Shown: positions 1-64,000, numbered from the stretch's first letter. The stretch is 64,000 nt of DNA from an uncultured Eudoraea sp. (GCA_947258555.1 CAMYJF010000002.1:12070-76069); one strand, 5' to 3'. Made by a program: numbers and translations. Notes: a model not told the origin generated them from the sequence alone.

Positions 1-2
1 TC

Positions 3-410
3 CTGCTCCAGATTATGGGTACCTGGTGTCCTAATTGTCTGGATGAATCAATATTCCTTTCCGGTTATATGAATACTAAGAAATACCCTGATCTGGAGGT
101 GATCGCCTTAGCATTTGAATATGCGCCAACAGAAGAGCGGGCATTTAAAGGAATTAATAGGCTAAAAGATAAATTGGACATACAATATCCGGTGCTCTTG
201 GCGCAGTACGGCACTTCAAATAAGCAAAAGGCAAATGAAAAGCTACCCATGCTCAATCACGTTTTGTCATATCCCACTACTATTTTTATCGATAAAAAAG
301 GGGAAGTAAGAAATATACATACTGGTTTCAATGGCCCTGCAACCGGAGAGAAATTTGAGGAATTCAAGGTAGAATTTGATAGCCTTATTCAAGTGATCAG
401 GACCCAATAA
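3..410 (+). CDS. TlpA/AhpC-like thiol-disulfide oxidoreductase (thioredoxin fold); 5' end cut by the window edge
   Basis: The frame is open from base 3 (LLQIMGTWCPNC...). A WCxxC redox motif is present. The stop is at 408-410 and is followed by a hairpin terminator. Confidence 0.7.
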   Translation: MLQIMGTWCPNCLDESIFLSGYMNTKKYPDLEVIALAFEYAPTEERAFKGINRLKDKLDIQYPVLLAQYGTSNKQKANEKLPMLNHVLSYPTTIFIDKKGEVRNIHTGFNGPATGEKFEEFKVEFDSLIQVIRTQ

Positions 411-443
411 AAAAGGCCTTCTGTTGAGAAGACCTTTTTTTGG
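411..443. terminator. Hairpin with flanking A/T runs between convergent genes (bidirectional intrinsic terminator candidate)
   Basis: aaaaGGCCTTCTgttgAGAAGACCttttttt. The stem is about 10 bp with one mismatch, with an A-run upstream and a T-run downstream. Confidence 0.6.
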
Positions 444-459
444 TGACTAAAATATAGGC

Positions 460-1578
460 TTAAATTATGGTTGATTTACCCAACCATATATTTTCTCGAT
501 TCAGACTGATATGATCTTCTGACATCGCAATATTATTGGCGATAAAATCACCTACTGCTTCCGTTCCGAATTCTGAATCTGCATTTAGATCTTCTGTGAC
601 GATATCTTTTTTCATAGCCTTAAGAACAGCAAGGACCACCGCCCTTGATTCTTCATCCAGACTAAAATGATCAAGGAGCATAGCTGCCGATAAAATGGCG
701 GCAATAGGATTGGCAATGTCTTTTCCGGTGGCCTGAGGATATGATCCGTGAATGGGTTCAAACAGGGCATTGTCATTTCCTACAGAAGCAGAGGGCAGTA
801 GCCCGATAGATCCCCCGATGACACTTCCCTCATCAGAAAGAATATCTCCAAACATGTTTTCGGTCAGGATGACATCAAACTGACTTGGGTTAAGAATAAG
901 CTGCATGGCGGCATTGTCTACAAAGAGGAAGGATAACTCCACATCCGGATAGCTTTCACCGATCTTGGTGACTACGCGTCGCCATAGCCTGGAAGATTCC
1001 AGTACATTGGCCTTGTCTACCAGGGTTATTTTTTTCCTGCGGTTTTTTGCGGCTTTAAAAGCCAGGTGAGCGATTCTGCTGATCTCCGCTTCTGAATAAA
1101 TACAGAGGTCAGACGCTTGGGTGCCATCTTCACTCAGCATCTTCTCACCGAAGTAGATCCCGCCGGTCAGCTCCCGATAGATCACAAAATCGGTCCCTCT
1201 TATTATTTTCTTTTTTAAAGGCGAATTCCCAATTAGAGTAGGGAAGACCTTTACCGGTCGAATATTGCTAAACAATCCCAAGCCTTTTCTCAACCTGAGA
1301 AGACCTTGTTCCGGCCTTACTTTTGAATCCGGATTGTTGTCGTATTTCGGATCGCCAATGGCTCCAAAAAGGACAGCATCGGAATTTTTACATAGATCCA
1401 GGGTAGCTTCCGGGAGGGGATCCCCCGTTTGATCGATGGCAGCTGCGCCAACAACTCCTTCGGTATATTCAAATGTGTGGCCAAAATTTTCTGCGATTGC
1501 ATTTAAGCACTTGATGGCTTGATTGGTTACTTCAGGACCAATGCCATCTCCCTTGAGAACGGCGATCTTCAACTTCAT
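460..1578 (-). CDS. leuB: 3-isopropylmalate dehydrogenase
   Basis: N-terminus [17 protein letters not shown] and overall isocitrate/isopropylmalate dehydrogenase signature. The start overlaps the leuA stop as ATGA. Confidence 0.92.
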
Positions 1579-2750
1579 TTATACAATACTTCAAGGTTAA
1601 TATTACTTTTTTCTATAATTATATGGATGTCTTCATCCTTAATTTCTTTTTGCTTGTCTGCAAATTGCAGAAAGGTCTCATAGACCTTATCCAACTGAAC
1701 TTTGGTCAATTCATATCCCACTTTTTTGGCACGATAAGCCAGGGCAGCCCGTCCGCTTCTTGCAGTAAGCACAATAGAAGATTCGGATACGCCCACATCT
1801 TCAGGATTAATGATCTCATAAGTTTCCCGTTTTTTAATAACCCCATCCTGGTGGATGCCTGAGCTATGGGCAAATGCATTCGCGCCCACAATGGCCTTGT
1901 TAGGTTGTACCGGCATACCCATTTTCTGTGAGACCATCTGACTGGTGTCTAATAATAGTTTGCTGTTTATGTTGGTGTCTAATTTTAAATAAGGGTGTTG
2001 GCGGAGGATCATGACAACTTCTTCGAGCGAAGTATTGCCAGCCCTCTCTCCTATGCCATTGATCGTACATTCTATTTGCCTGGCTCCATTAATAACCCCT
2101 GAAATAGAATTCGCAGTGGCTAATCCAAGGTCGTTATGGCAGTGGCAGGAAAGAATGGCCTTATCAATTCCCTTCACATTTTCTTTGAGATATTTCATCT
2201 TGGCGCCGTATTCCTCAGGGAGGCAATAGCCGGTTGTATCCGGAATGTTAAGCACTGTTGCGCCCGCTTTTATTACTGCTTCGCACACCCGAGCCAGGTA
2301 TTCATTTTCTGTTCTTCCCGCATCTTCCGCATAGAATTCTACGTCTTCAACAAATTTCTTGGCGTAAGAAACTGCATCTACCGCGCGTTCCAGGATTCGG
2401 TCACGATCAGAATTGAATTTAAATTTAATATGTGAGTCTGAAGTGCCTATCCCGGTATGGATCCTCGGTTTTCTTGCAGGCTTTAATGCCTCGGCCGCCA
2501 CTTCAATATCCTTTCTTACAGAACGAGTAAGACCACAAACTGTAGCATTCTTTACAATGCCGGCGATCTCGCTTACTGATTTGAAATCACCCGGACTGGA
2601 AATGGGAAAGCCGGCCTCAATGACATCAACCCCCAATTCATCGAGGCGTTGCGCAATGACCAGCTTTTGTTTTGTATCCAGTTTGCATCCGGGAACTTGC
2701 TCCCCGTCACGCAAGGTGGTATCAAAAATTTGTACCTTATCTTTACTCAT
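1575..2750 (-). CDS. leuA: 2-isopropylmalate synthase, short form (HMGL-like catalytic domain; no C-terminal LeuA regulatory domain visible)
   Basis: [11 protein letters not shown] and [12 protein letters not shown] motifs. It is 391 aa and translationally coupled to leuB. Confidence 0.85.
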
Positions 2751-2896
2751 TATATTTACCTAATTTAGTCACCTGTGCGAAGATATATTCTGACTTCTCA
2801 GTCCCCAGCTCTTACAAGTACGTAATTACAACGTTAATATGGAAATCAGATATCATAATTTATTGAATAGTAGCACTTTAACTTGAACTTATTACG

Positions 2897-4441
2897 ATGA
2901 CAACTGCGAGTAAAGATAGTTTGTTCGTTCTTGTAAAATCGCTTTCTAAATCAGAAAAGCGACAGTTCAAGTTGTATGTGGGCCGATTAGGGGTAAATAC
3001 CGATGCGAAATTCCTGGCTCTGTTCAACCTGATGGACAAGATGAAATCCTATGATGAAACCATCATTTTGGATAGTGGCATCGTGAAGAAATCACAACTC
3101 TCCAATTTAAAAGCACATTTATACAGGCAGATCCTGGTAAGCCTGCGATTGAATCCGGTCAACCAGAATATTCGGGTTCAAATACGGGAGCAACTGGATT
3201 TTGCTACAATACTCTATCAAAAAGGACTGTATAAACAGAGCCTGAAGATTCTCGATAAGGCTAAAGGCATTGCTATAGAAAACGAAGAAAAGAACATTGC
3301 CTATGAGATTGTAGAACTTGAGAAACTAATTGAAACACAATATATTACACGAAGTATCCCTGATCGGGCGGATGAACTTGAAAAGCAATCCAGGGAGTTA
3401 ACCCGACTCAATTCTGTAACCTCTAAACTTTCCAATCTGTCGCTTCAGCTCTATGGTATGATGTTGAAAGTAGGCTATGTTAGAAATGATGAAGACTATA
3501 AAAAGGTCTCTTCTTATTTCGAAGAAAATATGCCGATTTATGCCATCGAGGAATTTGGTTTTCGTGAAAAATTGTGGCTCTATAAGGCTCATTTGTGGTA
3601 CAGCTTTTTAATTCAGGACTTCCTGTCTTGCTATAAATACGCTAGCAAGTGGGTAGATCTTTTCTATGATAACCCAAAAATGATCAGACTCAATCCGGTT
3701 TTCTTCCTAAAAGGAAATAATTATTTGATGGAGTCCCTGTTTTTTGTCAGATATGCTACTCAATTCAGGCAAACCCTGGAAAACCTTGAGAATAAGGTAA
3801 ATCAGAAGGATTTTCCCAAAAATGACAATGTAACTTCTCTTGCCTTCTTGTACATACATTTGAATAAACTGAACCTTCATTTCCTGGAAGGCACATTTAA
3901 GAAGGGATTAAACCTGGTTCCCATTATCGAATATGGAATAAACAAACACAGGGCTCGAATAGATGAACATCATGTTATGGTCTTCTATTATAAGATCGCC
4001 TGTCTGTATTTTGGCACAGGGGATAATAAGAATTGTATTCAGTATTTAAAACGTATCATAGAGAATAAGAACCTCAAGATGCGGGAAGACTTAATGTGTT
4101 TTGCCAGGGTTTTAAGCCTGGTGGCTCATTATGAAGCCGGCCTTGATTACCATTTGGAAGTGCAACTGAAGAGTACATACAAATTCCTGATAAAAATGAA
4201 CGACTTACATGAAGTTCAGAAAGAAATGATCAAGTTTTTAAGAAAACTTGGACACATTTACCCGGGAGAATTGAGGGCTGAGTTCCAAAAACTATACGAT
4301 GCTTTAAAGCCATTAGAAAACCATCCATATGAGAAAAGGCCTTTCTTATACCTCGATATATTGTCATGGCTTGAAAGTCACCTCCAGAACAAACCGGTGG
4401 CTGAGGTGATAAGGGAAAAGGCGCTGGCGATTACTCGTTAA
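2897..4441 (+). CDS. Conserved hypothetical protein, helical/TPR-like, 514 aa
   Basis: Long uninterrupted ORF with coding-like composition and no recognisable catalytic motif. Confidence 0.7.
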   Translation: MTTASKDSLFVLVKSLSKSEKRQFKLYVGRLGVNTDAKFLALFNLMDKMKSYDETIILDSGIVKKSQLSNLKAHLYRQILVSLRLNPVNQNIRVQIREQLDFATILYQKGLYKQSLKILDKAKGIAIENEEKNIAYEIVELEKLIETQYITRSIPDRADELEKQSRELTRLNSVTSKLSNLSLQLYGMMLKVGYVRNDEDYKKVSSYFEENMPIYAIEEFGFREKLWLYKAHLWYSFLIQDFLSCYKYASKWVDLFYDNPKMIRLNPVFFLKGNNYLMESLFFVRYATQFRQTLENLENKVNQKDFPKNDNVTSLAFLYIHLNKLNLHFLEGTFKKGLNLVPIIEYGINKHRARIDEHHVMVFYYKIACLYFGTGDNKNCIQYLKRIIENKNLKMREDLMCFARVLSLVAHYEAGLDYHLEVQLKSTYKFLIKMNDLHEVQKEMIKFLRKLGHIYPGELRAEFQKLYDALKPLENHPYEKRPFLYLDILSWLESHLQNKPVAEVIREKALAITR

Positions 4442-4955
4442 CGATCCCGGGAGTCTTTGCACTGAATTGATTTACAAGCCCGGAAGAGATGTTCTCAAAT
4501 TTATTTTTTTCAGCCATCTCTTTGACCATAGCAGGATCAAAGTCGCCATTGAAATACAAAATGGATCCATTCAGATTATTATTGGAATAGACGAGTATCT
4601 CTTTGACGCTGTTTCTTCTTTCCCGAATAGACACCACATTTCGTTTTGTTTTTTCGTTCTTCCTGTACACTTCAATAAAAGAGTTACCCGTAAGCGAATT
4701 CATTTGACGATTAAGAAATTGTGTTTGGGCAGTTGTACTGCTGGGAAATTGCATGTATCTCAAGTCTTTAGTAGTGCCTACAAGGGCTTCTAATTCCGGA
4801 GAGATGCCGCTAACCAGGGTAAACATTACCTGGGGAACGCGTAAGGCAAAAACCTCATCATCGTTTTTGTGCGCATTGTAAAAACTATCGATAGAATTGT
4901 AGGTGCTGCAAGATGCTAATAAGACGAGCACACTACATAGAAGTAATTTTTTCAT
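4431..4955 (-). CDS. Lipoprotein, probably DUF4252 family
   Basis: Lipobox-type signal peptide (LLASC). Size and the N-terminal FYNAHKNDDEVFALRVP region resemble DUF4252 proteins of Bacteroidota. Confidence 0.55.
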   Translation of the reverse strand: MKKLLLCSVLVLLASCSTYNSIDSFYNAHKNDDEVFALRVPQVMFTLVSGISPELEALVGTTKDLRYMQFPSSTTAQTQFLNRQMNSLTGNSFIEVYRKNEKTKRNVVSIRERRNSVKEILVYSNNNLNGSILYFNGDFDPAMVKEMAEKNKFENISSGLVNQFSAKTPGIVNE

Positions 4956-5042
4956 AATGATCAGTGTTTAAGTGATTCTGTCGATAAAAGACAAATACCA
5001 TGCCTAAATCCTATTGCAATTTTAGGGAACTAAAAGTACAGA

Positions 5043-5804
5043 TTAAAATCGTAGGCACTGATTCCAAACAGGGTCATCCGGAGGATCAGCAATTAGATTC
5101 ACTACTGAATTTCCGACAGGGTGTTCCAGGCTTAGCTCACGGGCATGCAAATGAATACTACCATTTCTGTTTCCGCGCTTCCCTCCGTATTTCACATCGC
5201 CTTTGATGATAGCGCCTAACGCACCGAGTTGTGCTCTTATTTGATGATGCCTGCCTGTGATCAACTGTATTTCCAGCAGGCTATAATGATCTAATTGACC
5301 GATCGTTCTATAGGTAAGTTCCGCTTTTTTACTACCCGGGATCTCTTTCTCATAGGCGTAGGATTTATTCTGCTGGGGATTTTTCTTTAGCCAATGCACC
5401 AATCGGCCGGAATCTGCCTTAGGTGCTGATTCCACCACAGCCCAATATGTCTTATGAGGTTTTTTTTTGGAGAAGGCCGCATTCAGTCGGGCCAGGGCTT
5501 TTGATGTTCTCGCGAAAAGCACAATCCCGGAAGTAGGCCTGTCTAATCGGTGTACAACTCCCAGGTAAACGGCACCTGGCTTATCATATTTTCTCGCAAT
5601 GTAGGTCTTGACGATCTCACTAAGCGGGATGTCTCCTGTTTTATCACCCTGAACGATATCGCCCGGTCTTTTATTGATGGCAATAAGATGGTTGTCCTCG
5701 TAAAGAACTTCGAGGTTTTCCGATGTAGAACGAATGCCCTTTTTGGGATTTTCAGTATTGTTCTTCCTCACTTGGAAAGTCACGCGATTTAACGTCCGCC
5801 ACAT
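5043..5804 (-). CDS. RluA-family pseudouridine synthase
   Basis: [14 protein letters not shown] catalytic-Asp motif and the [15 protein letters not shown] motif. The start is uncertain: ATG 5804 overlaps panB by 53 nt, and an in-frame GTG at 5771 is an alternative. Confidence 0.85.
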
Positions 5805-6588
5805 ATTTTGATATGGCCTCGCTCATATCTTCATACAGATTCATGTATCGCCTTAAGAATCTAGGGTTGAATTCATGTGTCATGCCTAACAAATCATGGA
5901 TTACCAAAACTTGCCCGTCTGCATAACCTCCGCCGCCGATGCTGATCGTAGGAATAGACAATTCTTCTGAAACTTTCTTGGTCAATTCTGCCGGGATCTT
6001 TTCAAGGACAATGCCAAAGCAACCCAGCCTTTCCAGGAGTTTGGCATCTTCAATAAGTTTCTCAGCTTCGTCTTTATCCTTAGCGCGGACCGTATACGTA
6101 CCAAATTTGTAAATGGCCTGAGGGGTAAGTCCCAGGTGCCCCATGACAGGGATCCCTGCATTCAGGATGCGTTTAACGGATTCCTTGATCTCAGATCCAC
6201 CTTCAACTTTTACCGCATGAGCCCCGCTTTCTTTCATAATTCGGATGGCCGATCTGAGGGCTTCCTTCGGATCGCTCTGATAGAAACCAAATGGGATATC
6301 TACAACAACCAAAGCCCTTGTTACTGCACGGATCACAGAGCTCGCATGATAGATCATCTGATCTAGGGTAATGGGCAGGGTAGTTTCATGTCCTGCCATC
6401 ACATTACTGGCACTATCGCCAACAAGGATGACATCAACATTAGCGCCGTCTACGATCTTGGCCATTGAATAATCATAGGCCGTGAGCATTGATATTTTTT
6501 CACCTTGTTGCTTCATGTCAACCAAGGACTTAACGGTTACCCTTTTATATTCTTTTTTTGCAGTAGACATTCCCATTTTATTAGGCAA
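5752..6588 (-). CDS. panB: 3-methyl-2-oxobutanoate hydroxymethyltransferase
   Basis: MLTAYDY, VGDS and KVEGG motifs typical of PanB. The true start may be one of the nearby in-frame ATGs (6576 or 6570). Confidence 0.9.
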
Positions 6589-6660
6589 TAAATGTAAGGA
6601 GATTTGCGGAATAGTAGGTTGGGAGAAGATTGCATAAATTTATACTATCAAAATTCACTT

Positions 6661-7113
6661 ATGAAAATCAAGATCCTCAGCCTTTTCCTGTTGTGTTGTA
6701 CTATGGGTATTTCCCAGGGGGAAGAAGAAAATGTCAAGCAAGCAATTGTCACCTTTTTTGAAGGATTTCACGCCCAGGATTCAGTAAAGATCAAAAGTGT
6801 TGTGGCAGAGGGCATGATCATGCAAACCATGGGCCGGGATAAAGAAGGCAATACAAGGCTCAGAGAAGTTGAATTTTCAAAATTTCTCAAAAGTATCGTC
6901 AGCATTCCGGATTCCATTTCCTTTAAAGAGGTTATCACAAAGTACACGATTAAGGTAGATGGACCTATGGCCAATGCCTGGACCGATTATCAATTCTGGT
7001 TGCGTGAAGAGATGAGTCATTGCGGGGTAAATTCCTTTCAGCTTATGAACCAGAAGGGGGAGTGGCGGATAATCTACCTCATAGACACACGCCGTAAAGA
7101 CAACTGCCAATAA
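6661..7113 (+). CDS. Secreted NTF2/SnoaL-like fold protein (hypothetical)
   Basis: The signal peptide starts at the internal ATG 6661 (MKIKILSLFLLCC). Size and pattern are NTF2-like. The ORF-track start at 6604 lacks a signal peptide and is probably too far upstream. Confidence 0.5.
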   Translation: MKIKILSLFLLCCTMGISQGEEENVKQAIVTFFEGFHAQDSVKIKSVVAEGMIMQTMGRDKEGNTRLREVEFSKFLKSIVSIPDSISFKEVITKYTIKVDGPMANAWTDYQFWLREEMSHCGVNSFQLMNQKGEWRIIYLIDTRRKDNCQ

Positions 7114-7163
7114 GATTTTGCCGCAGTTGAGCTAGCCAATATTTCTTTTTTACTTATGAAATA

Positions 7164-7178
7164 ATGACATCATGTCAT
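7164..7178. promoter_or_regulatory. 15-bp perfect palindrome ATGACAT-C-ATGTCAT upstream of dnaK (candidate operator)
   Basis: Read directly from the sequence. It lies about 80 nt upstream of the dnaK ATG. A TAtgTTTG element matching the Bacteroidota -7 consensus TAnnTTTG follows at 7196-7203. Confidence 0.25.
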
Positions 7179-7257
7179 GTTCTGCCTGTTGGCATTATGT
7201 TTGTCATTATCATTTGCAGTTAAATAAAGCAAATACGAATTACGTAAAACATATAAT

Positions 7258-9162
7258 ATGAGTAAGATAATTGGAATTGATTTGGGTACTACTAACTCCT
7301 GCGTTTCTGTAATGGAAGGAAATGAGCCTGTTGTAATCCCAAATGCAGAAGGTAAAAGGACTACTCCTTCTGTTATTGCTTTCGTAGAAGGAGGCGAGAT
7401 CAAGGTAGGAGATCCGGCAAAACGCCAGGCGGTTACCAACCCGGAGAAAACAGTTTATTCTATAAAGCGGTTTATGGGCAACAAGTTTTCCGAATCCAAA
7501 AAAGAAGCAGACAGGGTACCTTATAAGGTTGTCAAAGGAGATAATAATACACCCAGGGTAGATATAGACGGTCGTTTATATACGCCTCAGGAATTATCTG
7601 CCATGATCCTGCAAAAAATGAAAAAAACAGCGGAGGATTACCTCGGTCAGTCGGTTACTTCAGCTGTAATTACCGTACCGGCCTATTTTAACGATTCTCA
7701 GCGTCAGGCTACAAAAGAAGCCGGCGAGATCGCAGGTCTGAAGGTAGAACGAATTATCAATGAGCCTACTGCGGCCTCTTTGGCATATGGCTTGGATAAA
7801 AAACATATCGACCAGAAGATCGTGGTATTCGACTTTGGGGGAGGTACACATGATGTATCGATCCTGGAATTGGGTGACGGCGTCTTTGAAGTACTTGCTA
7901 CCGATGGGGATACACACCTGGGCGGGGATGATGTAGATCAAAAGATCATTGATTGGTTGGCCGATGAGTTTAAGAAAGATGAAGGCATGGATCTGAGAGA
8001 AGATGCCATGGCGCTTCAACGATTAAGAGAAGCAGCGGAGAAGGCTAAAATAGAATTGTCATCGTCTACGCAAACGGAGATCAACCTTCCATATGTGACT
8101 GCGACTGCCTCAGGACCCAAGCACTTGGTGCGGACATTAACGCGTTCCACTTTTGAGAAACTGATAGCCGACCTTGTCAAGCGTACAATTGAACCTTGCA
8201 GCACAGCATTAAAGGGTGCAGGGCTTTCTAAAAGCGATATAGATGAAATCATTTTGGTAGGGGGTTCAACCCGTATTCCAGCAGTACAGGAAGCCGTGGA
8301 GAAATTTTTCGGCAAGAAACCTTCCAAAGGAGTAAATCCGGATGAAGTTGTAGCTGTTGGTGCCGCTATCCAAGGTGGTGTATTGACAGGCGATGTGAAA
8401 GATGTATTGCTTCTGGATGTGACGCCGCTTTCCCTGGGTATTGAAACCATGGGTAGTGTTATGACCAAACTTATAGATGCCAATACGACGATCCCCACAA
8501 AGAAATCACAGATCTTTTCGACGGCTGCAGACAATCAACCGTCAGTAGAGATCCATGTATTACAAGGGGAGCGTTCCATGGCTGCTGATAACAAAACTAT
8601 CGGTAGATTCCATTTAGATGGGATCCCACCTGCGCCAAGGGGCACACCACAGATCGAGGTAACCTTTGATATTGATGCGAATGGTATCATTCATGTAACG
8701 GCGACAGACAAAGCCACGAACAAGACTCAGGATATCAGAATAGAAGCTTCTTCAGGTCTTACCGATGAAGAGATCGCAAAGATGAAAGCGGAAGCTGAAG
8801 CAAATGCAGATGCGGATAAGGCTGCACGTGAGAAGGCAGATAAGCTCAATGAAGCTGATGGGATGATCTTCCAGACAGAAAAGCAGTTGAATGAATTCGG
8901 GGATAAATTATCCGAAGACAAGAAAAAGCCGATAGAAGATGCCCTGGAAGAACTTAAGAAGGCCTATGAGACTAAAGATCTCGATGTGATCCAGCCCGCA
9001 TTGGATGCGATCAATGAAGCCTGGAAAGTGGCTTCCGAAGAAATGTATAAAGCACAGGCCGAAGCCCAACAGAATGGTGCAGAAGGCGATGCTCAGGATA
9101 CTACTGAAGATAGTGGTTCAGGTGACAATGTAGAAGATGTAGATTTCGAGGAAGTTAAATAA
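7258..9162 (+). CDS. dnaK: Molecular chaperone DnaK (Hsp70)
   Basis: [18 protein letters not shown]-like ([10 protein letters not shown]) and VGGSTRIP motifs; 634 aa. Confidence 0.98.
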
Positions 9163-9184
9163 TTTTTTCGAGCATACAAGAAGC

Positions 9185-9214
9185 AAAGGGGGGTGGTACG
9201 TACTACCCCCCTTT
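9185..9214 (+). terminator. Intrinsic terminator candidate after dnaK
   Basis: AAAGGGGGGTGGTAC/GTACTACCCCCCTTT near-perfect palindrome about 20 nt after the stop. Confidence 0.6.
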
Positions 9215-9261
9215 GGCATATAATTTGTTTTGATTGCCGTAAATAGATGTAATTTTGTACT

Positions 9262-10215
9262 ATGAAGAGTATTAAACCCAAATCAATTCCTCTCTTACTA
9301 GCAGCTGTACTTTTTAGCTTGAGTACTATCTATGCCCAGGCTCCACAAATTTTTACGGTTGAAGATTTTGAACTAAAAGGTCCGGTTAAAAGCTGTACAG
9401 TCATTACAAGTTATGGCCAGGAAGAGTTTAGTTTTGACAAACAAGGTCGACTAGTAAAATTAAAAACACTTCACAGTACCACCGATTATGATATTACCTA
9501 CTATAAATATGAAGGTGATTTCATTAAGGAAAGACGTAATGAGGTCTACCGGGATAAGGAATTTGACCGTGGAACATCTATGGCACACATCTATACCTTG
9601 GATACGTCTTCGACCAAACAAATAACCGAGAGTATTATCTCTTACGCCAAAATATCCCTTGCCCAATACGACTATATATATAATGATCAGGATTTGCTTG
9701 TCAAAATAATCCGCACAGACAATAGCGGAGTGGATGAAACACGAATAGAGCGCGACACTACTGACGGGAAGATCACAGAACAATATTATCTAAATGATCA
9801 ACTTGTAAAAATTCAGTCGGACTGGACCGATATTGAAGATGGCAGGACACTCTCTAAACGTATGACAGTGACCATGGACCGGGATAAGCCACAATACAGA
9901 CATACTATCTCACGCGACACTACAGGCAACATTGTTAAGAATACGGAATGGAGCGAACTAAGCGGGGTGGATAAGAAGGGGCGAACCGTGTCTTACAAAC
10001 AATTTACAGTGGATGAAAATGAATATGATGAGAATGGGATGCTGCTGAAAAGGATAAGAAAAAAAGGGAATGCCACAGAGGAAGACACATTTATTCATCA
10101 ACTTGATGGCTCTGAATATGGCAATTGGGTAAAACAGGTGGTCACTCCAGATAACACCTATATTACCAGAAAGATCAGCTACTATCCGAAAACTGATCCA
10201 GGTTCTAAGGAATAG
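9262..10215 (+). CDS. Secreted hypothetical protein, 317 aa
   Basis: Signal peptide (LLLAAVLFSLSTIYAQA), long ORF, no recognised motif. Confidence 0.65.
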   Translation: MKSIKPKSIPLLLAAVLFSLSTIYAQAPQIFTVEDFELKGPVKSCTVITSYGQEEFSFDKQGRLVKLKTLHSTTDYDITYYKYEGDFIKERRNEVYRDKEFDRGTSMAHIYTLDTSSTKQITESIISYAKISLAQYDYIYNDQDLLVKIIRTDNSGVDETRIERDTTDGKITEQYYLNDQLVKIQSDWTDIEDGRTLSKRMTVTMDRDKPQYRHTISRDTTGNIVKNTEWSELSGVDKKGRTVSYKQFTVDENEYDENGMLLKRIRKKGNATEEDTFIHQLDGSEYGNWVKQVVTPDNTYITRKISYYPKTDPGSKE

Positions 10216-10227
10216 AAAAACTGCTTA

Positions 10228-10878
10228 CTATATAAATTGGTTTAGCACTTCCGGGCGTATTTCATGTCCGCCTTCAAAACCAACGCGTTTTACCTGTCCC
10301 CCAAAAAGATGCTCAATTTTTTTCTCTTCAGCCACCATACGTTCCACAGTTAGAAAGGCATCTTGTTTTCCAAATACCAGAGATATTTCAGTATCGGGCA
10401 TAAGGAAAGCAGTGTCTTCCGGTTTTAATTCATTAGGGATCCCTCCTGCATACAATATGAGTTTGTCGCATTTTAAACGGGAATGACACACCCAGCGCAA
10501 CGCAACGGAAACACCCTGCGAGAACCCTAGTACATTAACTTGGTAATTATTAATAGGTGACTCTTGTTCCAAAATCTGATCCAGGTAATTCAGGACATTT
10601 TTGAGTTCAGATATGGTATTCTCTTTGGTGAGCCAACTCGCACCCACATGGGTATACGTGTCATTTAGATAGTACTTTGAAGGGGCCTGTGGCGCGATTA
10701 CATAGTTTTCTTTTGCAGGCAACGCTTTAAAGTATTTCAAGAAATACCTGCTCAGGTAACCGATTCCATGAAATACGATCCAGACAGTTTTTGTTTCTGG
10801 CCCAAGGCTGTTTAGGGTGCTATAAGTACTACATGCCTGATATACCACCACATTCTCCTTGATGTCGACTTCTTTCAT
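10228..10878 (-). CDS. Alpha/beta hydrolase (phospholipase/carboxylesterase-like)
   Basis: GFSQG nucleophile elbow; about 216 aa, typical of small esterases. It is divergent from the men genes. Confidence 0.7.
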   Translation of the reverse strand: MKEVDIKENVVVYQACSTYSTLNSLGPETKTVWIVFHGIGYLSRYFLKYFKALPAKENYVIAPQAPSKYYLNDTYTHVGASWLTKENTISELKNVLNYLDQILEQESPINNYQVNVLGFSQGVSVALRWVCHSRLKCDKLILYAGGIPNELKPEDTAFLMPDTEISLVFGKQDAFLTVERMVAEEKKIEHLFGGQVKRVGFEGGHEIRPEVLNQFI

Positions 10879-10937
10879 GTCACGAATTTATATTCAAATT
10901 GCACAAATCACATGTAAATAGGCGTATTTTTGGCAAA

Positions 10938-11369
10938 ATGATTGGAATGAACGAATACAAAGAAAAAATTCTTGCCGTTTGCAACGAAATTCGCAAAAAC
11001 ACCCTGATGGAAACATTGGACATCACTTATGTAGATGTAGGGGAAAATTTTCTTGTGGCGAAAATGCCCGTATCGGCTAAAGTACATCAGCCTGATGGCG
11101 TATTACACGGAGGAGCCACTGTAGCCCTGGCGGAAAGTGTTGGCAGCGCCGCTTCCTATGTGTTCCTGGATGGAAATGAGTTTTTTGTTCGCGGGATCGA
11201 GATCTCTGCGAATCATGTCAGGAGTATTAAGGAAGGGGATGTTTTTGCCAAAGCAACCATCATTCACAAAGGGCAGACAACCCAACTTTGGGAAGTCCGT
11301 GTGACCGATGCCGAAGACCGTTTGATCTCTCTTTGCAAACTCAGTACCATTGCCTTACCAAGAAAATAA
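10938..11369 (+). CDS. Hotdog-fold PaaI-type thioesterase (candidate DHNA-CoA thioesterase)
   Basis: HGGATVALAESVGS motif typical of PaaI/YbdB thioesterases. It sits immediately upstream of menF and menD. The start is taken at ATG 10938; ATG 10947 is also possible. Confidence 0.75.
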   Translation: MIGMNEYKEKILAVCNEIRKNTLMETLDITYVDVGENFLVAKMPVSAKVHQPDGVLHGGATVALAESVGSAASYVFLDGNEFFVRGIEISANHVRSIKEGDVFAKATIIHKGQTTQLWEVRVTDAEDRLISLCKLSTIALPRK

Positions 11370-12408
11370 ATCTAGCAGTGACCTTTTTAAAAAGGTGAAT
11401 GCCTGTTTAGAAGGGAATACACCTTTTGTCTTATACAAACTTCCTGGAGCTCAGGAAGTGATCGGGATCATGCGCGACCCGGAAGCCGGGGGGCAACACA
11501 CCCGTTTTATTTTTCATCCCTTTGAAAATGAAGAAAAGGGGTATGAACTTGCTTTTAATGCCGCGATAAGTACCTCTTTAAAAGAAATTCCAGTTCCTGA
11601 ATCAAATGTAGCTTCATCATTGCCGCCTGATACGGATGCAAAGAAGAAGTATTTAAAGTTGGTGCAAGAAGCCCAGGCTGCAATTGCAAAGGATGAATTT
11701 CAAAAGGTTGTGCTTTCCAGAGCAGTAAAACTCCCCGGAAAACAAGACCCACAGCGTCTGTTTTGCCGACTTGCCCACACCTATTCAAATGCTTTTTGTT
11801 ATTGGTGGTACCACCCATCTACCGGGCATTGGCTTGGCGCAAGTCCCGAATTACTGCTGGCTACCCAAGACAATGAAGTAACGATCATGTCGTTGGCTGG
11901 AACCCGCACATCCAAAACGGGAGAAACCGTTAGCTGGGACGACAAAGAAATTGAAGAACAAGCCCTGGTAAGTACCTATATTCGTGATATAGTATCGCAT
12001 CATGGCACGGCTGTGTCTGAGGAAGGACCCCATACCATTCAAGCGGGTTCCTTAGCCCACTTGGGCACTCAATTTAAGGCGAGCCTTCTTTCAGATACTG
12101 CCTCTTTATTAAAAGACCTTCACCCAACACCTGCTGTATGCGGTGTGCCTGCAGACAGCGCCAGGCAATTCATCAGGCAACATGAAGGCTATGAAAGGAA
12201 ATATTATACCGGATACCTGGGCCTGCTTTCTTCTGATCCCGATATTCCTTCTGCACTTTACGTTAATTTACGCTGCATGAAGTGCGAAGAGAATGGTGTC
12301 ACGGTCTATGTGGGCTGCGGAATTACTGCAGCTTCTGATCCCGAGATGGAATGGCAGGAAACAATAGACAAGTGTCAAACCATGTTTAAAATCCTCGATA
12401 TCTCATAA
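11350..12408 (+). CDS. menF: Isochorismate synthase
   Basis: C-terminal chorismate-binding signature (HPTPAVCG, YYTGYLG, NLRC). It has a TTG start overlapping the upstream gene, so the exact start is uncertain. Confidence 0.85.
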   Translation: MPYQENKSSSDLFKKVNACLEGNTPFVLYKLPGAQEVIGIMRDPEAGGQHTRFIFHPFENEEKGYELAFNAAISTSLKEIPVPESNVASSLPPDTDAKKKYLKLVQEAQAAIAKDEFQKVVLSRAVKLPGKQDPQRLFCRLAHTYSNAFCYWWYHPSTGHWLGASPELLLATQDNEVTIMSLAGTRTSKTGETVSWDDKEIEEQALVSTYIRDIVSHHGTAVSEEGPHTIQAGSLAHLGTQFKASLLSDTASLLKDLHPTPAVCGVPADSARQFIRQHEGYERKYYTGYLGLLSSDPDIPSALYVNLRCMKCEENGVTVYVGCGITAASDPEMEWQETIDKCQTMFKILDIS

Positions 12409-12453
12409 CATTGATTGGTTAGCGACTTTCAGCATACTACATTTGCAGGACTC

Positions 12454-14226
12454 ATGAAGCATTCGAGCATACCCGCTGCCCAAATTCTTGTACAATCGTG
12501 CAAGTTGCTGGATATTTCCAGGGTCGTGATCTCCCCGGGGTCACGAAATGCACCTTTAATTATTGGCTTTACGGAGGATCCTTTTTTCTCCTGCTACAGT
12601 CTGGTAGACGAACGAAGTGCCGGCTTCTTCGCTCTGGGAATGGCACTTGAGTCGGGCTCCCCGGTCCTGCTTGTTTGTACTTCTGGCAGCGCCCTCTTGA
12701 ATTACTACCCGGCTATAGCAGAGGCATTTTATAGTGAGATCCCTTTGGTGGTTGTGTCTGCAGACAGGCCTATGTATAAAGTAGATATTGGCGACGGGCA
12801 AACTATCAGGCAAAAAGACATTTTCAAGAAACACTGCGAAATAAATGAAGCCCTGGATCAAGATCTGATTCATGCCACTGAAGAATATTTTAGTGCCCGG
12901 GGATTATCTATGCCCACAGAGTCCGAAATTCTTGAGAAACAGGCAGAACTAAACCGGCGAAATGAAAGTAGGACTCTCACGGCTCTAAAGCAGGCACAAT
13001 CAGACAAGACACCGGCTCATATAAATATTCCCTTTGAAGAACCCTTGTACAATAGGGTAGAAGTCCTCTCTTTTACACCAATCGTCAGCAAAAATGATAT
13101 AGTAGTTGGAAAGGACCTGGGTAATGCAAAAAGTTTCATAACTGACTGGCAGTTGGCAGATCGCAAAATGATCCTTATCGGTCAGTCGAATGTCGCTCCG
13201 CTGAATATGGAAATATGTCGTCAATTAGCAGGAGATCCTTCTGTAATAGTGCTAACGGAGACTACGTCTAATACGCACCATACGACATTTTTCCCAAGTA
13301 TTGACAGTATCATTGCCCCACTTGAAAAGAGGGTTGATAAAGATCAATATTTCAGGTCCTTGCAACCCGATCTCCTGGTAACTATTGGAGGGCAAATTGT
13401 GTCAAAAAAAATAAAAGCCTTTCTTAGGAAGTATCCACCAAAAAGCCATTGGCACTTGGGCACTACAAGGCCAAATAATACCTTTTTCACAGGGGTTGCC
13501 CACATGAACCAGGATGCCTCAGAAAGCATGGCCTTGGCCTTACATACAAATGACGATCGAGCATCGTCTTACCGGATTTCCTTTGAGGATATCAAATCTA
13601 CATATCAGATCGGCAGGGAGAAATACCTGGGTCAAATAGCCTTTTCCGATTTTAGTGCTTTTGCAGAGATCCTTTCGAGACTGCCGGAAGGTATTGCAGT
13701 GCATTTTGCCAACAGTTCTGCCATAAGATATGCGCAATTATTTCATATGCAGGCATCAAACAAGGTGCATTGCAATAGGGGAACCAGTGGTATTGAAGGC
13801 AGCACTTCTACGGCTATTGGGGCTTCCGTTGTAAGCGAGAAACCAACAGTACTTATAACCGGTGATCTTGGCTTCCTTTATGACAGCAATGCCTTATGGA
13901 ATGAGTATCTAAGACACGATTTCAGGGTGATCGTCATTAACAATGGCGGGGGTGGGATTTTCAGGATCCTCCCGGGCAAGGACAACTCAGAGGTTTTTGA
14001 GAAATTCTTTGAAACAGCACATAAAAGGGACTGTAAGTTCATATGTGAAGATCACGGACTTGTGTATGAAGCCGTTTCTAATTTAGACGCACTCCGGCAA
14101 AGTTTGAATGCCTTCTACCAAGAATCAGAAAAACCAAAGCTTTTAGAAGTTTTCACGCCCCGACTTGATAACGACCAAATTTTGCTCTCGTATTTTGATT
14201 TTCTATCTTCGGAAATATCTGAATAA
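12454..14226 (+). CDS. menD: 2-succinyl-5-enolpyruvyl-6-hydroxy-3-cyclohexene-1-carboxylate (SEPHCHC) synthase
   Basis: ThDP-enzyme signature (GSRNAPL, CTSGSA, GDLGFLYDSNAL, NNGGGGIF). ATG 12454 is preferred over TTG 12415. Confidence 0.9.
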   Translation: MKHSSIPAAQILVQSCKLLDISRVVISPGSRNAPLIIGFTEDPFFSCYSLVDERSAGFFALGMALESGSPVLLVCTSGSALLNYYPAIAEAFYSEIPLVVVSADRPMYKVDIGDGQTIRQKDIFKKHCEINEALDQDLIHATEEYFSARGLSMPTESEILEKQAELNRRNESRTLTALKQAQSDKTPAHINIPFEEPLYNRVEVLSFTPIVSKNDIVVGKDLGNAKSFITDWQLADRKMILIGQSNVAPLNMEICRQLAGDPSVIVLTETTSNTHHTTFFPSIDSIIAPLEKRVDKDQYFRSLQPDLLVTIGGQIVSKKIKAFLRKYPPKSHWHLGTTRPNNTFFTGVAHMNQDASESMALALHTNDDRASSYRISFEDIKSTYQIGREKYLGQIAFSDFSAFAEILSRLPEGIAVHFANSSAIRYAQLFHMQASNKVHCNRGTSGIEGSTSTAIGASVVSEKPTVLITGDLGFLYDSNALWNEYLRHDFRVIVINNGGGGIFRILPGKDNSEVFEKFFETAHKRDCKFICEDHGLVYEAVSNLDALRQSLNAFYQESEKPKLLEVFTPRLDNDQILLSYFDFLSSEISE

Positions 14227-14247
14227 TCCACACAAAGTGTATATCAA

Positions 14248-14592
14248 ATGGCTAATAAGAGAGATGAATTAGTAGAAAAGTATGCAATACACATCCAAGA
14301 AAAATTTGGAGAAACCCCGGACACTGAATTTTTATACCGTGTTACCGTTGCCTTGGGCCCATCTATCTATAATCGCGATTCGGCCACTGTGTCCAGTTCT
14401 GATGAGAGTGAACTTGAGCGGGTAAAGAATAATTTTCTCATTAAAAAACTGGGAATGACTGATGGTCCTGAGCTCATGGAGGCCATTCATAAGGTCATGT
14501 CTGTTTACGGAGCATCTGTCCGGACTAAATATCGAGCTGTAGTGTATTATATGCTCGCAAGGCACTTCAAAAAAGAGGGTGTTTACTCCTAG
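14248..14592 (+). CDS. DUF2853-like small protein
   Basis: 114 aa. The pattern GPSIYN...DSATVS...ELE.VKNNFLIKKLG ... YRAV.YY...HF matches my recollection of DUF2853. Confidence 0.55.
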   Translation: MANKRDELVEKYAIHIQEKFGETPDTEFLYRVTVALGPSIYNRDSATVSSSDESELERVKNNFLIKKLGMTDGPELMEAIHKVMSVYGASVRTKYRAVVYYMLARHFKKEGVYS

Positions 14593-14772
14593 GTTTCTAC
14601 CCTCAATTTGATGGTTTTTAGCCATTCGCACTTCATCGATGACGCCCTTATACTTGGCACGTCATATACTTTAAACTATTACAAAACGTTGATAAGTATA
14701 GAGGGTGAAATTATTTTGCGGTGCGTCATTAATTACATACATTAGCAAAAACCCCCTAAACATCTTAACATT

Positions 14773-15372
14773 ATGCCTTTTATAGAAGAAAGCGATCTAC
14801 TGGATCTGCACAAAGACATTGATAAAGCGCAGATCATAAATGAACGTCTCTTAGACCAGATCAAATACAAAAACAAAGAGCTTAGAAAAAACAAAATTCA
14901 GCGAAACGTCTTTGCCGGAATTACAGGTTTACTGGCTGTGTTTATTCTTGCATTTACTTCATTTTCAGCGGGATTAAGCAGTAATAGATTTAGCAGGCAG
15001 GATACAAATTTGCTTGTTTCAATTGATAGCCTGGATGCAGTTAAAACACGAATTGATAATCTCAAAGCACAAAATGATGAGCTGAGCCTGGTGAAAGAAT
15101 TCTACCTGGCTAAACAATTTCTTGAAAAAGAAACGGTCTACTCCGTTCAGGTGCAATCCTTTGTGGACAATAATTTAACGCTTGCCTCTGATGCACTGAC
15201 CAATACATTATTTGCTAAAGCCAATCCATATTATTCCTATTCCTTAGGCACTTTTGAAACCTTGAAAGAAGCTCAGGATTTTAGAAAACAATTAGTAAAA
15301 ATTGGTTTCGATGATGCTTTCGTAGCATCCTATAAAGATGGTCAACGATTAAAAATAGAATCACCGAATTAA
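14773..15372 (+). CDS. Membrane-anchored coiled-coil protein with C-terminal SPOR-like domain
   Basis: One TM helix (FAGITGLLAVFILAF). The C-terminal YSVQVQSF...LGTFETLKEAQDFRKQLVKIGFDDAFV resembles SPOR repeats. Confidence 0.5.
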   Translation: MPFIEESDLLDLHKDIDKAQIINERLLDQIKYKNKELRKNKIQRNVFAGITGLLAVFILAFTSFSAGLSSNRFSRQDTNLLVSIDSLDAVKTRIDNLKAQNDELSLVKEFYLAKQFLEKETVYSVQVQSFVDNNLTLASDALTNTLFAKANPYYSYSLGTFETLKEAQDFRKQLVKIGFDDAFVASYKDGQRLKIESPN

Positions 15373-15409
15373 TTCTACACTAGTATCAGCTTGGATCAGG
15401 GCCGCGCGT

Positions 15410-16282
15410 TTGCGCACCATTCCACTATCGGTATCCGGAATTTTAATGGGTACAGGCCTGGCCTGGCGAGAAGGATTTTCAGATACCCCGGTTACCATTT
15501 GGGCACTTATAACTACGATCTGTTTTCAGATAACTTCCAATTTTGCCAACGATTATGGCGATGGGGTCAAAGGAACCGATAACGCCAATAGGGTAGGGCC
15601 GGACCGGGTCGTGCAATCGGGCTTGTTAAGTGCAGCCGCCATGAAACGCGGTGTTATAGTCATGGTGGGATTGAGTTTATTGAGTATCGTCGCCGTCGTG
15701 GCCTCTGCATTTGGTACAGAAAATATTGGCTTTTTTATTCTTTTTTCAATCCTAGGTGTCTTTAGTCTTTGGGCTGCGATTAAATACACTGTTGGATCTA
15801 ATGCCTATGGATATAGTGGCCTAGGCGACATCTTTGTTTTTGCCTTCTTTGGCTTGCTAAGTGTTTTGGGATCCTATTTCTTATATACAAAGCAGCTTAC
15901 GGCAATTAGCTGGTTACCGGCAGTGGCGATAGGCCTGCTTTGTACGGCCGTACTCAACTTAAATAACTTAAGGGATATAGAGAACGATAAACAATCTGGT
16001 AAGCGAACACTAGTTGTTCAAATAGGCAGAAAACAAGGGCGCATTTATCATTTTATTCTCCTCAGCGGGGCATTGATTTGTATGCTTCTTTTTAATATAC
16101 TTGAATCCAATCGTGGCATCCTGCTTCTTCACCTGTTAGCCTTCATTCCTTTACTAGTGCATGCGCTGAAAATCAGAAAGATAGATAATCCATCCGGGCT
16201 AGACCCCGAGCTTAAAAAAGTAGCCCTAAGCACCTTTGCGCTATCCCTGTTGTTTTTGATGGGATATTATTATTTTTTGTAA
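15410..16282 (+). CDS. menA: 1,4-dihydroxy-2-naphthoate polyprenyltransferase
   Basis: UbiA-family motifs (NDYGDGVKGTD, polytopic membrane protein). The true N-terminus probably lies upstream of the first canonical start (see findings). Confidence 0.88.
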   Translation: MRTIPLSVSGILMGTGLAWREGFSDTPVTIWALITTICFQITSNFANDYGDGVKGTDNANRVGPDRVVQSGLLSAAAMKRGVIVMVGLSLLSIVAVVASAFGTENIGFFILFSILGVFSLWAAIKYTVGSNAYGYSGLGDIFVFAFFGLLSVLGSYFLYTKQLTAISWLPAVAIGLLCTAVLNLNNLRDIENDKQSGKRTLVVQIGRKQGRIYHFILLSGALICMLLFNILESNRGILLLHLLAFIPLLVHALKIRKIDNPSGLDPELKKVALSTFALSLLFLMGYYYFL

Positions 16283-16317
16283 TTTGGGGTCATATAAATT
16301 TCTAACACGCACTAACT

Positions 16318-17073
16318 TTGGATCAACCGATTAAGATCCTCATTGTAGAGGACAATGTGATTATTGCAGATGATATGCAATCCATGCTGGAAGAAATTGG
16401 CTATGAGATTGTAGATAATGTGATCGTTTATGAGCAGGCAGAAGAAGTGCTCAAGAATAATGAAGTAGATCTGGTTCTGATCGATATTATTTTAGCTTCA
16501 GACAAAACAGGTATAGATCTGGGTCAGCATATCCGGGAAAAATATAATATACCTTTCATTTTTGTTACCTCGAATTCCGATAGGGCTACTGTTGAAAATG
16601 CGAAGTCGGTCAAACCAAATGGCTATTTGGTGAAACCCTTCGAACAACAGGATCTCTATACATCCATCGAGATCGCGCTGTCTAATTTTGACTACAACGC
16701 GGCCACTGAAGGAGGAACCCCGGGAGTTGCGCATGTGGAAAGTGCAATGGGGAATTCTGTTTTAAAAGATTCCATCTTTGTTAAGAAACAGCACTTATAT
16801 TACCGCATTCAATTTGAGGATATCCAGTTTATCAAGGCAGATAATGTCTATTTGGAAGTGAATACGGCAGACAAGAAATTTCTGGTACGTTCGCCTCTGA
16901 AGGACTACCTGGAGAAATTGCCGAAGCATAAATTCTATCGGGCGCACAAGTCCTACATCGTTAATGTAGACCATATTGATGCCATTAATTCCAAGGATAT
17001 TATGATCAACAATACGTTGATCCCTATTTCTAAAGACTTTAAGGAATTCATCATCTCAGCGATGAACTCTTAA
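16318..17073 (+). CDS. LytTR-family response regulator
   Basis: Receiver domain (ILIVEDN ... DLVLIDI ... KP) plus a C-terminal LytTR DNA-binding domain (FYRAHKSYIVN). TTG start. Confidence 0.88.
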   Translation: MDQPIKILIVEDNVIIADDMQSMLEEIGYEIVDNVIVYEQAEEVLKNNEVDLVLIDIILASDKTGIDLGQHIREKYNIPFIFVTSNSDRATVENAKSVKPNGYLVKPFEQQDLYTSIEIALSNFDYNAATEGGTPGVAHVESAMGNSVLKDSIFVKKQHLYYRIQFEDIQFIKADNVYLEVNTADKKFLVRSPLKDYLEKLPKHKFYRAHKSYIVNVDHIDAINSKDIMINNTLIPISKDFKEFIISAMNS

Positions 17074-17154
17074 GGACCGGCTTCTCTAGTTCACAAAACG
17101 TATTTCATAGGATAAATATGCCCTTTCGGCAGACTTACCACATGAATTGCCCCT

Positions 17155-17286
17155 TTCACAACAATAATTTCCTCACAGGATGGGACCACACTATATTCGT
17201 AGAAGAATTAAGAAGTTAATTTTTTCATTTTCATATAGTGTTCTCGTAAAAGAGCTTTGTCGATCCGATAAGGCTCTTTTCTTTTT
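17155..17286 (+). ncRNA. Candidate small-RNA module A: box TTCACAACAA, box TCATTTTCATATAGT, then a terminator
   Basis: Conserved boxes at 17155-17164 and 17225-17239, followed by the strong hairpin and T-run at 17248-17286. No credible ORF. Confidence 0.25.
17248..17286 (+). terminator. Intrinsic terminator in the ORF-poor gap
   Basis: AAAAGAGC...GCTCTTTT stem, extendable to about 14 bp with wobbles, followed by cTTTTT. Confidence 0.6.
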
Positions 17287-17384
17287 GGGTATATGCTCGA
17301 TAAAAATCTTACAAGGGGCAGATCTACACTCCATGAAATACCAATAAATCCGATGAAATACATGGACAAAAAAAATGTCATCTT

Positions 17385-17533
17385 TTCACAACAAAAATCT
17401 ATAGTTACACAACATAATCCCCAAGCAGACATATCTATCTTGTATTTTAGACATGGTTTAACAACCGCCCAAATCTTATCATTTTCATATAGTTTGAATG
17501 AAAAAGGCTATGCAGTACATGCATAGCCTTTTT
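17385..17533 (+). ncRNA. Candidate small-RNA module B (paralogue of module A)
   Basis: The same two boxes recur at 17385-17394 and 17479-17493, followed by a 14-bp perfect hairpin at 17501-17533. Confidence 0.25.
17501..17533 (+). terminator. Intrinsic terminator, 14-bp perfect stem
   Basis: AAAAAGGCTATGCA gtaca TGCATAGCCTTTTT. A second weaker hairpin follows at about 17539-17560. Confidence 0.65.
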
Positions 17534-17799
17534 ATCTTAAGGCCTCATAATAAGAGGCTTGCGATAATAAAATCATTTCAATTTTTAAGTGATGGGGAAA
17601 ATTGTGGGCAAGGTTGCTTAAACGGAAAGTATCATTGCATATTTATAGACCTATTGAGGTTCTGCTGTATACACCACAATTCATGTTTTAACCGACAACA
17701 AAAAAAAGGTGAATCCGTTTATTAATCGTGCATATACCGATGGAGCCGGAATGCTAAAATGTATCGAGACCAGATCAAAATAAAGATGCCCAGGATGTT

Positions 17800-19761
17800 A
17801 TGGCAAGATTGCTAAAAATATTCTTGATAACGATTCTCTTGTTAGGCTATAACTCGCTGAAGGCACAGACTATTCCTATATCTGACCTCAACTTCCTGGA
17901 TGAATTCAAAGCGACAGCGGGAGCAGAGAACAGATACCAATTCTTTTACAATACGATAAACCGATATAACGAGAATTCGGCTTATGACTGGCTAGATGCG
18001 GTTACGATATTCATCAGGGATGCAGAGCGTGAACAAGATTCTGTGGGTATAAAATTCTACCAATTTATGCGCTCTCAGATCCACTACGATCTTGGGGATT
18101 ACGACAAGAGTGTGGAATTGGCACGAGACCTTTACACCACAGACAATGGCTTTAGTCAACCTGTCGTTTCACGACTACTCGATCTGATGGACGCTAACTA
18201 TGCCGCCTTAAAACTCTATGAGAAACAAATTGAGGTTCGTAAGTTTAAGCGGGAACTGGGCGTAACCGAAAATATAGCCTTCTACGACATCTACTCTAAT
18301 CTTGGTTTGCACAGGCAGGCTATGGAAGATTACATTAACGATGTAAAAAAAACAATACCGGATTCAGACCTCTACGGACTTGCCAAATACAACAATCAAA
18401 TAGGGCAGTATCTGCTTATGGATGGATCTCCATCAGTAGCCCTTGCCAATTTTACAAAAGCAAGGAGCTTCCTTAAAATATTTTTGGCGGATATTAATAT
18501 GGTCAAAACAGCTCGTGAGATCCAGGGAGCTAATTTATTACAAGGCATTATCGAGGGGAACATTGGGAAGTGCAAATTAAATCTCAAACAATATGAAGAA
18601 TCCCTGGCCTATCTGGAAAATAGCCTGTCCCTCATAAAGGAATATAATATTGGCGTGTTTTCAGAGGAGCTGGTTGAAATCACCCTGGCCCTTGCCGAAA
18701 GTCATTTGCGCTTGAATAATCCGGAGATGGCCCTGGAGTATCTCAATTCCAATATCCAGCTAAAGCAAGCCGATCATTTACTTCGTTATAACAGACTTAC
18801 AGCTTCCTACTTCAATTCCATTGGCGACTTTGAACGGGAATCTGATTATCTCAAACGAAATGTCCGGATCCAGGACAGCATTAAGCAGTTAGAATCTACA
18901 TTGCGAAAGCAACAGTTAGTAGCGGTCGTAGCTAAAGAAGACCTGGATAGTTCTAAAAAACTGATCGATGAGCAGAAGGAGGAAATGAAGCGCGCACGGA
19001 GTGATCTTGCAGCTAAGGACGACAGGATCACCCTGGTATTTATTTCACTAGTGTTTACCTTACTGGGTTTTGCAGGACTGGTATATGCCTACTTAAAAAG
19101 TATTAAGAATCAGCGATTGATCGCTGAGCAGAAATTCATTATTGAGAATTCACTTGTTGAAAAAGATTCTTTGCTAAAAGAGATCCATCACCGGGTGAAG
19201 AACAATCTTCAGATGGTTTCCAGTCTGTTAAGTCTGCAAACTAAGAATACAAGATCTAAGGCGGCCATTGAAGCATTGGAAGAAGGAAAGAGTCGGGTAA
19301 AGGCCATGGCACTTATCCATCAAAAACTATATCAGAACGACGACCTTTCCGTTATTGAGATGCAGGGCTATATCGAAAGCCTGGTAAACAGCGTGCAGTC
19401 TGTCTTCAAAAAGGGAAGCTCAAAGATCAACATAACAATTGACGCAGAAGGCGTGGAGCTCGACATTGATCGCGCGATACCCTTCGGATTAATACTGAAT
19501 GAATTGGTTTCCAACTCATTTAAATATGCCTTCCCGGATGAAAAAGACAACGGTAAGATCTACATCCACCTTCGGAAGAACAAGGAACAAGGATTTTTTG
19601 AATACACAGATAACGGAGTTGGCCTGCCGCCCAATTATGAAGATCAGGTAGACACCTCTATGGGGATCAAACTTATCAATCGTCTGGTCAACCAGCTTCA
19701 ATCTACTCTTAACATAGATAAAACTAGCGAAGGGGTTCGTTTTTGGTTCAATTTTAAATAA
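17800..19761 (+). CDS. Sensor histidine kinase with N-terminal periplasmic TPR region, one TM helix, and HisKA_2-type plus HATPase_c core
   Basis: Signal peptide, TPR-like repeats, TM helix (ITLVFISLVFTLLGFAGLVYAYL), H-box EIHHRVKNNLQMVSSLL, and an N-box ELVSNSFKYAF. Confidence 0.85.
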   Translation: MARLLKIFLITILLLGYNSLKAQTIPISDLNFLDEFKATAGAENRYQFFYNTINRYNENSAYDWLDAVTIFIRDAEREQDSVGIKFYQFMRSQIHYDLGDYDKSVELARDLYTTDNGFSQPVVSRLLDLMDANYAALKLYEKQIEVRKFKRELGVTENIAFYDIYSNLGLHRQAMEDYINDVKKTIPDSDLYGLAKYNNQIGQYLLMDGSPSVALANFTKARSFLKIFLADINMVKTAREIQGANLLQGIIEGNIGKCKLNLKQYEESLAYLENSLSLIKEYNIGVFSEELVEITLALAESHLRLNNPEMALEYLNSNIQLKQADHLLRYNRLTASYFNSIGDFERESDYLKRNVRIQDSIKQLESTLRKQQLVAVVAKEDLDSSKKLIDEQKEEMKRARSDLAAKDDRITLVFISLVFTLLGFAGLVYAYLKSIKNQRLIAEQKFIIENSLVEKDSLLKEIHHRVKNNLQMVSSLLSLQTKNTRSKAAIEALEEGKSRVKAMALIHQKLYQNDDLSVIEMQGYIESLVNSVQSVFKKGSSKINITIDAEGVELDIDRAIPFGLILNELVSNSFKYAFPDEKDNGKIYIHLRKNKEQGFFEYTDNGVGLPPNYEDQVDTSMGIKLINRLVNQLQSTLNIDKTSEGVRFWFNFK

Positions 19762-19785
19762 CTTTAGAACCTAATCCTCTTTGTT

Positions 19786-20466
19786 ATGACTATTACTTTT
19801 TTGGGCCATGCCGGCCTTGCAATTTCTGTTGGATCCTACAGTCTTGTAGTAGACCCTTTTATTAGCGGCAATGAGAAAGCTAAGGGTAAAATTTCCCTTG
19901 CTGATCTGAGTCCGGATTATATTTTACTGACCCACGCACACCAGGACCATATCCTCGATGTAGAATCTCTGGCATCTGCCCATGATCCTGTTATTGTCAG
20001 TAATTATGAAATAGCTACGTATTACGGGAATAAAGGCTTTAAATCCCATCCACTAAATCATGGAGGACAATGGCATTTTGATTTTGGAACGCTTAAGTAT
20101 ACGCAAGCCATTCATACTTCCTCTTTTCCCGATGGTTCCTATGGGGGACAACCCGGCGGCTTTATTCTTTCGGCCGAGGACAAGCATCTGTATATTGCCG
20201 GTGACACGGCCCTTACATATGACATGAAATTGATACCTGCCCGATATGAGTTAGACCTGGCAGTGCTGCCTATTGGGGATAATTTCACCATGGGGATCGA
20301 TGATGCGGTCATTGCATCTGAATTCCTGGAATGCAAAAAAATTATGGGCTATCACTATGACACTTTCGGCTATATAGAAATAGACCATGAAGAGGCGCGC
20401 AAAAAATTCAGCGCAGCAGGAAGAGAATTGCAGTTGTTGGAAATCGGGGCTTCGCTTAAGGTGTGA
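19786..20466 (+). CDS. Metal-dependent hydrolase, MBL fold (UPF0173-like)
   Basis: LLTHAHQDH (HxHxDH) motif; 226 aa. Confidence 0.8.
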   Translation: MTITFLGHAGLAISVGSYSLVVDPFISGNEKAKGKISLADLSPDYILLTHAHQDHILDVESLASAHDPVIVSNYEIATYYGNKGFKSHPLNHGGQWHFDFGTLKYTQAIHTSSFPDGSYGGQPGGFILSAEDKHLYIAGDTALTYDMKLIPARYELDLAVLPIGDNFTMGIDDAVIASEFLECKKIMGYHYDTFGYIEIDHEEARKKFSAAGRELQLLEIGASLKV

Positions 20467-20646
20467 TCAAACGACATCACTTTTAAGCACCACCTTGTGA
20501 AGCAATCTGGGAAAGAAACGCTTTAAGTAAATTACTTCTACTTCCTTTCCACCTATATAGGCTTCAAATTTCCTTTTATGCACGGCTTTTATCATACGTT
20601 CGGCAAAATTTTTCGGGCTGAGCCCCTTTGATTGAAAGTGTACCAT
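20467..20646 (-). pseudogene. C-terminal relic (59 codons) of a short-chain dehydrogenase/reductase gene
   Basis: My own translation gives MVHFQSKGLSPKNFAERMIKAVHKRKFEAYIGGKEVEVIYLKRFFPRLLHKVVLKSDVV*. This matches the characteristic C-terminal tail of Bacteroidota SDRs. An in-frame TAG lies 27 nt upstream of the ATG, and only 46 nt remain before menC. Confidence 0.55.
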
Positions 20647-20692
20647 ATACTGTAATTTACCGCTAAAATATATCTAATTTTAGGCTGGCAAA

Positions 20693-21733
20693 ATGAAAGC
20701 GCGTTATAAAAAGTTCAGCTTAGAATTCAAAACCCCCGGTGGAACATCCAGGGGTGTATTGAAACAAAAAGATACCTGGTTGCTGCTACTTGAAGGCAAT
20801 GGGAAGATAGGAATAGGGGAGTGCGCCATGTTCAGGGGATTAAGCGCAGATGATGTCCCTGATTATGAAGAAAAACTCAAATGGCTATGCCAACATATTG
20901 AAGAAGCCCCCACTACTTTATATGATGAGCTCTCAGGATATCCAAGCATTCAATTTGGCCTAGAGCAGGCCTTGCTTTCTCTACGATCAAAAGACAAATT
21001 CGAAGTATTCCCTTCAGAATTTACAGCGGGCAGAACAGGCATTGAAATAAATGGACTGGTCTGGATGGCCCCCCTGGATCAAATGAAAGCCCAGGTAGAA
21101 ACAAAACTACAGCAGGGCTACAGCTGTATTAAAATCAAGATAGGTGCGCTGGACTTTTCTGAGGAACTCAAATTCCTTCAGGAAGTGCGAAATATGGGAG
21201 GCACCGACCTAGAGATCAGAGTGGATGCAAATGGGGCGTTTGCCCCTGATGAGGCTATGGAAAAACTTCAGGCAATCGCCAAACTGGATATTCATTCGAT
21301 CGAACAGCCCATTAAGGCAAGTCAGTTTGATGCAATGCAACGGTTATGTAAAGAATCTCCAATTCCTGTTGCCCTGGATGAGGAATTAATTGGTATTTTT
21401 AAATCCAAAGAAAAAAAACAACTATTGGAGGGCTTAGCGCCACCTTATATTATACTCAAACCCAGTTTGTTAGGAGGATTTAGACATTGTGAAGAATGGA
21501 TGGCTTTAGCTTCCAGTCTAGGCATTCGATATTGGGTTACTTCAGCTTTGGAAAGTAATATCGGACTTAATGCCATTGCACAATGGGCGTCCGGGTTAGA
21601 AATTAAAATGCCTCAGGGTTTAGGAACCGGTGGCTTATTTACAAATAACTTTTTATCTCCATTGTACGTGGAAGGGTCATATTTACGCTATAATCCTGAC
21701 ATGTCCTGGGACATTAAAACACTAATCACATAA
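20693..21733 (+). CDS. menC: o-Succinylbenzoate synthase (enolase superfamily)
   Basis: Enolase-superfamily layout (KIKIG, RVDANGAF, IEQP, LDEEL) in a men gene context. Confidence 0.8.
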   Translation: MKARYKKFSLEFKTPGGTSRGVLKQKDTWLLLLEGNGKIGIGECAMFRGLSADDVPDYEEKLKWLCQHIEEAPTTLYDELSGYPSIQFGLEQALLSLRSKDKFEVFPSEFTAGRTGIEINGLVWMAPLDQMKAQVETKLQQGYSCIKIKIGALDFSEELKFLQEVRNMGGTDLEIRVDANGAFAPDEAMEKLQAIAKLDIHSIEQPIKASQFDAMQRLCKESPIPVALDEELIGIFKSKEKKQLLEGLAPPYIILKPSLLGGFRHCEEWMALASSLGIRYWVTSALESNIGLNAIAQWASGLEIKMPQGLGTGGLFTNNFLSPLYVEGSYLRYNPDMSWDIKTLIT

Positions 21734-22707
21734 TGTACTTAGAACAAGGATTTAAAGGCAAATACGATGCCTGGCGTTACGTACTTGGTTTCGTTGCCGT
21801 ATTTATAGTCTGGCAGATCATAGGTGCCATCCCGCTTGGCGCTGCTTTGATCACATATTCATTGGAAAGTGGCGATATGCCCATGGACATTGGGGGTATG
21901 TCGCGGCTGTTGGGCTCCAATTTCTTTTTATTCCTGATGCTACTCACCTTTGCTGTGGGATTACTGGGACTTTACCTCGTGGTTAGATTTCTACATAAGC
22001 AATCCTGGTTATCCCTGACGACATCACGTCCTAAGACAGACTGGAAGCGTATATTCTTTGCCTTTATTACCTGGACTTTCATTTCTGCATTGTTCATTAT
22101 TATTGATGTACAACTTTCCCCCGATGATTATGTATTCAATTTTGATCCTATACCGTTTCTGATCCTGGTTGCGATAGCCGTCATTCTGATACCGCTACAA
22201 ACAAGTTTTGAAGAATATTTTATGAGAGGGTATTTAATGCAGGGTTTGGGCACTTTGACAGGGAACAGATGGGTGCCATTGTTGGCAACTTCCTTGCTAT
22301 TTGGTCTTCTTCATATATTTAATCCGGAGGTAGACAAAATGGGAATGGGCATCATGGTATTCTATATTGGTACCGGGCTATTCCTTGGCATATTGACGCT
22401 GATGGATGAAGGACTGGAACTCGCCCTGGGTTTTCATGCAGCGAATAACCTGACAGCTGCCATACTCGTAACCGCTGATTGGACTGCCTTTCAAACGCAT
22501 TCCTTATTTCGAGACATTTCTGAACCAGAATTAGGCTGGGATGTATTTATTCCGGTCTTGGTCATTTACCCCATAATACTTATTTTCTTTTCCTTCAGGT
22601 ATGGATGGAAGAATTGGAAAGACCGGCTCACAGGCCCCGTTATACAACCACAGAACGAATCTAACCTACTAAACAATGATAGAACAGATACCCCGGCTAC
22701 ACCGTGA
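21733..22707 (+). CDS. CPBP (CAAX) family intramembrane metalloprotease
   Basis: Polytopic membrane protein with EE..(F)R and FGLLH motifs. Its start overlaps the menC stop (TAATG), and its end overlaps the menE start by 32 nt. Confidence 0.8.
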   Translation: MYLEQGFKGKYDAWRYVLGFVAVFIVWQIIGAIPLGAALITYSLESGDMPMDIGGMSRLLGSNFFLFLMLLTFAVGLLGLYLVVRFLHKQSWLSLTTSRPKTDWKRIFFAFITWTFISALFIIIDVQLSPDDYVFNFDPIPFLILVAIAVILIPLQTSFEEYFMRGYLMQGLGTLTGNRWVPLLATSLLFGLLHIFNPEVDKMGMGIMVFYIGTGLFLGILTLMDEGLELALGFHAANNLTAAILVTADWTAFQTHSLFRDISEPELGWDVFIPVLVIYPIILIFFSFRYGWKNWKDRLTGPVIQPQNESNLLNNDRTDTPATP

Positions 22708-23758
22708 GTTTACATTAAATGGCTTTGCCCATACGCCGAGCACCTTAATGGATGCTGCATATAGCCTAATCAAAGAAGGAGATCCTTTTGAATTGGTGAT
22801 CGGGGATTTTCTTATGGATTGGCTCAGCGATTCAGATACGATTATGGTTAAAACATCGGGCACAACTGGATCGCCAAAAATGCAGACATTTACAAGGCAC
22901 CAGCTGCTGGCTTCCGCCAAATTAACTGGTGATTATTTTGAACTCTCACCTGGCCAATCTGTTTTGATGTGCCTTCCTGGAGGATATATTGCAGGTAAAA
23001 TGATGCTGGTCAGGGCAATGGCCCTGGGCTTAGATCTCCATTTTGTAGAACCTACTTCTTCTCCGATCCCTTATGAAAGACATTTTGACTTTGCAGCTAT
23101 GGTACCCATTCAACTGCAGGCTTCTATAAAACAATTAGATCAAATAGATCAACTGATCGTCGGTGGAGCTCCGGTATCCCAGGAGCTTATCCGGGATATT
23201 GCGAACGTGCCGGCCAGTATTTACGAGACATATGGTATGACAGAAACACTAACCCATGTTGCTGTCAAAAAATTAAATCATACCCTCTCAGGGCTGCCAG
23301 AGGAAACATTCAAAGCCTTGCCCGGTATAGAATTTGAAACAGATGCCCGTTCCTGTCTTGTAGTGACAGCAGCGCATCTGGATCTTCATAAGTGGGTGAC
23401 AAATGACGTAGTGACCTTGCTCAATAATAAAGAGTTTAGTTGGCGGGGTAGGTTTGACCATGTAATTAACAGTGGCGCAGTAAAAGTCCATCCGGAGCAT
23501 GTTGAGTCTATTCTTAAGGATGCATTTAAATGTGAAGTGATCGTAACAGGGATTCCTGATGCACAATTAGGGGAACGTGTTTTGGGGATCGTGGAGACTA
23601 AAGGTGGCCTTGATAAATTTACCGAAATACTGGAATCTATAGAGGATCTGGACGAATTCGAAAAGCCCAGGGAGTTAATGGCGATATCAGAATTTACTCG
23701 GAATGATTCGGGAAAAATCGACAGAAATACTACTTTTGAGCACCTAAAATTAAAATAG
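22676..23758 (+). CDS. menE: o-Succinylbenzoate-CoA ligase-like AMP-binding enzyme
   Basis: TSGTTGSPK AMP-binding motif, YGMTET, and a short (360 aa) MenE-like length. Confidence 0.8.
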   Translation: MIEQIPRLHREFTLNGFAHTPSTLMDAAYSLIKEGDPFELVIGDFLMDWLSDSDTIMVKTSGTTGSPKMQTFTRHQLLASAKLTGDYFELSPGQSVLMCLPGGYIAGKMMLVRAMALGLDLHFVEPTSSPIPYERHFDFAAMVPIQLQASIKQLDQIDQLIVGGAPVSQELIRDIANVPASIYETYGMTETLTHVAVKKLNHTLSGLPEETFKALPGIEFETDARSCLVVTAAHLDLHKWVTNDVVTLLNNKEFSWRGRFDHVINSGAVKVHPEHVESILKDAFKCEVIVTGIPDAQLGERVLGIVETKGGLDKFTEILESIEDLDEFEKPRELMAISEFTRNDSGKIDRNTTFEHLKLK

Positions 23759-23765
23759 GTGTACT

Positions 23766-25106
23766 ATGTGCGATCGACGTAATTTTCTTCTTTTCATATC
23801 ACTTTTTTTGACAATAGCCACTAATCTTTCGGCACAGATCCTGGCTGAAAGGGATCGGGCTAAGGTTGTAGATGACCTCCTTGAGGAACGTTTTGAAACG
23901 GTTTTGCCCGGACTTATGGACCAAACGGGTTTTGATATGTGGATCCTGATCTCAAGAGAGTACAACGAAGATCCTGTATTACGGACCATGCTGCCAGCAA
24001 CCTGGCTCAACGCCAGAAGAAGGACCATCCTCGTTTTTTATCGTAATAAAGCCCAGGACACTCTTGAAAAATTAGCCGTGGCCCGCTACAATGTTGGTAA
24101 AAGTATTACCTCTGCCTGGGACAAGGAAAAAGAACCGGACCAGTGGAAAAGATTAATGGAAATTATCGAGGAACGGGATCCTGCTGTCATAGGCTTGAAT
24201 TATTCCAAAGACCACAATATTGCCGACGGCCTGGATAAAACAGATCACGATGAGTTTATGAGTTATCTGCCCGAAACGTATACCTCCAGGGTTAGATCGG
24301 CCGAAAACCTGGCCGTGGCCTGGATAGAGACTCGCACAGCTTCTGAGATGGAGATCTTTGAGGAGATGGTACAGATCACACATGATATCATTGCAGAAGC
24401 TTTTTCAAATGCAGTGGTAAAACCGGGTACTACTACGACTACGGATATTGAGTGGTGGATGCGCCAGAAAGTAACAGATATGGGTCTTGAAACATGGTTT
24501 CACCCTTCTGTGGATATTCAACGTACGAGCAAAGAACTGGAAGGGCACCTGTATTCATTCTCCAACCGCCCCGAACAGGAAGTGATCCTCCCGGGCGACT
24601 TGCTCCATTGCGATTTCGGCATAACATATTTGCGACTCAATACGGACTGCCAGGAATTGGCTTATGTCTTAAAACCTGGCGAAACAGAAGCACCTGAATT
24701 TTTGGTTAATGCACTTAAAGACGGGAACAAAGTCCAGGATTATCTCACTGCGAATATGATCAAAGGGCTCACCGGGAACCAGATACTAGCCAATGCATTA
24801 GAGCAAGCCAGGTCTAATGGATTAATTCCATCTATTTATACGCACCCATTAGGCACCTACGGGCATTCTGCCGGTACGACAATTGGGATGTGGGATGCAC
24901 AAGGGGGTGTCATGAAGGATGATGGCGAGAATTACCCATTGAATTACAATACTTCGTACGCAATAGAATTGAACACCACAGTACATATCCCAGAATGGGA
25001 ACGAGATATTCGCGTAATGCTGGAAGAGGCAGGATTCTATGGCGAAGAGGGCTTCCGCTATGTGAACGGTAGGCAAACAGAATTAATGCTGATAAACGCA
25101 AAGTAA
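23766..25106 (+). CDS. Secreted M24-family (Xaa-Pro/creatinase-like) metallopeptidase
   Basis: Signal peptide. Overall similarity to aminopeptidase P-type proteins, judged from the C-terminal pita-bread region (DFG...HPLG..GH...EL). Motif-level call only. Confidence 0.55.
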   Translation: MCDRRNFLLFISLFLTIATNLSAQILAERDRAKVVDDLLEERFETVLPGLMDQTGFDMWILISREYNEDPVLRTMLPATWLNARRRTILVFYRNKAQDTLEKLAVARYNVGKSITSAWDKEKEPDQWKRLMEIIEERDPAVIGLNYSKDHNIADGLDKTDHDEFMSYLPETYTSRVRSAENLAVAWIETRTASEMEIFEEMVQITHDIIAEAFSNAVVKPGTTTTTDIEWWMRQKVTDMGLETWFHPSVDIQRTSKELEGHLYSFSNRPEQEVILPGDLLHCDFGITYLRLNTDCQELAYVLKPGETEAPEFLVNALKDGNKVQDYLTANMIKGLTGNQILANALEQARSNGLIPSIYTHPLGTYGHSAGTTIGMWDAQGGVMKDDGENYPLNYNTSYAIELNTTVHIPEWERDIRVMLEEAGFYGEEGFRYVNGRQTELMLINAK

Positions 25107-25166
25107 GAACTGCAATTTAATTTCATTGACTTTATGTATTATAGAAATATGCTACAAAATGCTACA

Positions 25167-26918
25167 ATGATTAAGTATAGAGTACTACTATTACTATTTC
25201 TACTGCCCGCGGCTCTATGGGCTCAATCCAGAACAATTACAGGGGTGATAACAGATGGGGTAGAACCCCTGGATAATGTGTCGGTGCGGATAAAGGATAC
25301 AGGTATAACGACAACCTCCGATGAAAAAGGTAAATACAAGATCGAGGCCAATAAAGGGGATGTCTTGCAATACCGACTGCTGGGCATGAAAGAGATCGAG
25401 GTTATAGTGGAAGACGTGACCCGTATTTTAAATATTACTATGTATCCGGATTTTGAGGAATTAGATGAAGTTGTGGTTGAAGGGAGAACAAAAGAGACGC
25501 AGCGAGATCTGGCTTTGGCCTATCGCCTTAAGAAGTCGGTCGTAAGGACTTCTTTTGGTTTTGTCGATGCTGAGACCAGCGGGGGAAGTATCAAAGTCAT
25601 GGCCGAAGACGAAATAAATGATTCAGCCTTATGTATCCTGGACATGATACGTGGCAATTTTGCCAGTGTACGGGTTGTTGGGGATTGTGTAACCGGCGGC
25701 AACCTGGTTATAAGAGGGGCGGGATCGATCAATAATCCCAGAACGGCGATCTTTGATGTAGACGGACTTATCCTTCAGGATGCCCCCATTTGGTTATTGC
25801 CGAGTCAGATCAAGCGAATAGCGATACTTTCCGGATTGGGATTGACATCTAAATATGGTTCCTCAGCAGCAGGTGGGGTCGTTGTAATTAACACTAGCAA
25901 TACAGCACAATTAAAGGGTCCGAACGGAGAACAAAATTATGATTACGCCAAGCTCAGGGATAATTTTGTTACAGAGAAACCTTTAACCGCAGAGGAAGCC
26001 GCTAATTACGACCCTAACTACATGAGAGAATTCAGGAAGGCGCAGTCTTTAGAAGAGGCGGAGGCCCTATTTGAAAAATTTCAAGAATCCTATGGCAAGT
26101 ATCCCTTTTATTATCTCGATAGCTACAGGTATTTCGCCCAGGAACGTGGGGCTATGGCAATAGCAGATTCTATCATTGCAAGGAATTACGAACTTTTCGA
26201 ATCCAATTCACCTTTACTTAAGGCTCTGGGATATTTATACCAGGAAGATAATAGACACGATAAGGCCAATGAGATCTTTAAGAAAGTGTTCTCACAACGC
26301 TCACGCTACATACAGTCCTATATGGATCTGGCCATGAGCTATGCAGACAATGAAAATGTGACCAGGGCAACCGCTTTATTTTCTCGATATAATCTCCTGG
26401 TAGAAAGTGGCCAATTCCCGGATTCGCTGGAGATCAATGCACTGATAGACAGAGAGTTCAATAACCTGCTTATGCGGTATTCCAAGGATATCATGAAGAA
26501 ATCCAATGTCAAGAAAGTCTTTGTAGACGAGGAAGAAATGCAGGGCACCCGCCTGGTCTTTGAGTGGAATGACAGCGAAGCTGAATTCGATATTCAATTC
26601 GTAAATCCAGGGGATCAGTATTATACCTGGCATCATAATATGGAGGAGAATTACGACCAAATTGTTCAGGAAAAACAATATGGCTTCTCGGCAATTGAAT
26701 ACTATATGGACAATATAATGACAGGTTTGTGGAAAATAAATGTCAAATATCTGGGTAATAAAAGCCTGACACCCACCTATCTTAAAGTCACTCAGTATAC
26801 CAACTACGGGACTCCACAACAGAGCAAGAAGATCCAGGTCTTAAAGCTTAGTTTGAAAAACGCGAACATGGAATTTTTCAAACTAAACAATCGGGGTGTA
26901 TTTTCTTCAAAGCGTTGA
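25167..26918 (+). CDS. Paralogue 1 of a secreted CarboxypepD_reg-Plug-TPR-beta-sandwich protein (no beta-barrel)
   Basis: Signal peptide MIKYRVLLLLFLLPAALWAQ (start moved to ATG 25167). CarboxypepD_reg-like ITGVITDG...TSDEKGKYKI. Plug-like VIRGAGSINNPRTAIFDVDGL...AAGGVVVINT. Helical TPR-like middle. Conserved C-terminal FEWNDSEAEFDIQFVNPGDQYYTW. Confidence 0.85.
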   Translation: MIKYRVLLLLFLLPAALWAQSRTITGVITDGVEPLDNVSVRIKDTGITTTSDEKGKYKIEANKGDVLQYRLLGMKEIEVIVEDVTRILNITMYPDFEELDEVVVEGRTKETQRDLALAYRLKKSVVRTSFGFVDAETSGGSIKVMAEDEINDSALCILDMIRGNFASVRVVGDCVTGGNLVIRGAGSINNPRTAIFDVDGLILQDAPIWLLPSQIKRIAILSGLGLTSKYGSSAAGGVVVINTSNTAQLKGPNGEQNYDYAKLRDNFVTEKPLTAEEAANYDPNYMREFRKAQSLEEAEALFEKFQESYGKYPFYYLDSYRYFAQERGAMAIADSIIARNYELFESNSPLLKALGYLYQEDNRHDKANEIFKKVFSQRSRYIQSYMDLAMSYADNENVTRATALFSRYNLLVESGQFPDSLEINALIDREFNNLLMRYSKDIMKKSNVKKVFVDEEEMQGTRLVFEWNDSEAEFDIQFVNPGDQYYTWHHNMEENYDQIVQEKQYGFSAIEYYMDNIMTGLWKINVKYLGNKSLTPTYLKVTQYTNYGTPQQSKKIQVLKLSLKNANMEFFKLNNRGVFSSKR

Positions 26919-27045
26919 TTTTCCATGCTTTGAACTTGTATATATCTTCACCCTGATACGCTGACTACCGTCTGATTTTAACATATGATTTAGAGGTCAA
27001 AGCTTCATTATTGAGTATCTTCAAAGAGCTAAAAAAGATACCACT

Positions 27046-28893
27046 ATGAAAAAAGTACTTCTTCTATTGGCCCTAATGGGTACTATTGGTTATGCCCAGG
27101 ACCGTTCCAAGACAATTAGCGGTACCGTTAACGACGGACGCGCTGCTCTCTCAAATGTTTCCGTGACCGTAGAGGAATCGGGCGAAGAAACATCAACTGA
27201 TGCAAAAGGTAGATATATGGTCTCGGCTAAGCCGGGGGATGTCATCCGCTATGGGTATCAGGGTATGAAACCTGTTCGCATTCTTGTAGAAGACGTAACA
27301 CGCTATTTGAATATCTCCCTGGCTCCTGATGTAAAGGAATTGGAAGAAGTTGTGGTCATTGGGAATAATCGCAAGTCACAAAAGGATATGGAGCTTGAAT
27401 ACAGGGTGAACCGTAATTTAATCCGTACAGCCTATGGCTATATAGATGCCGATCGGGCACCTGGAAATATTCGTTTCATGCATGAAGAAGAGATCAATGC
27501 TGTCGGTATTTGTATTCTTGATGTACTCAAAAATCAGTTTCCTGGCGTCATAGTTAACGGGGATTGCTTAGGTGCAAGAGGCCCTTCCCTTCGAGATGCC
27601 ACCTCTTTTAGCCGGATATCGGGTCGAGATCAGAATCTTGATTTCACGGCTCAAATCCCTACTTCTTCTACAGAGATAGACCGACAGGGTGTTGTATTTG
27701 TACGCGGTTCTCACTCGATCAATAATCCAAGGGCGGCCATCTTCGATGTAGACGGTGTTATTTTCAGTCAACCTCCAATTTGGCTTGATGTAAAGAATAT
27801 TAAGCGGATCGCAGTATTGAACAATTTTGCCACGGTTACACAGTATGGAAGCGCAGGAACTGGTGGGGTTATCGTGGTTAACACATATACTGGAACAGCG
27901 GTATCAAACAAAATAACAGATTTTGCCAAGCTGAGGAACAATTTTGCTACGCCTGCCTTGTCTAAGGAACAAATTCAGGCCAATTGGCCCACTTACCTGC
28001 AAGAGCTGTATAAAAGTACTTCGGGTGAAGATGCCAAGCTTACTTTCGATGAATACTATCTAAAGTACAGAAGGTCTCCCCATTTTATCCTGGATACCTA
28101 TGGATATTTTTATAACCAAAGAGGCGATGTGGCCTTTGCCGATGAGATCATTGAAAAGAATAGTTCTTTATTTGAAGGCAATCCGGTCTTGTTAAAAGCT
28201 CTGGCTTATAACTACGAATCTCAGGGGCGTGCTGCAAAGGCAAATGAGGTATATAAAGCGGTTTATAAATTGCGACCTCAATACGGACAATCCTATATGG
28301 ATCTGGCAAATAGCTATCGCGATCTTAGGAATTATAAACAGGCAGCGGCCATATATAATCGCTATACCTACATGAAGGATAAAGAGATCCTTCGCAAAGA
28401 CAGCACGGCATTTGATCCTATAATCAACAGGGAATACAACAATTTGCTAAGTCTCTATAACGACGATCTTGTTTCTGGTGAAGGAGCTGATGAGTTGTTC
28501 GTAGATGATGAAGATTTTGAAGGTACTCGTCTTGTCTTTGAGTGGAATGACGGGGATGCGGAATTTGATTTACAATTTGTAAATCCGGGAGATCAGCATT
28601 ATACCTGGAAACATACACTGGCTAGCAATGATGAGCTGCTGATGAGTGAAAAAGCGAACGGCTTTAGTTCTTCTGAGTATCTATTGGACGGATCCTTGCC
28701 AGGGACCTGGAAAATAAATGCAAAGTACCATGGTAATATGAGTCTGTCGCCAACGTATTTAAAGGCAACGATTTATCACAACTATGGAAGTGTTTCACAA
28801 CGCAAAGAAGTGAAGGTATTTAAACTGCACATGCAGGATATTAACCAAGAGTTATTTTCACTATCAAACAGTAGCAGTGTCGTACTCCGCTAA
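27046..28893 (+). CDS. Paralogue 2 of the same family
   Basis: Collinear with paralogue 1 over its whole length. It carries an extra insertion of about 25 aa in the Plug-like region. Confidence 0.88.
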   Translation: MKKVLLLLALMGTIGYAQDRSKTISGTVNDGRAALSNVSVTVEESGEETSTDAKGRYMVSAKPGDVIRYGYQGMKPVRILVEDVTRYLNISLAPDVKELEEVVVIGNNRKSQKDMELEYRVNRNLIRTAYGYIDADRAPGNIRFMHEEEINAVGICILDVLKNQFPGVIVNGDCLGARGPSLRDATSFSRISGRDQNLDFTAQIPTSSTEIDRQGVVFVRGSHSINNPRAAIFDVDGVIFSQPPIWLDVKNIKRIAVLNNFATVTQYGSAGTGGVIVVNTYTGTAVSNKITDFAKLRNNFATPALSKEQIQANWPTYLQELYKSTSGEDAKLTFDEYYLKYRRSPHFILDTYGYFYNQRGDVAFADEIIEKNSSLFEGNPVLLKALAYNYESQGRAAKANEVYKAVYKLRPQYGQSYMDLANSYRDLRNYKQAAAIYNRYTYMKDKEILRKDSTAFDPIINREYNNLLSLYNDDLVSGEGADELFVDDEDFEGTRLVFEWNDGDAEFDLQFVNPGDQHYTWKHTLASNDELLMSEKANGFSSSEYLLDGSLPGTWKINAKYHGNMSLSPTYLKATIYHNYGSVSQRKEVKVFKLHMQDINQELFSLSNSSSVVLR

Positions 28894-28914
28894 GTAAAAA
28901 GAGACGCAAAGATC

Positions 28915-28950
28915 ATGGGGTTGCCGTTTCTTCGGTAACCCCATTTATTT
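28915..28950 (+). terminator. Hairpin terminator candidate between paralogues 2 and 3
   Basis: ATGGGGTTGCCG tttctt CGGTAACCCCAT followed by TTATTT. Confidence 0.5.
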
Positions 28951-28962
28951 ATAAATTGAACT

Positions 28963-30732
28963 ATGAAATACCTGGTACTATATGCTGCTTGCTTATGCAC
29001 GATTGGAATGTGGGCTCAAGAGAACCGCATCATAAGGGGGAAGATCTCAGATGGGACGAACCTTCTAAAAGATGTTCAGATCCAAAATGGGGATGATAGC
29101 TCTGTTGTCTTTACAGACGAATCCGGCGCCTATCAGATCGAGGCGGCTACAGGAGATATACTGCGGTTTATGTATGCGGGAAAGAAAAACTACCGTATCC
29201 GTGTGGAAGATGTGACCCGATTTCTTAACCTGATCATGATCCCTGATGTACAGGAATTGGACGAGGTGACAGTAACGAATAGCCGGCGAAGATCCCAAAA
29301 AGAATTGGCTGCAGAATACCGTGTCAATCCAGCCTTGATCCGCACAGCATTTGGCATAATCGATGCCCGAACTGCACCAGGAAAGGTACAAATGGTTTCA
29401 GGGGATGAGATTGCGCCTATTGGTCTGAACATTCTGGATGTAATACGTAACAGGTTTACGGGAGTGCAGGTTTTTGGAGATGGGCAGTTTAGGAGCACGG
29501 GATTAGATGCTAATGGATTACCCCAGCAAGGAGGGTATATTACAATCAGGGGTCAGGGATCAGTTAGCAGTCCAAGAACGGCCATCTATGATATAGACGG
29601 TCAGGTTTTTTCAAATACTCCTTTATGGCTGGATGTAAACAACATTAAACGCATGGCCATTGTAAATTCCCTGGCTTATAATGCACGTTATGGTTCCGTC
29701 GGTGGTGGAGGTGTAATTATTGTAAATACCGTTAGCGGGGAGGCCTCCATGCCCAAAACAGGGGATCTGGCCCGATTGCGCAATAATTATGTGAAGGGGG
29801 CAGTCCCGGCTTATGAGGAGTTGCTTGACGATAAGCCGATCTATATTCGCGAACTTACTCAAATTAACCAGTTGCAGGATGCAATAAATGTATTTGAGAA
29901 ATACCGCACTCAATATACCGCTTCTCCTTATTTCTATATGGATATGTATGCGTATTTTGTTTCTCGCAACGATGGCGGGCAAATGGCTTCTAAGATCCTG
30001 GAAGACAACATAGCTAAAATCGAGGGCAATCCGGTACTGATGAAAGGACTTGCCTATATTCTGGAGGAAAATGGGAAAAGTGAGGAAGCCCTGGAGGTGT
30101 ACAAAGAAGTATTCAAACTGCGACCCCATTACAGTCAGTCTTACCTGGACGTGGCCCGAGCCTATCGCGAGGCCGGGGAGATCGGAAAATCTGCTGCCAT
30201 ATATGCCCGATACAAATACCTCTTAGAAGAAAAATTTCTGGCACCTTCCGATGATTTTGGCAAGATACTTCGGCATGAGAATGATAATCTGCTTGCGGTG
30301 GATGGGAGAAAAATAGGTAAGAGGGTTCAAAATATTCTTACTGATCCTTTTGTTAATGGCACTACACGTGTCGTCTTTGAATGGAATGATAGCGAAGCCG
30401 AGTTTGAATTGCAGTTCGTAAACCCGGGCGGACAGTATTATACCTGGAAACATACCTATGCCGATAGTGAAGAAAGGATCGTAGATGAAAAAGATAATGG
30501 CTACTCCATTGCCGAAAACATCATCGATAAAAATCTACCGGGCACCTGGACGGTGAATGCCAAATACTTGGGCAATAAGAGTCTGACGCCAACATATCTA
30601 AAGGTAACGGTGTATTCTGCTTATGGAGATCGTAGTCAGAGGAAACAAGTGCGTCATTATAAGCTCTTTTTGAAAGATGTGAATCAAAAATTATTCACAA
30701 TTTCTAATGGGAGTTCAGTAGTATCCAGATAG
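28963..30732 (+). CDS. Paralogue 3 of the same family
   Basis: Collinear with paralogues 1 and 2, with the same domain order and C-terminal FEWNDSEAEFELQFVNPGGQYYTW. Confidence 0.88.
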   Translation: MKYLVLYAACLCTIGMWAQENRIIRGKISDGTNLLKDVQIQNGDDSSVVFTDESGAYQIEAATGDILRFMYAGKKNYRIRVEDVTRFLNLIMIPDVQELDEVTVTNSRRRSQKELAAEYRVNPALIRTAFGIIDARTAPGKVQMVSGDEIAPIGLNILDVIRNRFTGVQVFGDGQFRSTGLDANGLPQQGGYITIRGQGSVSSPRTAIYDIDGQVFSNTPLWLDVNNIKRMAIVNSLAYNARYGSVGGGGVIIVNTVSGEASMPKTGDLARLRNNYVKGAVPAYEELLDDKPIYIRELTQINQLQDAINVFEKYRTQYTASPYFYMDMYAYFVSRNDGGQMASKILEDNIAKIEGNPVLMKGLAYILEENGKSEEALEVYKEVFKLRPHYSQSYLDVARAYREAGEIGKSAAIYARYKYLLEEKFLAPSDDFGKILRHENDNLLAVDGRKIGKRVQNILTDPFVNGTTRVVFEWNDSEAEFELQFVNPGGQYYTWKHTYADSEERIVDEKDNGYSIAENIIDKNLPGTWTVNAKYLGNKSLTPTYLKVTVYSAYGDRSQRKQVRHYKLFLKDVNQKLFTISNGSSVVSR

Positions 30733-30749
30733 GTATAACAAAGAGGTTG

Positions 30750-32378
30750 CTATACCTGTAGCACGCCCATATTAAATGCTTTTTCTATAGGGGCATGATT
30801 GGCCGCCTCAATTCCCATCGAGATCCATTTCCGAGTATCCATCGGATCTATAATGGCATCAGTCCAGAGTCGGGCTGCAGCATAGTATGGAGAGATCTGT
30901 TCATCATACCTGCCCTTAATTTTTTCGAATAAGGCTTTTTCATCATCAGCACTTAGTTCTTCGCCTTTCTTTTTAAGAGACGCTTTTTCTATCTGAAGTA
31001 ATACTTTAGCGGCAGAATTACCACTCATTACGGCCAAAGCGGCGGAGGGCCAGGAAACGATCAAACGGGGATCGTAGGCTTTACCGCACATCGCATAATT
31101 CCCGGCACCATAAGAATTCCCTACAACAATGGTAAACTTTGGTACGACAGAATTACTCACGGCATTGACCATTTTAGCCCCATCTTTTATGATACCACCG
31201 TGTTCACTCTTACTTCCAACCATGAATCCGGTAACATCCTGTAGAAATACCAATGGGATCTTCTTCTGATTGCAATTGGCAATAAAACGCGTCGCCTTGT
31301 CTGCAGAGTCGGAATAAATAACACCCCCAAAACGCATTTCGCCCTTCTTGGTCTTTATTACTTTCCGTTGATTCGCGACAATCCCAACGGCCCAGCCGTC
31401 TATACGTGCATATCCGGTTAAGATTGTCTTCCCAAAACCTGCCTTGTATTGTTCAAAATCGGAATTATCAACCAGGCGCTTTATCACTTCGAGCATATCG
31501 TAGGGTTCCGTGCGCGAATCAGGGATCAATCCGAAGATATCTTCCATTTTTTCTGATGGCTTCTCCGCTTTTATCCTGCTGAACCCGGCTTCGGGATTAG
31601 ATCCCAGTTTATCGATCAGTTTCTTGATAGTGTCCAAAGCATGGGCATCGTCTTTTGCCTTGTAATCCGTCACCCCACTGATCTCACAATGAGTAGTAGC
31701 TCCTCCCAGCGTTTCATTGTCTACATCCTCGCCAATAGCGGCTTTTACCAGATAACTGCCTGCAAGGAAAATACTCCCCGTTTTATCCACGATCAGGGCC
31801 TCATCACTCATGATCGGCAAATAGGCGCCACCAGCCACACAGCTGCCCATGACTGCTGCGATCTGGGGAATGCCCATACTGCTCATGATCGCATTATTTC
31901 GGAAGATCCGCCCAAAATGTTCTTTATCAGGAAAGATCTGATCTTGCATGGGCAGGAATACACCAGCACTGTCTACTAAATATACTATAGGAATTTTATT
32001 CTCTATGGCGATCTCCTGTGCCCGTAAATTCTTTTTAGCTGTCATCGGAAACCAGGCACCTGCCTTTACAGTAGCATCATTTGCCACTACAATACAAAGA
32101 CGGCCTTTTATTTTTCCCATGACCACTACGACTCCAGCCGAAGGGCATCCGCCTTCTTTCTCATACATTCCTTCTGCTGCCAACGCACCAATTTCGATCT
32201 GTTTAGCCCCTTTGTCGAGAATATAGGCCACCCGCTCCCTGGCAGTCATTTTTCCCTGGGCGTGTTGCTTTTCGATCCGGGACTTACCTCCACCTAATTT
32301 GATACGTGTAAGCCTTTTTCTAAGATCAGAAACAAGCATCTTGTTATGATCTTCATTCTTGTTGAACTCAATGTTCAT
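30750..32378 (-). CDS. Acyl-CoA carboxylase carboxyltransferase subunit (methylcrotonyl-/propionyl-CoA carboxylase beta type)
   Basis: 542 aa with two crotonase-like halves and typical carboxyl_trans patterns (GGARIQEG-like region, VMGSCVAGGAY, GNSYGAGNYAM). Confidence 0.88.
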   Translation of the reverse strand: MNIEFNKNEDHNKMLVSDLRKRLTRIKLGGGKSRIEKQHAQGKMTARERVAYILDKGAKQIEIGALAAEGMYEKEGGCPSAGVVVVMGKIKGRLCIVVANDATVKAGAWFPMTAKKNLRAQEIAIENKIPIVYLVDSAGVFLPMQDQIFPDKEHFGRIFRNNAIMSSMGIPQIAAVMGSCVAGGAYLPIMSDEALIVDKTGSIFLAGSYLVKAAIGEDVDNETLGGATTHCEISGVTDYKAKDDAHALDTIKKLIDKLGSNPEAGFSRIKAEKPSEKMEDIFGLIPDSRTEPYDMLEVIKRLVDNSDFEQYKAGFGKTILTGYARIDGWAVGIVANQRKVIKTKKGEMRFGGVIYSDSADKATRFIANCNQKKIPLVFLQDVTGFMVGSKSEHGGIIKDGAKMVNAVSNSVVPKFTIVVGNSYGAGNYAMCGKAYDPRLIVSWPSAALAVMSGNSAAKVLLQIEKASLKKKGEELSADDEKALFEKIKGRYDEQISPYYAAARLWTDAIIDPMDTRKWISMGIEAANHAPIEKAFNMGVLQV

Positions 32379-32448
32379 AGACCTGTTTTTTCAGCGAATA
32401 AATATACGGAGTAATATTGAGTACCTTTGGTTTGCTAGCACAGTAAGT

Positions 32449-33444
32449 ATGGAAAAAAGAATAAAATGGGGAATTCTTGGATTGGGAAATATTGCCAGGA
32501 AATTTGCCATGGACCTGTCATTAGTCCCAGGTGCAGAACTTGTTGCTGTCGCATCCCGAAACGTTGAAAAAGCAAAGGATTTTGCCGGCTCCATTCCTCA
32601 AAATCCGCAGTATCAGCTTGGGAGTTATGAGGAGTTATTCGAGAATAGGGAAGTAGAGGTCATTTATATAGCCACACCACATCACGCACATAAAAAATGG
32701 GCCATTGAAGCTATGAAGCACGGCAAGCATGTCTTATGTGAAAAACCCATGGGGATAAATAAAAAAGAGGTGGCGGAAATGATAGATTGTGCCCAAAAAA
32801 ACAATGTTTTCTTAATGGAAGGACTTTGGTCGAGGTTTAATCCGGCCTTATTGAAAATGAAATCCGTATTAGATTCAGGAACCATTGGCGAAGTCAAATA
32901 TATTCAGGCCGATTTTGCTTTTAACGCCATGGACAGACCTCTTGATAGCCGGGTTTGGAACCCGGACCTGGCGGGCGGTTCCTTGTTAGATATTGGGATC
33001 TACCCAATATTTTTAAGTTACTGGTTGCTTGGAATGCCAAAGGATATCAAAGCAGTGGCCGATTTTCACCCCCTCGGTGTTGATCAGCAGCTCTCTATGA
33101 TCTTTCACTATGAGGAAGCGCATGCCACACTCCACTCGGCTTTTACTTGCGAGTCTGATATGCAGGCAGTGATCGGTGGAACCACGGGTTGTATCCTGAT
33201 CCACCCTCGCTGGCATGAGACCAATGGTTTTACGGTTATCACTAATGATACTCCGTTGGTAACCGAAGAAGCCACACTCGGGAAGGGATATACCCATGAA
33301 ATCGAGGAAGTCCATCACATATTGAATAAACGGGAAGTTCAAAGCCCCTCCTGGTCATGGGACAACAGCCTGGAATTGGTGGGATTAATGGACGAGATCC
33401 GGGGCCTGATCGGATTGAGCTATCCTTTTGAAAAGGACGACTAG
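32449..33444 (+). CDS. Gfo/Idh/MocA-family NAD(P)-dependent oxidoreductase
   Basis: Rossmann N-terminus IKWGILGLGNIARKF and EKP motif (LCEKPMG). ATG 32449 is preferred, because the ORF-track start overlaps the divergent gene. Confidence 0.85.
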   Translation: MEKRIKWGILGLGNIARKFAMDLSLVPGAELVAVASRNVEKAKDFAGSIPQNPQYQLGSYEELFENREVEVIYIATPHHAHKKWAIEAMKHGKHVLCEKPMGINKKEVAEMIDCAQKNNVFLMEGLWSRFNPALLKMKSVLDSGTIGEVKYIQADFAFNAMDRPLDSRVWNPDLAGGSLLDIGIYPIFLSYWLLGMPKDIKAVADFHPLGVDQQLSMIFHYEEAHATLHSAFTCESDMQAVIGGTTGCILIHPRWHETNGFTVITNDTPLVTEEATLGKGYTHEIEEVHHILNKREVQSPSWSWDNSLELVGLMDEIRGLIGLSYPFEKDD

Positions 33445-33495
33445 GTTCTTTCAAAAATCATATATTTACTATCTAAACCCCCTAAACTAACGAAC

Positions 33496-33678
33496 ATGGG
33501 TATGAATAAAAATACCGTCCTGGCCTGGGCCACTTTTATAATGATCATTGTGGGTCTGGGATTGATCGCTTTAGGTGCTTTCCGCTATGATGAGATAGCC
33601 GGTTGGGGATTTGCATCGGTCGGTATAGGTTTCTTTGCGATCGCGTGGGTGTTCAACGCCTTAAAAGGCCGGGTATAA
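33496..33678 (+). CDS. Small two-TM membrane protein (60 aa)
   Basis: Two clear hydrophobic helices. Short ORF, so moderate confidence. Confidence 0.45.
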   Translation: MGMNKNTVLAWATFIMIIVGLGLIALGAFRYDEIAGWGFASVGIGFFAIAWVFNALKGRV

Positions 33679-33739
33679 ACATACCCTAATAACAGAATTT
33701 AATTTCCTTGAGTAGTAATCAAATTTTACTTAGTTAACT

Positions 33740-35434
33740 ATGTCTGATGACAAAAAGGTGATCTTCTCCATGTCCGGAGTCACCAAAACCTATAAAAATG
33801 CTAACACCCCGGTCTTAAAAGACATTTACCTCAGTTTCTTTTATGGGGCTAAGATCGGTATCCTTGGCCTGAATGGATCCGGTAAATCCACGCTCTTGCG
33901 AATCATAGCAGGCGATGATAAAAATTATCAGGGCGATGTTGTGTTTGCACCCGGATTTAATGTGGGACTCCTTGAACAAGACCCTCAAATAGATCCATCC
34001 AAGACGGTGCTTGAAGTCGTAAAAGAGGGGGCGGCCGAAACGGTGGCTATCCTGGACGAATACAATAAGATAAATGACTTATTCGGGCTGCCGGAATACT
34101 ATGAAGATGCAGACAAGATGCAAAAGCTCATGGATAAGCAGGCCGAATTACAGGATCAGATAGACGCAAGCAATGCATGGGAGCTGGACACCAAACTCGA
34201 GATTGCGATGGATGCGTTGCGAACCCCTCAAGGGGACAGAAAAATTGAAGGGCTCTCCGGTGGGGAACGAAGAAGGGTGGCTCTCTGCCGCCTTTTGCTC
34301 CAGGAACCGGAAGTGTTGTTGCTGGATGAACCAACGAATCACCTGGACGCTGAATCTGTACACTGGCTTGAACATCACCTGGCATCATATAAAGGCACCG
34401 TCATAGCGGTAACACACGATCGTTATTTCCTGGATAATGTAGCCGGGTGGATCCTGGAGCTGGATAGGGGTGAAGGTATCCCCTGGAAAGGCAATTACAG
34501 CAGTTGGCTGGAACAGAAATCCAAAAGACTGGCACAGGAAGGAAAGCAGGAATCCAAGCGTCAAAAAACCCTGGAACGAGAGCTGGAATGGGTTAGACAA
34601 GGGGCTAAAGGCCGGCAAGCCAAGCAAAAAGCAAGGCTTAAAAGCTATGATAAATTACTTAATCAGGATCAGAAACAGCTGGAAACCAAATTGGAAATAT
34701 ATATCCCGAACGGCCCCCGCTTAGGTACTAATGTGATCGAAGCTAAAGGTGTAAGCAAGTCCTTTGGCGATAATTTACTCTATGAGGATCTGAATTTTAA
34801 TCTACCCCAGGCAGGTATCGTCGGGATAATCGGTCCGAATGGGGCGGGTAAGACGACCATTTTTAAAATGATCATGGGGGAAATAGAACCTGATAAAGGG
34901 TCTTTCACAGTAGGAGAGACAGCCAAGCTGGCCTATGTAGACCAAAGTCATTCTAACATTGACCAGGAAAAAACTATCTGGGAGAATTTTAGTGATAAGC
35001 AGGAGTTGATCATGATGGGAGGCAAGCAAGTGAATTCCAGGGCTTATTTAAGTAGATTTAACTTCTCGGGAAGCGAGCAAAATAAAAAGGTGAGCATGCT
35101 TTCCGGAGGAGAAAGAAACCGGCTGCATCTTGCGATGACCTTAAAAGAAGAAGGTAATGTATTACTTTTAGATGAACCTACTAATGATTTAGATGTCAAT
35201 ACATTACGTGCACTGGAAGAAGGGCTTGAAAATTTTGCAGGTTGTGCTGTGATCATCACTCACGACCGTTGGTTCCTGGATCGTATTTGCACGCACATAC
35301 TGTCTTTTGAAGGCGATTCTCAAGTATATTTCTTCGAGGGTTCTTTCTCAGACTATGAAGAGAATAAAAAGAAGCGTCTGGGTGCAGATATTATGCCTAA
35401 ACGGATCAAGTATAAGAAATTGATACGGGAGTAA
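33740..35434 (+). CDS. ettA: ABC-F energy-dependent translational throttle protein
   Basis: Two ABC cassettes (GLNGSGKST, LSGGERRR; GPNGAGKTT, LSGGERNR), an inter-domain linker, and no TM domain; 564 aa. Confidence 0.92.
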   Translation: MSDDKKVIFSMSGVTKTYKNANTPVLKDIYLSFFYGAKIGILGLNGSGKSTLLRIIAGDDKNYQGDVVFAPGFNVGLLEQDPQIDPSKTVLEVVKEGAAETVAILDEYNKINDLFGLPEYYEDADKMQKLMDKQAELQDQIDASNAWELDTKLEIAMDALRTPQGDRKIEGLSGGERRRVALCRLLLQEPEVLLLDEPTNHLDAESVHWLEHHLASYKGTVIAVTHDRYFLDNVAGWILELDRGEGIPWKGNYSSWLEQKSKRLAQEGKQESKRQKTLERELEWVRQGAKGRQAKQKARLKSYDKLLNQDQKQLETKLEIYIPNGPRLGTNVIEAKGVSKSFGDNLLYEDLNFNLPQAGIVGIIGPNGAGKTTIFKMIMGEIEPDKGSFTVGETAKLAYVDQSHSNIDQEKTIWENFSDKQELIMMGGKQVNSRAYLSRFNFSGSEQNKKVSMLSGGERNRLHLAMTLKEEGNVLLLDEPTNDLDVNTLRALEEGLENFAGCAVIITHDRWFLDRICTHILSFEGDSQVYFFEGSFSDYEENKKKRLGADIMPKRIKYKKLIRE

Positions 35435-35440
35435 GTCCGT

Positions 35441-36232
35441 TCAATAGGCCTCGTTCGGGTACCAGTCGAGTTGTATGACTTCCAGATCTGGATTGCCGGA
35501 ATAGACCATTTCCTTGAATGCGGCCACATCACTGACATCGGGCCTGCCTCTATAGTGGTATGGATATACTTGTTTAGGGGCAAATTCAAGCACGGCGCTG
35601 GCAGCGCTTTCTTCGGTCATCGTATAGGGCAAATTCATACAGATAAAAGCAATATCAATATCCTCTAATGCGCGCATTTCAGGAATATCCTCCGTATCTC
35701 CGGAAATATAGACCCTTATTTCACCTAGCTCAAGTAAATATCCGTTTCCACGGCCTTTGGTATGAAAGGCAAGCGCCTCTTCCCGCAAATTGTACATTGG
35801 GTAAGCCGTAATATTTATGTCGAAACGTTCCTTGCTCTCCCCGTTATTCAGCACATCTATCTGAGGTGCATAAGCCTCCGGCATTTTATCAGCTACAGCC
35901 TGGGGAACAATGATCTTTGCCTCCGCAGTCGCAAGTGCTTCCAGGGTTTCCAGGCTAAAATGATCCCCGTGAATATCTGTGATCAGGATAAGATCCGGAT
36001 CTCCCTGGCCTTCAAATTGGTTTAGTGGCCCTACTGGATCTACATATATAAGTGTATTGCCATATTCTATCAAGAAGGTGCCATGCGCAATAGGGATAAT
36101 GTTTAGTTCTTCCGTAGCTTCAGAAACCATTTCGGCTGACTCTTCAAAAGAGGTTTCCGATTTCGGTTTTTCCTTGCAGGAAAAAAATGATGTAAAAAGA
36201 AAAATTAATAAAAGGGTACGAAGAGAGCACAT
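35441..36232 (-). CDS. Lipoprotein, MBL-fold metallo-hydrolase
   Basis: Lipobox (FFSC) and ITDIHGDH metal-binding motif. Confidence 0.7.
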   Translation of the reverse strand: MCSLRTLLLIFLFTSFFSCKEKPKSETSFEESAEMVSEATEELNIIPIAHGTFLIEYGNTLIYVDPVGPLNQFEGQGDPDLILITDIHGDHFSLETLEALATAEAKIIVPQAVADKMPEAYAPQIDVLNNGESKERFDINITAYPMYNLREEALAFHTKGRGNGYLLELGEIRVYISGDTEDIPEMRALEDIDIAFICMNLPYTMTEESAASAVLEFAPKQVYPYHYRGRPDVSDVAAFKEMVYSGNPDLEVIQLDWYPNEAY

Positions 36233-36444
36233 AGGCTAAGGATTTGAATTTATATATACTTGTAAATGAGTAATATATGTCATGATTTAAAGGATGTTTC
36301 ACCTGTCTAAAGGTACCTATTGCTTCTCTAGGAAGACCTTTTAGTGCTAAAATATTAACAAAATATAATCTAAAACTAATCCTGCTGCGTATATAGACTG
36401 ACATAGCAAAAAACTCTTTAAAAATTAGTTAATTAATCATCACT

Positions 36445-37332
36445 ATGACTGAAGCAAAAAATAATAACGGGTTAAAAGTAATTGCCGGATTATTAGGCGT
36501 AGTATTATTGGCCACGATTATTTACACTGTAAGCCTTTACAGAGACAAGAAACAAACCACTGAGCAACTTACTCAGGAAAAAGAATTAGTAGTTGAAGAT
36601 CTGAACAGCTTAAAGTCAGAATACGACAAAGCAATTTTGGAAAGCAATGCTACTAACGAAGAATTAGTAGCGGCTCGTGACAGGATCGCACAGTATATCG
36701 ATTCTGTACGAACTATGAAAGCCGACATTTCATCCCTTTCCAGGTACCGAAGACAAGTTGCAGTTCTCAAGCAAGAACGTGAAGCATTGATCAAGCAGGT
36801 AGATTCCCTTACAAGGACTAATACCTTAATTGCCATGCAACGCGACAGCACTTATGCTGAACTTGAGCAACAAACAATTTTTAGCGATTCCCTAGTGGTA
36901 CAAAACACCCAATTGGCGGACGCTGTTGAACGAGGTTCTGCCTTGAACCTTTCACAATTTACTGTAGATGCAGTTAAAGAACGTACTACCGGAAAATTGG
37001 TATCTACATCTAGAGCATCCAGAACTGACAAGCTAAAAGTATGCTTTACAGTTGCAGATAATGTGATCGCTGATGCCGGAGATCGGGAATTCCTGATCGA
37101 AGTATTGGATCCACAAGGAAATTTACTTGGTGGCGCCAGTTCTAAGTCTAATGAGGACGGAGCTTCCGTAAGCTATAGCAAGGGCACATCTTTCTATTAT
37201 GAGAATCAGGATCTTGATGTGTGTGATTTCATCAACAAGCCAGCCGGAGATTACCAAAAAGGTAATTATATGGTGAATGTGTATGATGACAATCTAAAAC
37301 TCTTAGGAACATCTAAGTTTACGCTCAAATAA
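36445..37332 (+). CDS. Membrane-anchored coiled-coil hypothetical protein, 295 aa
   Basis: N-terminal TM helix, a long heptad-like region, and a beta-rich C-terminal half. Confidence 0.65.
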   Translation: MTEAKNNNGLKVIAGLLGVVLLATIIYTVSLYRDKKQTTEQLTQEKELVVEDLNSLKSEYDKAILESNATNEELVAARDRIAQYIDSVRTMKADISSLSRYRRQVAVLKQEREALIKQVDSLTRTNTLIAMQRDSTYAELEQQTIFSDSLVVQNTQLADAVERGSALNLSQFTVDAVKERTTGKLVSTSRASRTDKLKVCFTVADNVIADAGDREFLIEVLDPQGNLLGGASSKSNEDGASVSYSKGTSFYYENQDLDVCDFINKPAGDYQKGNYMVNVYDDNLKLLGTSKFTLK

Positions 37333-37350
37333 ATACACTATTGAACGCAG

Positions 37351-37386
37351 AAAAGGGGGTGTAGTACATACTACATCCCCTTTTTT
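37351..37386. terminator. Bidirectional hairpin terminator between convergent genes
   Basis: AAAAGGGGGTGTAGTA cat TACTACATCCCCTTTTTT. It overlaps the fumC stop codon. Confidence 0.6.
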
Positions 37387-38791
37387 ATTTGGGTTTTTTC
37401 ATGGAGCCAACCATATCTTCAGGCTTCACCCAGGCATCGTACTCTTCTTCCGTAACATACCCTAACCGAATGGCTTCCTCCCGTAATGTCGTACCATTTT
37501 TGTGTGCCTCATTCGCAATTTCAGCCGCCTTATAATATCCAATTTTTGTATTTAACGCTGTGACCAGCATAAGCGAATTGTTGAGCAAGGTCTGGATCAC
37601 TTTATGATTAGGTGTAATACCTTGTGCACAATGCGAATCGAAACTTAGGCAAGCATCCCCCAGGAGCCGTGCAGATTGAAGGATATTAGCTGCCATCATT
37701 GGTTTAAAGACATTGAGTTCATAATGCCCTTGAGCCCCACCCACTGATAAGGCCACATCATTTCCCATAACCTGAGCACATACCATTGTCAAGGCTTCAC
37801 ATTGAGTAGGATTTACTTTTCCCGGCATGATCGAACTTCCGGGTTCATTGGCTGGTATACTGATCTCGCCAATACCAGATCTTGGTCCGGAAGCCATCAT
37901 ACGTATATCATTCGCGATCTTGTTAAGGGATACAGCAAGCTGTTTTAAAGCCCCATGGCTCTCTACCAAGGCATCATGTGCTGCCAATGCTTCAAACTTA
38001 TTCTCCGCTGTTTTAAAGGGATGCCCTGTAAATTTGGCAATATACTTGGCGACCAATACGTCATATCCTTCCGGAGTATTAAGTCCGGTACCAACTGCAG
38101 TTCCCCCCAAAGCCAGCTCGCTCAGGTGGTCTAGTGTATTTTCCAATGCCTTGAGTCCGTGCGTAAGCTGAGATGCATAGCCGGAAAACTCCTGTCCCAG
38201 GGTCAGCGGGGTTGCATCCATAAGGTGTGTCCGCCCGATCTTTACCACCTTGTCAAACTCTGAGGCCTTCTTATCAAGTGTATCACGGAGTGCTCGTATA
38301 CCTGGCAAAGTAACTTCAGCGATCATTTTATAAGCGGCAATATGCATACCCGTTGGGAAGGTATCATTGGATGACTGCGATTTATTGACATCGTCATTGG
38401 GTTGAAGTGTTTTTTCGCCTTCACCGATCACCTTGCCGGCTAATTCATGAGCCCTGTTGGCCACCACTTCATTGACATTCATATTGCTTTGGGTTCCGGA
38501 TCCGGTTTGCCAAATAACAAGGGGAAATTGATCGTCGTGCTTACCGTCCAGGATCTCCTCGCATACCCGGGAGATCAGATCTCGCTTCTCTTCGGGCAGA
38601 ATCCCTAATTCGCAATTGGTATAGGCCGCTGCTTTTTTTAAATAGGCAAAGCCATATACGACTTCCAACGGCATGGAAGCAGCCGGTCCTATCTTAAAGT
38701 TATTTCTGGATCTTTCTGTTTGGGCACCCCAGTACTTATCTGAAGGGACTTTTACTTCCCCCATAGTATCTTTCTCAATTCTAAACGACAT
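37385..38791 (-). CDS. fumC: Class II fumarate hydratase
   Basis: [11 protein letters not shown] signature and QSSNDTFPT motif; 468 aa. Confidence 0.96.
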
Positions 38792-38928
38792 GCAAGTGAT
38801 TTTTATACTACAAAGTTAGGACATTGGCTCGTATTCTATTAAGCGTAACCAAGGCTTTATAAAATTTTTTGGCCGACCGATTTGCTATTTGAATTTTCAG
38901 AGTATCTTTGTGACACAATTTGAATTCT

Positions 38929-39111
38929 ATGTTTGAATTTGATCAATATCTTGGATTTTTGGCATTTATGACCATCGTGACCATCGGCTTTTGGCTGATG
39001 ATGCTCCTGCTACTCTTCATAGTTCCCTATTGGTTAGGAGGCAATCTAATGGAAATGTGGAAAGAAAGACGCGATGCGAAACGCGCCAAAAGACAAGAAA
39101 TAGAAGCTTAG
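38929..39111 (+). CDS. Small membrane protein (about 60 aa)
   Basis: Two hydrophobic segments followed by a basic tail, with a terminator hairpin at the stop. Confidence 0.4.
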   Translation: MFEFDQYLGFLAFMTIVTIGFWLMMLLLLFIVPYWLGGNLMEMWKERRDAKRAKRQEIEA

Positions 39112-39131
39112 ACAAGCTTCTTTTCTTTTTT
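39103..39131. terminator. Hairpin plus T-run between convergent genes
   Basis: GAAGCTT agac AAGCTTC TTTTCTTTTTT. Confidence 0.5.
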
Positions 39132-41640
39132 AAGACCCTTCGAACTCAAAATCATCATCCCCATTCATACGCGGGTTCCTTCCTTGGCGCTGAGCTTGTT
39201 GCTGGTTAAACCTAAATAGCAGGGAGGCTGTGATCTGACGTTCTCTCCATTGAAATTCGCTATACGTAAACACATTATCCGTCCTTGTTTCACTGCGGCG
39301 CTTACGCGAATTAAACAAGTCGCTTACGTTTAGTGAGAGTGTCATTTTGTCCTTGATCAGATCCTTGCTAAACGCCAGGTTTGTGCTCAAGATCCCTTTA
39401 TTCTTGCTTTGGGCATTTTCTGAAGGGCCCCGATAGAAAAGATTGGTTTGAAAATCAATCGCAGCGGGTAGTGGTAATTTGGCACTTAAACGTGTGAACC
39501 AGGTAAAATTATCCGCGTCAAAATTTTGAACGATCTCCTCATTCATAAAATTTGTATACTGATAATCGCCTCGTAATTTCTGCTGGAAGAGATTAATATT
39601 CCATGTTAGCCTCCAACTGCGTTTCGGTGTCCAGGAAGAAGTAGCTTCCCAGCCAATACGGGTGTCAGTGGCCAGATTGATGGGCGTGCGGGCTTGTACC
39701 GGTACAAAGACAGGATTAGCAGGATCATCAGGATTATCAATCTCCACTAGATCTCCTGTCTCTAACGTAATGAACTGAAATACACCTGTAGATCGGTTGT
39801 AATAGCCCGATGTGGTAAAAGTGACTTTTTCCCATCGCTTCAAATAGCCAATATCAAAGGCATTGGTATAGGTAGGATCCAAATTGGGATTCCCCTGGAA
39901 CAAGTTTGTATTACTGGAACGGGAGGGGAATGGATTAATAAACCTGGATCTGGGCCTTCTAAGACGCCTGCTATAACTGATCGTAAACTGTTCCTTCTCC
40001 GAAAATTCATAGCCAAAGAATAGGGAAGGAAACCAATCTGTGTATTTCTTGTTGTTCAGATCGTTGGTTGTGATCAGGTTCACGCCAATGTCGGATGCTT
40101 CCATCCGAAGGCCGCCTAGAACATTAAATTTACCCGCTTTAGTGCCCAACTGCATATAGGCAGCATTTACATATTCCTTATAATCTAGTTTGTTGCTAAA
40201 ATCCGGATCGGCGTCTAAATTGCCATTTTCCAGGATGCCAAAAGTAAAATCGGTAACAAACCTGTTAAAGCTGCCCCGATACCCCAATTCTAATTGCGCC
40301 TGGTTCTTTTCGCCGAATGGCAAGACATAATCAAACTGGACTAATTGCCTTTTTTGCATTTCATCATTAAGCGTCTGCTCTAACGGAAGGCTCTCATTTG
40401 CATTAAGAACAGTCTCCTCGATGATAGCATTTTCGAATTCGGTCTGAGAGGAATACTGATAGTCAAAAGTGAACTCATGTCCGGAGTCATCAATTTCATG
40501 TTTGAAGTTTAGTGCATATTGTATACGTTCATCATCTTCAGTTTCATTCGTATATCGATCCCTTTGGACGGTCGGTTGACCTGCTGCATCAAAATTGAAG
40601 AAATCAATGTTAATATCGTCTACTCCATCAGAATTGCCATATACAAGCGAATTCGTTATGCTGGTCTTTGGAGCGAAAAAGTATTCGAAGCCAATGTTGA
40701 CATTATAGCCGTTACGCTCCCGTTGGTATTTCCGGAACTCATCCTGAAAGCTCACCGTATTGCCATTGCTGTCAAAATTCTCTTGCTCAAAAAGAGCATT
40801 ACCCGGCGCATTTCGATAACGGTAGGTAGTGTTGGTAAAAAAATTGAACTTCTCACGCCTGAGATTCAAACTAACAGCCCCTCCAAAATTGTCAGGATTC
40901 CCGGCAAATACATTTAGCGATCCATTGACACCGCTTGTTTTACTTTGTTTAAGGACAATGTTCAGGATCCCGGCCGTACCTTCCGCATCATAACGTGCAG
41001 ATGGGTTGGTGATGACCTCTACTTTTTCGATAGCTTCAGCTGGTAGCTGCTGCAGGGTTTCCGGGTTGAGTCCGGATAGGGCAGAGGGTTTCCCGTTAAT
41101 AAGGATACGTACACTTTCGTTACCCCTCAGGCTGATATTTCCCTCAACATCTACTGTAACCGAAGGGACATTGTCAAGTACATCCGTTACTGAACCGCCC
41201 CTTACAGTCAGGTCGGAGCCTACATTGTATACTTTTTTATCCAGTCGCAATTCTACCGTAGTTCGCTCCCCGACAACCTCCACAGCCTCAAGCTGCTCAA
41301 CATCTATTGCCAGGCGGATCGTACCCAGGTCAGTCGATGCTTCGAACGTTAGTCCTTCCTGGGAATATGTTTTATAAGAAAGGTATTCTACACGTACATT
41401 ATACCTTCCAGGAAAGGTAGAGACGTTAAATTTTCCATCCAGTTCTGTGAGTCCGCCCGTTACCCGGTCCGGGTTTCTAAGACTTTGTAGAATTAAAGTG
41501 GCGTATTCCAGGGGCTGCCCGGTATCGGCATCTACTACGGTTCCAGTGATTTCAATGGGTTGTGGACGTGTGCCTTGAGGGCGTTGTCCTGCTAGAAAGA
41601 TAGGTAAGCACAAGAGCAGGATCAGCAGGGGTTTTTGCAT
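39130..41640 (-). CDS. Outer-membrane beta-barrel protein, TonB-dependent-receptor type (CarboxypepD_reg + Plug + barrel)
   Basis: The signal peptide starts at MQKPLLILLLCLPIFLAGQ (ATG 41640). ITGTVVDADTGQPLEYATL carboxypeptidase-regulatory domain and Plug motifs are present. The C-terminal region is long, aromatic/Gly-rich with alternating pattern, and the barrel terminus ends in F. Confidence 0.85.
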   Translation of the reverse strand: MQKPLLILLLCLPIFLAGQRPQGTRPQPIEITGTVVDADTGQPLEYATLILQSLRNPDRVTGGLTELDGKFNVSTFPGRYNVRVEYLSYKTYSQEGLTFEASTDLGTIRLAIDVEQLEAVEVVGERTTVELRLDKKVYNVGSDLTVRGGSVTDVLDNVPSVTVDVEGNISLRGNESVRILINGKPSALSGLNPETLQQLPAEAIEKVEVITNPSARYDAEGTAGILNIVLKQSKTSGVNGSLNVFAGNPDNFGGAVSLNLRREKFNFFTNTTYRYRNAPGNALFEQENFDSNGNTVSFQDEFRKYQRERNGYNVNIGFEYFFAPKTSITNSLVYGNSDGVDDINIDFFNFDAAGQPTVQRDRYTNETEDDERIQYALNFKHEIDDSGHEFTFDYQYSSQTEFENAIIEETVLNANESLPLEQTLNDEMQKRQLVQFDYVLPFGEKNQAQLELGYRGSFNRFVTDFTFGILENGNLDADPDFSNKLDYKEYVNAAYMQLGTKAGKFNVLGGLRMEASDIGVNLITTNDLNNKKYTDWFPSLFFGYEFSEKEQFTISYSRRLRRPRSRFINPFPSRSSNTNLFQGNPNLDPTYTNAFDIGYLKRWEKVTFTTSGYYNRSTGVFQFITLETGDLVEIDNPDDPANPVFVPVQARTPINLATDTRIGWEATSSWTPKRSWRLTWNINLFQQKLRGDYQYTNFMNEEIVQNFDADNFTWFTRLSAKLPLPAAIDFQTNLFYRGPSENAQSKNKGILSTNLAFSKDLIKDKMTLSLNVSDLFNSRKRRSETRTDNVFTYSEFQWRERQITASLLFRFNQQQAQRQGRNPRMNGDDDFEFEGS

Positions 41641-41641
41641 G

Positions 41642-42088
41642 TTAGGTTTTAGATTTCTTCTTTTTCTTCTTTTTTTTCGCCTTTCCCCGATTCTCATAGA
41701 GATCTTGTAAGGCTTGATATTTTTCAGAAGGAAGGCTTTGTTCTAATTCTGCCTCCTGTTCCAACTTCATATTTTCCAGTGCCTCTCTATTCTTATCCGC
41801 TTCCAAAGCCAGGATCCGTAATTCGATCCTTTTTTGCACATATTTAGTAAGGATAGAACGTACTACGGCTTCTTCAAATGGATTGAGTTCACAAGCCTCC
41901 ATGATCTTTGGCATCTGCAATTCTACCAGCTCTTCAGCTGTTAAGGCCTCAGGTTCTTCCATACGTCCGTTTTGATCGCGAGGCATAACCGGGGCGCCAC
42001 GTGTTCCATATTGTCGGTATGGGGTGCCCACTTGCGCTAATACTGCGCCATTGATCATAAAAACAAATAAGAATAAAATTACACGCAT
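41642..42088 (-). CDS. Secreted hypothetical protein with poly-lysine C-terminal tail
   Basis: Signal peptide MRVILFLFVFMINGAVLAQ, a helical acidic body, and a terminal KAKKKKKKKKSKT. Its stop is 1 nt from the downstream OMP start. Confidence 0.6.
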   Translation of the reverse strand: MRVILFLFVFMINGAVLAQVGTPYRQYGTRGAPVMPRDQNGRMEEPEALTAEELVELQMPKIMEACELNPFEEAVVRSILTKYVQKRIELRILALEADKNREALENMKLEQEAELEQSLPSEKYQALQDLYENRGKAKKKKKKKKSKT

Positions 42089-42164
42089 TGTACTAAAAAA
42101 ATATGACCACAAAAATAGACGAAGGTTTACCCGTGGCAGGTTAAAACTATGTTAAATACACTGT

Positions 42165-42515
42165 CTAATTATTACCCAGAAATTCGGTGATCTTTTCACC
42201 GGGGCGACCTATCACAGCGCGTTTTCCATCACTGACAACAGGTCTTTCGATCAAGGAGGGGTTCTCTTGCATGGCGGTGAGAATATCATCTTCAGTTAAC
42301 TCCTTTCCCTTATAGTCCGATTTCCAAACAGCCTCATTTTTCCTGACAAGTGTTTCGGCAGGGACGCCCAGGGCTTTTACTATCAATTGAAGCTCCTTCT
42401 TTGACAAGGGATCTTTTTGATAGAGTCGCACTTCATGTGCTTTGCCACTGGCTTCTAATAGTTGCAGACCTTCCCGTGATTTCCTGCACCTGGGATTGTG
42501 ATAAATTGTGATCAT
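42165..42515 (-). CDS. ArsC/Spx/MgsR-family protein (glutaredoxin-like fold)
   Basis: MITIYHNPRCRKSR N-terminus and IERPVV motif; 116 aa. Confidence 0.78.
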   Translation of the reverse strand: MITIYHNPRCRKSREGLQLLEASGKAHEVRLYQKDPLSKKELQLIVKALGVPAETLVRKNEAVWKSDYKGKELTEDDILTAMQENPSLIERPVVSDGKRAVIGRPGEKITEFLGNN

Positions 42516-42520
42516 AGGTA

Positions 42521-43628
42521 TTAATTTAGATCTGAGGTGTCTCGTTGCCCCATCATCATCAAATAGGCTTTTAGAAAGGCATCCAGGTCGCCGTCCATAA
42601 CAGCATCTACGTTCCCCGTTTCCTGACTTGTGCGCACATCTTTCACAAGTTTATATGGATGCATGACATAGTTGCGGATCTGAGAGCCCCATTCGATCTT
42701 TAGCTTAGTTGATTCGATAGCAGCACGCGCCTCTTGTTTCTTTCTTAATTCAATTTCATACAATTGCGACTTCAGCATTTTTAGTGCCGTAGCCCTGTTA
42801 TCGTGTTGTGACCTGGAATCGGAACAAGAGATCTGTATCCCAGAAGGTTTATGTACCAATTGCACCTTGGTCTCAACTTTATTTACATTCTGGCCTCCGG
42901 CTCCGCTGGAGCGGGCTGTCGTAATTTCTATATCCGAAGGATTTACGTCAATTTCAATGCTGTCATCCACCAAGGGGTAGACATAGACTGAAGCAAAGGA
43001 AGTATGTCTTTTCGCATTGCTGTCGAATGGAGAGATCCGGACGAGCCTGTGCACCCCGTTTTCCCCTTTTAACCAGCCAAAGGCAAACTCACCATTAATC
43101 TCCAGGGTTACGGTTTTAATGCCGGCCACATCGCCTTCCTGGTAGTTCAATTCTTTAACGGAAAAGCCATTCCGTTCTGCCCAACGCATATACATACGCA
43201 TAAGCATGGCAGCCCAATCACAGCTTTCTGTACCCCCGGCCCCTGCAGTTATCTGTAAAACGGCACTGAGTTCATCGCCTTCCTCGGAAAGCATATTTCG
43301 GAATTCCAGAGCTTCGATCTTTTCCCTGGCTTTCTCATAGGCTTGCTGCAATTCTTCTTCCACCTCTTCCCCGGAGGCATGAAATTCCATAAGAACTTCC
43401 ATATCGGAAACCAGGCTCTCCGCTTCTTCAAAGTCGGTGACCCATTTCTTCTTGTTCTTTATAAATTTTACCTGGACCTGAGCTTTTTGAGGATCGTCCC
43501 AGAAGTCGGGGGCGAGTGTTTTTTCCTCTTCGTTCTCAATTTCAATACGCTTGGCTTCAATGTCAAAGATACCTCCTCAGCGCTCCGAGGCGCTCAACAA
43601 GACCTTTACTTTGTTCCGTTGTGATCAT
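42521..43628 (-). CDS. prfB: Peptide chain release factor 2, requiring a programmed +1 ribosomal frameshift at 43565
   Basis: ORF0 is ATG 43628 ... CTT TGA ([21 protein letters not shown]). The +1 frame continues [14 protein letters not shown]... into the 293-aa ORF, which carries SPF (RISPFDS) and GGQ ([10 protein letters not shown]). The total is about 368 aa. Confidence 0.95.
43562..43577 (-). promoter_or_regulatory. prfB: prfB recoding signal: AGGAGG TAT CTT TGA C
   Basis: Internal Shine-Dalgarno-like AGGAGG, 3 nt before the slippery CUU-UGA-C. It is nearly identical to the E. coli prfB site AGGGGG UAU CUU UGA C. Confidence 0.9.
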
Positions 43629-43713
43629 CGTCAATGAAGTTTCGGCAAATTTAGGGCTATTGTATGGTTGTGCAATCTATTTTATATAATTTTAGTCAGA
43701 TAAATCAACCACT

Positions 43714-46125
43714 ATGAAAATGCGATGCCTGAGTTATTTTACCCTCTTATTTGTATGTGTAAATACATACGCTCAATTCACAGATAAAAGCTCCGAATAC
43801 CAAAAGTTCAAGGGCTTTTTTGATTTCTATTATGATGACAAAAAAGACAAGATCTTTTTAGAGGTCGATAAAGTGGATGAGGAGTTTTTGTATGTGTATT
43901 CGCTAAGTAGTGGCATAGGAAGCAATGATATTGGTCTCGATCGGGGGCAATTAGGAAATGAGCAAGTAGTTTATTTTAAAAAAGCAGGGACAAAACTCCT
44001 CTTAGTACAACCTAATCTAAGATACAGGGCCCTCACAGATAACAAACTGGAAAAGCAGTCTGTAGAGCAAGCGTTCGCGAAATCTGTCTTGTTTGGTTTT
44101 CCCATCATCGAAGAAAATAAAGGCGCTTATTATATTGACATCACCGATTTCCTGATGCAGGATGCACACAGGGTAGCGGCCCGACTCAAAAGGGCGAAGC
44201 AGGGATCTTACAGCCTGGATAAAAGCAAGAGTGCTTTTGATTTTAACAGGACGAAGGCATTCCCTAATAATCTGGAATTTGATGCCATTTTAACCTTTAA
44301 AGGGGAGCCGCAGGGGGGTTATATACGCTCTGTGACGCCTAATCCTAACTTAGTCACGGTGTCTCAGCATCATTCATTTATTGAACTCCCGGATTCCGAG
44401 TATGAGCCAAGGGAATTTGATCCGCGATGCGGGGCCTATCCTTTTAGTTATTATGACTACGCCACTCCGGTAGAGGAGCCTATTTTAAAGCGATATGTTA
44501 CACGTCACAGATTGCAAAAGAAGGACCCGAATGCAGAAGTCAGCGAAGCTGTAGAGCCTATTATCTACTATTTGGATAATGGAACCCCGGAGCCCGTGCG
44601 TACTGCACTGCTGGAAGGGGGTAGATGGTGGAACCAGGCCTATGAGAGTATCGGATTTAAAGATGCCTTCCAGGTACGGATCCTGCCAGATGATGCAGAC
44701 CCGTTGGATGTGCGCTATAATGTGATCCAGTGGGTGCATAGATCGACACGTGGATGGAGTTATGGTTCGAGTGTGAGTGATCCCCGAACCGGAGAGATCA
44801 TCAAAGGACATGTGAGTCTGGGAAGTCTCCGTATTCGCCAGGATTTTTTGATCGCCCAGGCTTTGATGGACAAGCCCTTTGCCGAACGGGATGATAATCA
44901 TGAGGCCATGCTGGAAATGGCCCTTGCCAGGATCCGTCAGTTATCGGCACATGAAATTGGACACACCCTGGGTTTCGCGCATAATTTTGCGGCCAGTACA
45001 AATAATAGAGCCTCAGTAATGGACTACCCGCATCCCTATGTGGCCATCAAAGGCGGTGCTTTAAATTTTAAGGAAGCTTATGATACCGGAATAGGAGATT
45101 GGGATAAGGTGTCAGTAGCCTATTCATATTCAGATTTTGGTCAGGATGCAGATGAAGGCGAGGCCCTGAATTCTATTCTGGAAAGGGCTTTTCAAAGAGG
45201 CTTGCGCTATATTTCCGATCAGGATGCCAGGCCACAGGGAGGGTCTCATGCCCAGGCACACTTATGGGATAATGGTACTATTCCTTCGCAGGAGTTAGGA
45301 AGAGTATTAGAAGTTCGGGAAAAAGCCATCTCACAATTTTCTATAGATAACATACGCACCGATGAGCCTAATTCAGTTTTAGAAGATGTTTTTGTACCTC
45401 TCTATTTTTTCCACAGGTATCAAGCAGAAGCCGCTGTCAAGCTTATTGGAGGTCAAAATTACACCTATGCAGTGAAGGGATCCGCTTCACCGGTCGTCAG
45501 TACGCTCTCGAAAGATGCGCAATTGAAAGCCCTGGAACAGATGCTCCAAACATTAGATCCAAATACATTGATGATACCCGAGCATGTCTTAAAATTATTT
45601 CCGCCGCGGGCTATGGGATACCCCAGGACAAGGGAATCTTTTAATGGAGTGACCGGCGTGAGCTTTGATGCTATTTCGGCAGCAGAAACAGCGGCTGATT
45701 TTAGTCTTTCTCTATTACTGCATCCTCAGCGTGCATCTCGTTTGGTTCAAAACAAAGCTTTGGATAAGAACCAGTTAGGCCTTGAAGAAATGCTGGATAA
45801 TTTAATGGAAGCCAGCCTAAACAGATCAGGTGGTTCCGGCTATGCCGAAACCATCAGGAATGCAGTGAATTTTAGGGTGATCCACCATCTGATGAACCTC
45901 GCTGCGCACAACCAGGTTTATGATCAGGTGAACGCGATCGCTGCAGCCCGACTCCTGACCATCAAAAAAGAGCTCCTCACCAAAAAACCTCAGGCTGTCC
46001 ATATAGAAATGGTAAGAAGGATCGACGCCTTCTTTGAGGATATGGATGAGTTTAAACCAACGCCTGTGGCAAAGATCCCGGATGGTTCGCCTATAGGGAT
46101 GTCATGCATGGAACCCCTAAAATAG
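43714..46125 (+). CDS. Secreted zinc-dependent metalloprotease (DUF5117/DUF4953-type, 803 aa)
   Basis: Signal peptide and HEIGHTLGFAHNF zincin motif. Length and layout match large Bacteroidota metalloproteases. Confidence 0.8.
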   Translation: MKMRCLSYFTLLFVCVNTYAQFTDKSSEYQKFKGFFDFYYDDKKDKIFLEVDKVDEEFLYVYSLSSGIGSNDIGLDRGQLGNEQVVYFKKAGTKLLLVQPNLRYRALTDNKLEKQSVEQAFAKSVLFGFPIIEENKGAYYIDITDFLMQDAHRVAARLKRAKQGSYSLDKSKSAFDFNRTKAFPNNLEFDAILTFKGEPQGGYIRSVTPNPNLVTVSQHHSFIELPDSEYEPREFDPRCGAYPFSYYDYATPVEEPILKRYVTRHRLQKKDPNAEVSEAVEPIIYYLDNGTPEPVRTALLEGGRWWNQAYESIGFKDAFQVRILPDDADPLDVRYNVIQWVHRSTRGWSYGSSVSDPRTGEIIKGHVSLGSLRIRQDFLIAQALMDKPFAERDDNHEAMLEMALARIRQLSAHEIGHTLGFAHNFAASTNNRASVMDYPHPYVAIKGGALNFKEAYDTGIGDWDKVSVAYSYSDFGQDADEGEALNSILERAFQRGLRYISDQDARPQGGSHAQAHLWDNGTIPSQELGRVLEVREKAISQFSIDNIRTDEPNSVLEDVFVPLYFFHRYQAEAAVKLIGGQNYTYAVKGSASPVVSTLSKDAQLKALEQMLQTLDPNTLMIPEHVLKLFPPRAMGYPRTRESFNGVTGVSFDAISAAETAADFSLSLLLHPQRASRLVQNKALDKNQLGLEEMLDNLMEASLNRSGGSGYAETIRNAVNFRVIHHLMNLAAHNQVYDQVNAIAAARLLTIKKELLTKKPQAVHIEMVRRIDAFFEDMDEFKPTPVAKIPDGSPIGMSCMEPLK

Positions 46126-46129
46126 TAAG

Positions 46130-47155
46130 GTGAAGATCAACCTGATCAGCGATACTGTTGCCCACCCTACACCGGGAATGCTCGATGCGATGATGCGTGC
46201 CGAGGTGGGGGATGATGTCTTTAAGGAAGATCCTACAGTAAATGCATTAGAGGAGAAAGTAGCCGAAATGTTTGGTATGGAAGCCGCATTGTTCTTTCCT
46301 AGTGGGACCATGACCAATCAAACTGCCATAAAACTGCACACACAGCCTGGAGACCAGCTGATCTGCGATAAATATGCCCATGTTTATAATTATGAGGGAG
46401 GCGGGGCCAGCTTTAACAGTGGCGTATCGTGCAAGCTTGTAGACGGAGACAGGGGGATGATGAGCGTCTCCCAGGTCGAAGAAGCCATAAATCCGCCCGA
46501 TTTCTACCATAGCCCACGAACGGCCTTAGTATGCATTGAAAATACGACAAACAAGGGAGGTGGCGCTTGTTGGGATGTGGCAGCGCTCAGAAAGATAAAA
46601 TCCCTATGTACGACAAATGGGCTAGCCTATCATTTAGACGGAGCCCGCATATGGAACGCGATCGTGGCAGGTGCCATAGATCCCAAAACCTGTGGTGAAC
46701 TCTTTGATACCATCAGTGTATGTTTAAGTAAAGGCCTCGGTTGTCCTGTAGGTTCACTCTTAATAGGTGCCGAGCCACTGATCGAGGAAGCCATTCGTAT
46801 TCGAAAGATCCTGGGTGGGGGCATGCGGCAAAGTGGTTATTTGGCTGCAGCGGGCATCTATGCCCTTGATAACCATATAGACCGACTAGCAGAGGACCAT
46901 ACAAAAGCCAAAGAACTGGGAGAACTTTTAACTGCTCAAGATTGGGTAAGTTATGTAGCCCCGGTAGAGACAAACATCCTGATCTTTGAACTAAATGAAA
47001 AATTGATATCTACAGAGGTCTTTATGGACCGTCTTAAGACTGAAGATATTCACATTATCGGGATGGGTGGTGGAAAACTGCGAATGGTAACCCACCTGGA
47101 TTATACAAATGCGATGCACGATAAGGTTGTATCCGTACTTTCCAAGATTGCCTAA
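46130..47155 (+). CDS. ltaE: Low-specificity L-threonine aldolase (beta-eliminating lyase family)
   Basis: SDTVAHPT, DDVF.EDPTVN and PSGTMTNQ motifs, with a PLP lysine region (CLSKGLG). GTG start. Confidence 0.85.
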   Translation: MKINLISDTVAHPTPGMLDAMMRAEVGDDVFKEDPTVNALEEKVAEMFGMEAALFFPSGTMTNQTAIKLHTQPGDQLICDKYAHVYNYEGGGASFNSGVSCKLVDGDRGMMSVSQVEEAINPPDFYHSPRTALVCIENTTNKGGGACWDVAALRKIKSLCTTNGLAYHLDGARIWNAIVAGAIDPKTCGELFDTISVCLSKGLGCPVGSLLIGAEPLIEEAIRIRKILGGGMRQSGYLAAAGIYALDNHIDRLAEDHTKAKELGELLTAQDWVSYVAPVETNILIFELNEKLISTEVFMDRLKTEDIHIIGMGGGKLRMVTHLDYTNAMHDKVVSVLSKIA

Positions 47156-47408
47156 TACTCACATTACAGCAACTACTGACTATTCGTGAAACCTTCACGG
47201 AAGGGAGTTAGCGCAAAACTTTCAAAATTGGAGATTAAGTAAGAATTTTCTTAACAAAATTTAATATTTTGGATCAATCTTGCATTTAATCGGCTATTTC
47301 GTGCATTTCACCGATTGTTAAATTATTATTGAAAGCATGTTAATGCGAAAAAAATAGAATTGGGGATTTTCGCAAGCATATATTAATTCATTAAAACACT
47401 AGACTATT

Positions 47409-48509
47409 ATGAAAAGAAATTTATTTCTTTTGGCGGTATTAGTAACCGCCTATGGGATGGCACAAGACCTCCCAACCAACCCCGAGCCAGGTAAGTGCTA
47501 CGTACGTTGTACAACACCTGATGTTTACGTCAATGAAACAGTGACGATTACCCTGAAACCTGCTTACAAAGTCCTACGGACGGTTCCTGCCACATTCAAA
47601 ACAGTAACGGAAAGAGTATTGGTAAAAGAAGAAGGTAAGCGTTTATCTGTTGTACCCGCAAAATGGGGAACAGAAACTGTTTCTTACGTATCAAAAGAAG
47701 GTGGAAGCACCTTATCTATAATTCCGGCTAAATTTTCGCCAAGTTCGGAAACGATCGAGGTAAAGCCGGCCTATGCCCAGTGGGAATTAGGTGCACCAGC
47801 ACCTGATTGTGCTTCCGGAAATCCGGACGACTGTCGCTATTGGTGTTACAAAGGCTATCCTGCGGAATACACAACTGTGTCTACTCAGGTAATGGCCAAT
47901 AATGCCAGTACAGCGTCTGCACCTATTGGTTCTAAATCCGGGTCGTATACCAAGCGCGTTATGCTTGAGCCTGCCCGTGTAGTTGAGGAGATCATTCCTG
48001 CAGAATACACAGAGATCACCAAAACGGTTTTGGACTCAGATGCAGCTACAGTTGAAGAAACTATTCCTGCTGAAACTCGCACGGTAACACGCGAAGTATT
48101 AAAGGAGAAAGGTGGACTAACTACCTGGAATGAAGTTGAGTGTTCTTTAGTAGAATACCAAGCGCTTCCTATCAATTGGAACGTAGGTAGTGCCTCTCTT
48201 ACTTCTGAAGCTATGCGTATTATCGATTCTCGTTTAATGCCTGTTCTGCAACAGAACCCGGGTGTTAAATTGGAAATTGCGTCGCATACAGATGCACGTG
48301 GTACTGCTACCTCTAATCAGAGTCTTTCTGAAAGAAGAGCAAAAGCAGTTGCAGATTACCTGATGACTAAAGGTGTTAACTCCAGCTTATTGGTTGCCAA
48401 TGGCTATGGAGAGCGCAACCTTAAGAATCGCTGCGCTGATGGTGTTTCTTGTACAGAAAGAGAGCATTCTGCTAACAGGAGAACAGAATTCAGGTTGATC
48501 AACAATTAA
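47409..48509 (+). CDS. OmpA-family protein
   Basis: Signal peptide and a C-terminal OmpA domain (HTDARGT...NQSLSERRAKAVADYL...GYGE...NRRTEF). Confidence 0.88.
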   Translation: MKRNLFLLAVLVTAYGMAQDLPTNPEPGKCYVRCTTPDVYVNETVTITLKPAYKVLRTVPATFKTVTERVLVKEEGKRLSVVPAKWGTETVSYVSKEGGSTLSIIPAKFSPSSETIEVKPAYAQWELGAPAPDCASGNPDDCRYWCYKGYPAEYTTVSTQVMANNASTASAPIGSKSGSYTKRVMLEPARVVEEIIPAEYTEITKTVLDSDAATVEETIPAETRTVTREVLKEKGGLTTWNEVECSLVEYQALPINWNVGSASLTSEAMRIIDSRLMPVLQQNPGVKLEIASHTDARGTATSNQSLSERRAKAVADYLMTKGVNSSLLVANGYGERNLKNRCADGVSCTEREHSANRRTEFRLINN

Positions 48510-48524
48510 TCTGATTCTTACAGA

Positions 48525-48558
48525 AACAAAAAAGGCTTCCAAATGGAAGCCTTTTTTT
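48525..48558. terminator. Bidirectional terminator between convergent genes
   Basis: AAAAAAGGCTTCCAAATGGAAGCCTTTTTTT. Confidence 0.7.
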
Positions 48559-48573
48559 ATTAAGCAGGGGTTC

Positions 48574-49032
48574 TTAGCCCTTATTCTTTTCCATAAATTC
48601 CAGGTGATACCGGATCTCGCCGGTCATATTATATCCAGACATTTTATCCAGTTGTCGTTCTTTAGGATCAACTACCGTAAATAAAGGGAACACATTCTTC
48701 TTATTCAAGCGTGGCAGGAGCGCCTTGTTATGTGCAAGTTGTGTCGACGATAATAGATCTTTATTCATGGGAATATCTACATATAATAGTATGTAGTCCT
48801 CAGAAGCCGTTCTAAAATCATCGGTTTCAAAGAAATCCGTCTTCAACTTCTTGCAGGGTGCACACCAATCGCTACCCGTAAAGTATACCAGGATATTCTT
48901 ATTTTCTTCTTTCGATTCTTTCAGCGCCTTATCGTAGTTCAGATGCCAGTTTATATCGGCAACCGATATCTTATCGCTTTGACTAAATCCGATAATAGGG
49001 AGAAGAAGAAAAAGTAATAAATAAGGTTTCAT
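48574..49032 (-). CDS. Secreted thioredoxin-family protein
   Basis: Signal peptide and a WCAPC redox motif in a thioredoxin-like context. Confidence 0.75.
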   Translation of the reverse strand: MKPYLLLFLLLPIIGFSQSDKISVADINWHLNYDKALKESKEENKNILVYFTGSDWCAPCKKLKTDFFETDDFRTASEDYILLYVDIPMNKDLLSSTQLAHNKALLPRLNKKNVFPLFTVVDPKERQLDKMSGYNMTGEIRYHLEFMEKNKG

Positions 49033-49075
49033 AAAGGTATTTGTGTTTATTGAACAAGAAGTATGCCGCCTTCCA

Positions 49076-49402
49076 TCATTTTAAGAACGCGTCAATGCCC
49101 GGAATATTGGGGAGTCCTTCTTTGGCTACGGCTTTCAGTTCAGCATTATGTACTTCTCCGGCTTTCGTAATGGCCTTATTCAGGGCACTAACCAGGGCTT
49201 CCTGCAGTTTATCTTTATCTGTAAGCAATGAATCATCAATATGTATTGCTTTTATCTCCCGGTTAGCTGTTATTTGAATTTCCAGCGTCTCATCCTCAGA
49301 TAGTTCACGTAGTTCTATAGTATTCAGTCGCTCCCTGGTGGCCTTCACTTTTTCCTTCGCCTCTTTCAGCTTACCCATCATACCCATCATATCTCCTAAC
49401 AT
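49076..49402 (-). CDS. YbaB/EbfC-family nucleoid-associated protein
   Basis: MLGDMMGMMGKLKEAKEKV... N-terminus and about 108 aa are typical of YbaB. ATG 49402 is preferred to the longer ORF. Confidence 0.75.
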   Translation of the reverse strand: MLGDMMGMMGKLKEAKEKVKATRERLNTIELRELSEDETLEIQITANREIKAIHIDDSLLTDKDKLQEALVSALNKAITKAGEVHNAELKAVAKEGLPNIPGIDAFLK

Positions 49403-49458
49403 AGTTTCTATATTTGATGGCTTAAAATTAGTAAATTGCGCCGCTAAATCATGCACTT

Positions 49459-51594
49459 ATGAAACATACCTTTTATAGTAGCCTGTTCGCAATTAGTCTT
49501 ATTTTTGCGACCTCATGTCAAGAACAACAGAAAAAAATGGCTGATCTGGATCCTCCAAAAGCAAAGAAAGTAGCGAAAGAATTGACGATGCACGGAGACA
49601 CGCGTATCGATAACTATTACTGGTTAAACCAACGGGAAGATCAGGAAGTCATAGACTATCTAAGCGCCGAAAACGACTACTATAAAGGGATGACGGGCCA
49701 TACTGATGACTTCAAAAAAGATCTCTATGAAGAAATGCGTGGCCGCATTAAGGAAGACGATTCATCTGTTCCTTATAAGCGAAGGGGCTTTTATTACTCC
49801 ACTCGCTATGAGGAAGGGTATGAGTATCCAATATATGGCAGGTTTAAAGATAGCCTGACCGCCAAAGAGCAGATCATGTTTGATTGCAATGAATTGGCAA
49901 AAGGACATGAATTTTACAATTTAAGAGGCGTGAGCGTGAGTCCGGACAATTCCTTGGCGGCCTTTGGTGTGGATACTATCTCCAGAAGACAATACCATAT
50001 TCAAGTTAAAAATCTGGTTAGCGGGGAGATCTATCCGGATAAGATCGATAATACAACAGGTAGCGCAGTATGGGCAGATGATAATAAAACGTTGTTTTAC
50101 ACTAAAAAAGATCCTGTTACACTAAGATCCTCGCATATCTACAAACATGTTTTGGGTACCCCTTCGGATCAGGATGAACTTATCTTTCACGAAGAAGATG
50201 ATACGTTTTCAACCTATGTATATAAGACGAAATCCGAGAAATTCATAATCATAGGATCATATAGCACATTAACAGCTGAATTTCAAATACTTGAAGCTAA
50301 TAATCCAAATGGAAAGTTTAAGGTATTTTCACCCAGGGAACGAGGGCTGGAATACAATATAGCCCATCATGGGAGTGAATTCTATATAAGGACGAATAAG
50401 GATGGGGCCACCAATTTTAAATTGATGAAGACCCCGGATGACGATACGAATAAGGATCAATGGAAGGACTTTATTGCGCACAGGGAAGACGTGTTGCTGC
50501 AGGATATTGATACCTTCAAGGACTATTATGTCTTATCGGAAAGAGATAACGGTCTGAATAAGATCAAAATCGTTCGCTGGGATGGTTCAGATAGCTATTA
50601 TATCCCTTTTGATAATGAGACCTATGTGGCCTGGACATCGACCAATCCGGAGTTTGACACCGAAATCCTGCGTATTAGTTACAGTGCCATGACAAATCCT
50701 ACTTCGGTTATTGACTTTAACATGCGCACCAGGGAAAAAGAGATCAAAAAAGAACAGGAAATACTTGGTGGGAAATTCGATAAAGCCAATTATAGATCAG
50801 AGCGGGTTTGGGCTCCAACAAAAGATGGTAGCTTAGTTGCCATCTCTCTGGTTTATCATAAAGACACGGATCCAATGGCAGGTGGGCCACTTTTACAATA
50901 TGCGTATGGATCATACGGTAGTACTTCAGATCCCTATTTCTCGAGTGTGAGACTAAGTCTGTTGGATCGCGGTTTTATTTTTGCTGTTGCCCATGTCCGC
51001 GGGGGTCAATATTTGGGCAGGCCTTGGTATGAAGATGGAAAACTGCTGAATAAAATAAACACCTTTACAGATTTTATCGATTGTTCAAAATTCTTGATCA
51101 AGAGTGGATATACCAGCAAGGCACATTTGTACGCCAACGGAGGATCTGCGGGCGGATTGTTAATGGGAGCTGTAGTAAATATGGCTCCGGAGCTATATCA
51201 CGGTGTGATCGCTGCAGTCCCCTTTGTAGATGTGGTTACCACAATGCTGGATGATTCTATTCCTTTAACGACAGGGGAGTATGATGAATGGGGTAATCCG
51301 AATGATGAAACCTATTATCAGTATATGAAATCGTATTCGCCCTATGACAATGTAGAAGCAAAAGCATATCCTAATCTTTATGTAACCACGGGACTCCACG
51401 ATTCCCAGGTGCAATATTGGGAACCTGCCAAATGGGTAGCAAAACTAAGGGAGTATAAAACAGACGATAATTTACTCTTCCTGGATACCAATATGGACGC
51501 AGGCCATGGAGGGGCATCAGGACGCTTTGAATCCCTTAAAGAGTATGCAAAAGAGTATGCCTTTCTACTTGATTTAGAGGAAATTAGCCAGTAA
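49459..51594 (+). CDS. ptrB: S9A prolyl oligopeptidase family protein, oligopeptidase B-like
   Basis: N-terminal beta-propeller region and a C-terminal catalytic domain with GGSAGGLLMG nucleophile motif and a DSQV...GH triad region. Confidence 0.85.
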   Translation: MKHTFYSSLFAISLIFATSCQEQQKKMADLDPPKAKKVAKELTMHGDTRIDNYYWLNQREDQEVIDYLSAENDYYKGMTGHTDDFKKDLYEEMRGRIKEDDSSVPYKRRGFYYSTRYEEGYEYPIYGRFKDSLTAKEQIMFDCNELAKGHEFYNLRGVSVSPDNSLAAFGVDTISRRQYHIQVKNLVSGEIYPDKIDNTTGSAVWADDNKTLFYTKKDPVTLRSSHIYKHVLGTPSDQDELIFHEEDDTFSTYVYKTKSEKFIIIGSYSTLTAEFQILEANNPNGKFKVFSPRERGLEYNIAHHGSEFYIRTNKDGATNFKLMKTPDDDTNKDQWKDFIAHREDVLLQDIDTFKDYYVLSERDNGLNKIKIVRWDGSDSYYIPFDNETYVAWTSTNPEFDTEILRISYSAMTNPTSVIDFNMRTREKEIKKEQEILGGKFDKANYRSERVWAPTKDGSLVAISLVYHKDTDPMAGGPLLQYAYGSYGSTSDPYFSSVRLSLLDRGFIFAVAHVRGGQYLGRPWYEDGKLLNKINTFTDFIDCSKFLIKSGYTSKAHLYANGGSAGGLLMGAVVNMAPELYHGVIAAVPFVDVVTTMLDDSIPLTTGEYDEWGNPNDETYYQYMKSYSPYDNVEAKAYPNLYVTTGLHDSQVQYWEPAKWVAKLREYKTDDNLLFLDTNMDAGHGGASGRFESLKEYAKEYAFLLDLEEISQ

Positions 51595-51667
51595 ATTAAA
51601 AAAATAGTATTTTTGCCTCTTGTATGCATATCCCCCCTAAAGGGTTTGCATCTGCTAACCTGACTGT

Positions 51668-52708
51668 ATGGAACAAAAGATAAGGGCCTACAAGAATATT
51701 CTCGAGCTTATTGGGAATACGCCTCTCATCCAATTGAACACCGTTACCAATAGCCTTTCCGGAGAATTTTATGCCAAAGTAGAGGCTATGAATCCTGGTC
51801 ATTCTTCCAAAGACCGGATCGCCATTCATATTATTGAAGAGGCGGAACGACTTGGGATCCTGACTGAAGGTGCCACTATAGTAGAAACTACCTCGGGGAA
51901 TACGGGCTTCAGCCTGGCGATGGTCAGTGTGGTGAAAGGATATAGATGTATCCTGGCGGTAAGTTCTAAATCGTCCAAAGACAAAATAGATATGCTTCGC
52001 GCCATGGGTGCCGAAGTACATGTTTGTCCTGCACACGTAAGCGCTGATGATCCGCGTTCTTATTACGAGGTCGCTAAGCGTTTACACAAAGAGAATAAGG
52101 ACTCTATTTATATCAACCAATATTTTAACCAGTTGAATATAAATGCCCATTACAGGACTACAGGTCCTGAAATCTGGGAACAAACAGGAGGTGCCATAAC
52201 CCATCTGATCGCCTGTAGTGGTACAGGGGGTACGATCTCAGGTACAGCAAAGTATTTAAAAGAACAAAACCCTGATATCCGAGTTCTTGGCGTAGATGCC
52301 TATGGTTCTGTGATCAAGAAATATCACGAAACAGGAGAATTTGATGCCAATGAGATCTATCCATATCGTATTGAAGGTTTGGGTAAAAACCTGATCCCTG
52401 ATGCGACGGATTTCGAGATCATTGATGATTTTATCAAGGTTACCGATGAAGAGAGTGCTCATGCCGCGCGTGAGATTGCCAAAAAAGAAGGCATATTTGT
52501 TGGATATACAAGTGGTGCTGCGCTTCAGGCTATTCGTAAGGCAGCTGAAAATGGTGAGTTCAATAAAAATAGTCGGGTAGTCGTTATCTTCCCGGATCAT
52601 GGATCTCGCTATATGAGCAAAGTCTTTGACGATAAGTGGATGGAGGAACAAGGATTTACCGAAGAAAATAAAACAGTTCAGAGAAAAACCAAGCAAACGG
52701 TTAAATAA
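51668..52708 (+). CDS. PLP-dependent cysteine synthase/cystathionine beta-synthase-fold enzyme (candidate cysteate synthase)
   Basis: SSKDRIA PLP-lysine motif, TSGNTG, and the GTGGT glycine loop. Confidence 0.8.
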
Positions 52709-52730
52709 CTGACTAACATATTGTAAATCA

Positions 52731-52760
52731 GCAATGACCGGGTGTCATTGCTTTTTTTTT
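52731..52760 (+). terminator. Intrinsic terminator
   Basis: GCAATGAC cgggt GTCATTGC followed by T9. Confidence 0.75.
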
Positions 52761-52839
52761 GAGGGTGTAAAGAAGCTTTTTTAATTATGATGAGCGCGCA
52801 AAAATCCATAGTTTTGTATTCAAAACCAATCAAGCCATT

Positions 52840-54099
52840 ATGAGAGACATATTTGAGCGGATCACTGAGAACAAAGGCCCATTAGGTAAATGGGCGTCAC
52901 AGGCAGAAGGATACTTTGTATTTCCGAAGTTAGAGGGACCTATCTCAAATCGAATGAAATTCCAGGGTAAGGAAGTAATTACCTGGAGTATTAATGACTA
53001 CCTCGGCCTGGCCAATCTCCCTGAAATTAAAAAAGTTGACGGCGAAGCTGCTCTTAAATACGGGGCTGCATTTCCAATGGGTGCGCGTATGATGAGTGGA
53101 CATACGGAAGACCATGAAGAACTGGAAAGGCAACTAGCCGAATTTGTCAATAAAGAATCTGCTTATCTCTTAAATTTTGGCTATCAAGGGATCTTATCTG
53201 CCATCGATGCCCTGGTTTCTAAAGACGATATCATAGTCTATGATGTAGATTCCCATGCCTGTATCATTGATGGTGTACGGCTGCACATGGGCAAGCGCTT
53301 CACTTTCAAACATAATGACATTGAAAGCCTGGAAAAAAACCTGACCCGTGCTACCAAACTAGCCGAACAAAACGGAGGGGGTATCCTTGTGATCACAGAA
53401 GGTGTTTTTGGTATGCGTGGCGAGCAGGGGAAACTGAAGGAGATCGTTGCCCTTAAGAAAAAATTCAATTTCCGACTCATGGTCGATGATGCCCATGGTT
53501 TTGGCACACTTGGTAAGACAGGTGCCGGAGCAGGAGAGGAACAGGGTGTTCAGGATGATATAGATGTGTACTTTGCCACTTTTGCAAAGTCTATGGCGGG
53601 CATCGGGGCTTTCCTGGCGGCCGACAAAGAGATCATTGATTACCTCAAATATAATTTGCGTTCCCAGATGTTCGCAAAATCGCTTCCTATGATCTATGTA
53701 AAGGGGGCGTTGAAACGACTGGATATGCTGCGCACTATGCCGGAGCTTAAAACCAAACTTTGGGAGAACGTAAATGCCCTTCAGAACGGTCTTAAAGAAC
53801 GCGGTTTCGATATTGGAAATACATCCAGTTGTGTCACCCCGGTTTACTTAAGTGGAAGTGTTCCGGAAGCCATGGCACTGGTAAGAGATCTGCGTGAGAA
53901 TTACGGGATATTCTGCTCTATTGTCGTATATCCGGTTATCCCAAAAGGTATGATCCTATTGCGTATGATCCCAACAGCGTCTCATACAATGGAAGATATT
54001 AAGGTCACGCTAAATGCGTTCTCAGCCATACGTGAACGCTTGGAAAATGGCACGTATAAACGACTTTCGGCAGCAGTGATCGCTGCAATGGGAGAGTAG
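52840..54099 (+). CDS. Alpha-oxoamine synthase family PLP enzyme (KBL/AONS/SPT-like; candidate cysteate-C-fatty acyltransferase)
   Basis: DDAHGFG and TFAKSMAG (PLP lysine) motifs; 419 aa. Confidence 0.8.
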   Translation: MRDIFERITENKGPLGKWASQAEGYFVFPKLEGPISNRMKFQGKEVITWSINDYLGLANLPEIKKVDGEAALKYGAAFPMGARMMSGHTEDHEELERQLAEFVNKESAYLLNFGYQGILSAIDALVSKDDIIVYDVDSHACIIDGVRLHMGKRFTFKHNDIESLEKNLTRATKLAEQNGGGILVITEGVFGMRGEQGKLKEIVALKKKFNFRLMVDDAHGFGTLGKTGAGAGEEQGVQDDIDVYFATFAKSMAGIGAFLAADKEIIDYLKYNLRSQMFAKSLPMIYVKGALKRLDMLRTMPELKTKLWENVNALQNGLKERGFDIGNTSSCVTPVYLSGSVPEAMALVRDLRENYGIFCSIVVYPVIPKGMILLRMIPTASHTMEDIKVTLNAFSAIRERLENGTYKRLSAAVIAAMGE

Positions 54100-55221
54100 T
54101 TAATCAAATATCTTTTTATAGGTCCGACGACGTTTGTACACGACAGGATAGAAGTTTTTCCATAATTTATGGATCGCCAAATTATCTTCTAATTCAGGCG
54201 TTCTATAACACATATCTATGCCTTTTGATTGGAAAGTATGGTGGTAGCGATCAAAAATAATAGCTGTGACGCCTTTATTCTGATAATCCGGATGAATACC
54301 GATCAGGTAAAAGATGACATCCTTACTATTCTTTTTAGCGTTGAGTAAATGAATGAATCCAAAGGGCCACAACCGGCCATTTGCTTTTTGTAAGGCTCTG
54401 GAAAATGACGGCATGACTATCGCAAATGCGACCAGCTTGTCATCTTTATCAATCACAAATTTTACATATTCCGGGTTTATAAAGGAGATGTACTTCTTTT
54501 TAAAATATTCTTTCTGGATGTCCGTCATCGGTACGAAAGAAGAAAGTTTCACATAGCTCGCATTAAACAGATCAAACATTTCATCGGCCCAGGGCATAAT
54601 TTCTTCTGTTTTGGTGAAATCAAGTGGCCGCAAGTTGTATCGCTTTTTGATCAATTCATTAGCCTTGACAAAAAACTCTGGCTTTGCATTTTTTTCGGGG
54701 AATTTGCTCTCCAGATATCCTTTTTCCTTTACCATACCATAGGCCTCATAATGAGATTGGTAGTACGGATGGTTATACCAGGTGATCATGGTGCCCATTT
54801 CTTCAAAACCTTCCACGAGCACGCCCACCTTATCCAGATTTGAAAAGCCTACAGGACCTTCCATAAATTCGAGGTGGTGTTCACGACCTATTGCCTCAAC
54901 CTTTTCCAGAAGGGCCTGGCTCACTTCCTGGTCGTCAATAAAATCGAACCACCCAAAGCGCATTTTTCGGATCTTTTGGTGATCCACCTCAATCCAATTG
55001 ATTATTGCTGCAACACGCCCGGCCAGGACATTGTCCTTATAGGCGAGAAAGAACCGAACATCGGCATCAATAAAAGCAGGATTCACATCCTTATTGAAAG
55101 TCCCCATCTCTTCTTTGATAATGGGGGGCACCCAATAAGGCGAGCCTTTATAAATGGAAAACGGAAACTTGACAAAGTTTCGTAGTTGTTTTTTGGTTTG
55201 GACTTCTTCTATTCGGATCAT
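54100..55221 (-). CDS. Uncharacterised protein, possibly GNAT-like acyltransferase fold
   Basis: Long clean ORF. The N-terminal FPFSIYKGSPYWVPP motif recalls a conserved GNAT-related family. This is a recollection only and was not verified. Confidence 0.4.
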   Translation of the reverse strand: MIRIEEVQTKKQLRNFVKFPFSIYKGSPYWVPPIIKEEMGTFNKDVNPAFIDADVRFFLAYKDNVLAGRVAAIINWIEVDHQKIRKMRFGWFDFIDDQEVSQALLEKVEAIGREHHLEFMEGPVGFSNLDKVGVLVEGFEEMGTMITWYNHPYYQSHYEAYGMVKEKGYLESKFPEKNAKPEFFVKANELIKKRYNLRPLDFTKTEEIMPWADEMFDLFNASYVKLSSFVPMTDIQKEYFKKKYISFINPEYVKFVIDKDDKLVAFAIVMPSFSRALQKANGRLWPFGFIHLLNAKKNSKDVIFYLIGIHPDYQNKGVTAIIFDRYHHTFQSKGIDMCYRTPELEDNLAIHKLWKNFYPVVYKRRRTYKKIFD

Positions 55222-55302
55222 CTGCAGCGCTTGGATGATCAATAATAGGAATTATTAGGAATAGTAAAAAGAATCCCGGCACTTTTAAGAGCCGGGATAC
55301 GT

Positions 55303-56328
55303 CTATTGGTCAATCTTCTTTTTCTTTCTTTTTCGCTTATCCTTTTTAGATATCCCGAATAAGCCCTTTTTCTTCTTCTTATTAGCGTTGCGTTTTATAT
55401 CACCTCCATTTTCGCCTCCGGGTTGTTCGTCTATAGGTTTTATCTTATCCTGATGGAAATCTAAACGGTAAGACATTCCCAGCATTCCAAAGATCCTACT
55501 GGGGGTATTTTTAAAATTAGAGCCTAAGTAGGCATCCATCTGGAAGCTCTCATTAAACAAATGTGCGATCCCGCTCCGTAAGAGGATGTCTGAATATCTG
55601 TCGCTCTTAATTCCCTGGTTTTCCACAAAAACACTCCACTTAGGATTCCTGAATGCATGCTGAAATGAAATAGTGTATTGCCATTCCGGGAAATCTGTAC
55701 CTATACGATCATAAGAGATATTGGAGATAAGTACAAAACGTGGTGTTAGCCGACTTTGCGTTGCGATCATTACCCTGGGCGATACCGTAGGATCACCTGC
55801 ATAAAAAGGATTATCGCCGAGGACAAAGTTGGCTCCGGCATAAATAGATATGGCAGGGACTAAATTTTTAAGTTGAAATACATTATTTGCTCGCCAGCTG
55901 ATCAAATTAGGTTTGTTGGCATTAGGATCTTTAAAGGGATCAAAGAGCAAAAATTTCAATCCAATTCGGTTACGTTCAAAATCTGTGCGTGTTTCACTGA
56001 GATCGAAACCGAGGTAATCAATATTCTGATTGACATATCTGCCCTCATAGTTTAATTCAAGGGTCTCAAAAAGCAAACCGTACCTAAGAGAAAGTTCCGG
56101 TGTAAATAAATTGGAATCATAATCCAGAAGGCTGTGATCCCGTTGTTCAAAGCCAAGACCTAATTCTACCTGGACCACTCCCGTTCCCACCGCATAGGCG
56201 CTAACAGACAGGCCGGGGCGGTTAGAATTAATGACATCCGTATACTGGGCTGAAACTACAGCGGGCAGCGCATAAGCAAGTGTTAATAGCGTAAGAATAT
56301 GGGTTTTGATGTGCGTGCGCAATCCCAT
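55303..56328 (-). CDS. Outer-membrane beta-barrel protein (porin/transporter-like) with poly-lysine C-terminal tail
   Basis: Signal peptide, an alternating amphipathic beta-strand pattern, and a C-terminal KKKKKGLFGISKKDKRKRKKKKIDQ. Confidence 0.6.
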   Translation of the reverse strand: MGLRTHIKTHILTLLTLAYALPAVVSAQYTDVINSNRPGLSVSAYAVGTGVVQVELGLGFEQRDHSLLDYDSNLFTPELSLRYGLLFETLELNYEGRYVNQNIDYLGFDLSETRTDFERNRIGLKFLLFDPFKDPNANKPNLISWRANNVFQLKNLVPAISIYAGANFVLGDNPFYAGDPTVSPRVMIATQSRLTPRFVLISNISYDRIGTDFPEWQYTISFQHAFRNPKWSVFVENQGIKSDRYSDILLRSGIAHLFNESFQMDAYLGSNFKNTPSRIFGMLGMSYRLDFHQDKIKPIDEQPGGENGGDIKRNANKKKKKGLFGISKKDKRKRKKKKIDQ

Positions 56329-56405
56329 GGACTTGATTTTATTATTATTTTATGACTTTTCTACAGTCTATAAAACGCTGGAATTGTACTTTTGATATAA
56401 ATTCT

Positions 56406-56678
56406 ATGCAGAATATGGTGCTTTTAAAGATCTTACTTGTTCTTATCGCCTCCTACTACCTGTTTAGCTTGCTTTCCCGATGGTTATTTCCAAAGATGAT
56501 GCAGTACGCAGCAAGCAAGGTAAGACAGCGTATGGAGGAACAAATGGGTGCATTTTTTGAAGAGGGGCCTGCAGAGGAACAAGCCAGGGATGGCGTGCCT
56601 TTCACCCGACATAAGAATAGGTCTAAAACCTCTTCCAAGGACGTCGGAGAATATATCGACTTTGAAGAGATTCCCTAA
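56406..56678 (+). CDS. DUF4834-like small membrane protein
   Basis: N-terminal TM helix (LLKILLVLIASYYLF) and a C-terminal EYIDFEEI motif. The start is either ATG 56406 or ATG 56415. Confidence 0.55.
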   Translation: MQNMVLLKILLVLIASYYLFSLLSRWLFPKMMQYAASKVRQRMEEQMGAFFEEGPAEEQARDGVPFTRHKNRSKTSSKDVGEYIDFEEIP

Positions 56679-56696
56679 CCAACACCAAACCAACCT

Positions 56697-59135
56697 ATGA
56701 AGCCCGGCATTAGAGCGCTATTCATACATTTTTTTGCCCTCGCTTTTTTTATCCTGATCTCCCTCCTTTATTTTTCTCCCGTTCTTCAGGGGAAAACTAT
56801 ATATCAGTCAGATATCGCCCAGTATACGGGCATGGCCAAGGAACAAAATGATTTTCGCGAGCGGTATGAAAGAGAGCCCTACTGGACGAACAGCGCTTTT
56901 GGAGGTATGCCTACTTTTCAATTAGGCGCATACTATCCAAATGATGTAGTTAAGGCCCTGGATAGGGGAATACGCTTCCTGCCAAGACCGGCAGATTATC
57001 TCTTCTTGTACTTTCTCAGTTTCTATATCCTGATGTGGTGCTTGAAAATGGACTTCAGGCTCGCTGTCCTCGGAGCCCTGGCGTTTGGTTTTTCTACTTA
57101 CCTGGTGATCATCCTTGGGGTAGGACACAATGCTAAAGCACACGCCCTGGGTTATCTACCCATGTTGTTAGGGGGCATCGTCCTGGTTTTCCGAAAAAAA
57201 TATATCTGGGGCTTTCTGTTGACAGCCCTGGCCATGGCCCTTGAAGTTGGGGCCAATCACTATCAAATGACATATTATTTTATGTTGTTAGTGCTTGTAC
57301 TGGGTGCAGTCTACCTGGTAGCTGCGATCCAAAGAAAGCAGCTGAAACATTTCAGTCTGTCCGTAGGACTCCTGCTGGTAGCTGTAGCCATAGGAATTGG
57401 GATGAACGCTACCTCGCTCATGGCCACCAAGGAATACGCAGATTGGAGTACGCGGGGAGAATCTTCACTGACGATCAATCCCGATGGGAGTCCGAAAGAA
57501 AGTTCGGCCGGACTCAGCAAAGAATACATCACCCAATACAGCTACGGGATCTCAGAGAGCCTCAACTTGTTTGCTCCCGGATTATTCGGCGGTTCTAACA
57601 GTGAAGACCTGGGGGAAAAATCGAATACCTATGAATATCTTACTGAACAAGGGCTCTCTCGCACACGGGCGTTAGAATTCTCCAAAGGCCTTCCGTTGTA
57701 TTGGGGAGATCAGCCAGGCGTTGCCGCTCCTGCCTATGTGGGTGCTGTGGTCTTTTTCCTGTTTTTCCTGGGCGTTTTCCTGGTCAGGGGATATCTTAAA
57801 TGGTGGATGATCCTTGGTGCCTTGCTATCGTTGATGCTTTCCTGGGGACACAATTTTAGTGCCCTGACTAATTTTATGATCGATTATTTCCCACTCTATA
57901 ATAAATTCAGGGCCGTTTCCTCCATACAGGTCATCCTGGAATTATGCGTACCCATGCTCGGCATCATGGGGCTGGCTTATGTGCTTAATCCCAATGTGGG
58001 AAAGAAAAAGAAAACAAAGGCATTGCTATATAGTACTGTTGTTACCGTTGGAGTAGGCCTCCTGCTTCTAATCTTCAGATCTGCTTTCTCCTTCACCGGA
58101 TTGAATGATACTACCTACGAACGCTATTTCGGCAATGAGATCATGACGATGATCGTGCGGGACCGGGAAGCACTTTATTTAAATGATACACTGCGATCGC
58201 TGATCTTCGTTCTGCTCGCCGCCTTAGGTCTATGGTTGTTCTTAAAAGAGAAATTAAAAGCGAACATCTTGGTCATTGTCCTGGGGATATTAGTTGTAGT
58301 TGACCTGGTAGGCGTAGACAGGCGCTATGTAAATGAAGCCGATTTTGTCCGTAAAATGCAGATGCGGGAACCCTTCCCGGAGCGCAATGTAGACAAACAG
58401 ATCGCCCAAGACACCTCTGTTTACAGAGTCTATGACGCATCGGAAGGCATTAATGGAGCCAGAACCTCTTACTTCCATAAATCCATTGGGGGCTATCACG
58501 CCGCCAAACCGGCTGCCATGCAGGACCTGTTCGAGTTCCATATCTACGAAGGGAATTTCGAAGTATTGAACATGCTCAATGTTAAATACCTGGTTCAGGC
58601 CGATGAAGACGGGCAGACATTTGGCACCATGAATCCGGATGCCAATGGAAATGCCTGGTTTGTTACAGAGCTCGTAGCAGTTAATTCCAGGGACGAAGAG
58701 ATCACCCAATTAAAGGAGTTGGATACAAAAAACAAAGCCGTGATCAATACGGCTGATTTTCCGGATGTCAGCCCCCTGGCTTTCCGATCGGATTCCCTGG
58801 CTACTATAACTGTGCTGGACCATATGCCGGACAGGATCCGCTACAGGAGCCAAACACAGGCCCCTGCTGCAGCCGTATTTTCCGAAATGTATTACGCACC
58901 GGGATGGGATGCCTATATTGATGGGATCAAAACATCTCATTTCCGGGTGAATCATGCTTTAAGAGCCCTGTTAGTACCGGAAGGCGAACACGAGATAGAA
59001 TTTCTTTTCCAACCCGAAGTCGTCCAGAGCGGGAAGAAGATAAGCCTGGGAAGTTCCCTGCTTTTGTTTGTACTTTTGATCGGCGGGATCGCATACCCTT
59101 ACCTCCCTTTTGCTAAAAAGCAGCGCCAGGAATGA
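56697..59135 (+). CDS. YfhO-family polytopic membrane protein (GT-C-like glycosyltransferase candidate)
   Basis: More than 10 TM helices followed by a large C-terminal extracytoplasmic domain and a terminal TM helix. N-terminal QSDIAQYTGMAKE motif. Confidence 0.75.
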   Translation: MKPGIRALFIHFFALAFFILISLLYFSPVLQGKTIYQSDIAQYTGMAKEQNDFRERYEREPYWTNSAFGGMPTFQLGAYYPNDVVKALDRGIRFLPRPADYLFLYFLSFYILMWCLKMDFRLAVLGALAFGFSTYLVIILGVGHNAKAHALGYLPMLLGGIVLVFRKKYIWGFLLTALAMALEVGANHYQMTYYFMLLVLVLGAVYLVAAIQRKQLKHFSLSVGLLLVAVAIGIGMNATSLMATKEYADWSTRGESSLTINPDGSPKESSAGLSKEYITQYSYGISESLNLFAPGLFGGSNSEDLGEKSNTYEYLTEQGLSRTRALEFSKGLPLYWGDQPGVAAPAYVGAVVFFLFFLGVFLVRGYLKWWMILGALLSLMLSWGHNFSALTNFMIDYFPLYNKFRAVSSIQVILELCVPMLGIMGLAYVLNPNVGKKKKTKALLYSTVVTVGVGLLLLIFRSAFSFTGLNDTTYERYFGNEIMTMIVRDREALYLNDTLRSLIFVLLAALGLWLFLKEKLKANILVIVLGILVVVDLVGVDRRYVNEADFVRKMQMREPFPERNVDKQIAQDTSVYRVYDASEGINGARTSYFHKSIGGYHAAKPAAMQDLFEFHIYEGNFEVLNMLNVKYLVQADEDGQTFGTMNPDANGNAWFVTELVAVNSRDEEITQLKELDTKNKAVINTADFPDVSPLAFRSDSLATITVLDHMPDRIRYRSQTQAPAAAVFSEMYYAPGWDAYIDGIKTSHFRVNHALRALLVPEGEHEIEFLFQPEVVQSGKKISLGSSLLLFVLLIGGIAYPYLPFAKKQRQE

Positions 59136-60406
59136 AAAAAGTGCTCATCGTTACCTATTATTGGCCACCGGCGGGCGGACCGGGGGTTCAACGATGGCTA
59201 AAATTCTCAACTTATTTACCTTCTCACGGGATCCATCCTGTAGTTTATACCCCAAAAAATGCCCAGTATCCCATCCGTGACGAATCGCTCCTTACAGAAA
59301 TACCCAAGGATATCACCCTGATTTCACAGCCTATTCGCGAGCCTTATGGCCTGGCAAATAAACTCTTTGGTAAAAAATCAAAACGCCTGAGCAGCGGGAT
59401 CATAAAAAGCAAAAATCCTTCAGTACTGGAACGTTTCCTACTTTGGGTACGCGGTAATTTCTACATACCCGATGGCCGTAAGAATTGGGTGAAACCCTCT
59501 GTAAAATACCTCACGGAAATAATACGTACTGAAGGCATAGACACCGTCATCACAACCGGTCCGCCTCATAGTTTACACCTGATCGGACTCGGACTGCAAG
59601 CCAGTACCGGTATTCGTTGGATCGCAGATTTCAGGGATCCCTGGACGACAATCGGCTATCACGGGGACTTGAGATTGGGGAATCGCGCAAAACGGAAACA
59701 CAAAGCCCTGGAAAGACAAGTGCTCAATGCAGCAGACCACTTGATCGTCACCAGTGGGGCTACGCAGGCTGAGTTCCAGCAAAAAACACAGCAGCCTGTT
59801 AGCCTGATCACTAATGGCCATGACCTGGATATACAGGAAGAAACTACGCTTGATACTCAATTCACCATCTCACATATAGGGTCCTTGCTCAGTGGGAGGA
59901 ATCCAAGGAATTTATGGAAGGCGCTTTCGGAATGTGCTGGGGAGATCCCCGGTTTTAGAGAAGACCTTGAAATACATCTTACCGGCGTAGTAGGAGAGGA
60001 GATCCTGGAAAGTTTGCGTGCCTGCGGACTCGATGCGTACTGCAAGCACTTACCCTATGTTTCCCACCCGAAAGCAGTGGCCTTACAACGCCGTTCACAG
60101 CTGTTGTTATTGGCGGAAATAGACAGTGAACAAACCCGGGCTATCATCCCCGGAAAACTCTTTGAATATATGGCTTCGCGCAGACCTGTACTCGGGATCG
60201 GTCCTGAGGGTTGGGAAGCTGCCGATATGATCCGCAAACACGCTTTAGGCGCTGTTTTTACACATTCAGACCAGGCCGAATTGAAGGCCCAGCTTACCCG
60301 CTGGTACGAAGAATTCAAGGCAGGAACACTTCAGTCTACCCAGGCAGATGTTATGGCCTACAGCCGTAAAGCCTTAACGGCTAAACTGGCCAGTCTCCTA
60401 CAATAG
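59132..60406 (+). CDS. GT-B fold glycosyltransferase (family 4/1-like)
   Basis: VLIVTYYWPPAGGPGVQR N-terminus. Its start overlaps the YfhO stop (ATGA). Confidence 0.75.
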   Translation: MKKVLIVTYYWPPAGGPGVQRWLKFSTYLPSHGIHPVVYTPKNAQYPIRDESLLTEIPKDITLISQPIREPYGLANKLFGKKSKRLSSGIIKSKNPSVLERFLLWVRGNFYIPDGRKNWVKPSVKYLTEIIRTEGIDTVITTGPPHSLHLIGLGLQASTGIRWIADFRDPWTTIGYHGDLRLGNRAKRKHKALERQVLNAADHLIVTSGATQAEFQQKTQQPVSLITNGHDLDIQEETTLDTQFTISHIGSLLSGRNPRNLWKALSECAGEIPGFREDLEIHLTGVVGEEILESLRACGLDAYCKHLPYVSHPKAVALQRRSQLLLLAEIDSEQTRAIIPGKLFEYMASRRPVLGIGPEGWEAADMIRKHALGAVFTHSDQAELKAQLTRWYEEFKAGTLQSTQADVMAYSRKALTAKLASLLQ

Positions 60407-60410
60407 AAGA

Positions 60411-60439
60411 ACCCCGCCGGAACGAATTCCGAACGGGGC
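60411..60439. terminator. Hairpin between convergent genes
   Basis: CCCCG-CGGAA cgaa TTCCG-CGGGG two-tier stem. Confidence 0.5.
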
Positions 60440-60466
60440 TTACAACTAACCAACCTAAAAATAATC

Positions 60467-61816
60467 TTAATGTCTTTTTGAAGTGCTTCTAGTTCTTGAA
60501 GAACTTGAGCTGCTTCTGGCCTTTGGCGTACTTCTTTGCGAGCTGCTTCTGGCTTTTGGCGTACTTCTTTGCGAGCTGCTGCGCGCTTTAGTCGTACTCC
60601 TCTGAGGGCTGCGTGAGGCAACTGAGCTTCTGCTTTTGCTGCTGCTTCGACTTGGCGCTTTATAGCTGCGCTTAGTCGTAGTACTCCTGTTCACGGTAGA
60701 CCGCTTGTTACTGCTTGACCTGTTCACAGTGCTGCGCTTTACTGTACTGCGCTGAGCTGTGCTTCGGGATCCCACGTCGCGCTTGATGCTTCGGGTATCC
60801 GGCCTTTTCACACTAGTCGTGCGTTTTGTTACCGTTCGCTTAGGACTGCTGCTTACAGATCGTTTTTTTATGGTATTTCTGTTACCATCTGAGCTGCGCT
60901 TCACCACCTGGCTTCGCTTGATGCCAGACCGATCGATGTCCTGCTTGCGATTTACACTGCTTCGCATATTGCTGCGTGTGCTTGTTGCACCTCGTTTGAT
61001 ATTGCTTCGTGAAACAACGTCTCCGCTTCGGGTATTCCTTCTGCCGCGCTCATCTACCTGGCCACGAGTATTCGTGCTGCTTCTGTACGAATCCCCTTTT
61101 CTATGCCTGTATTGTCTGGCAACGACACGGTCGTCATTTCTATATATTTTTCCACGTCTGTTCCATCCGTTATTATAATTATAGGACCTGCCTATAGAAG
61201 CGTATGCACGTCTGTGGTTGTATCGATATGGCCTATACCAGCTATATCGAATCGGGCTGTAATAGCGTCTGTATGGGTTGTTGTACACAAGACAGAAACC
61301 GATACCCGGGCGCGCAAAGTAGCCATGCCATGGGCGGTATACATAATACCTGTTATATACATTGATATAGCCTGTGTAATAGTCAAAGTAACCGGCAGGG
61401 GTGTAGTAGGCATATAGTCCGCCAACACGATGGACCCTTCCGTTGCGATAGTTGATGCGTACATCTCCTATCTGCTCTACACGACCATAGTAGTCATAAT
61501 AGATTGGTACGTTCTCCACCTGGATCACAGCACCGTAATCATCATATTGTACATAGGCGTTATAATCATAGCCTGAATTAAACGTAATGCCAAGATCTCC
61601 AAAGTTGGCTCTTGCGCCTACATTGAAAAGACGATTCATGTAGAAATCAAATTCCCCATCCGGATATACAGAAAAGGTAATTCCGTTCTCTGTAAAGATG
61701 AAGGACTTTCCATATTTGTATCCATAGGTAAATGAAGATTCAGTAGTGCTGGTATTGGCCAGGCCCACTGAAGTGCCAAGTAATATGGCTGCTGTTAAGA
61801 TTAAAAATTTTCTCAT
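60467..61816 (-). CDS. Secreted protein: Tyr/Gly-rich N-terminal domain plus a low-complexity Arg/Ser/Lys/Thr tail of about 230 aa
   Basis: Signal peptide MRKFLILTAAILLGTSVGLA, an aromatic-rich domain, then KRST-type low complexity ending in tandem RSTPKARSSSQ repeats. Confidence 0.75.
   Translation of the reverse strand: MRKFLILTAAILLGTSVGLANTSTTESSFTYGYKYGKSFIFTENGITFSVYPDGEFDFYMNRLFNVGARANFGDLGITFNSGYDYNAYVQYDDYGAVIQVENVPIYYDYYGRVEQIGDVRINYRNGRVHRVGGLYAYYTPAGYFDYYTGYINVYNRYYVYRPWHGYFARPGIGFCLVYNNPYRRYYSPIRYSWYRPYRYNHRRAYASIGRSYNYNNGWNRRGKIYRNDDRVVARQYRHRKGDSYRSSTNTRGQVDERGRRNTRSGDVVSRSNIKRGATSTRSNMRSSVNRKQDIDRSGIKRSQVVKRSSDGNRNTIKKRSVSSSPKRTVTKRTTSVKRPDTRSIKRDVGSRSTAQRSTVKRSTVNRSSSNKRSTVNRSTTTKRSYKAPSRSSSKSRSSVASRSPQRSTTKARSSSQRSTPKARSSSQRSTPKARSSSSSSRTRSTSKRH
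60507..60605 (-). repeat. 33-nt coding tandem repeat: two near-identical copies plus a diverged third
   Basis: 60507-60539 and 60540-60572 differ at one base. They encode (Q)RSTPKARSSS repeats. Confidence 0.85.
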
Positions 61817-61941
61817 GGCATTACTTTTTAGTTACGGTGAAATCGTTCACCAGTATGGATATACCAAACAGCGTGCCATTCTTAAATGACTGAGTCTAAC
61901 TATCTATAAAACAATGAGTTAAATTTAATCCAGAATACGGA

Positions 61942-64000
<2,059 letters not shown>

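What the first reader, a model, noticed from the sequence alone, without database searches (positions are those of the whole stretch)
25167..30732. Tandem triplication of a barrel-less CarboxypepD_reg-Plug-TPR-beta-sandwich secreted protein
- **Arrangement:** three consecutive same-strand genes of about 583, 615 and 589 aa are collinear paralogues.
- **Domain order:** each has a signal peptide ending in AQ, followed by a carboxypeptidase-regulatory-like domain (I.G.V.DG...TD..G.Y). Next comes a segment that reads like a TonB-dependent-receptor Plug (I.RG..S.....P..A.FDVDG...........I..IA.L........YGS....GGV.V.NT).
- **What is missing:** a SusC or TonB-dependent transporter would continue into a 22-strand barrel of 500 to 800 aa. 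These proteins continue into about 230 aa of helical, TPR-like sequence and a conserved beta-rich C-terminal module of about 110 aa.
- **Why it matters:** a Plug domain without its barrel, fused to TPR and an uncharacterised beta-sandwich and amplified three-fold just downstream of a secreted M24 peptidase, is not an architecture I can assign to a described system.
- **Possible roles (speculative):** a soluble or OM-tethered ligand-capture component, a decoy, or a partner for a separate barrel.
Basis: partly seen in the sequence, partly recalled or inferred. Interest (0 to 1): 0.72.

Follow-up and report, generated by a model that had tools for sequence, protein, structure and literature searches.

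The report
Barrel-less SusC-like TonB-box protein array
Three neighbouring genes encode exported proteins that keep the inner "front end" of a nutrient-import channel (docking domain, energy-coupling motif and plug) but replace the channel barrel with a helical repeat and an uncharacterised beta-sandwich. They belong to a large, unstudied family of marine Flavobacteriaceae.

Summary
**Observation:** confirmed. Three same-strand genes (25167-26918, 27046-28893, 28963-30732; 583, 615 and 589 aa) are collinear paralogues at 41-45% identity.

**Architecture of each protein:**
- Signal peptide, then a SusC-type NTE domain.
- A strictly conserved TonB box (L-[DE]-E-V-[VT]-V) in a disordered linker.
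- A SusC/RagA-type plug. A profile of this region matches SusC plugs in the PDB at E = 1.9e-14.
- A TPR solenoid, then a DUF2135-like beta-sandwich with no solved relative.
- No barrel. The AlphaFold model has mean pLDDT 86.5.

**The array is real and old:**
- It is not an assembly artefact and not a recent triplication.
- The same site, between an M24 peptidase gene and a carboxyltransferase gene, holds 1-4 diverged copies in 49 species genomes.
- The family has about 500 clusters at 50% identity. All named members are Flavobacteriaceae or unclassified Bacteroidota, and all names are generic.
- No paper was found on it.
- A second barrel-less class (NTE-plug-vWA/YfbK) is also widespread.

**Interpretation:**
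- Best reading: soluble periplasmic clients of TonB. This is inferred, not shown.
- Rivals: TonB-independent scaffolds, or plugs acting in trans on another barrel.
- Verdict: a new variant of a known kind, and moderately to highly interesting.

The parts
23766..25106 (+). Exported M24-family peptidase gene (446 aa), the conserved upstream neighbour of the array
   Evidence: Pfam Peptidase_M24 E=2.2e-8, 34.5 bits against a cut-off of 23. The N-terminus resembles a signal peptide. A homologue lies directly upstream of the array in 61 of 77 related loci.
25167..26918 (+). W1, paralogue 1 (583 aa; the gene caller's start at 25134 gives 594 aa)
   Evidence: It forms a singleton paralogue clade, with close orthologues only in near relatives.
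25167..25226 (+). W1 signal peptide (MIKYRVLLLLFLLPAALWA|Q), with no lipobox
   Evidence: Read from the sequence. It is the only hydrophobic stretch in the protein.
25230..25457 (+). W1 NTE, the CarboxypepD_reg-like Ig domain of SusC type
   Evidence: PF13715 43.3 bits. TIGR04056 positions 1-96. The top Foldseek hit is 9hfj, the NTE of SusC-dex, with target-normalised TM 0.87 and rmsd 1.1.
25461..25478 (+). W1 TonB box, LDEVVV
   Evidence: It aligns with the TonB box of the SusC homologue 8aa4_A. The experimentally defined Bt1763 TonB box reads DEVVVTG (PMC7782687). In the family, L is 157/157, E 144/157, V 157/157 and V 146/157. It lies in the AF2 segment 99-108 with pLDDT below 50.
25500..25898 (+). 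W1 plug domain of SusC/RagA type, with the covarying Cys156-Cys174 pair
   Evidence: Profile against the PDB: SusC homologue 5t3r_D E=1.9e-14 and RagA 6e-14. Cys pair: both present in 111 sequences, neither in 38, one only in 1. AF2 pLDDT 82-91.
25941..25964 (+). Conserved motif D-x-A-[KR]-L-R-[DN]-N in the low-confidence linker after the plug
   Evidence: D259 and N266 are invariant, and A261, L263 and N265 are at least 90% conserved, in 122 sequences. R264 is invariant among the three window paralogues. The region is disordered in AF2 (247-265). Coordinates.
25989..26516 (+). W1 TPR-like helical solenoid (aa 275-450)
   Evidence: AF2 predicts nine helices at pLDDT 94-98. Foldseek hits OGT and consensus TPR proteins at E of 2.5e-4 and weaker. 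Pfam TPR models reach their cut-offs in W2 and W3.
26538..26891 (+). W1 C-terminal DUF2135-like beta-sandwich (8 strands and one helix), the most conserved part of the protein
   Evidence: PF09906 26.3 bits against a cut-off of 22. 32 of 34 family members match. AF2 model of the domain alone has pLDDT 91.6. No PDB hit by sequence or by fold (best E=0.11, TM 0.41). Mean pairwise identity is 60%, against 40-44% for the other domains.
27046..28893 (+). W2, paralogue 2 (615 aa), a member of the widespread core clade
   Evidence: Orthologues at 55-60% identity in Muricauda, Robiginitalea, Croceitalea and Maribacter.
27340..27357 (+). W2 TonB box, LEEVVV
27574..27687 (+). W2-specific low-complexity insertion of about 38 aa inside the plug
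   Evidence: Alignment gap relative to W1 and W3. Similar insertions occur in orthologues of 610-620 aa.
28915..28944 (+). Terminator-like hairpin (12-bp stem, 7 G-C pairs) followed by a T-rich tail, between W2 and W3
   Evidence: sequence.
28963..30732 (+). W3, paralogue 3 (589 aa); its clade is shared with the last-copy genes of Robiginitalea; it lacks the Cys pair
29257..29274 (+). W3 TonB box, LDEVTV

Best explanation
**What the proteins are (shown)**
- W1, W2 and W3 are exported through Sec and cut by signal peptidase I.
- They are soluble and have no barrel.
- Each is built from the periplasm-facing N-terminal module of a SusC/RagA TonB-dependent transporter: the NTE Ig domain, an exposed TonB box and the plug.
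- In place of the 22-strand barrel, this module is fused to a TPR solenoid and a DUF2135 beta-sandwich.

**How they most likely work (inferred)**
- They stay in the periplasm and act as barrel-less clients of TonB.
- The conserved, disordered TonB box is captured by the C-terminal domain of TonB, as in SusC.
- The plug appears to be held by the TPR/DUF2135 part rather than by a barrel.
- The highly conserved C-terminal sandwich and the TPR groove would bind a common envelope partner or a peptide-like ligand.
- The result would be one of two things. Either ExbBD-TonB force is coupled to a periplasmic or outer-membrane-associated process, or TonB is titrated away from true transporters.
- The old, diverged paralogues would provide different specificities.
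For: **Architecture**
- Alignment with the SusC homologue 8aa4_A places ELEEVVVIG on VLDEVVVVG.
- The TonB box of Bt1763 has been shown to be required for function, and it sits directly after the NTE (PMC7782687).
- The plug profile hits SusC/RagA at E = 1.9e-14.
- The AF2 model shows NTE, a disordered TonB box, the plug, a linker, TPR and a beta-sandwich, with no barrel.
- The top fold hit is the NTE of SusC-dex.

**Selection on the TonB box**
- L and the first V are 157/157, E is 144/157 and the last V is 146/157.
- The segment is predicted to be disordered. That is the signature of a linear binding motif rather than a structural element.
- The motif persists in the most distant representatives.

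**Localisation**
- There is a signal peptide without a lipobox, and no other hydrophobic segment.
- The Cys pair covaries (111 both, 38 neither, 1 mixed), which indicates a disulfide in an oxidising compartment.
- No T9SS C-terminal-domain model was hit.

**Plug docking**
- pTM is 0.72 for 583 residues. TPR plus sandwich make up only about 53% of the chain, so the plug is probably placed confidently against them. This is an inference.

**The N-terminal module behaves as an autonomous unit**
- The 835-aa variants carry two NTE-TonB box-plug units.
- Other variants add vWA domains or further NTE copies.
- A separate NTE-plug-vWA/YfbK class is widespread in Flavobacteriaceae.

**Real genes under constraint**
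- 516 clusters at 50% identity score E < 1e-30.
- The array is present in all 49 genomes where both flanking markers were found.
Against: - No direct evidence exists for TonB binding, for localisation or for any phenotype.
- Force transduction needs the C-terminal end to be anchored, and no anchor or partner was identified.
- Gene neighbourhood gives little help. The array sits in a conserved housekeeping block (men genes, M24 peptidase, carboxyltransferase, ABC-F), and no TonB/ExbBD genes lie nearby.
- Isolated TBDT plugs are reported to be poorly folded outside their barrel (from memory, not checked here).
- The plug fold was not recovered among the 50 listed Foldseek hits, which were dominated by TPR and NTE matches.
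Confidence: 0.4

Rival explanations
1. TonB-independent periplasmic scaffold or chaperone. The TPR and DUF2135 parts would do the work, for example by binding unfolded outer-membrane proteins, peptides or envelope complexes. The NTE-plug part would be only a structural or docking module inherited from SusC, and the 'TonB box' would be conserved for another partner or as a linker.
For: - TPR proteins are common periplasmic scaffolds. Weak NCBIfam hits point to PilW, BepA, PrsT and GltE.
- The C-terminal sandwich is the most conserved part of the protein.
- The function of the NTE in SusC is itself unknown and may lie outside transport (PMC7782687).
- BamP shows that a periplasmic protein with a related N-terminal domain can work without TonB (PMC12611786).
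Against: - The near-invariance of L-x-E-V-x-V in a disordered segment, identical to the functional SusC TonB box, is hard to explain without TonB.
- All TPR family hits fall far below their cut-offs.
Confidence: 0.25
2. Plug acting in trans. The soluble plug would enter the lumen of a separate barrel from the periplasm, acting as a gate or regulator. Candidate barrels are a plug-less TBDT-like barrel, BamA or the T9SS translocon. The different paralogues would serve different barrels.
For: - Separately exported FhuA cork and barrel reconstitute activity in E. coli (from memory, not checked here).
- A BamP loop enters the BamA barrel (PMC12611786).
- NCBIfam BamP gives weak hits to the N-termini (21-29 bits).
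- A conserved partner of about 380 aa with two NTE-like domains follows the array in many genomes.
Against: - No orphan barrel is present in the window. The only TBDT-like gene (39130-41697, minus strand) has its own plug.
- The BamP cut-off of 230 bits is far from met, and the similarity is limited to the NTE.
- The 380-aa partner is absent from this window.
- pTM suggests that the plug is already occupied by the protein's own TPR/sandwich part (an inference).
Confidence: 0.12
3. Cell-surface or secreted adhesin-like proteins, exported further by T9SS or another route. In that case the TonB box would have no role.
For: - Family relatives are fused to vWA domains, and DUF2135 occurs in VIT-vWA proteins (the VIT-vWA link is from memory).
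- One source names a homologue 'putative outer membrane protein'.
Against: - No T9SS C-terminal-domain model was hit in the NCBIfam or Pfam scans.
- There is no lipobox.
- The conserved TonB box would be meaningless outside the periplasm.
Confidence: 0.05
4. Decaying remnants of SusC genes, or an assembly duplication artefact.
For: Some sources annotate homologues as 'TonB-dependent SusC/RagA subfamily outer membrane receptor'.
Against: - The ORFs are intact, with 62 invariant columns across 122 sequences.
- About 500 clusters at 50% identity belong to the family.
- The array is conserved at one site in 49 genomes.
- Independent contigs reproduce the three-gene order.
- The copies share only patchy DNA similarity.
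Confidence: 0.01

Closest known systems
SusC/RagA-type TonB-dependent transporters (TIGR04056; e.g. Bt1763, BT2264, RagA)
   Same: - The N-terminal module has the same order: signal peptide ending in A|Q, NTE (PF13715), a DEVVV-type TonB box, then the plug.
- The plug profile hits SusC/RagA at E about 1e-14, which is better than its hits to classical TBDTs.
   Different: - There is no 22-strand barrel and no adjacent SusD gene.
- The whole-protein score is 60-85 bits against a cut-off of 368.
- A TPR and a DUF2135 sandwich follow the plug.
- The proteins are predicted to be soluble.
NTE-Plug-vWF_A-VWA-YfbK_C proteins of Flavobacteriaceae (about 700 aa, uncharacterised; e.g. L008:5668-7812)
   Same: - They carry a barrel-less SusC N-terminal module with a TonB box (YLEEVVV), fused to soluble domains.
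- They occur in the same bacterial family and sometimes near the array.
   Different: - Their C-terminal part is a vWA/YfbK module instead of TPR-DUF2135.
- None is present in this window.
BamP, the periplasmic accessory subunit of the Bacteroidota BAM complex (NF053692; PMC12611786)
   Same: - It is a soluble periplasmic protein whose N-terminal domain resembles the NTE (weak hits).
- It is a precedent for a periplasmic protein that reaches into an outer-membrane barrel from below.
   Different: - BamP is about 250 aa, and nothing read here mentions a plug, a TonB box, TPR or DUF2135 in it.
- Scores of 21-29 bits fall far below the cut-off of 230.
DUF2135 (PF09906) proteins
   Same: The C-terminal sandwich matches this Pfam model.
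   Different: - As far as I recall, DUF2135 is typically found at the end of VIT-vWA proteins (from memory, not tested).
- Its function is unknown, no paper was found and no solved structure exists.
Soluble TonB-box ligands (colicins B, Ia and M; pesticin) and the proposed vWA/TPR motor-driven force transducers (PMC12204202)
   Same: - A TonB box on a protein that is not itself a barrel.
- The combination of vWA and TPR domains with PMF-driven motors has been proposed.
   Different: - The colicins and pesticin are imported toxins or inner-membrane-tethered proteins, not endogenous soluble plug-bearing proteins.
- There is no sequence relationship.

Membership tests
SusC/RagA TonB-dependent transporter (TIGR04056) | N-terminal NTE (CarboxypepD_reg-like) domain | tested here: met
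   PF13715 scores 43.3 and 40.3 bits in W1 and W2. TIGR04056 positions 1-96 match in all three. Foldseek hits 9hfj with target-normalised TM 0.87.
SusC/RagA TonB-dependent transporter (TIGR04056) | TonB box directly after the NTE | tested here: met
   LDEVVV, LEEVVV and LDEVTV align with the TonB box of 8aa4_A. The motif is conserved in 144-157 of 157 sequences.
SusC/RagA TonB-dependent transporter (TIGR04056) | Plug domain (PF07715) | tested here: met
   Single sequences are marginal (22.9, none, 24.4 bits against 23.9). The family profile hits SusC/RagA plugs at E = 1.9e-14.
SusC/RagA TonB-dependent transporter (TIGR04056) | 22-strand beta-barrel (PF00593 or equivalent), giving a protein of about 1000 aa | tested here: not met
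   No barrel family was hit. The proteins are 583-615 aa. AF2 predicts a TPR plus an 8-strand sandwich with high confidence.
SusC/RagA TonB-dependent transporter (TIGR04056) | Whole-protein score at or above the curated cut-off (368.25 bits), and the SusC signature TIGR04057 at or above 46.2 bits | tested here: not met
   TIGR04056 scores 84.9, 77.8 and 59.5 bits. TIGR04057 scores 18.5, 17.2 and 10.1 bits.
SusC/RagA TonB-dependent transporter (TIGR04056) | Adjacent SusD-like lipoprotein gene | tested here: not met
   The gene downstream of each copy is another copy, or the carboxyltransferase on the minus strand. The same holds in related loci.
DUF2135 (PF09906) | Score at or above the gathering threshold of 22 bits | tested here: met
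   W1 scores 26.3 bits. W2 (20.0) and W3 (18.1) fall just below. 32 of 34 family C-terminal domains match at E <= 0.1.
TPR repeat proteins | Repeated helix-turn-helix pairs that match TPR models | tested here: met
   TPR_19 scores 25.5 against 25 in W2, and TPR_14 scores 26.5 against 23.5 in W3. AF2 predicts a helical solenoid. Foldseek hits OGT and consensus TPR proteins at E of 2.5e-4 and weaker.
BamP (NF053692) | Score at or above the curated cut-off of 230 bits over the 251-position model | tested here: not met
   Scores are 24.0, 29.4 and 21.2 bits, limited to the signal peptide and NTE.
T9SS cargo | C-terminal sorting domain (type A TIGR04183/PF18962 or type B TIGR04131/PF13585) | tested here: not met
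   No such model was hit in the NCBIfam scan at E <= 1, or in the Pfam scan of 34 C-terminal domains at E <= 0.1.
TonB-dependent (functional class) | Physical binding of the TonB box to the TonB C-terminal domain, and a PMF-dependent function | not testable with these tools
   Only motif conservation and predicted disorder are available.

The most novel reading that the evidence does not exclude
These proteins, together with the NTE-plug-vWA/YfbK class, define a class of barrel-less periplasmic TonB-dependent mechanotransducers.
- The plug would be cradled by a TPR/DUF2135 module instead of a barrel.
- TonB pulling on the exposed TonB box would unfold the plug and so release, activate or relocate a bound partner or peptide cargo.
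- This would extend the use of the Ton motor beyond the gating of outer-membrane barrels.
Probability: 0.15. Interest if true: 0.85.

Novelty: new variant of a known kind. Interest (0 to 1): 0.66.

Why it matters
- Plug domains and TonB boxes are understood only as parts of outer-membrane barrels. The role of the SusC NTE is an open question.
- This is a large family in abundant marine polymer degraders. It keeps the NTE, the TonB box and the plug under strong constraint while discarding the barrel.
- Such proteins give a soluble, tractable handle for studying what the NTE and plug bind. They also allow a test of whether TonB energy is used for something other than barrel gating.
- If these proteins titrate or redirect TonB, they could regulate all TonB-dependent nutrient uptake in these bacteria.
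- Some pipelines label homologues as SusC/RagA receptors, which would inflate transporter and PUL counts.

Tried and rejected
1. **Hidden barrel:** rejected by Pfam and NCBIfam and by the AF2 models.
2. **Assembly duplication:** rejected by patchy DNA similarity and by independent contigs.
3. **Solved relative of the C-terminal domain:** no sequence hit and no significant fold hit (best E = 0.11). The fold stays unassigned beyond 'beta-sandwich with one helix'.
4. **Structural confirmation of the plug:**
   - The full-length Foldseek list was dominated by NTE and TPR hits.
5. **Defence-system membership:** no PADLOC hits.
6. **Orphan barrel or TonB/ExbBD genes in the window:** none seen. The only TBDT-like gene has its own plug.
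7. **Literature:** searches for DUF2135, for barrel-less or plug-only proteins, and for NTE function found nothing relevant beyond the SusC NTE and BamP papers.
8. **Source contig:** looking it up by the W1 product found no record.
9. **Residue-coupling (DCA) analysis of plug against TPR contacts:** considered, but not run. About 500 partly redundant sequences are too few for about 580 columns.

Full report
**1. The observation**

The window carries three consecutive + strand ORFs:
- W1: 25167-26918, 583 aa. An upstream ATG at 25134 gives the 594-aa product that the public gene call uses.
- W2: 27046-28893, 615 aa.
- W3: 28963-30732, 589 aa.

They align from end to end at 41-45% identity, with BLASTP scores of 490-509 bits. 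At the DNA level only short patches are similar, and the longest shared exact word is 19 nt or less. Two independent JGI metagenome contigs show the same order: M24 peptidase, a W1-like gene (595 aa), W2 (96% identical), a W3-like gene (576 aa), then a carboxyltransferase on the opposite strand. The three genes are therefore real, old paralogues and not an assembly artefact.

**2. Anatomy**

| Element | W1 residues | Main evidence |
|---|---|---|
| Signal peptide ending ...A\|Q, no lipobox | 1-20 | |
| NTE (CarboxypepD_reg-like Ig domain) | 22-97 | |
| TonB box | 99-104 | |
| Plug | 112-244 | |
| Linker motif D-x-A-[KR]-L-R-[DN]-N | 259-266 | |
| TPR solenoid | 275-450 | |
| DUF2135-like beta-sandwich | 458-575 | |

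*Export.* The signal peptide is the only hydrophobic segment.

*NTE.*
- It matches CarbopepD_reg_2 and the first 96 positions of the SusC/RagA model TIGR04056.
- In the AlphaFold2 model of W1 (mean pLDDT 86.5, pTM 0.72) this domain is the best structural match of the whole protein.
- That match is to the crystal structure of the NTE of SusC-dex, 9hfj (target-normalised TM 0.87, rmsd 1.1 A).

*TonB box.*
- Directly after the NTE comes LDEVVV, LEEVVV or LDEVTV.
- HMMER aligns this segment with the VLDEVVVVG of the SusC homologue 8aa4_A.
- In Bt1763 the sequence DEVVVTG at this position is the TonB box, and its deletion or mutation abolishes function (PMC7782687).
- Across 157 family members from the window and 77 genomes, L and the first V are invariant, E is 144/157 and the last V is 146/157.
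- AlphaFold gives the segment 99-108 a pLDDT below 50. A disordered yet near-invariant motif is what a linear binding site looks like.

*Plug.*
- Single sequences sit at the Pfam threshold.
- A 33-sequence profile of the region finds SusC and RagA plugs in the PDB at E = 1.9e-14 to 1.5e-13 over about 135 residues. It finds classical TBDT plugs (Cir, FepA, FyuA) at 1e-6 to 1e-3.
- Two cysteines in the plug are present together in 111 sequences, absent together in 38 (including W3) and unpaired in only one. This points to a disulfide, and therefore to an extracytoplasmic location.

*Linker and C-terminal parts.*
- A second low-confidence linker (247-265) carries the conserved motif D-x-A-[KR]-L-R-[DN]-N.
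- Residues 275-450 form a TPR-like solenoid of nine helices (pLDDT 94-98).
- Residues 460-574 form an eight-strand beta-sandwich with one inserted helix.
- The sandwich matches Pfam DUF2135: W1 scores 26.3 bits against a cut-off of 22, and 32 of 34 family members match.
- It is the most conserved part of the protein, at 60% mean pairwise identity against 40-44% elsewhere.
- It has no solved relative by sequence or by fold (best Foldseek E = 0.11, TM 0.41).

*No barrel.* Nothing resembles a membrane barrel, and no T9SS sorting domain was detected.

**3. The family and its locus**

*Size and naming.*
- An exhaustive profile search finds 516 clusters at 50% identity with E < 1e-30.
- All named members come from marine Flavobacteriaceae or unclassified Bacteroidota: Eudoraea, Muricauda/Flagellimonas, Croceitalea, Robiginitalea, Maribacter, Croceivirga, Gilvibacter and others.
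- They carry only generic names, such as 'carboxypeptidase-like regulatory domain-containing protein', 'TPR repeat protein' or 'DUF2135 domain-containing protein'. Some are wrongly named 'SusC/RagA receptor'.

*Synteny.*
- The site is conserved in species-representative genomes: OSBS, CPBP protease, an AMP-ligase-like gene, the M24 peptidase, then the array.
- After the array come the carboxyltransferase on the minus strand, an oxidoreductase and an ABC-F gene.

*Copy number.* In all 49 genomes where both flanking markers were found, the interval holds 1 (13 genomes), 2 (20), 3 (8) or 4 (8) full-length copies.

*Paralogue clades.*
- W2 belongs to the widespread core clade.
- W3 belongs to a clade shared with the last-copy genes of Robiginitalea.
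- W1 is a singleton clade, seen only in close relatives.
- The closest species-representative genome locus (L028) has the W2 orthologue directly after M24.

*Accessory members in other genomes.* None of these is in this window.
- A protein of about 380 aa with two NTE-like domains, which in some genomes is fused to the family to give 873-892 aa proteins.
- A paralogue of about 745 aa with an extra N-terminal vWA domain.
- Variants of 835 aa with two NTE-TonB box-plug units.

*A second barrel-less class.* Proteins with NTE, TonB box, plug, vWF_A, VWA and YfbK_C domains (about 700 aa) are widespread in Flavobacteriaceae. The SusC N-terminal module therefore behaves as a mobile unit that is repeatedly joined to soluble domains.

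**4. How it most likely works**

*Shown:*
- The domain architecture.
- The absence of a barrel.
- Strong constraint on the TonB box.
- Features of an exported, non-lipidated, disulfide-bonded protein.

*Inferred:*
- The proteins stay in the periplasm and are bound by TonB through the TonB box.
- pTM is 0.72 although TPR plus sandwich are only about half of the chain. This suggests that the plug is placed confidently against them, so they may replace the barrel as the plug's cradle.
- The conserved sandwich and the TPR groove would hold a common partner or ligand.
- The outcome could be force coupling to a process that does not involve a barrel, or titration of TonB.
- I give this reading a probability of about 0.4.

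*Rivals:*
- A TonB-independent TPR scaffold: 0.25.
- A plug acting in trans on a separate barrel: 0.12. No orphan barrel is in the window, and the BamP similarity is limited to the NTE and far below its cut-off.
- A surface adhesin: 0.05.
- Remnants or an artefact: about 0.01.

*Limits of the neighbourhood evidence.*
- Adjacency to the exported M24 peptidase is universal, with a 60-nt gap and no terminator predicted between the two genes.
- The whole block is syntenic housekeeping DNA, so the link is suggestive only. A role in handling imported peptides is possible but untested.
- A strong terminator-like hairpin separates W2 from W3.

**5. Comparison with known systems**

- The proteins resemble SusC/RagA in the NTE, the TonB box and the plug.
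- They fail the defining barrel, the curated score cut-offs and the SusD partnership, so they are not SusC transporters.
- They are not BamP.
- The C-terminal domain belongs to, or lies at the edge of, DUF2135. No publication was found for that domain and no structure exists.
- No paper describing plug domains without barrels was found.
- A 2025 analysis proposes that YfbK-like vWA proteins and co-occurring TPR proteins act as motor-driven force transducers (PMC12204202). That is a conceptual neighbour, not a relative.

**6. Verdict**

This is a real, large, uncharacterised family with a new architecture built from known domains. The conserved TonB box on a barrel-less protein is its most interesting feature. 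The mechanism is unproven. Novelty: new variant of a known kind. Interest: about 0.66.

Noticed in passing
L008:5668-7812 (and P0388-P0507): A second barrel-less architecture is widespread in many Flavobacteriaceae genera. It consists of a SusC-type NTE, a TonB box (YLEEVVV), a Plug (69.5 bits), then vWF_A, VWA and YfbK_C, in about 700 aa. It is annotated only as a VWA or YfbK domain protein.
   Followed up: partly
L041:17595-18722, L019:12560-13705 and about 25 other loci: A conserved protein of about 380 aa follows the array in many genomes. It has an NTE-like domain at each end, a TonB-box-like LNEVVV and an unassigned middle region of about 170 aa. In Maribacter it is fused to the family (L062:7131-9809, 892 aa). 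It is absent from this window.
   Followed up: partly
L041:7631-9889 and about 10 other loci: A distant paralogue of about 745 aa has an extra N-terminal short vWA domain (MIDAS-like DVSASM) ahead of the NTE, TonB box, plug, TPR and DUF2135-like parts.
   Followed up: partly
window 25941-25964, 27919-27942, 29764-29787: A conserved motif D-x-A-[KR]-L-R-[DN]-N (D and the last N invariant in 122 sequences) sits in the AlphaFold-disordered linker between the plug and the TPR. It may be a second linear binding motif. It remains unexplained.
   Followed up: no
window 28915-28944: A strong terminator-like hairpin (12-bp stem, 7 G-C pairs, T-rich tail) lies between W2 and W3. W3 may therefore be transcribed separately or by read-through.
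   Followed up: no
window 25134 vs 25167: The public gene call for W1 starts at 25134 (594 aa). Alignment with W2 and W3, and the signal peptide, favour the ATG at 25167 (583 aa).
   Followed up: partly
window 39130-41697 (minus strand): An ordinary TBDT-like outer-membrane protein (CarboxypepD_reg, Plug, OMP_b-brl_3; 855 aa) with its own plug lies 8 kb downstream. It shows what a complete barrel-containing relative looks like in the same genome.
   Followed up: partly
window 56697-59135 (+) and 2897-4441 (+): Two long ORFs (812 and 514 aa) have no Pfam match at E <= 1e-5.
   Followed up: no
window 43714-46125 (+): An 803-aa protein with DUF5117 and DUF4953 (Met-zincin) domains, a probable secreted metalloprotease. 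Together with the S9 prolyl oligopeptidase at 49459-51594 and the M24 peptidase, this makes the region rich in peptidases.
   Followed up: no
window 17800-19761 (+): A TPR-containing HisKA_2 histidine kinase is conserved upstream in 47 of 77 related loci. It is probably just part of the syntenic block.
   Followed up: no
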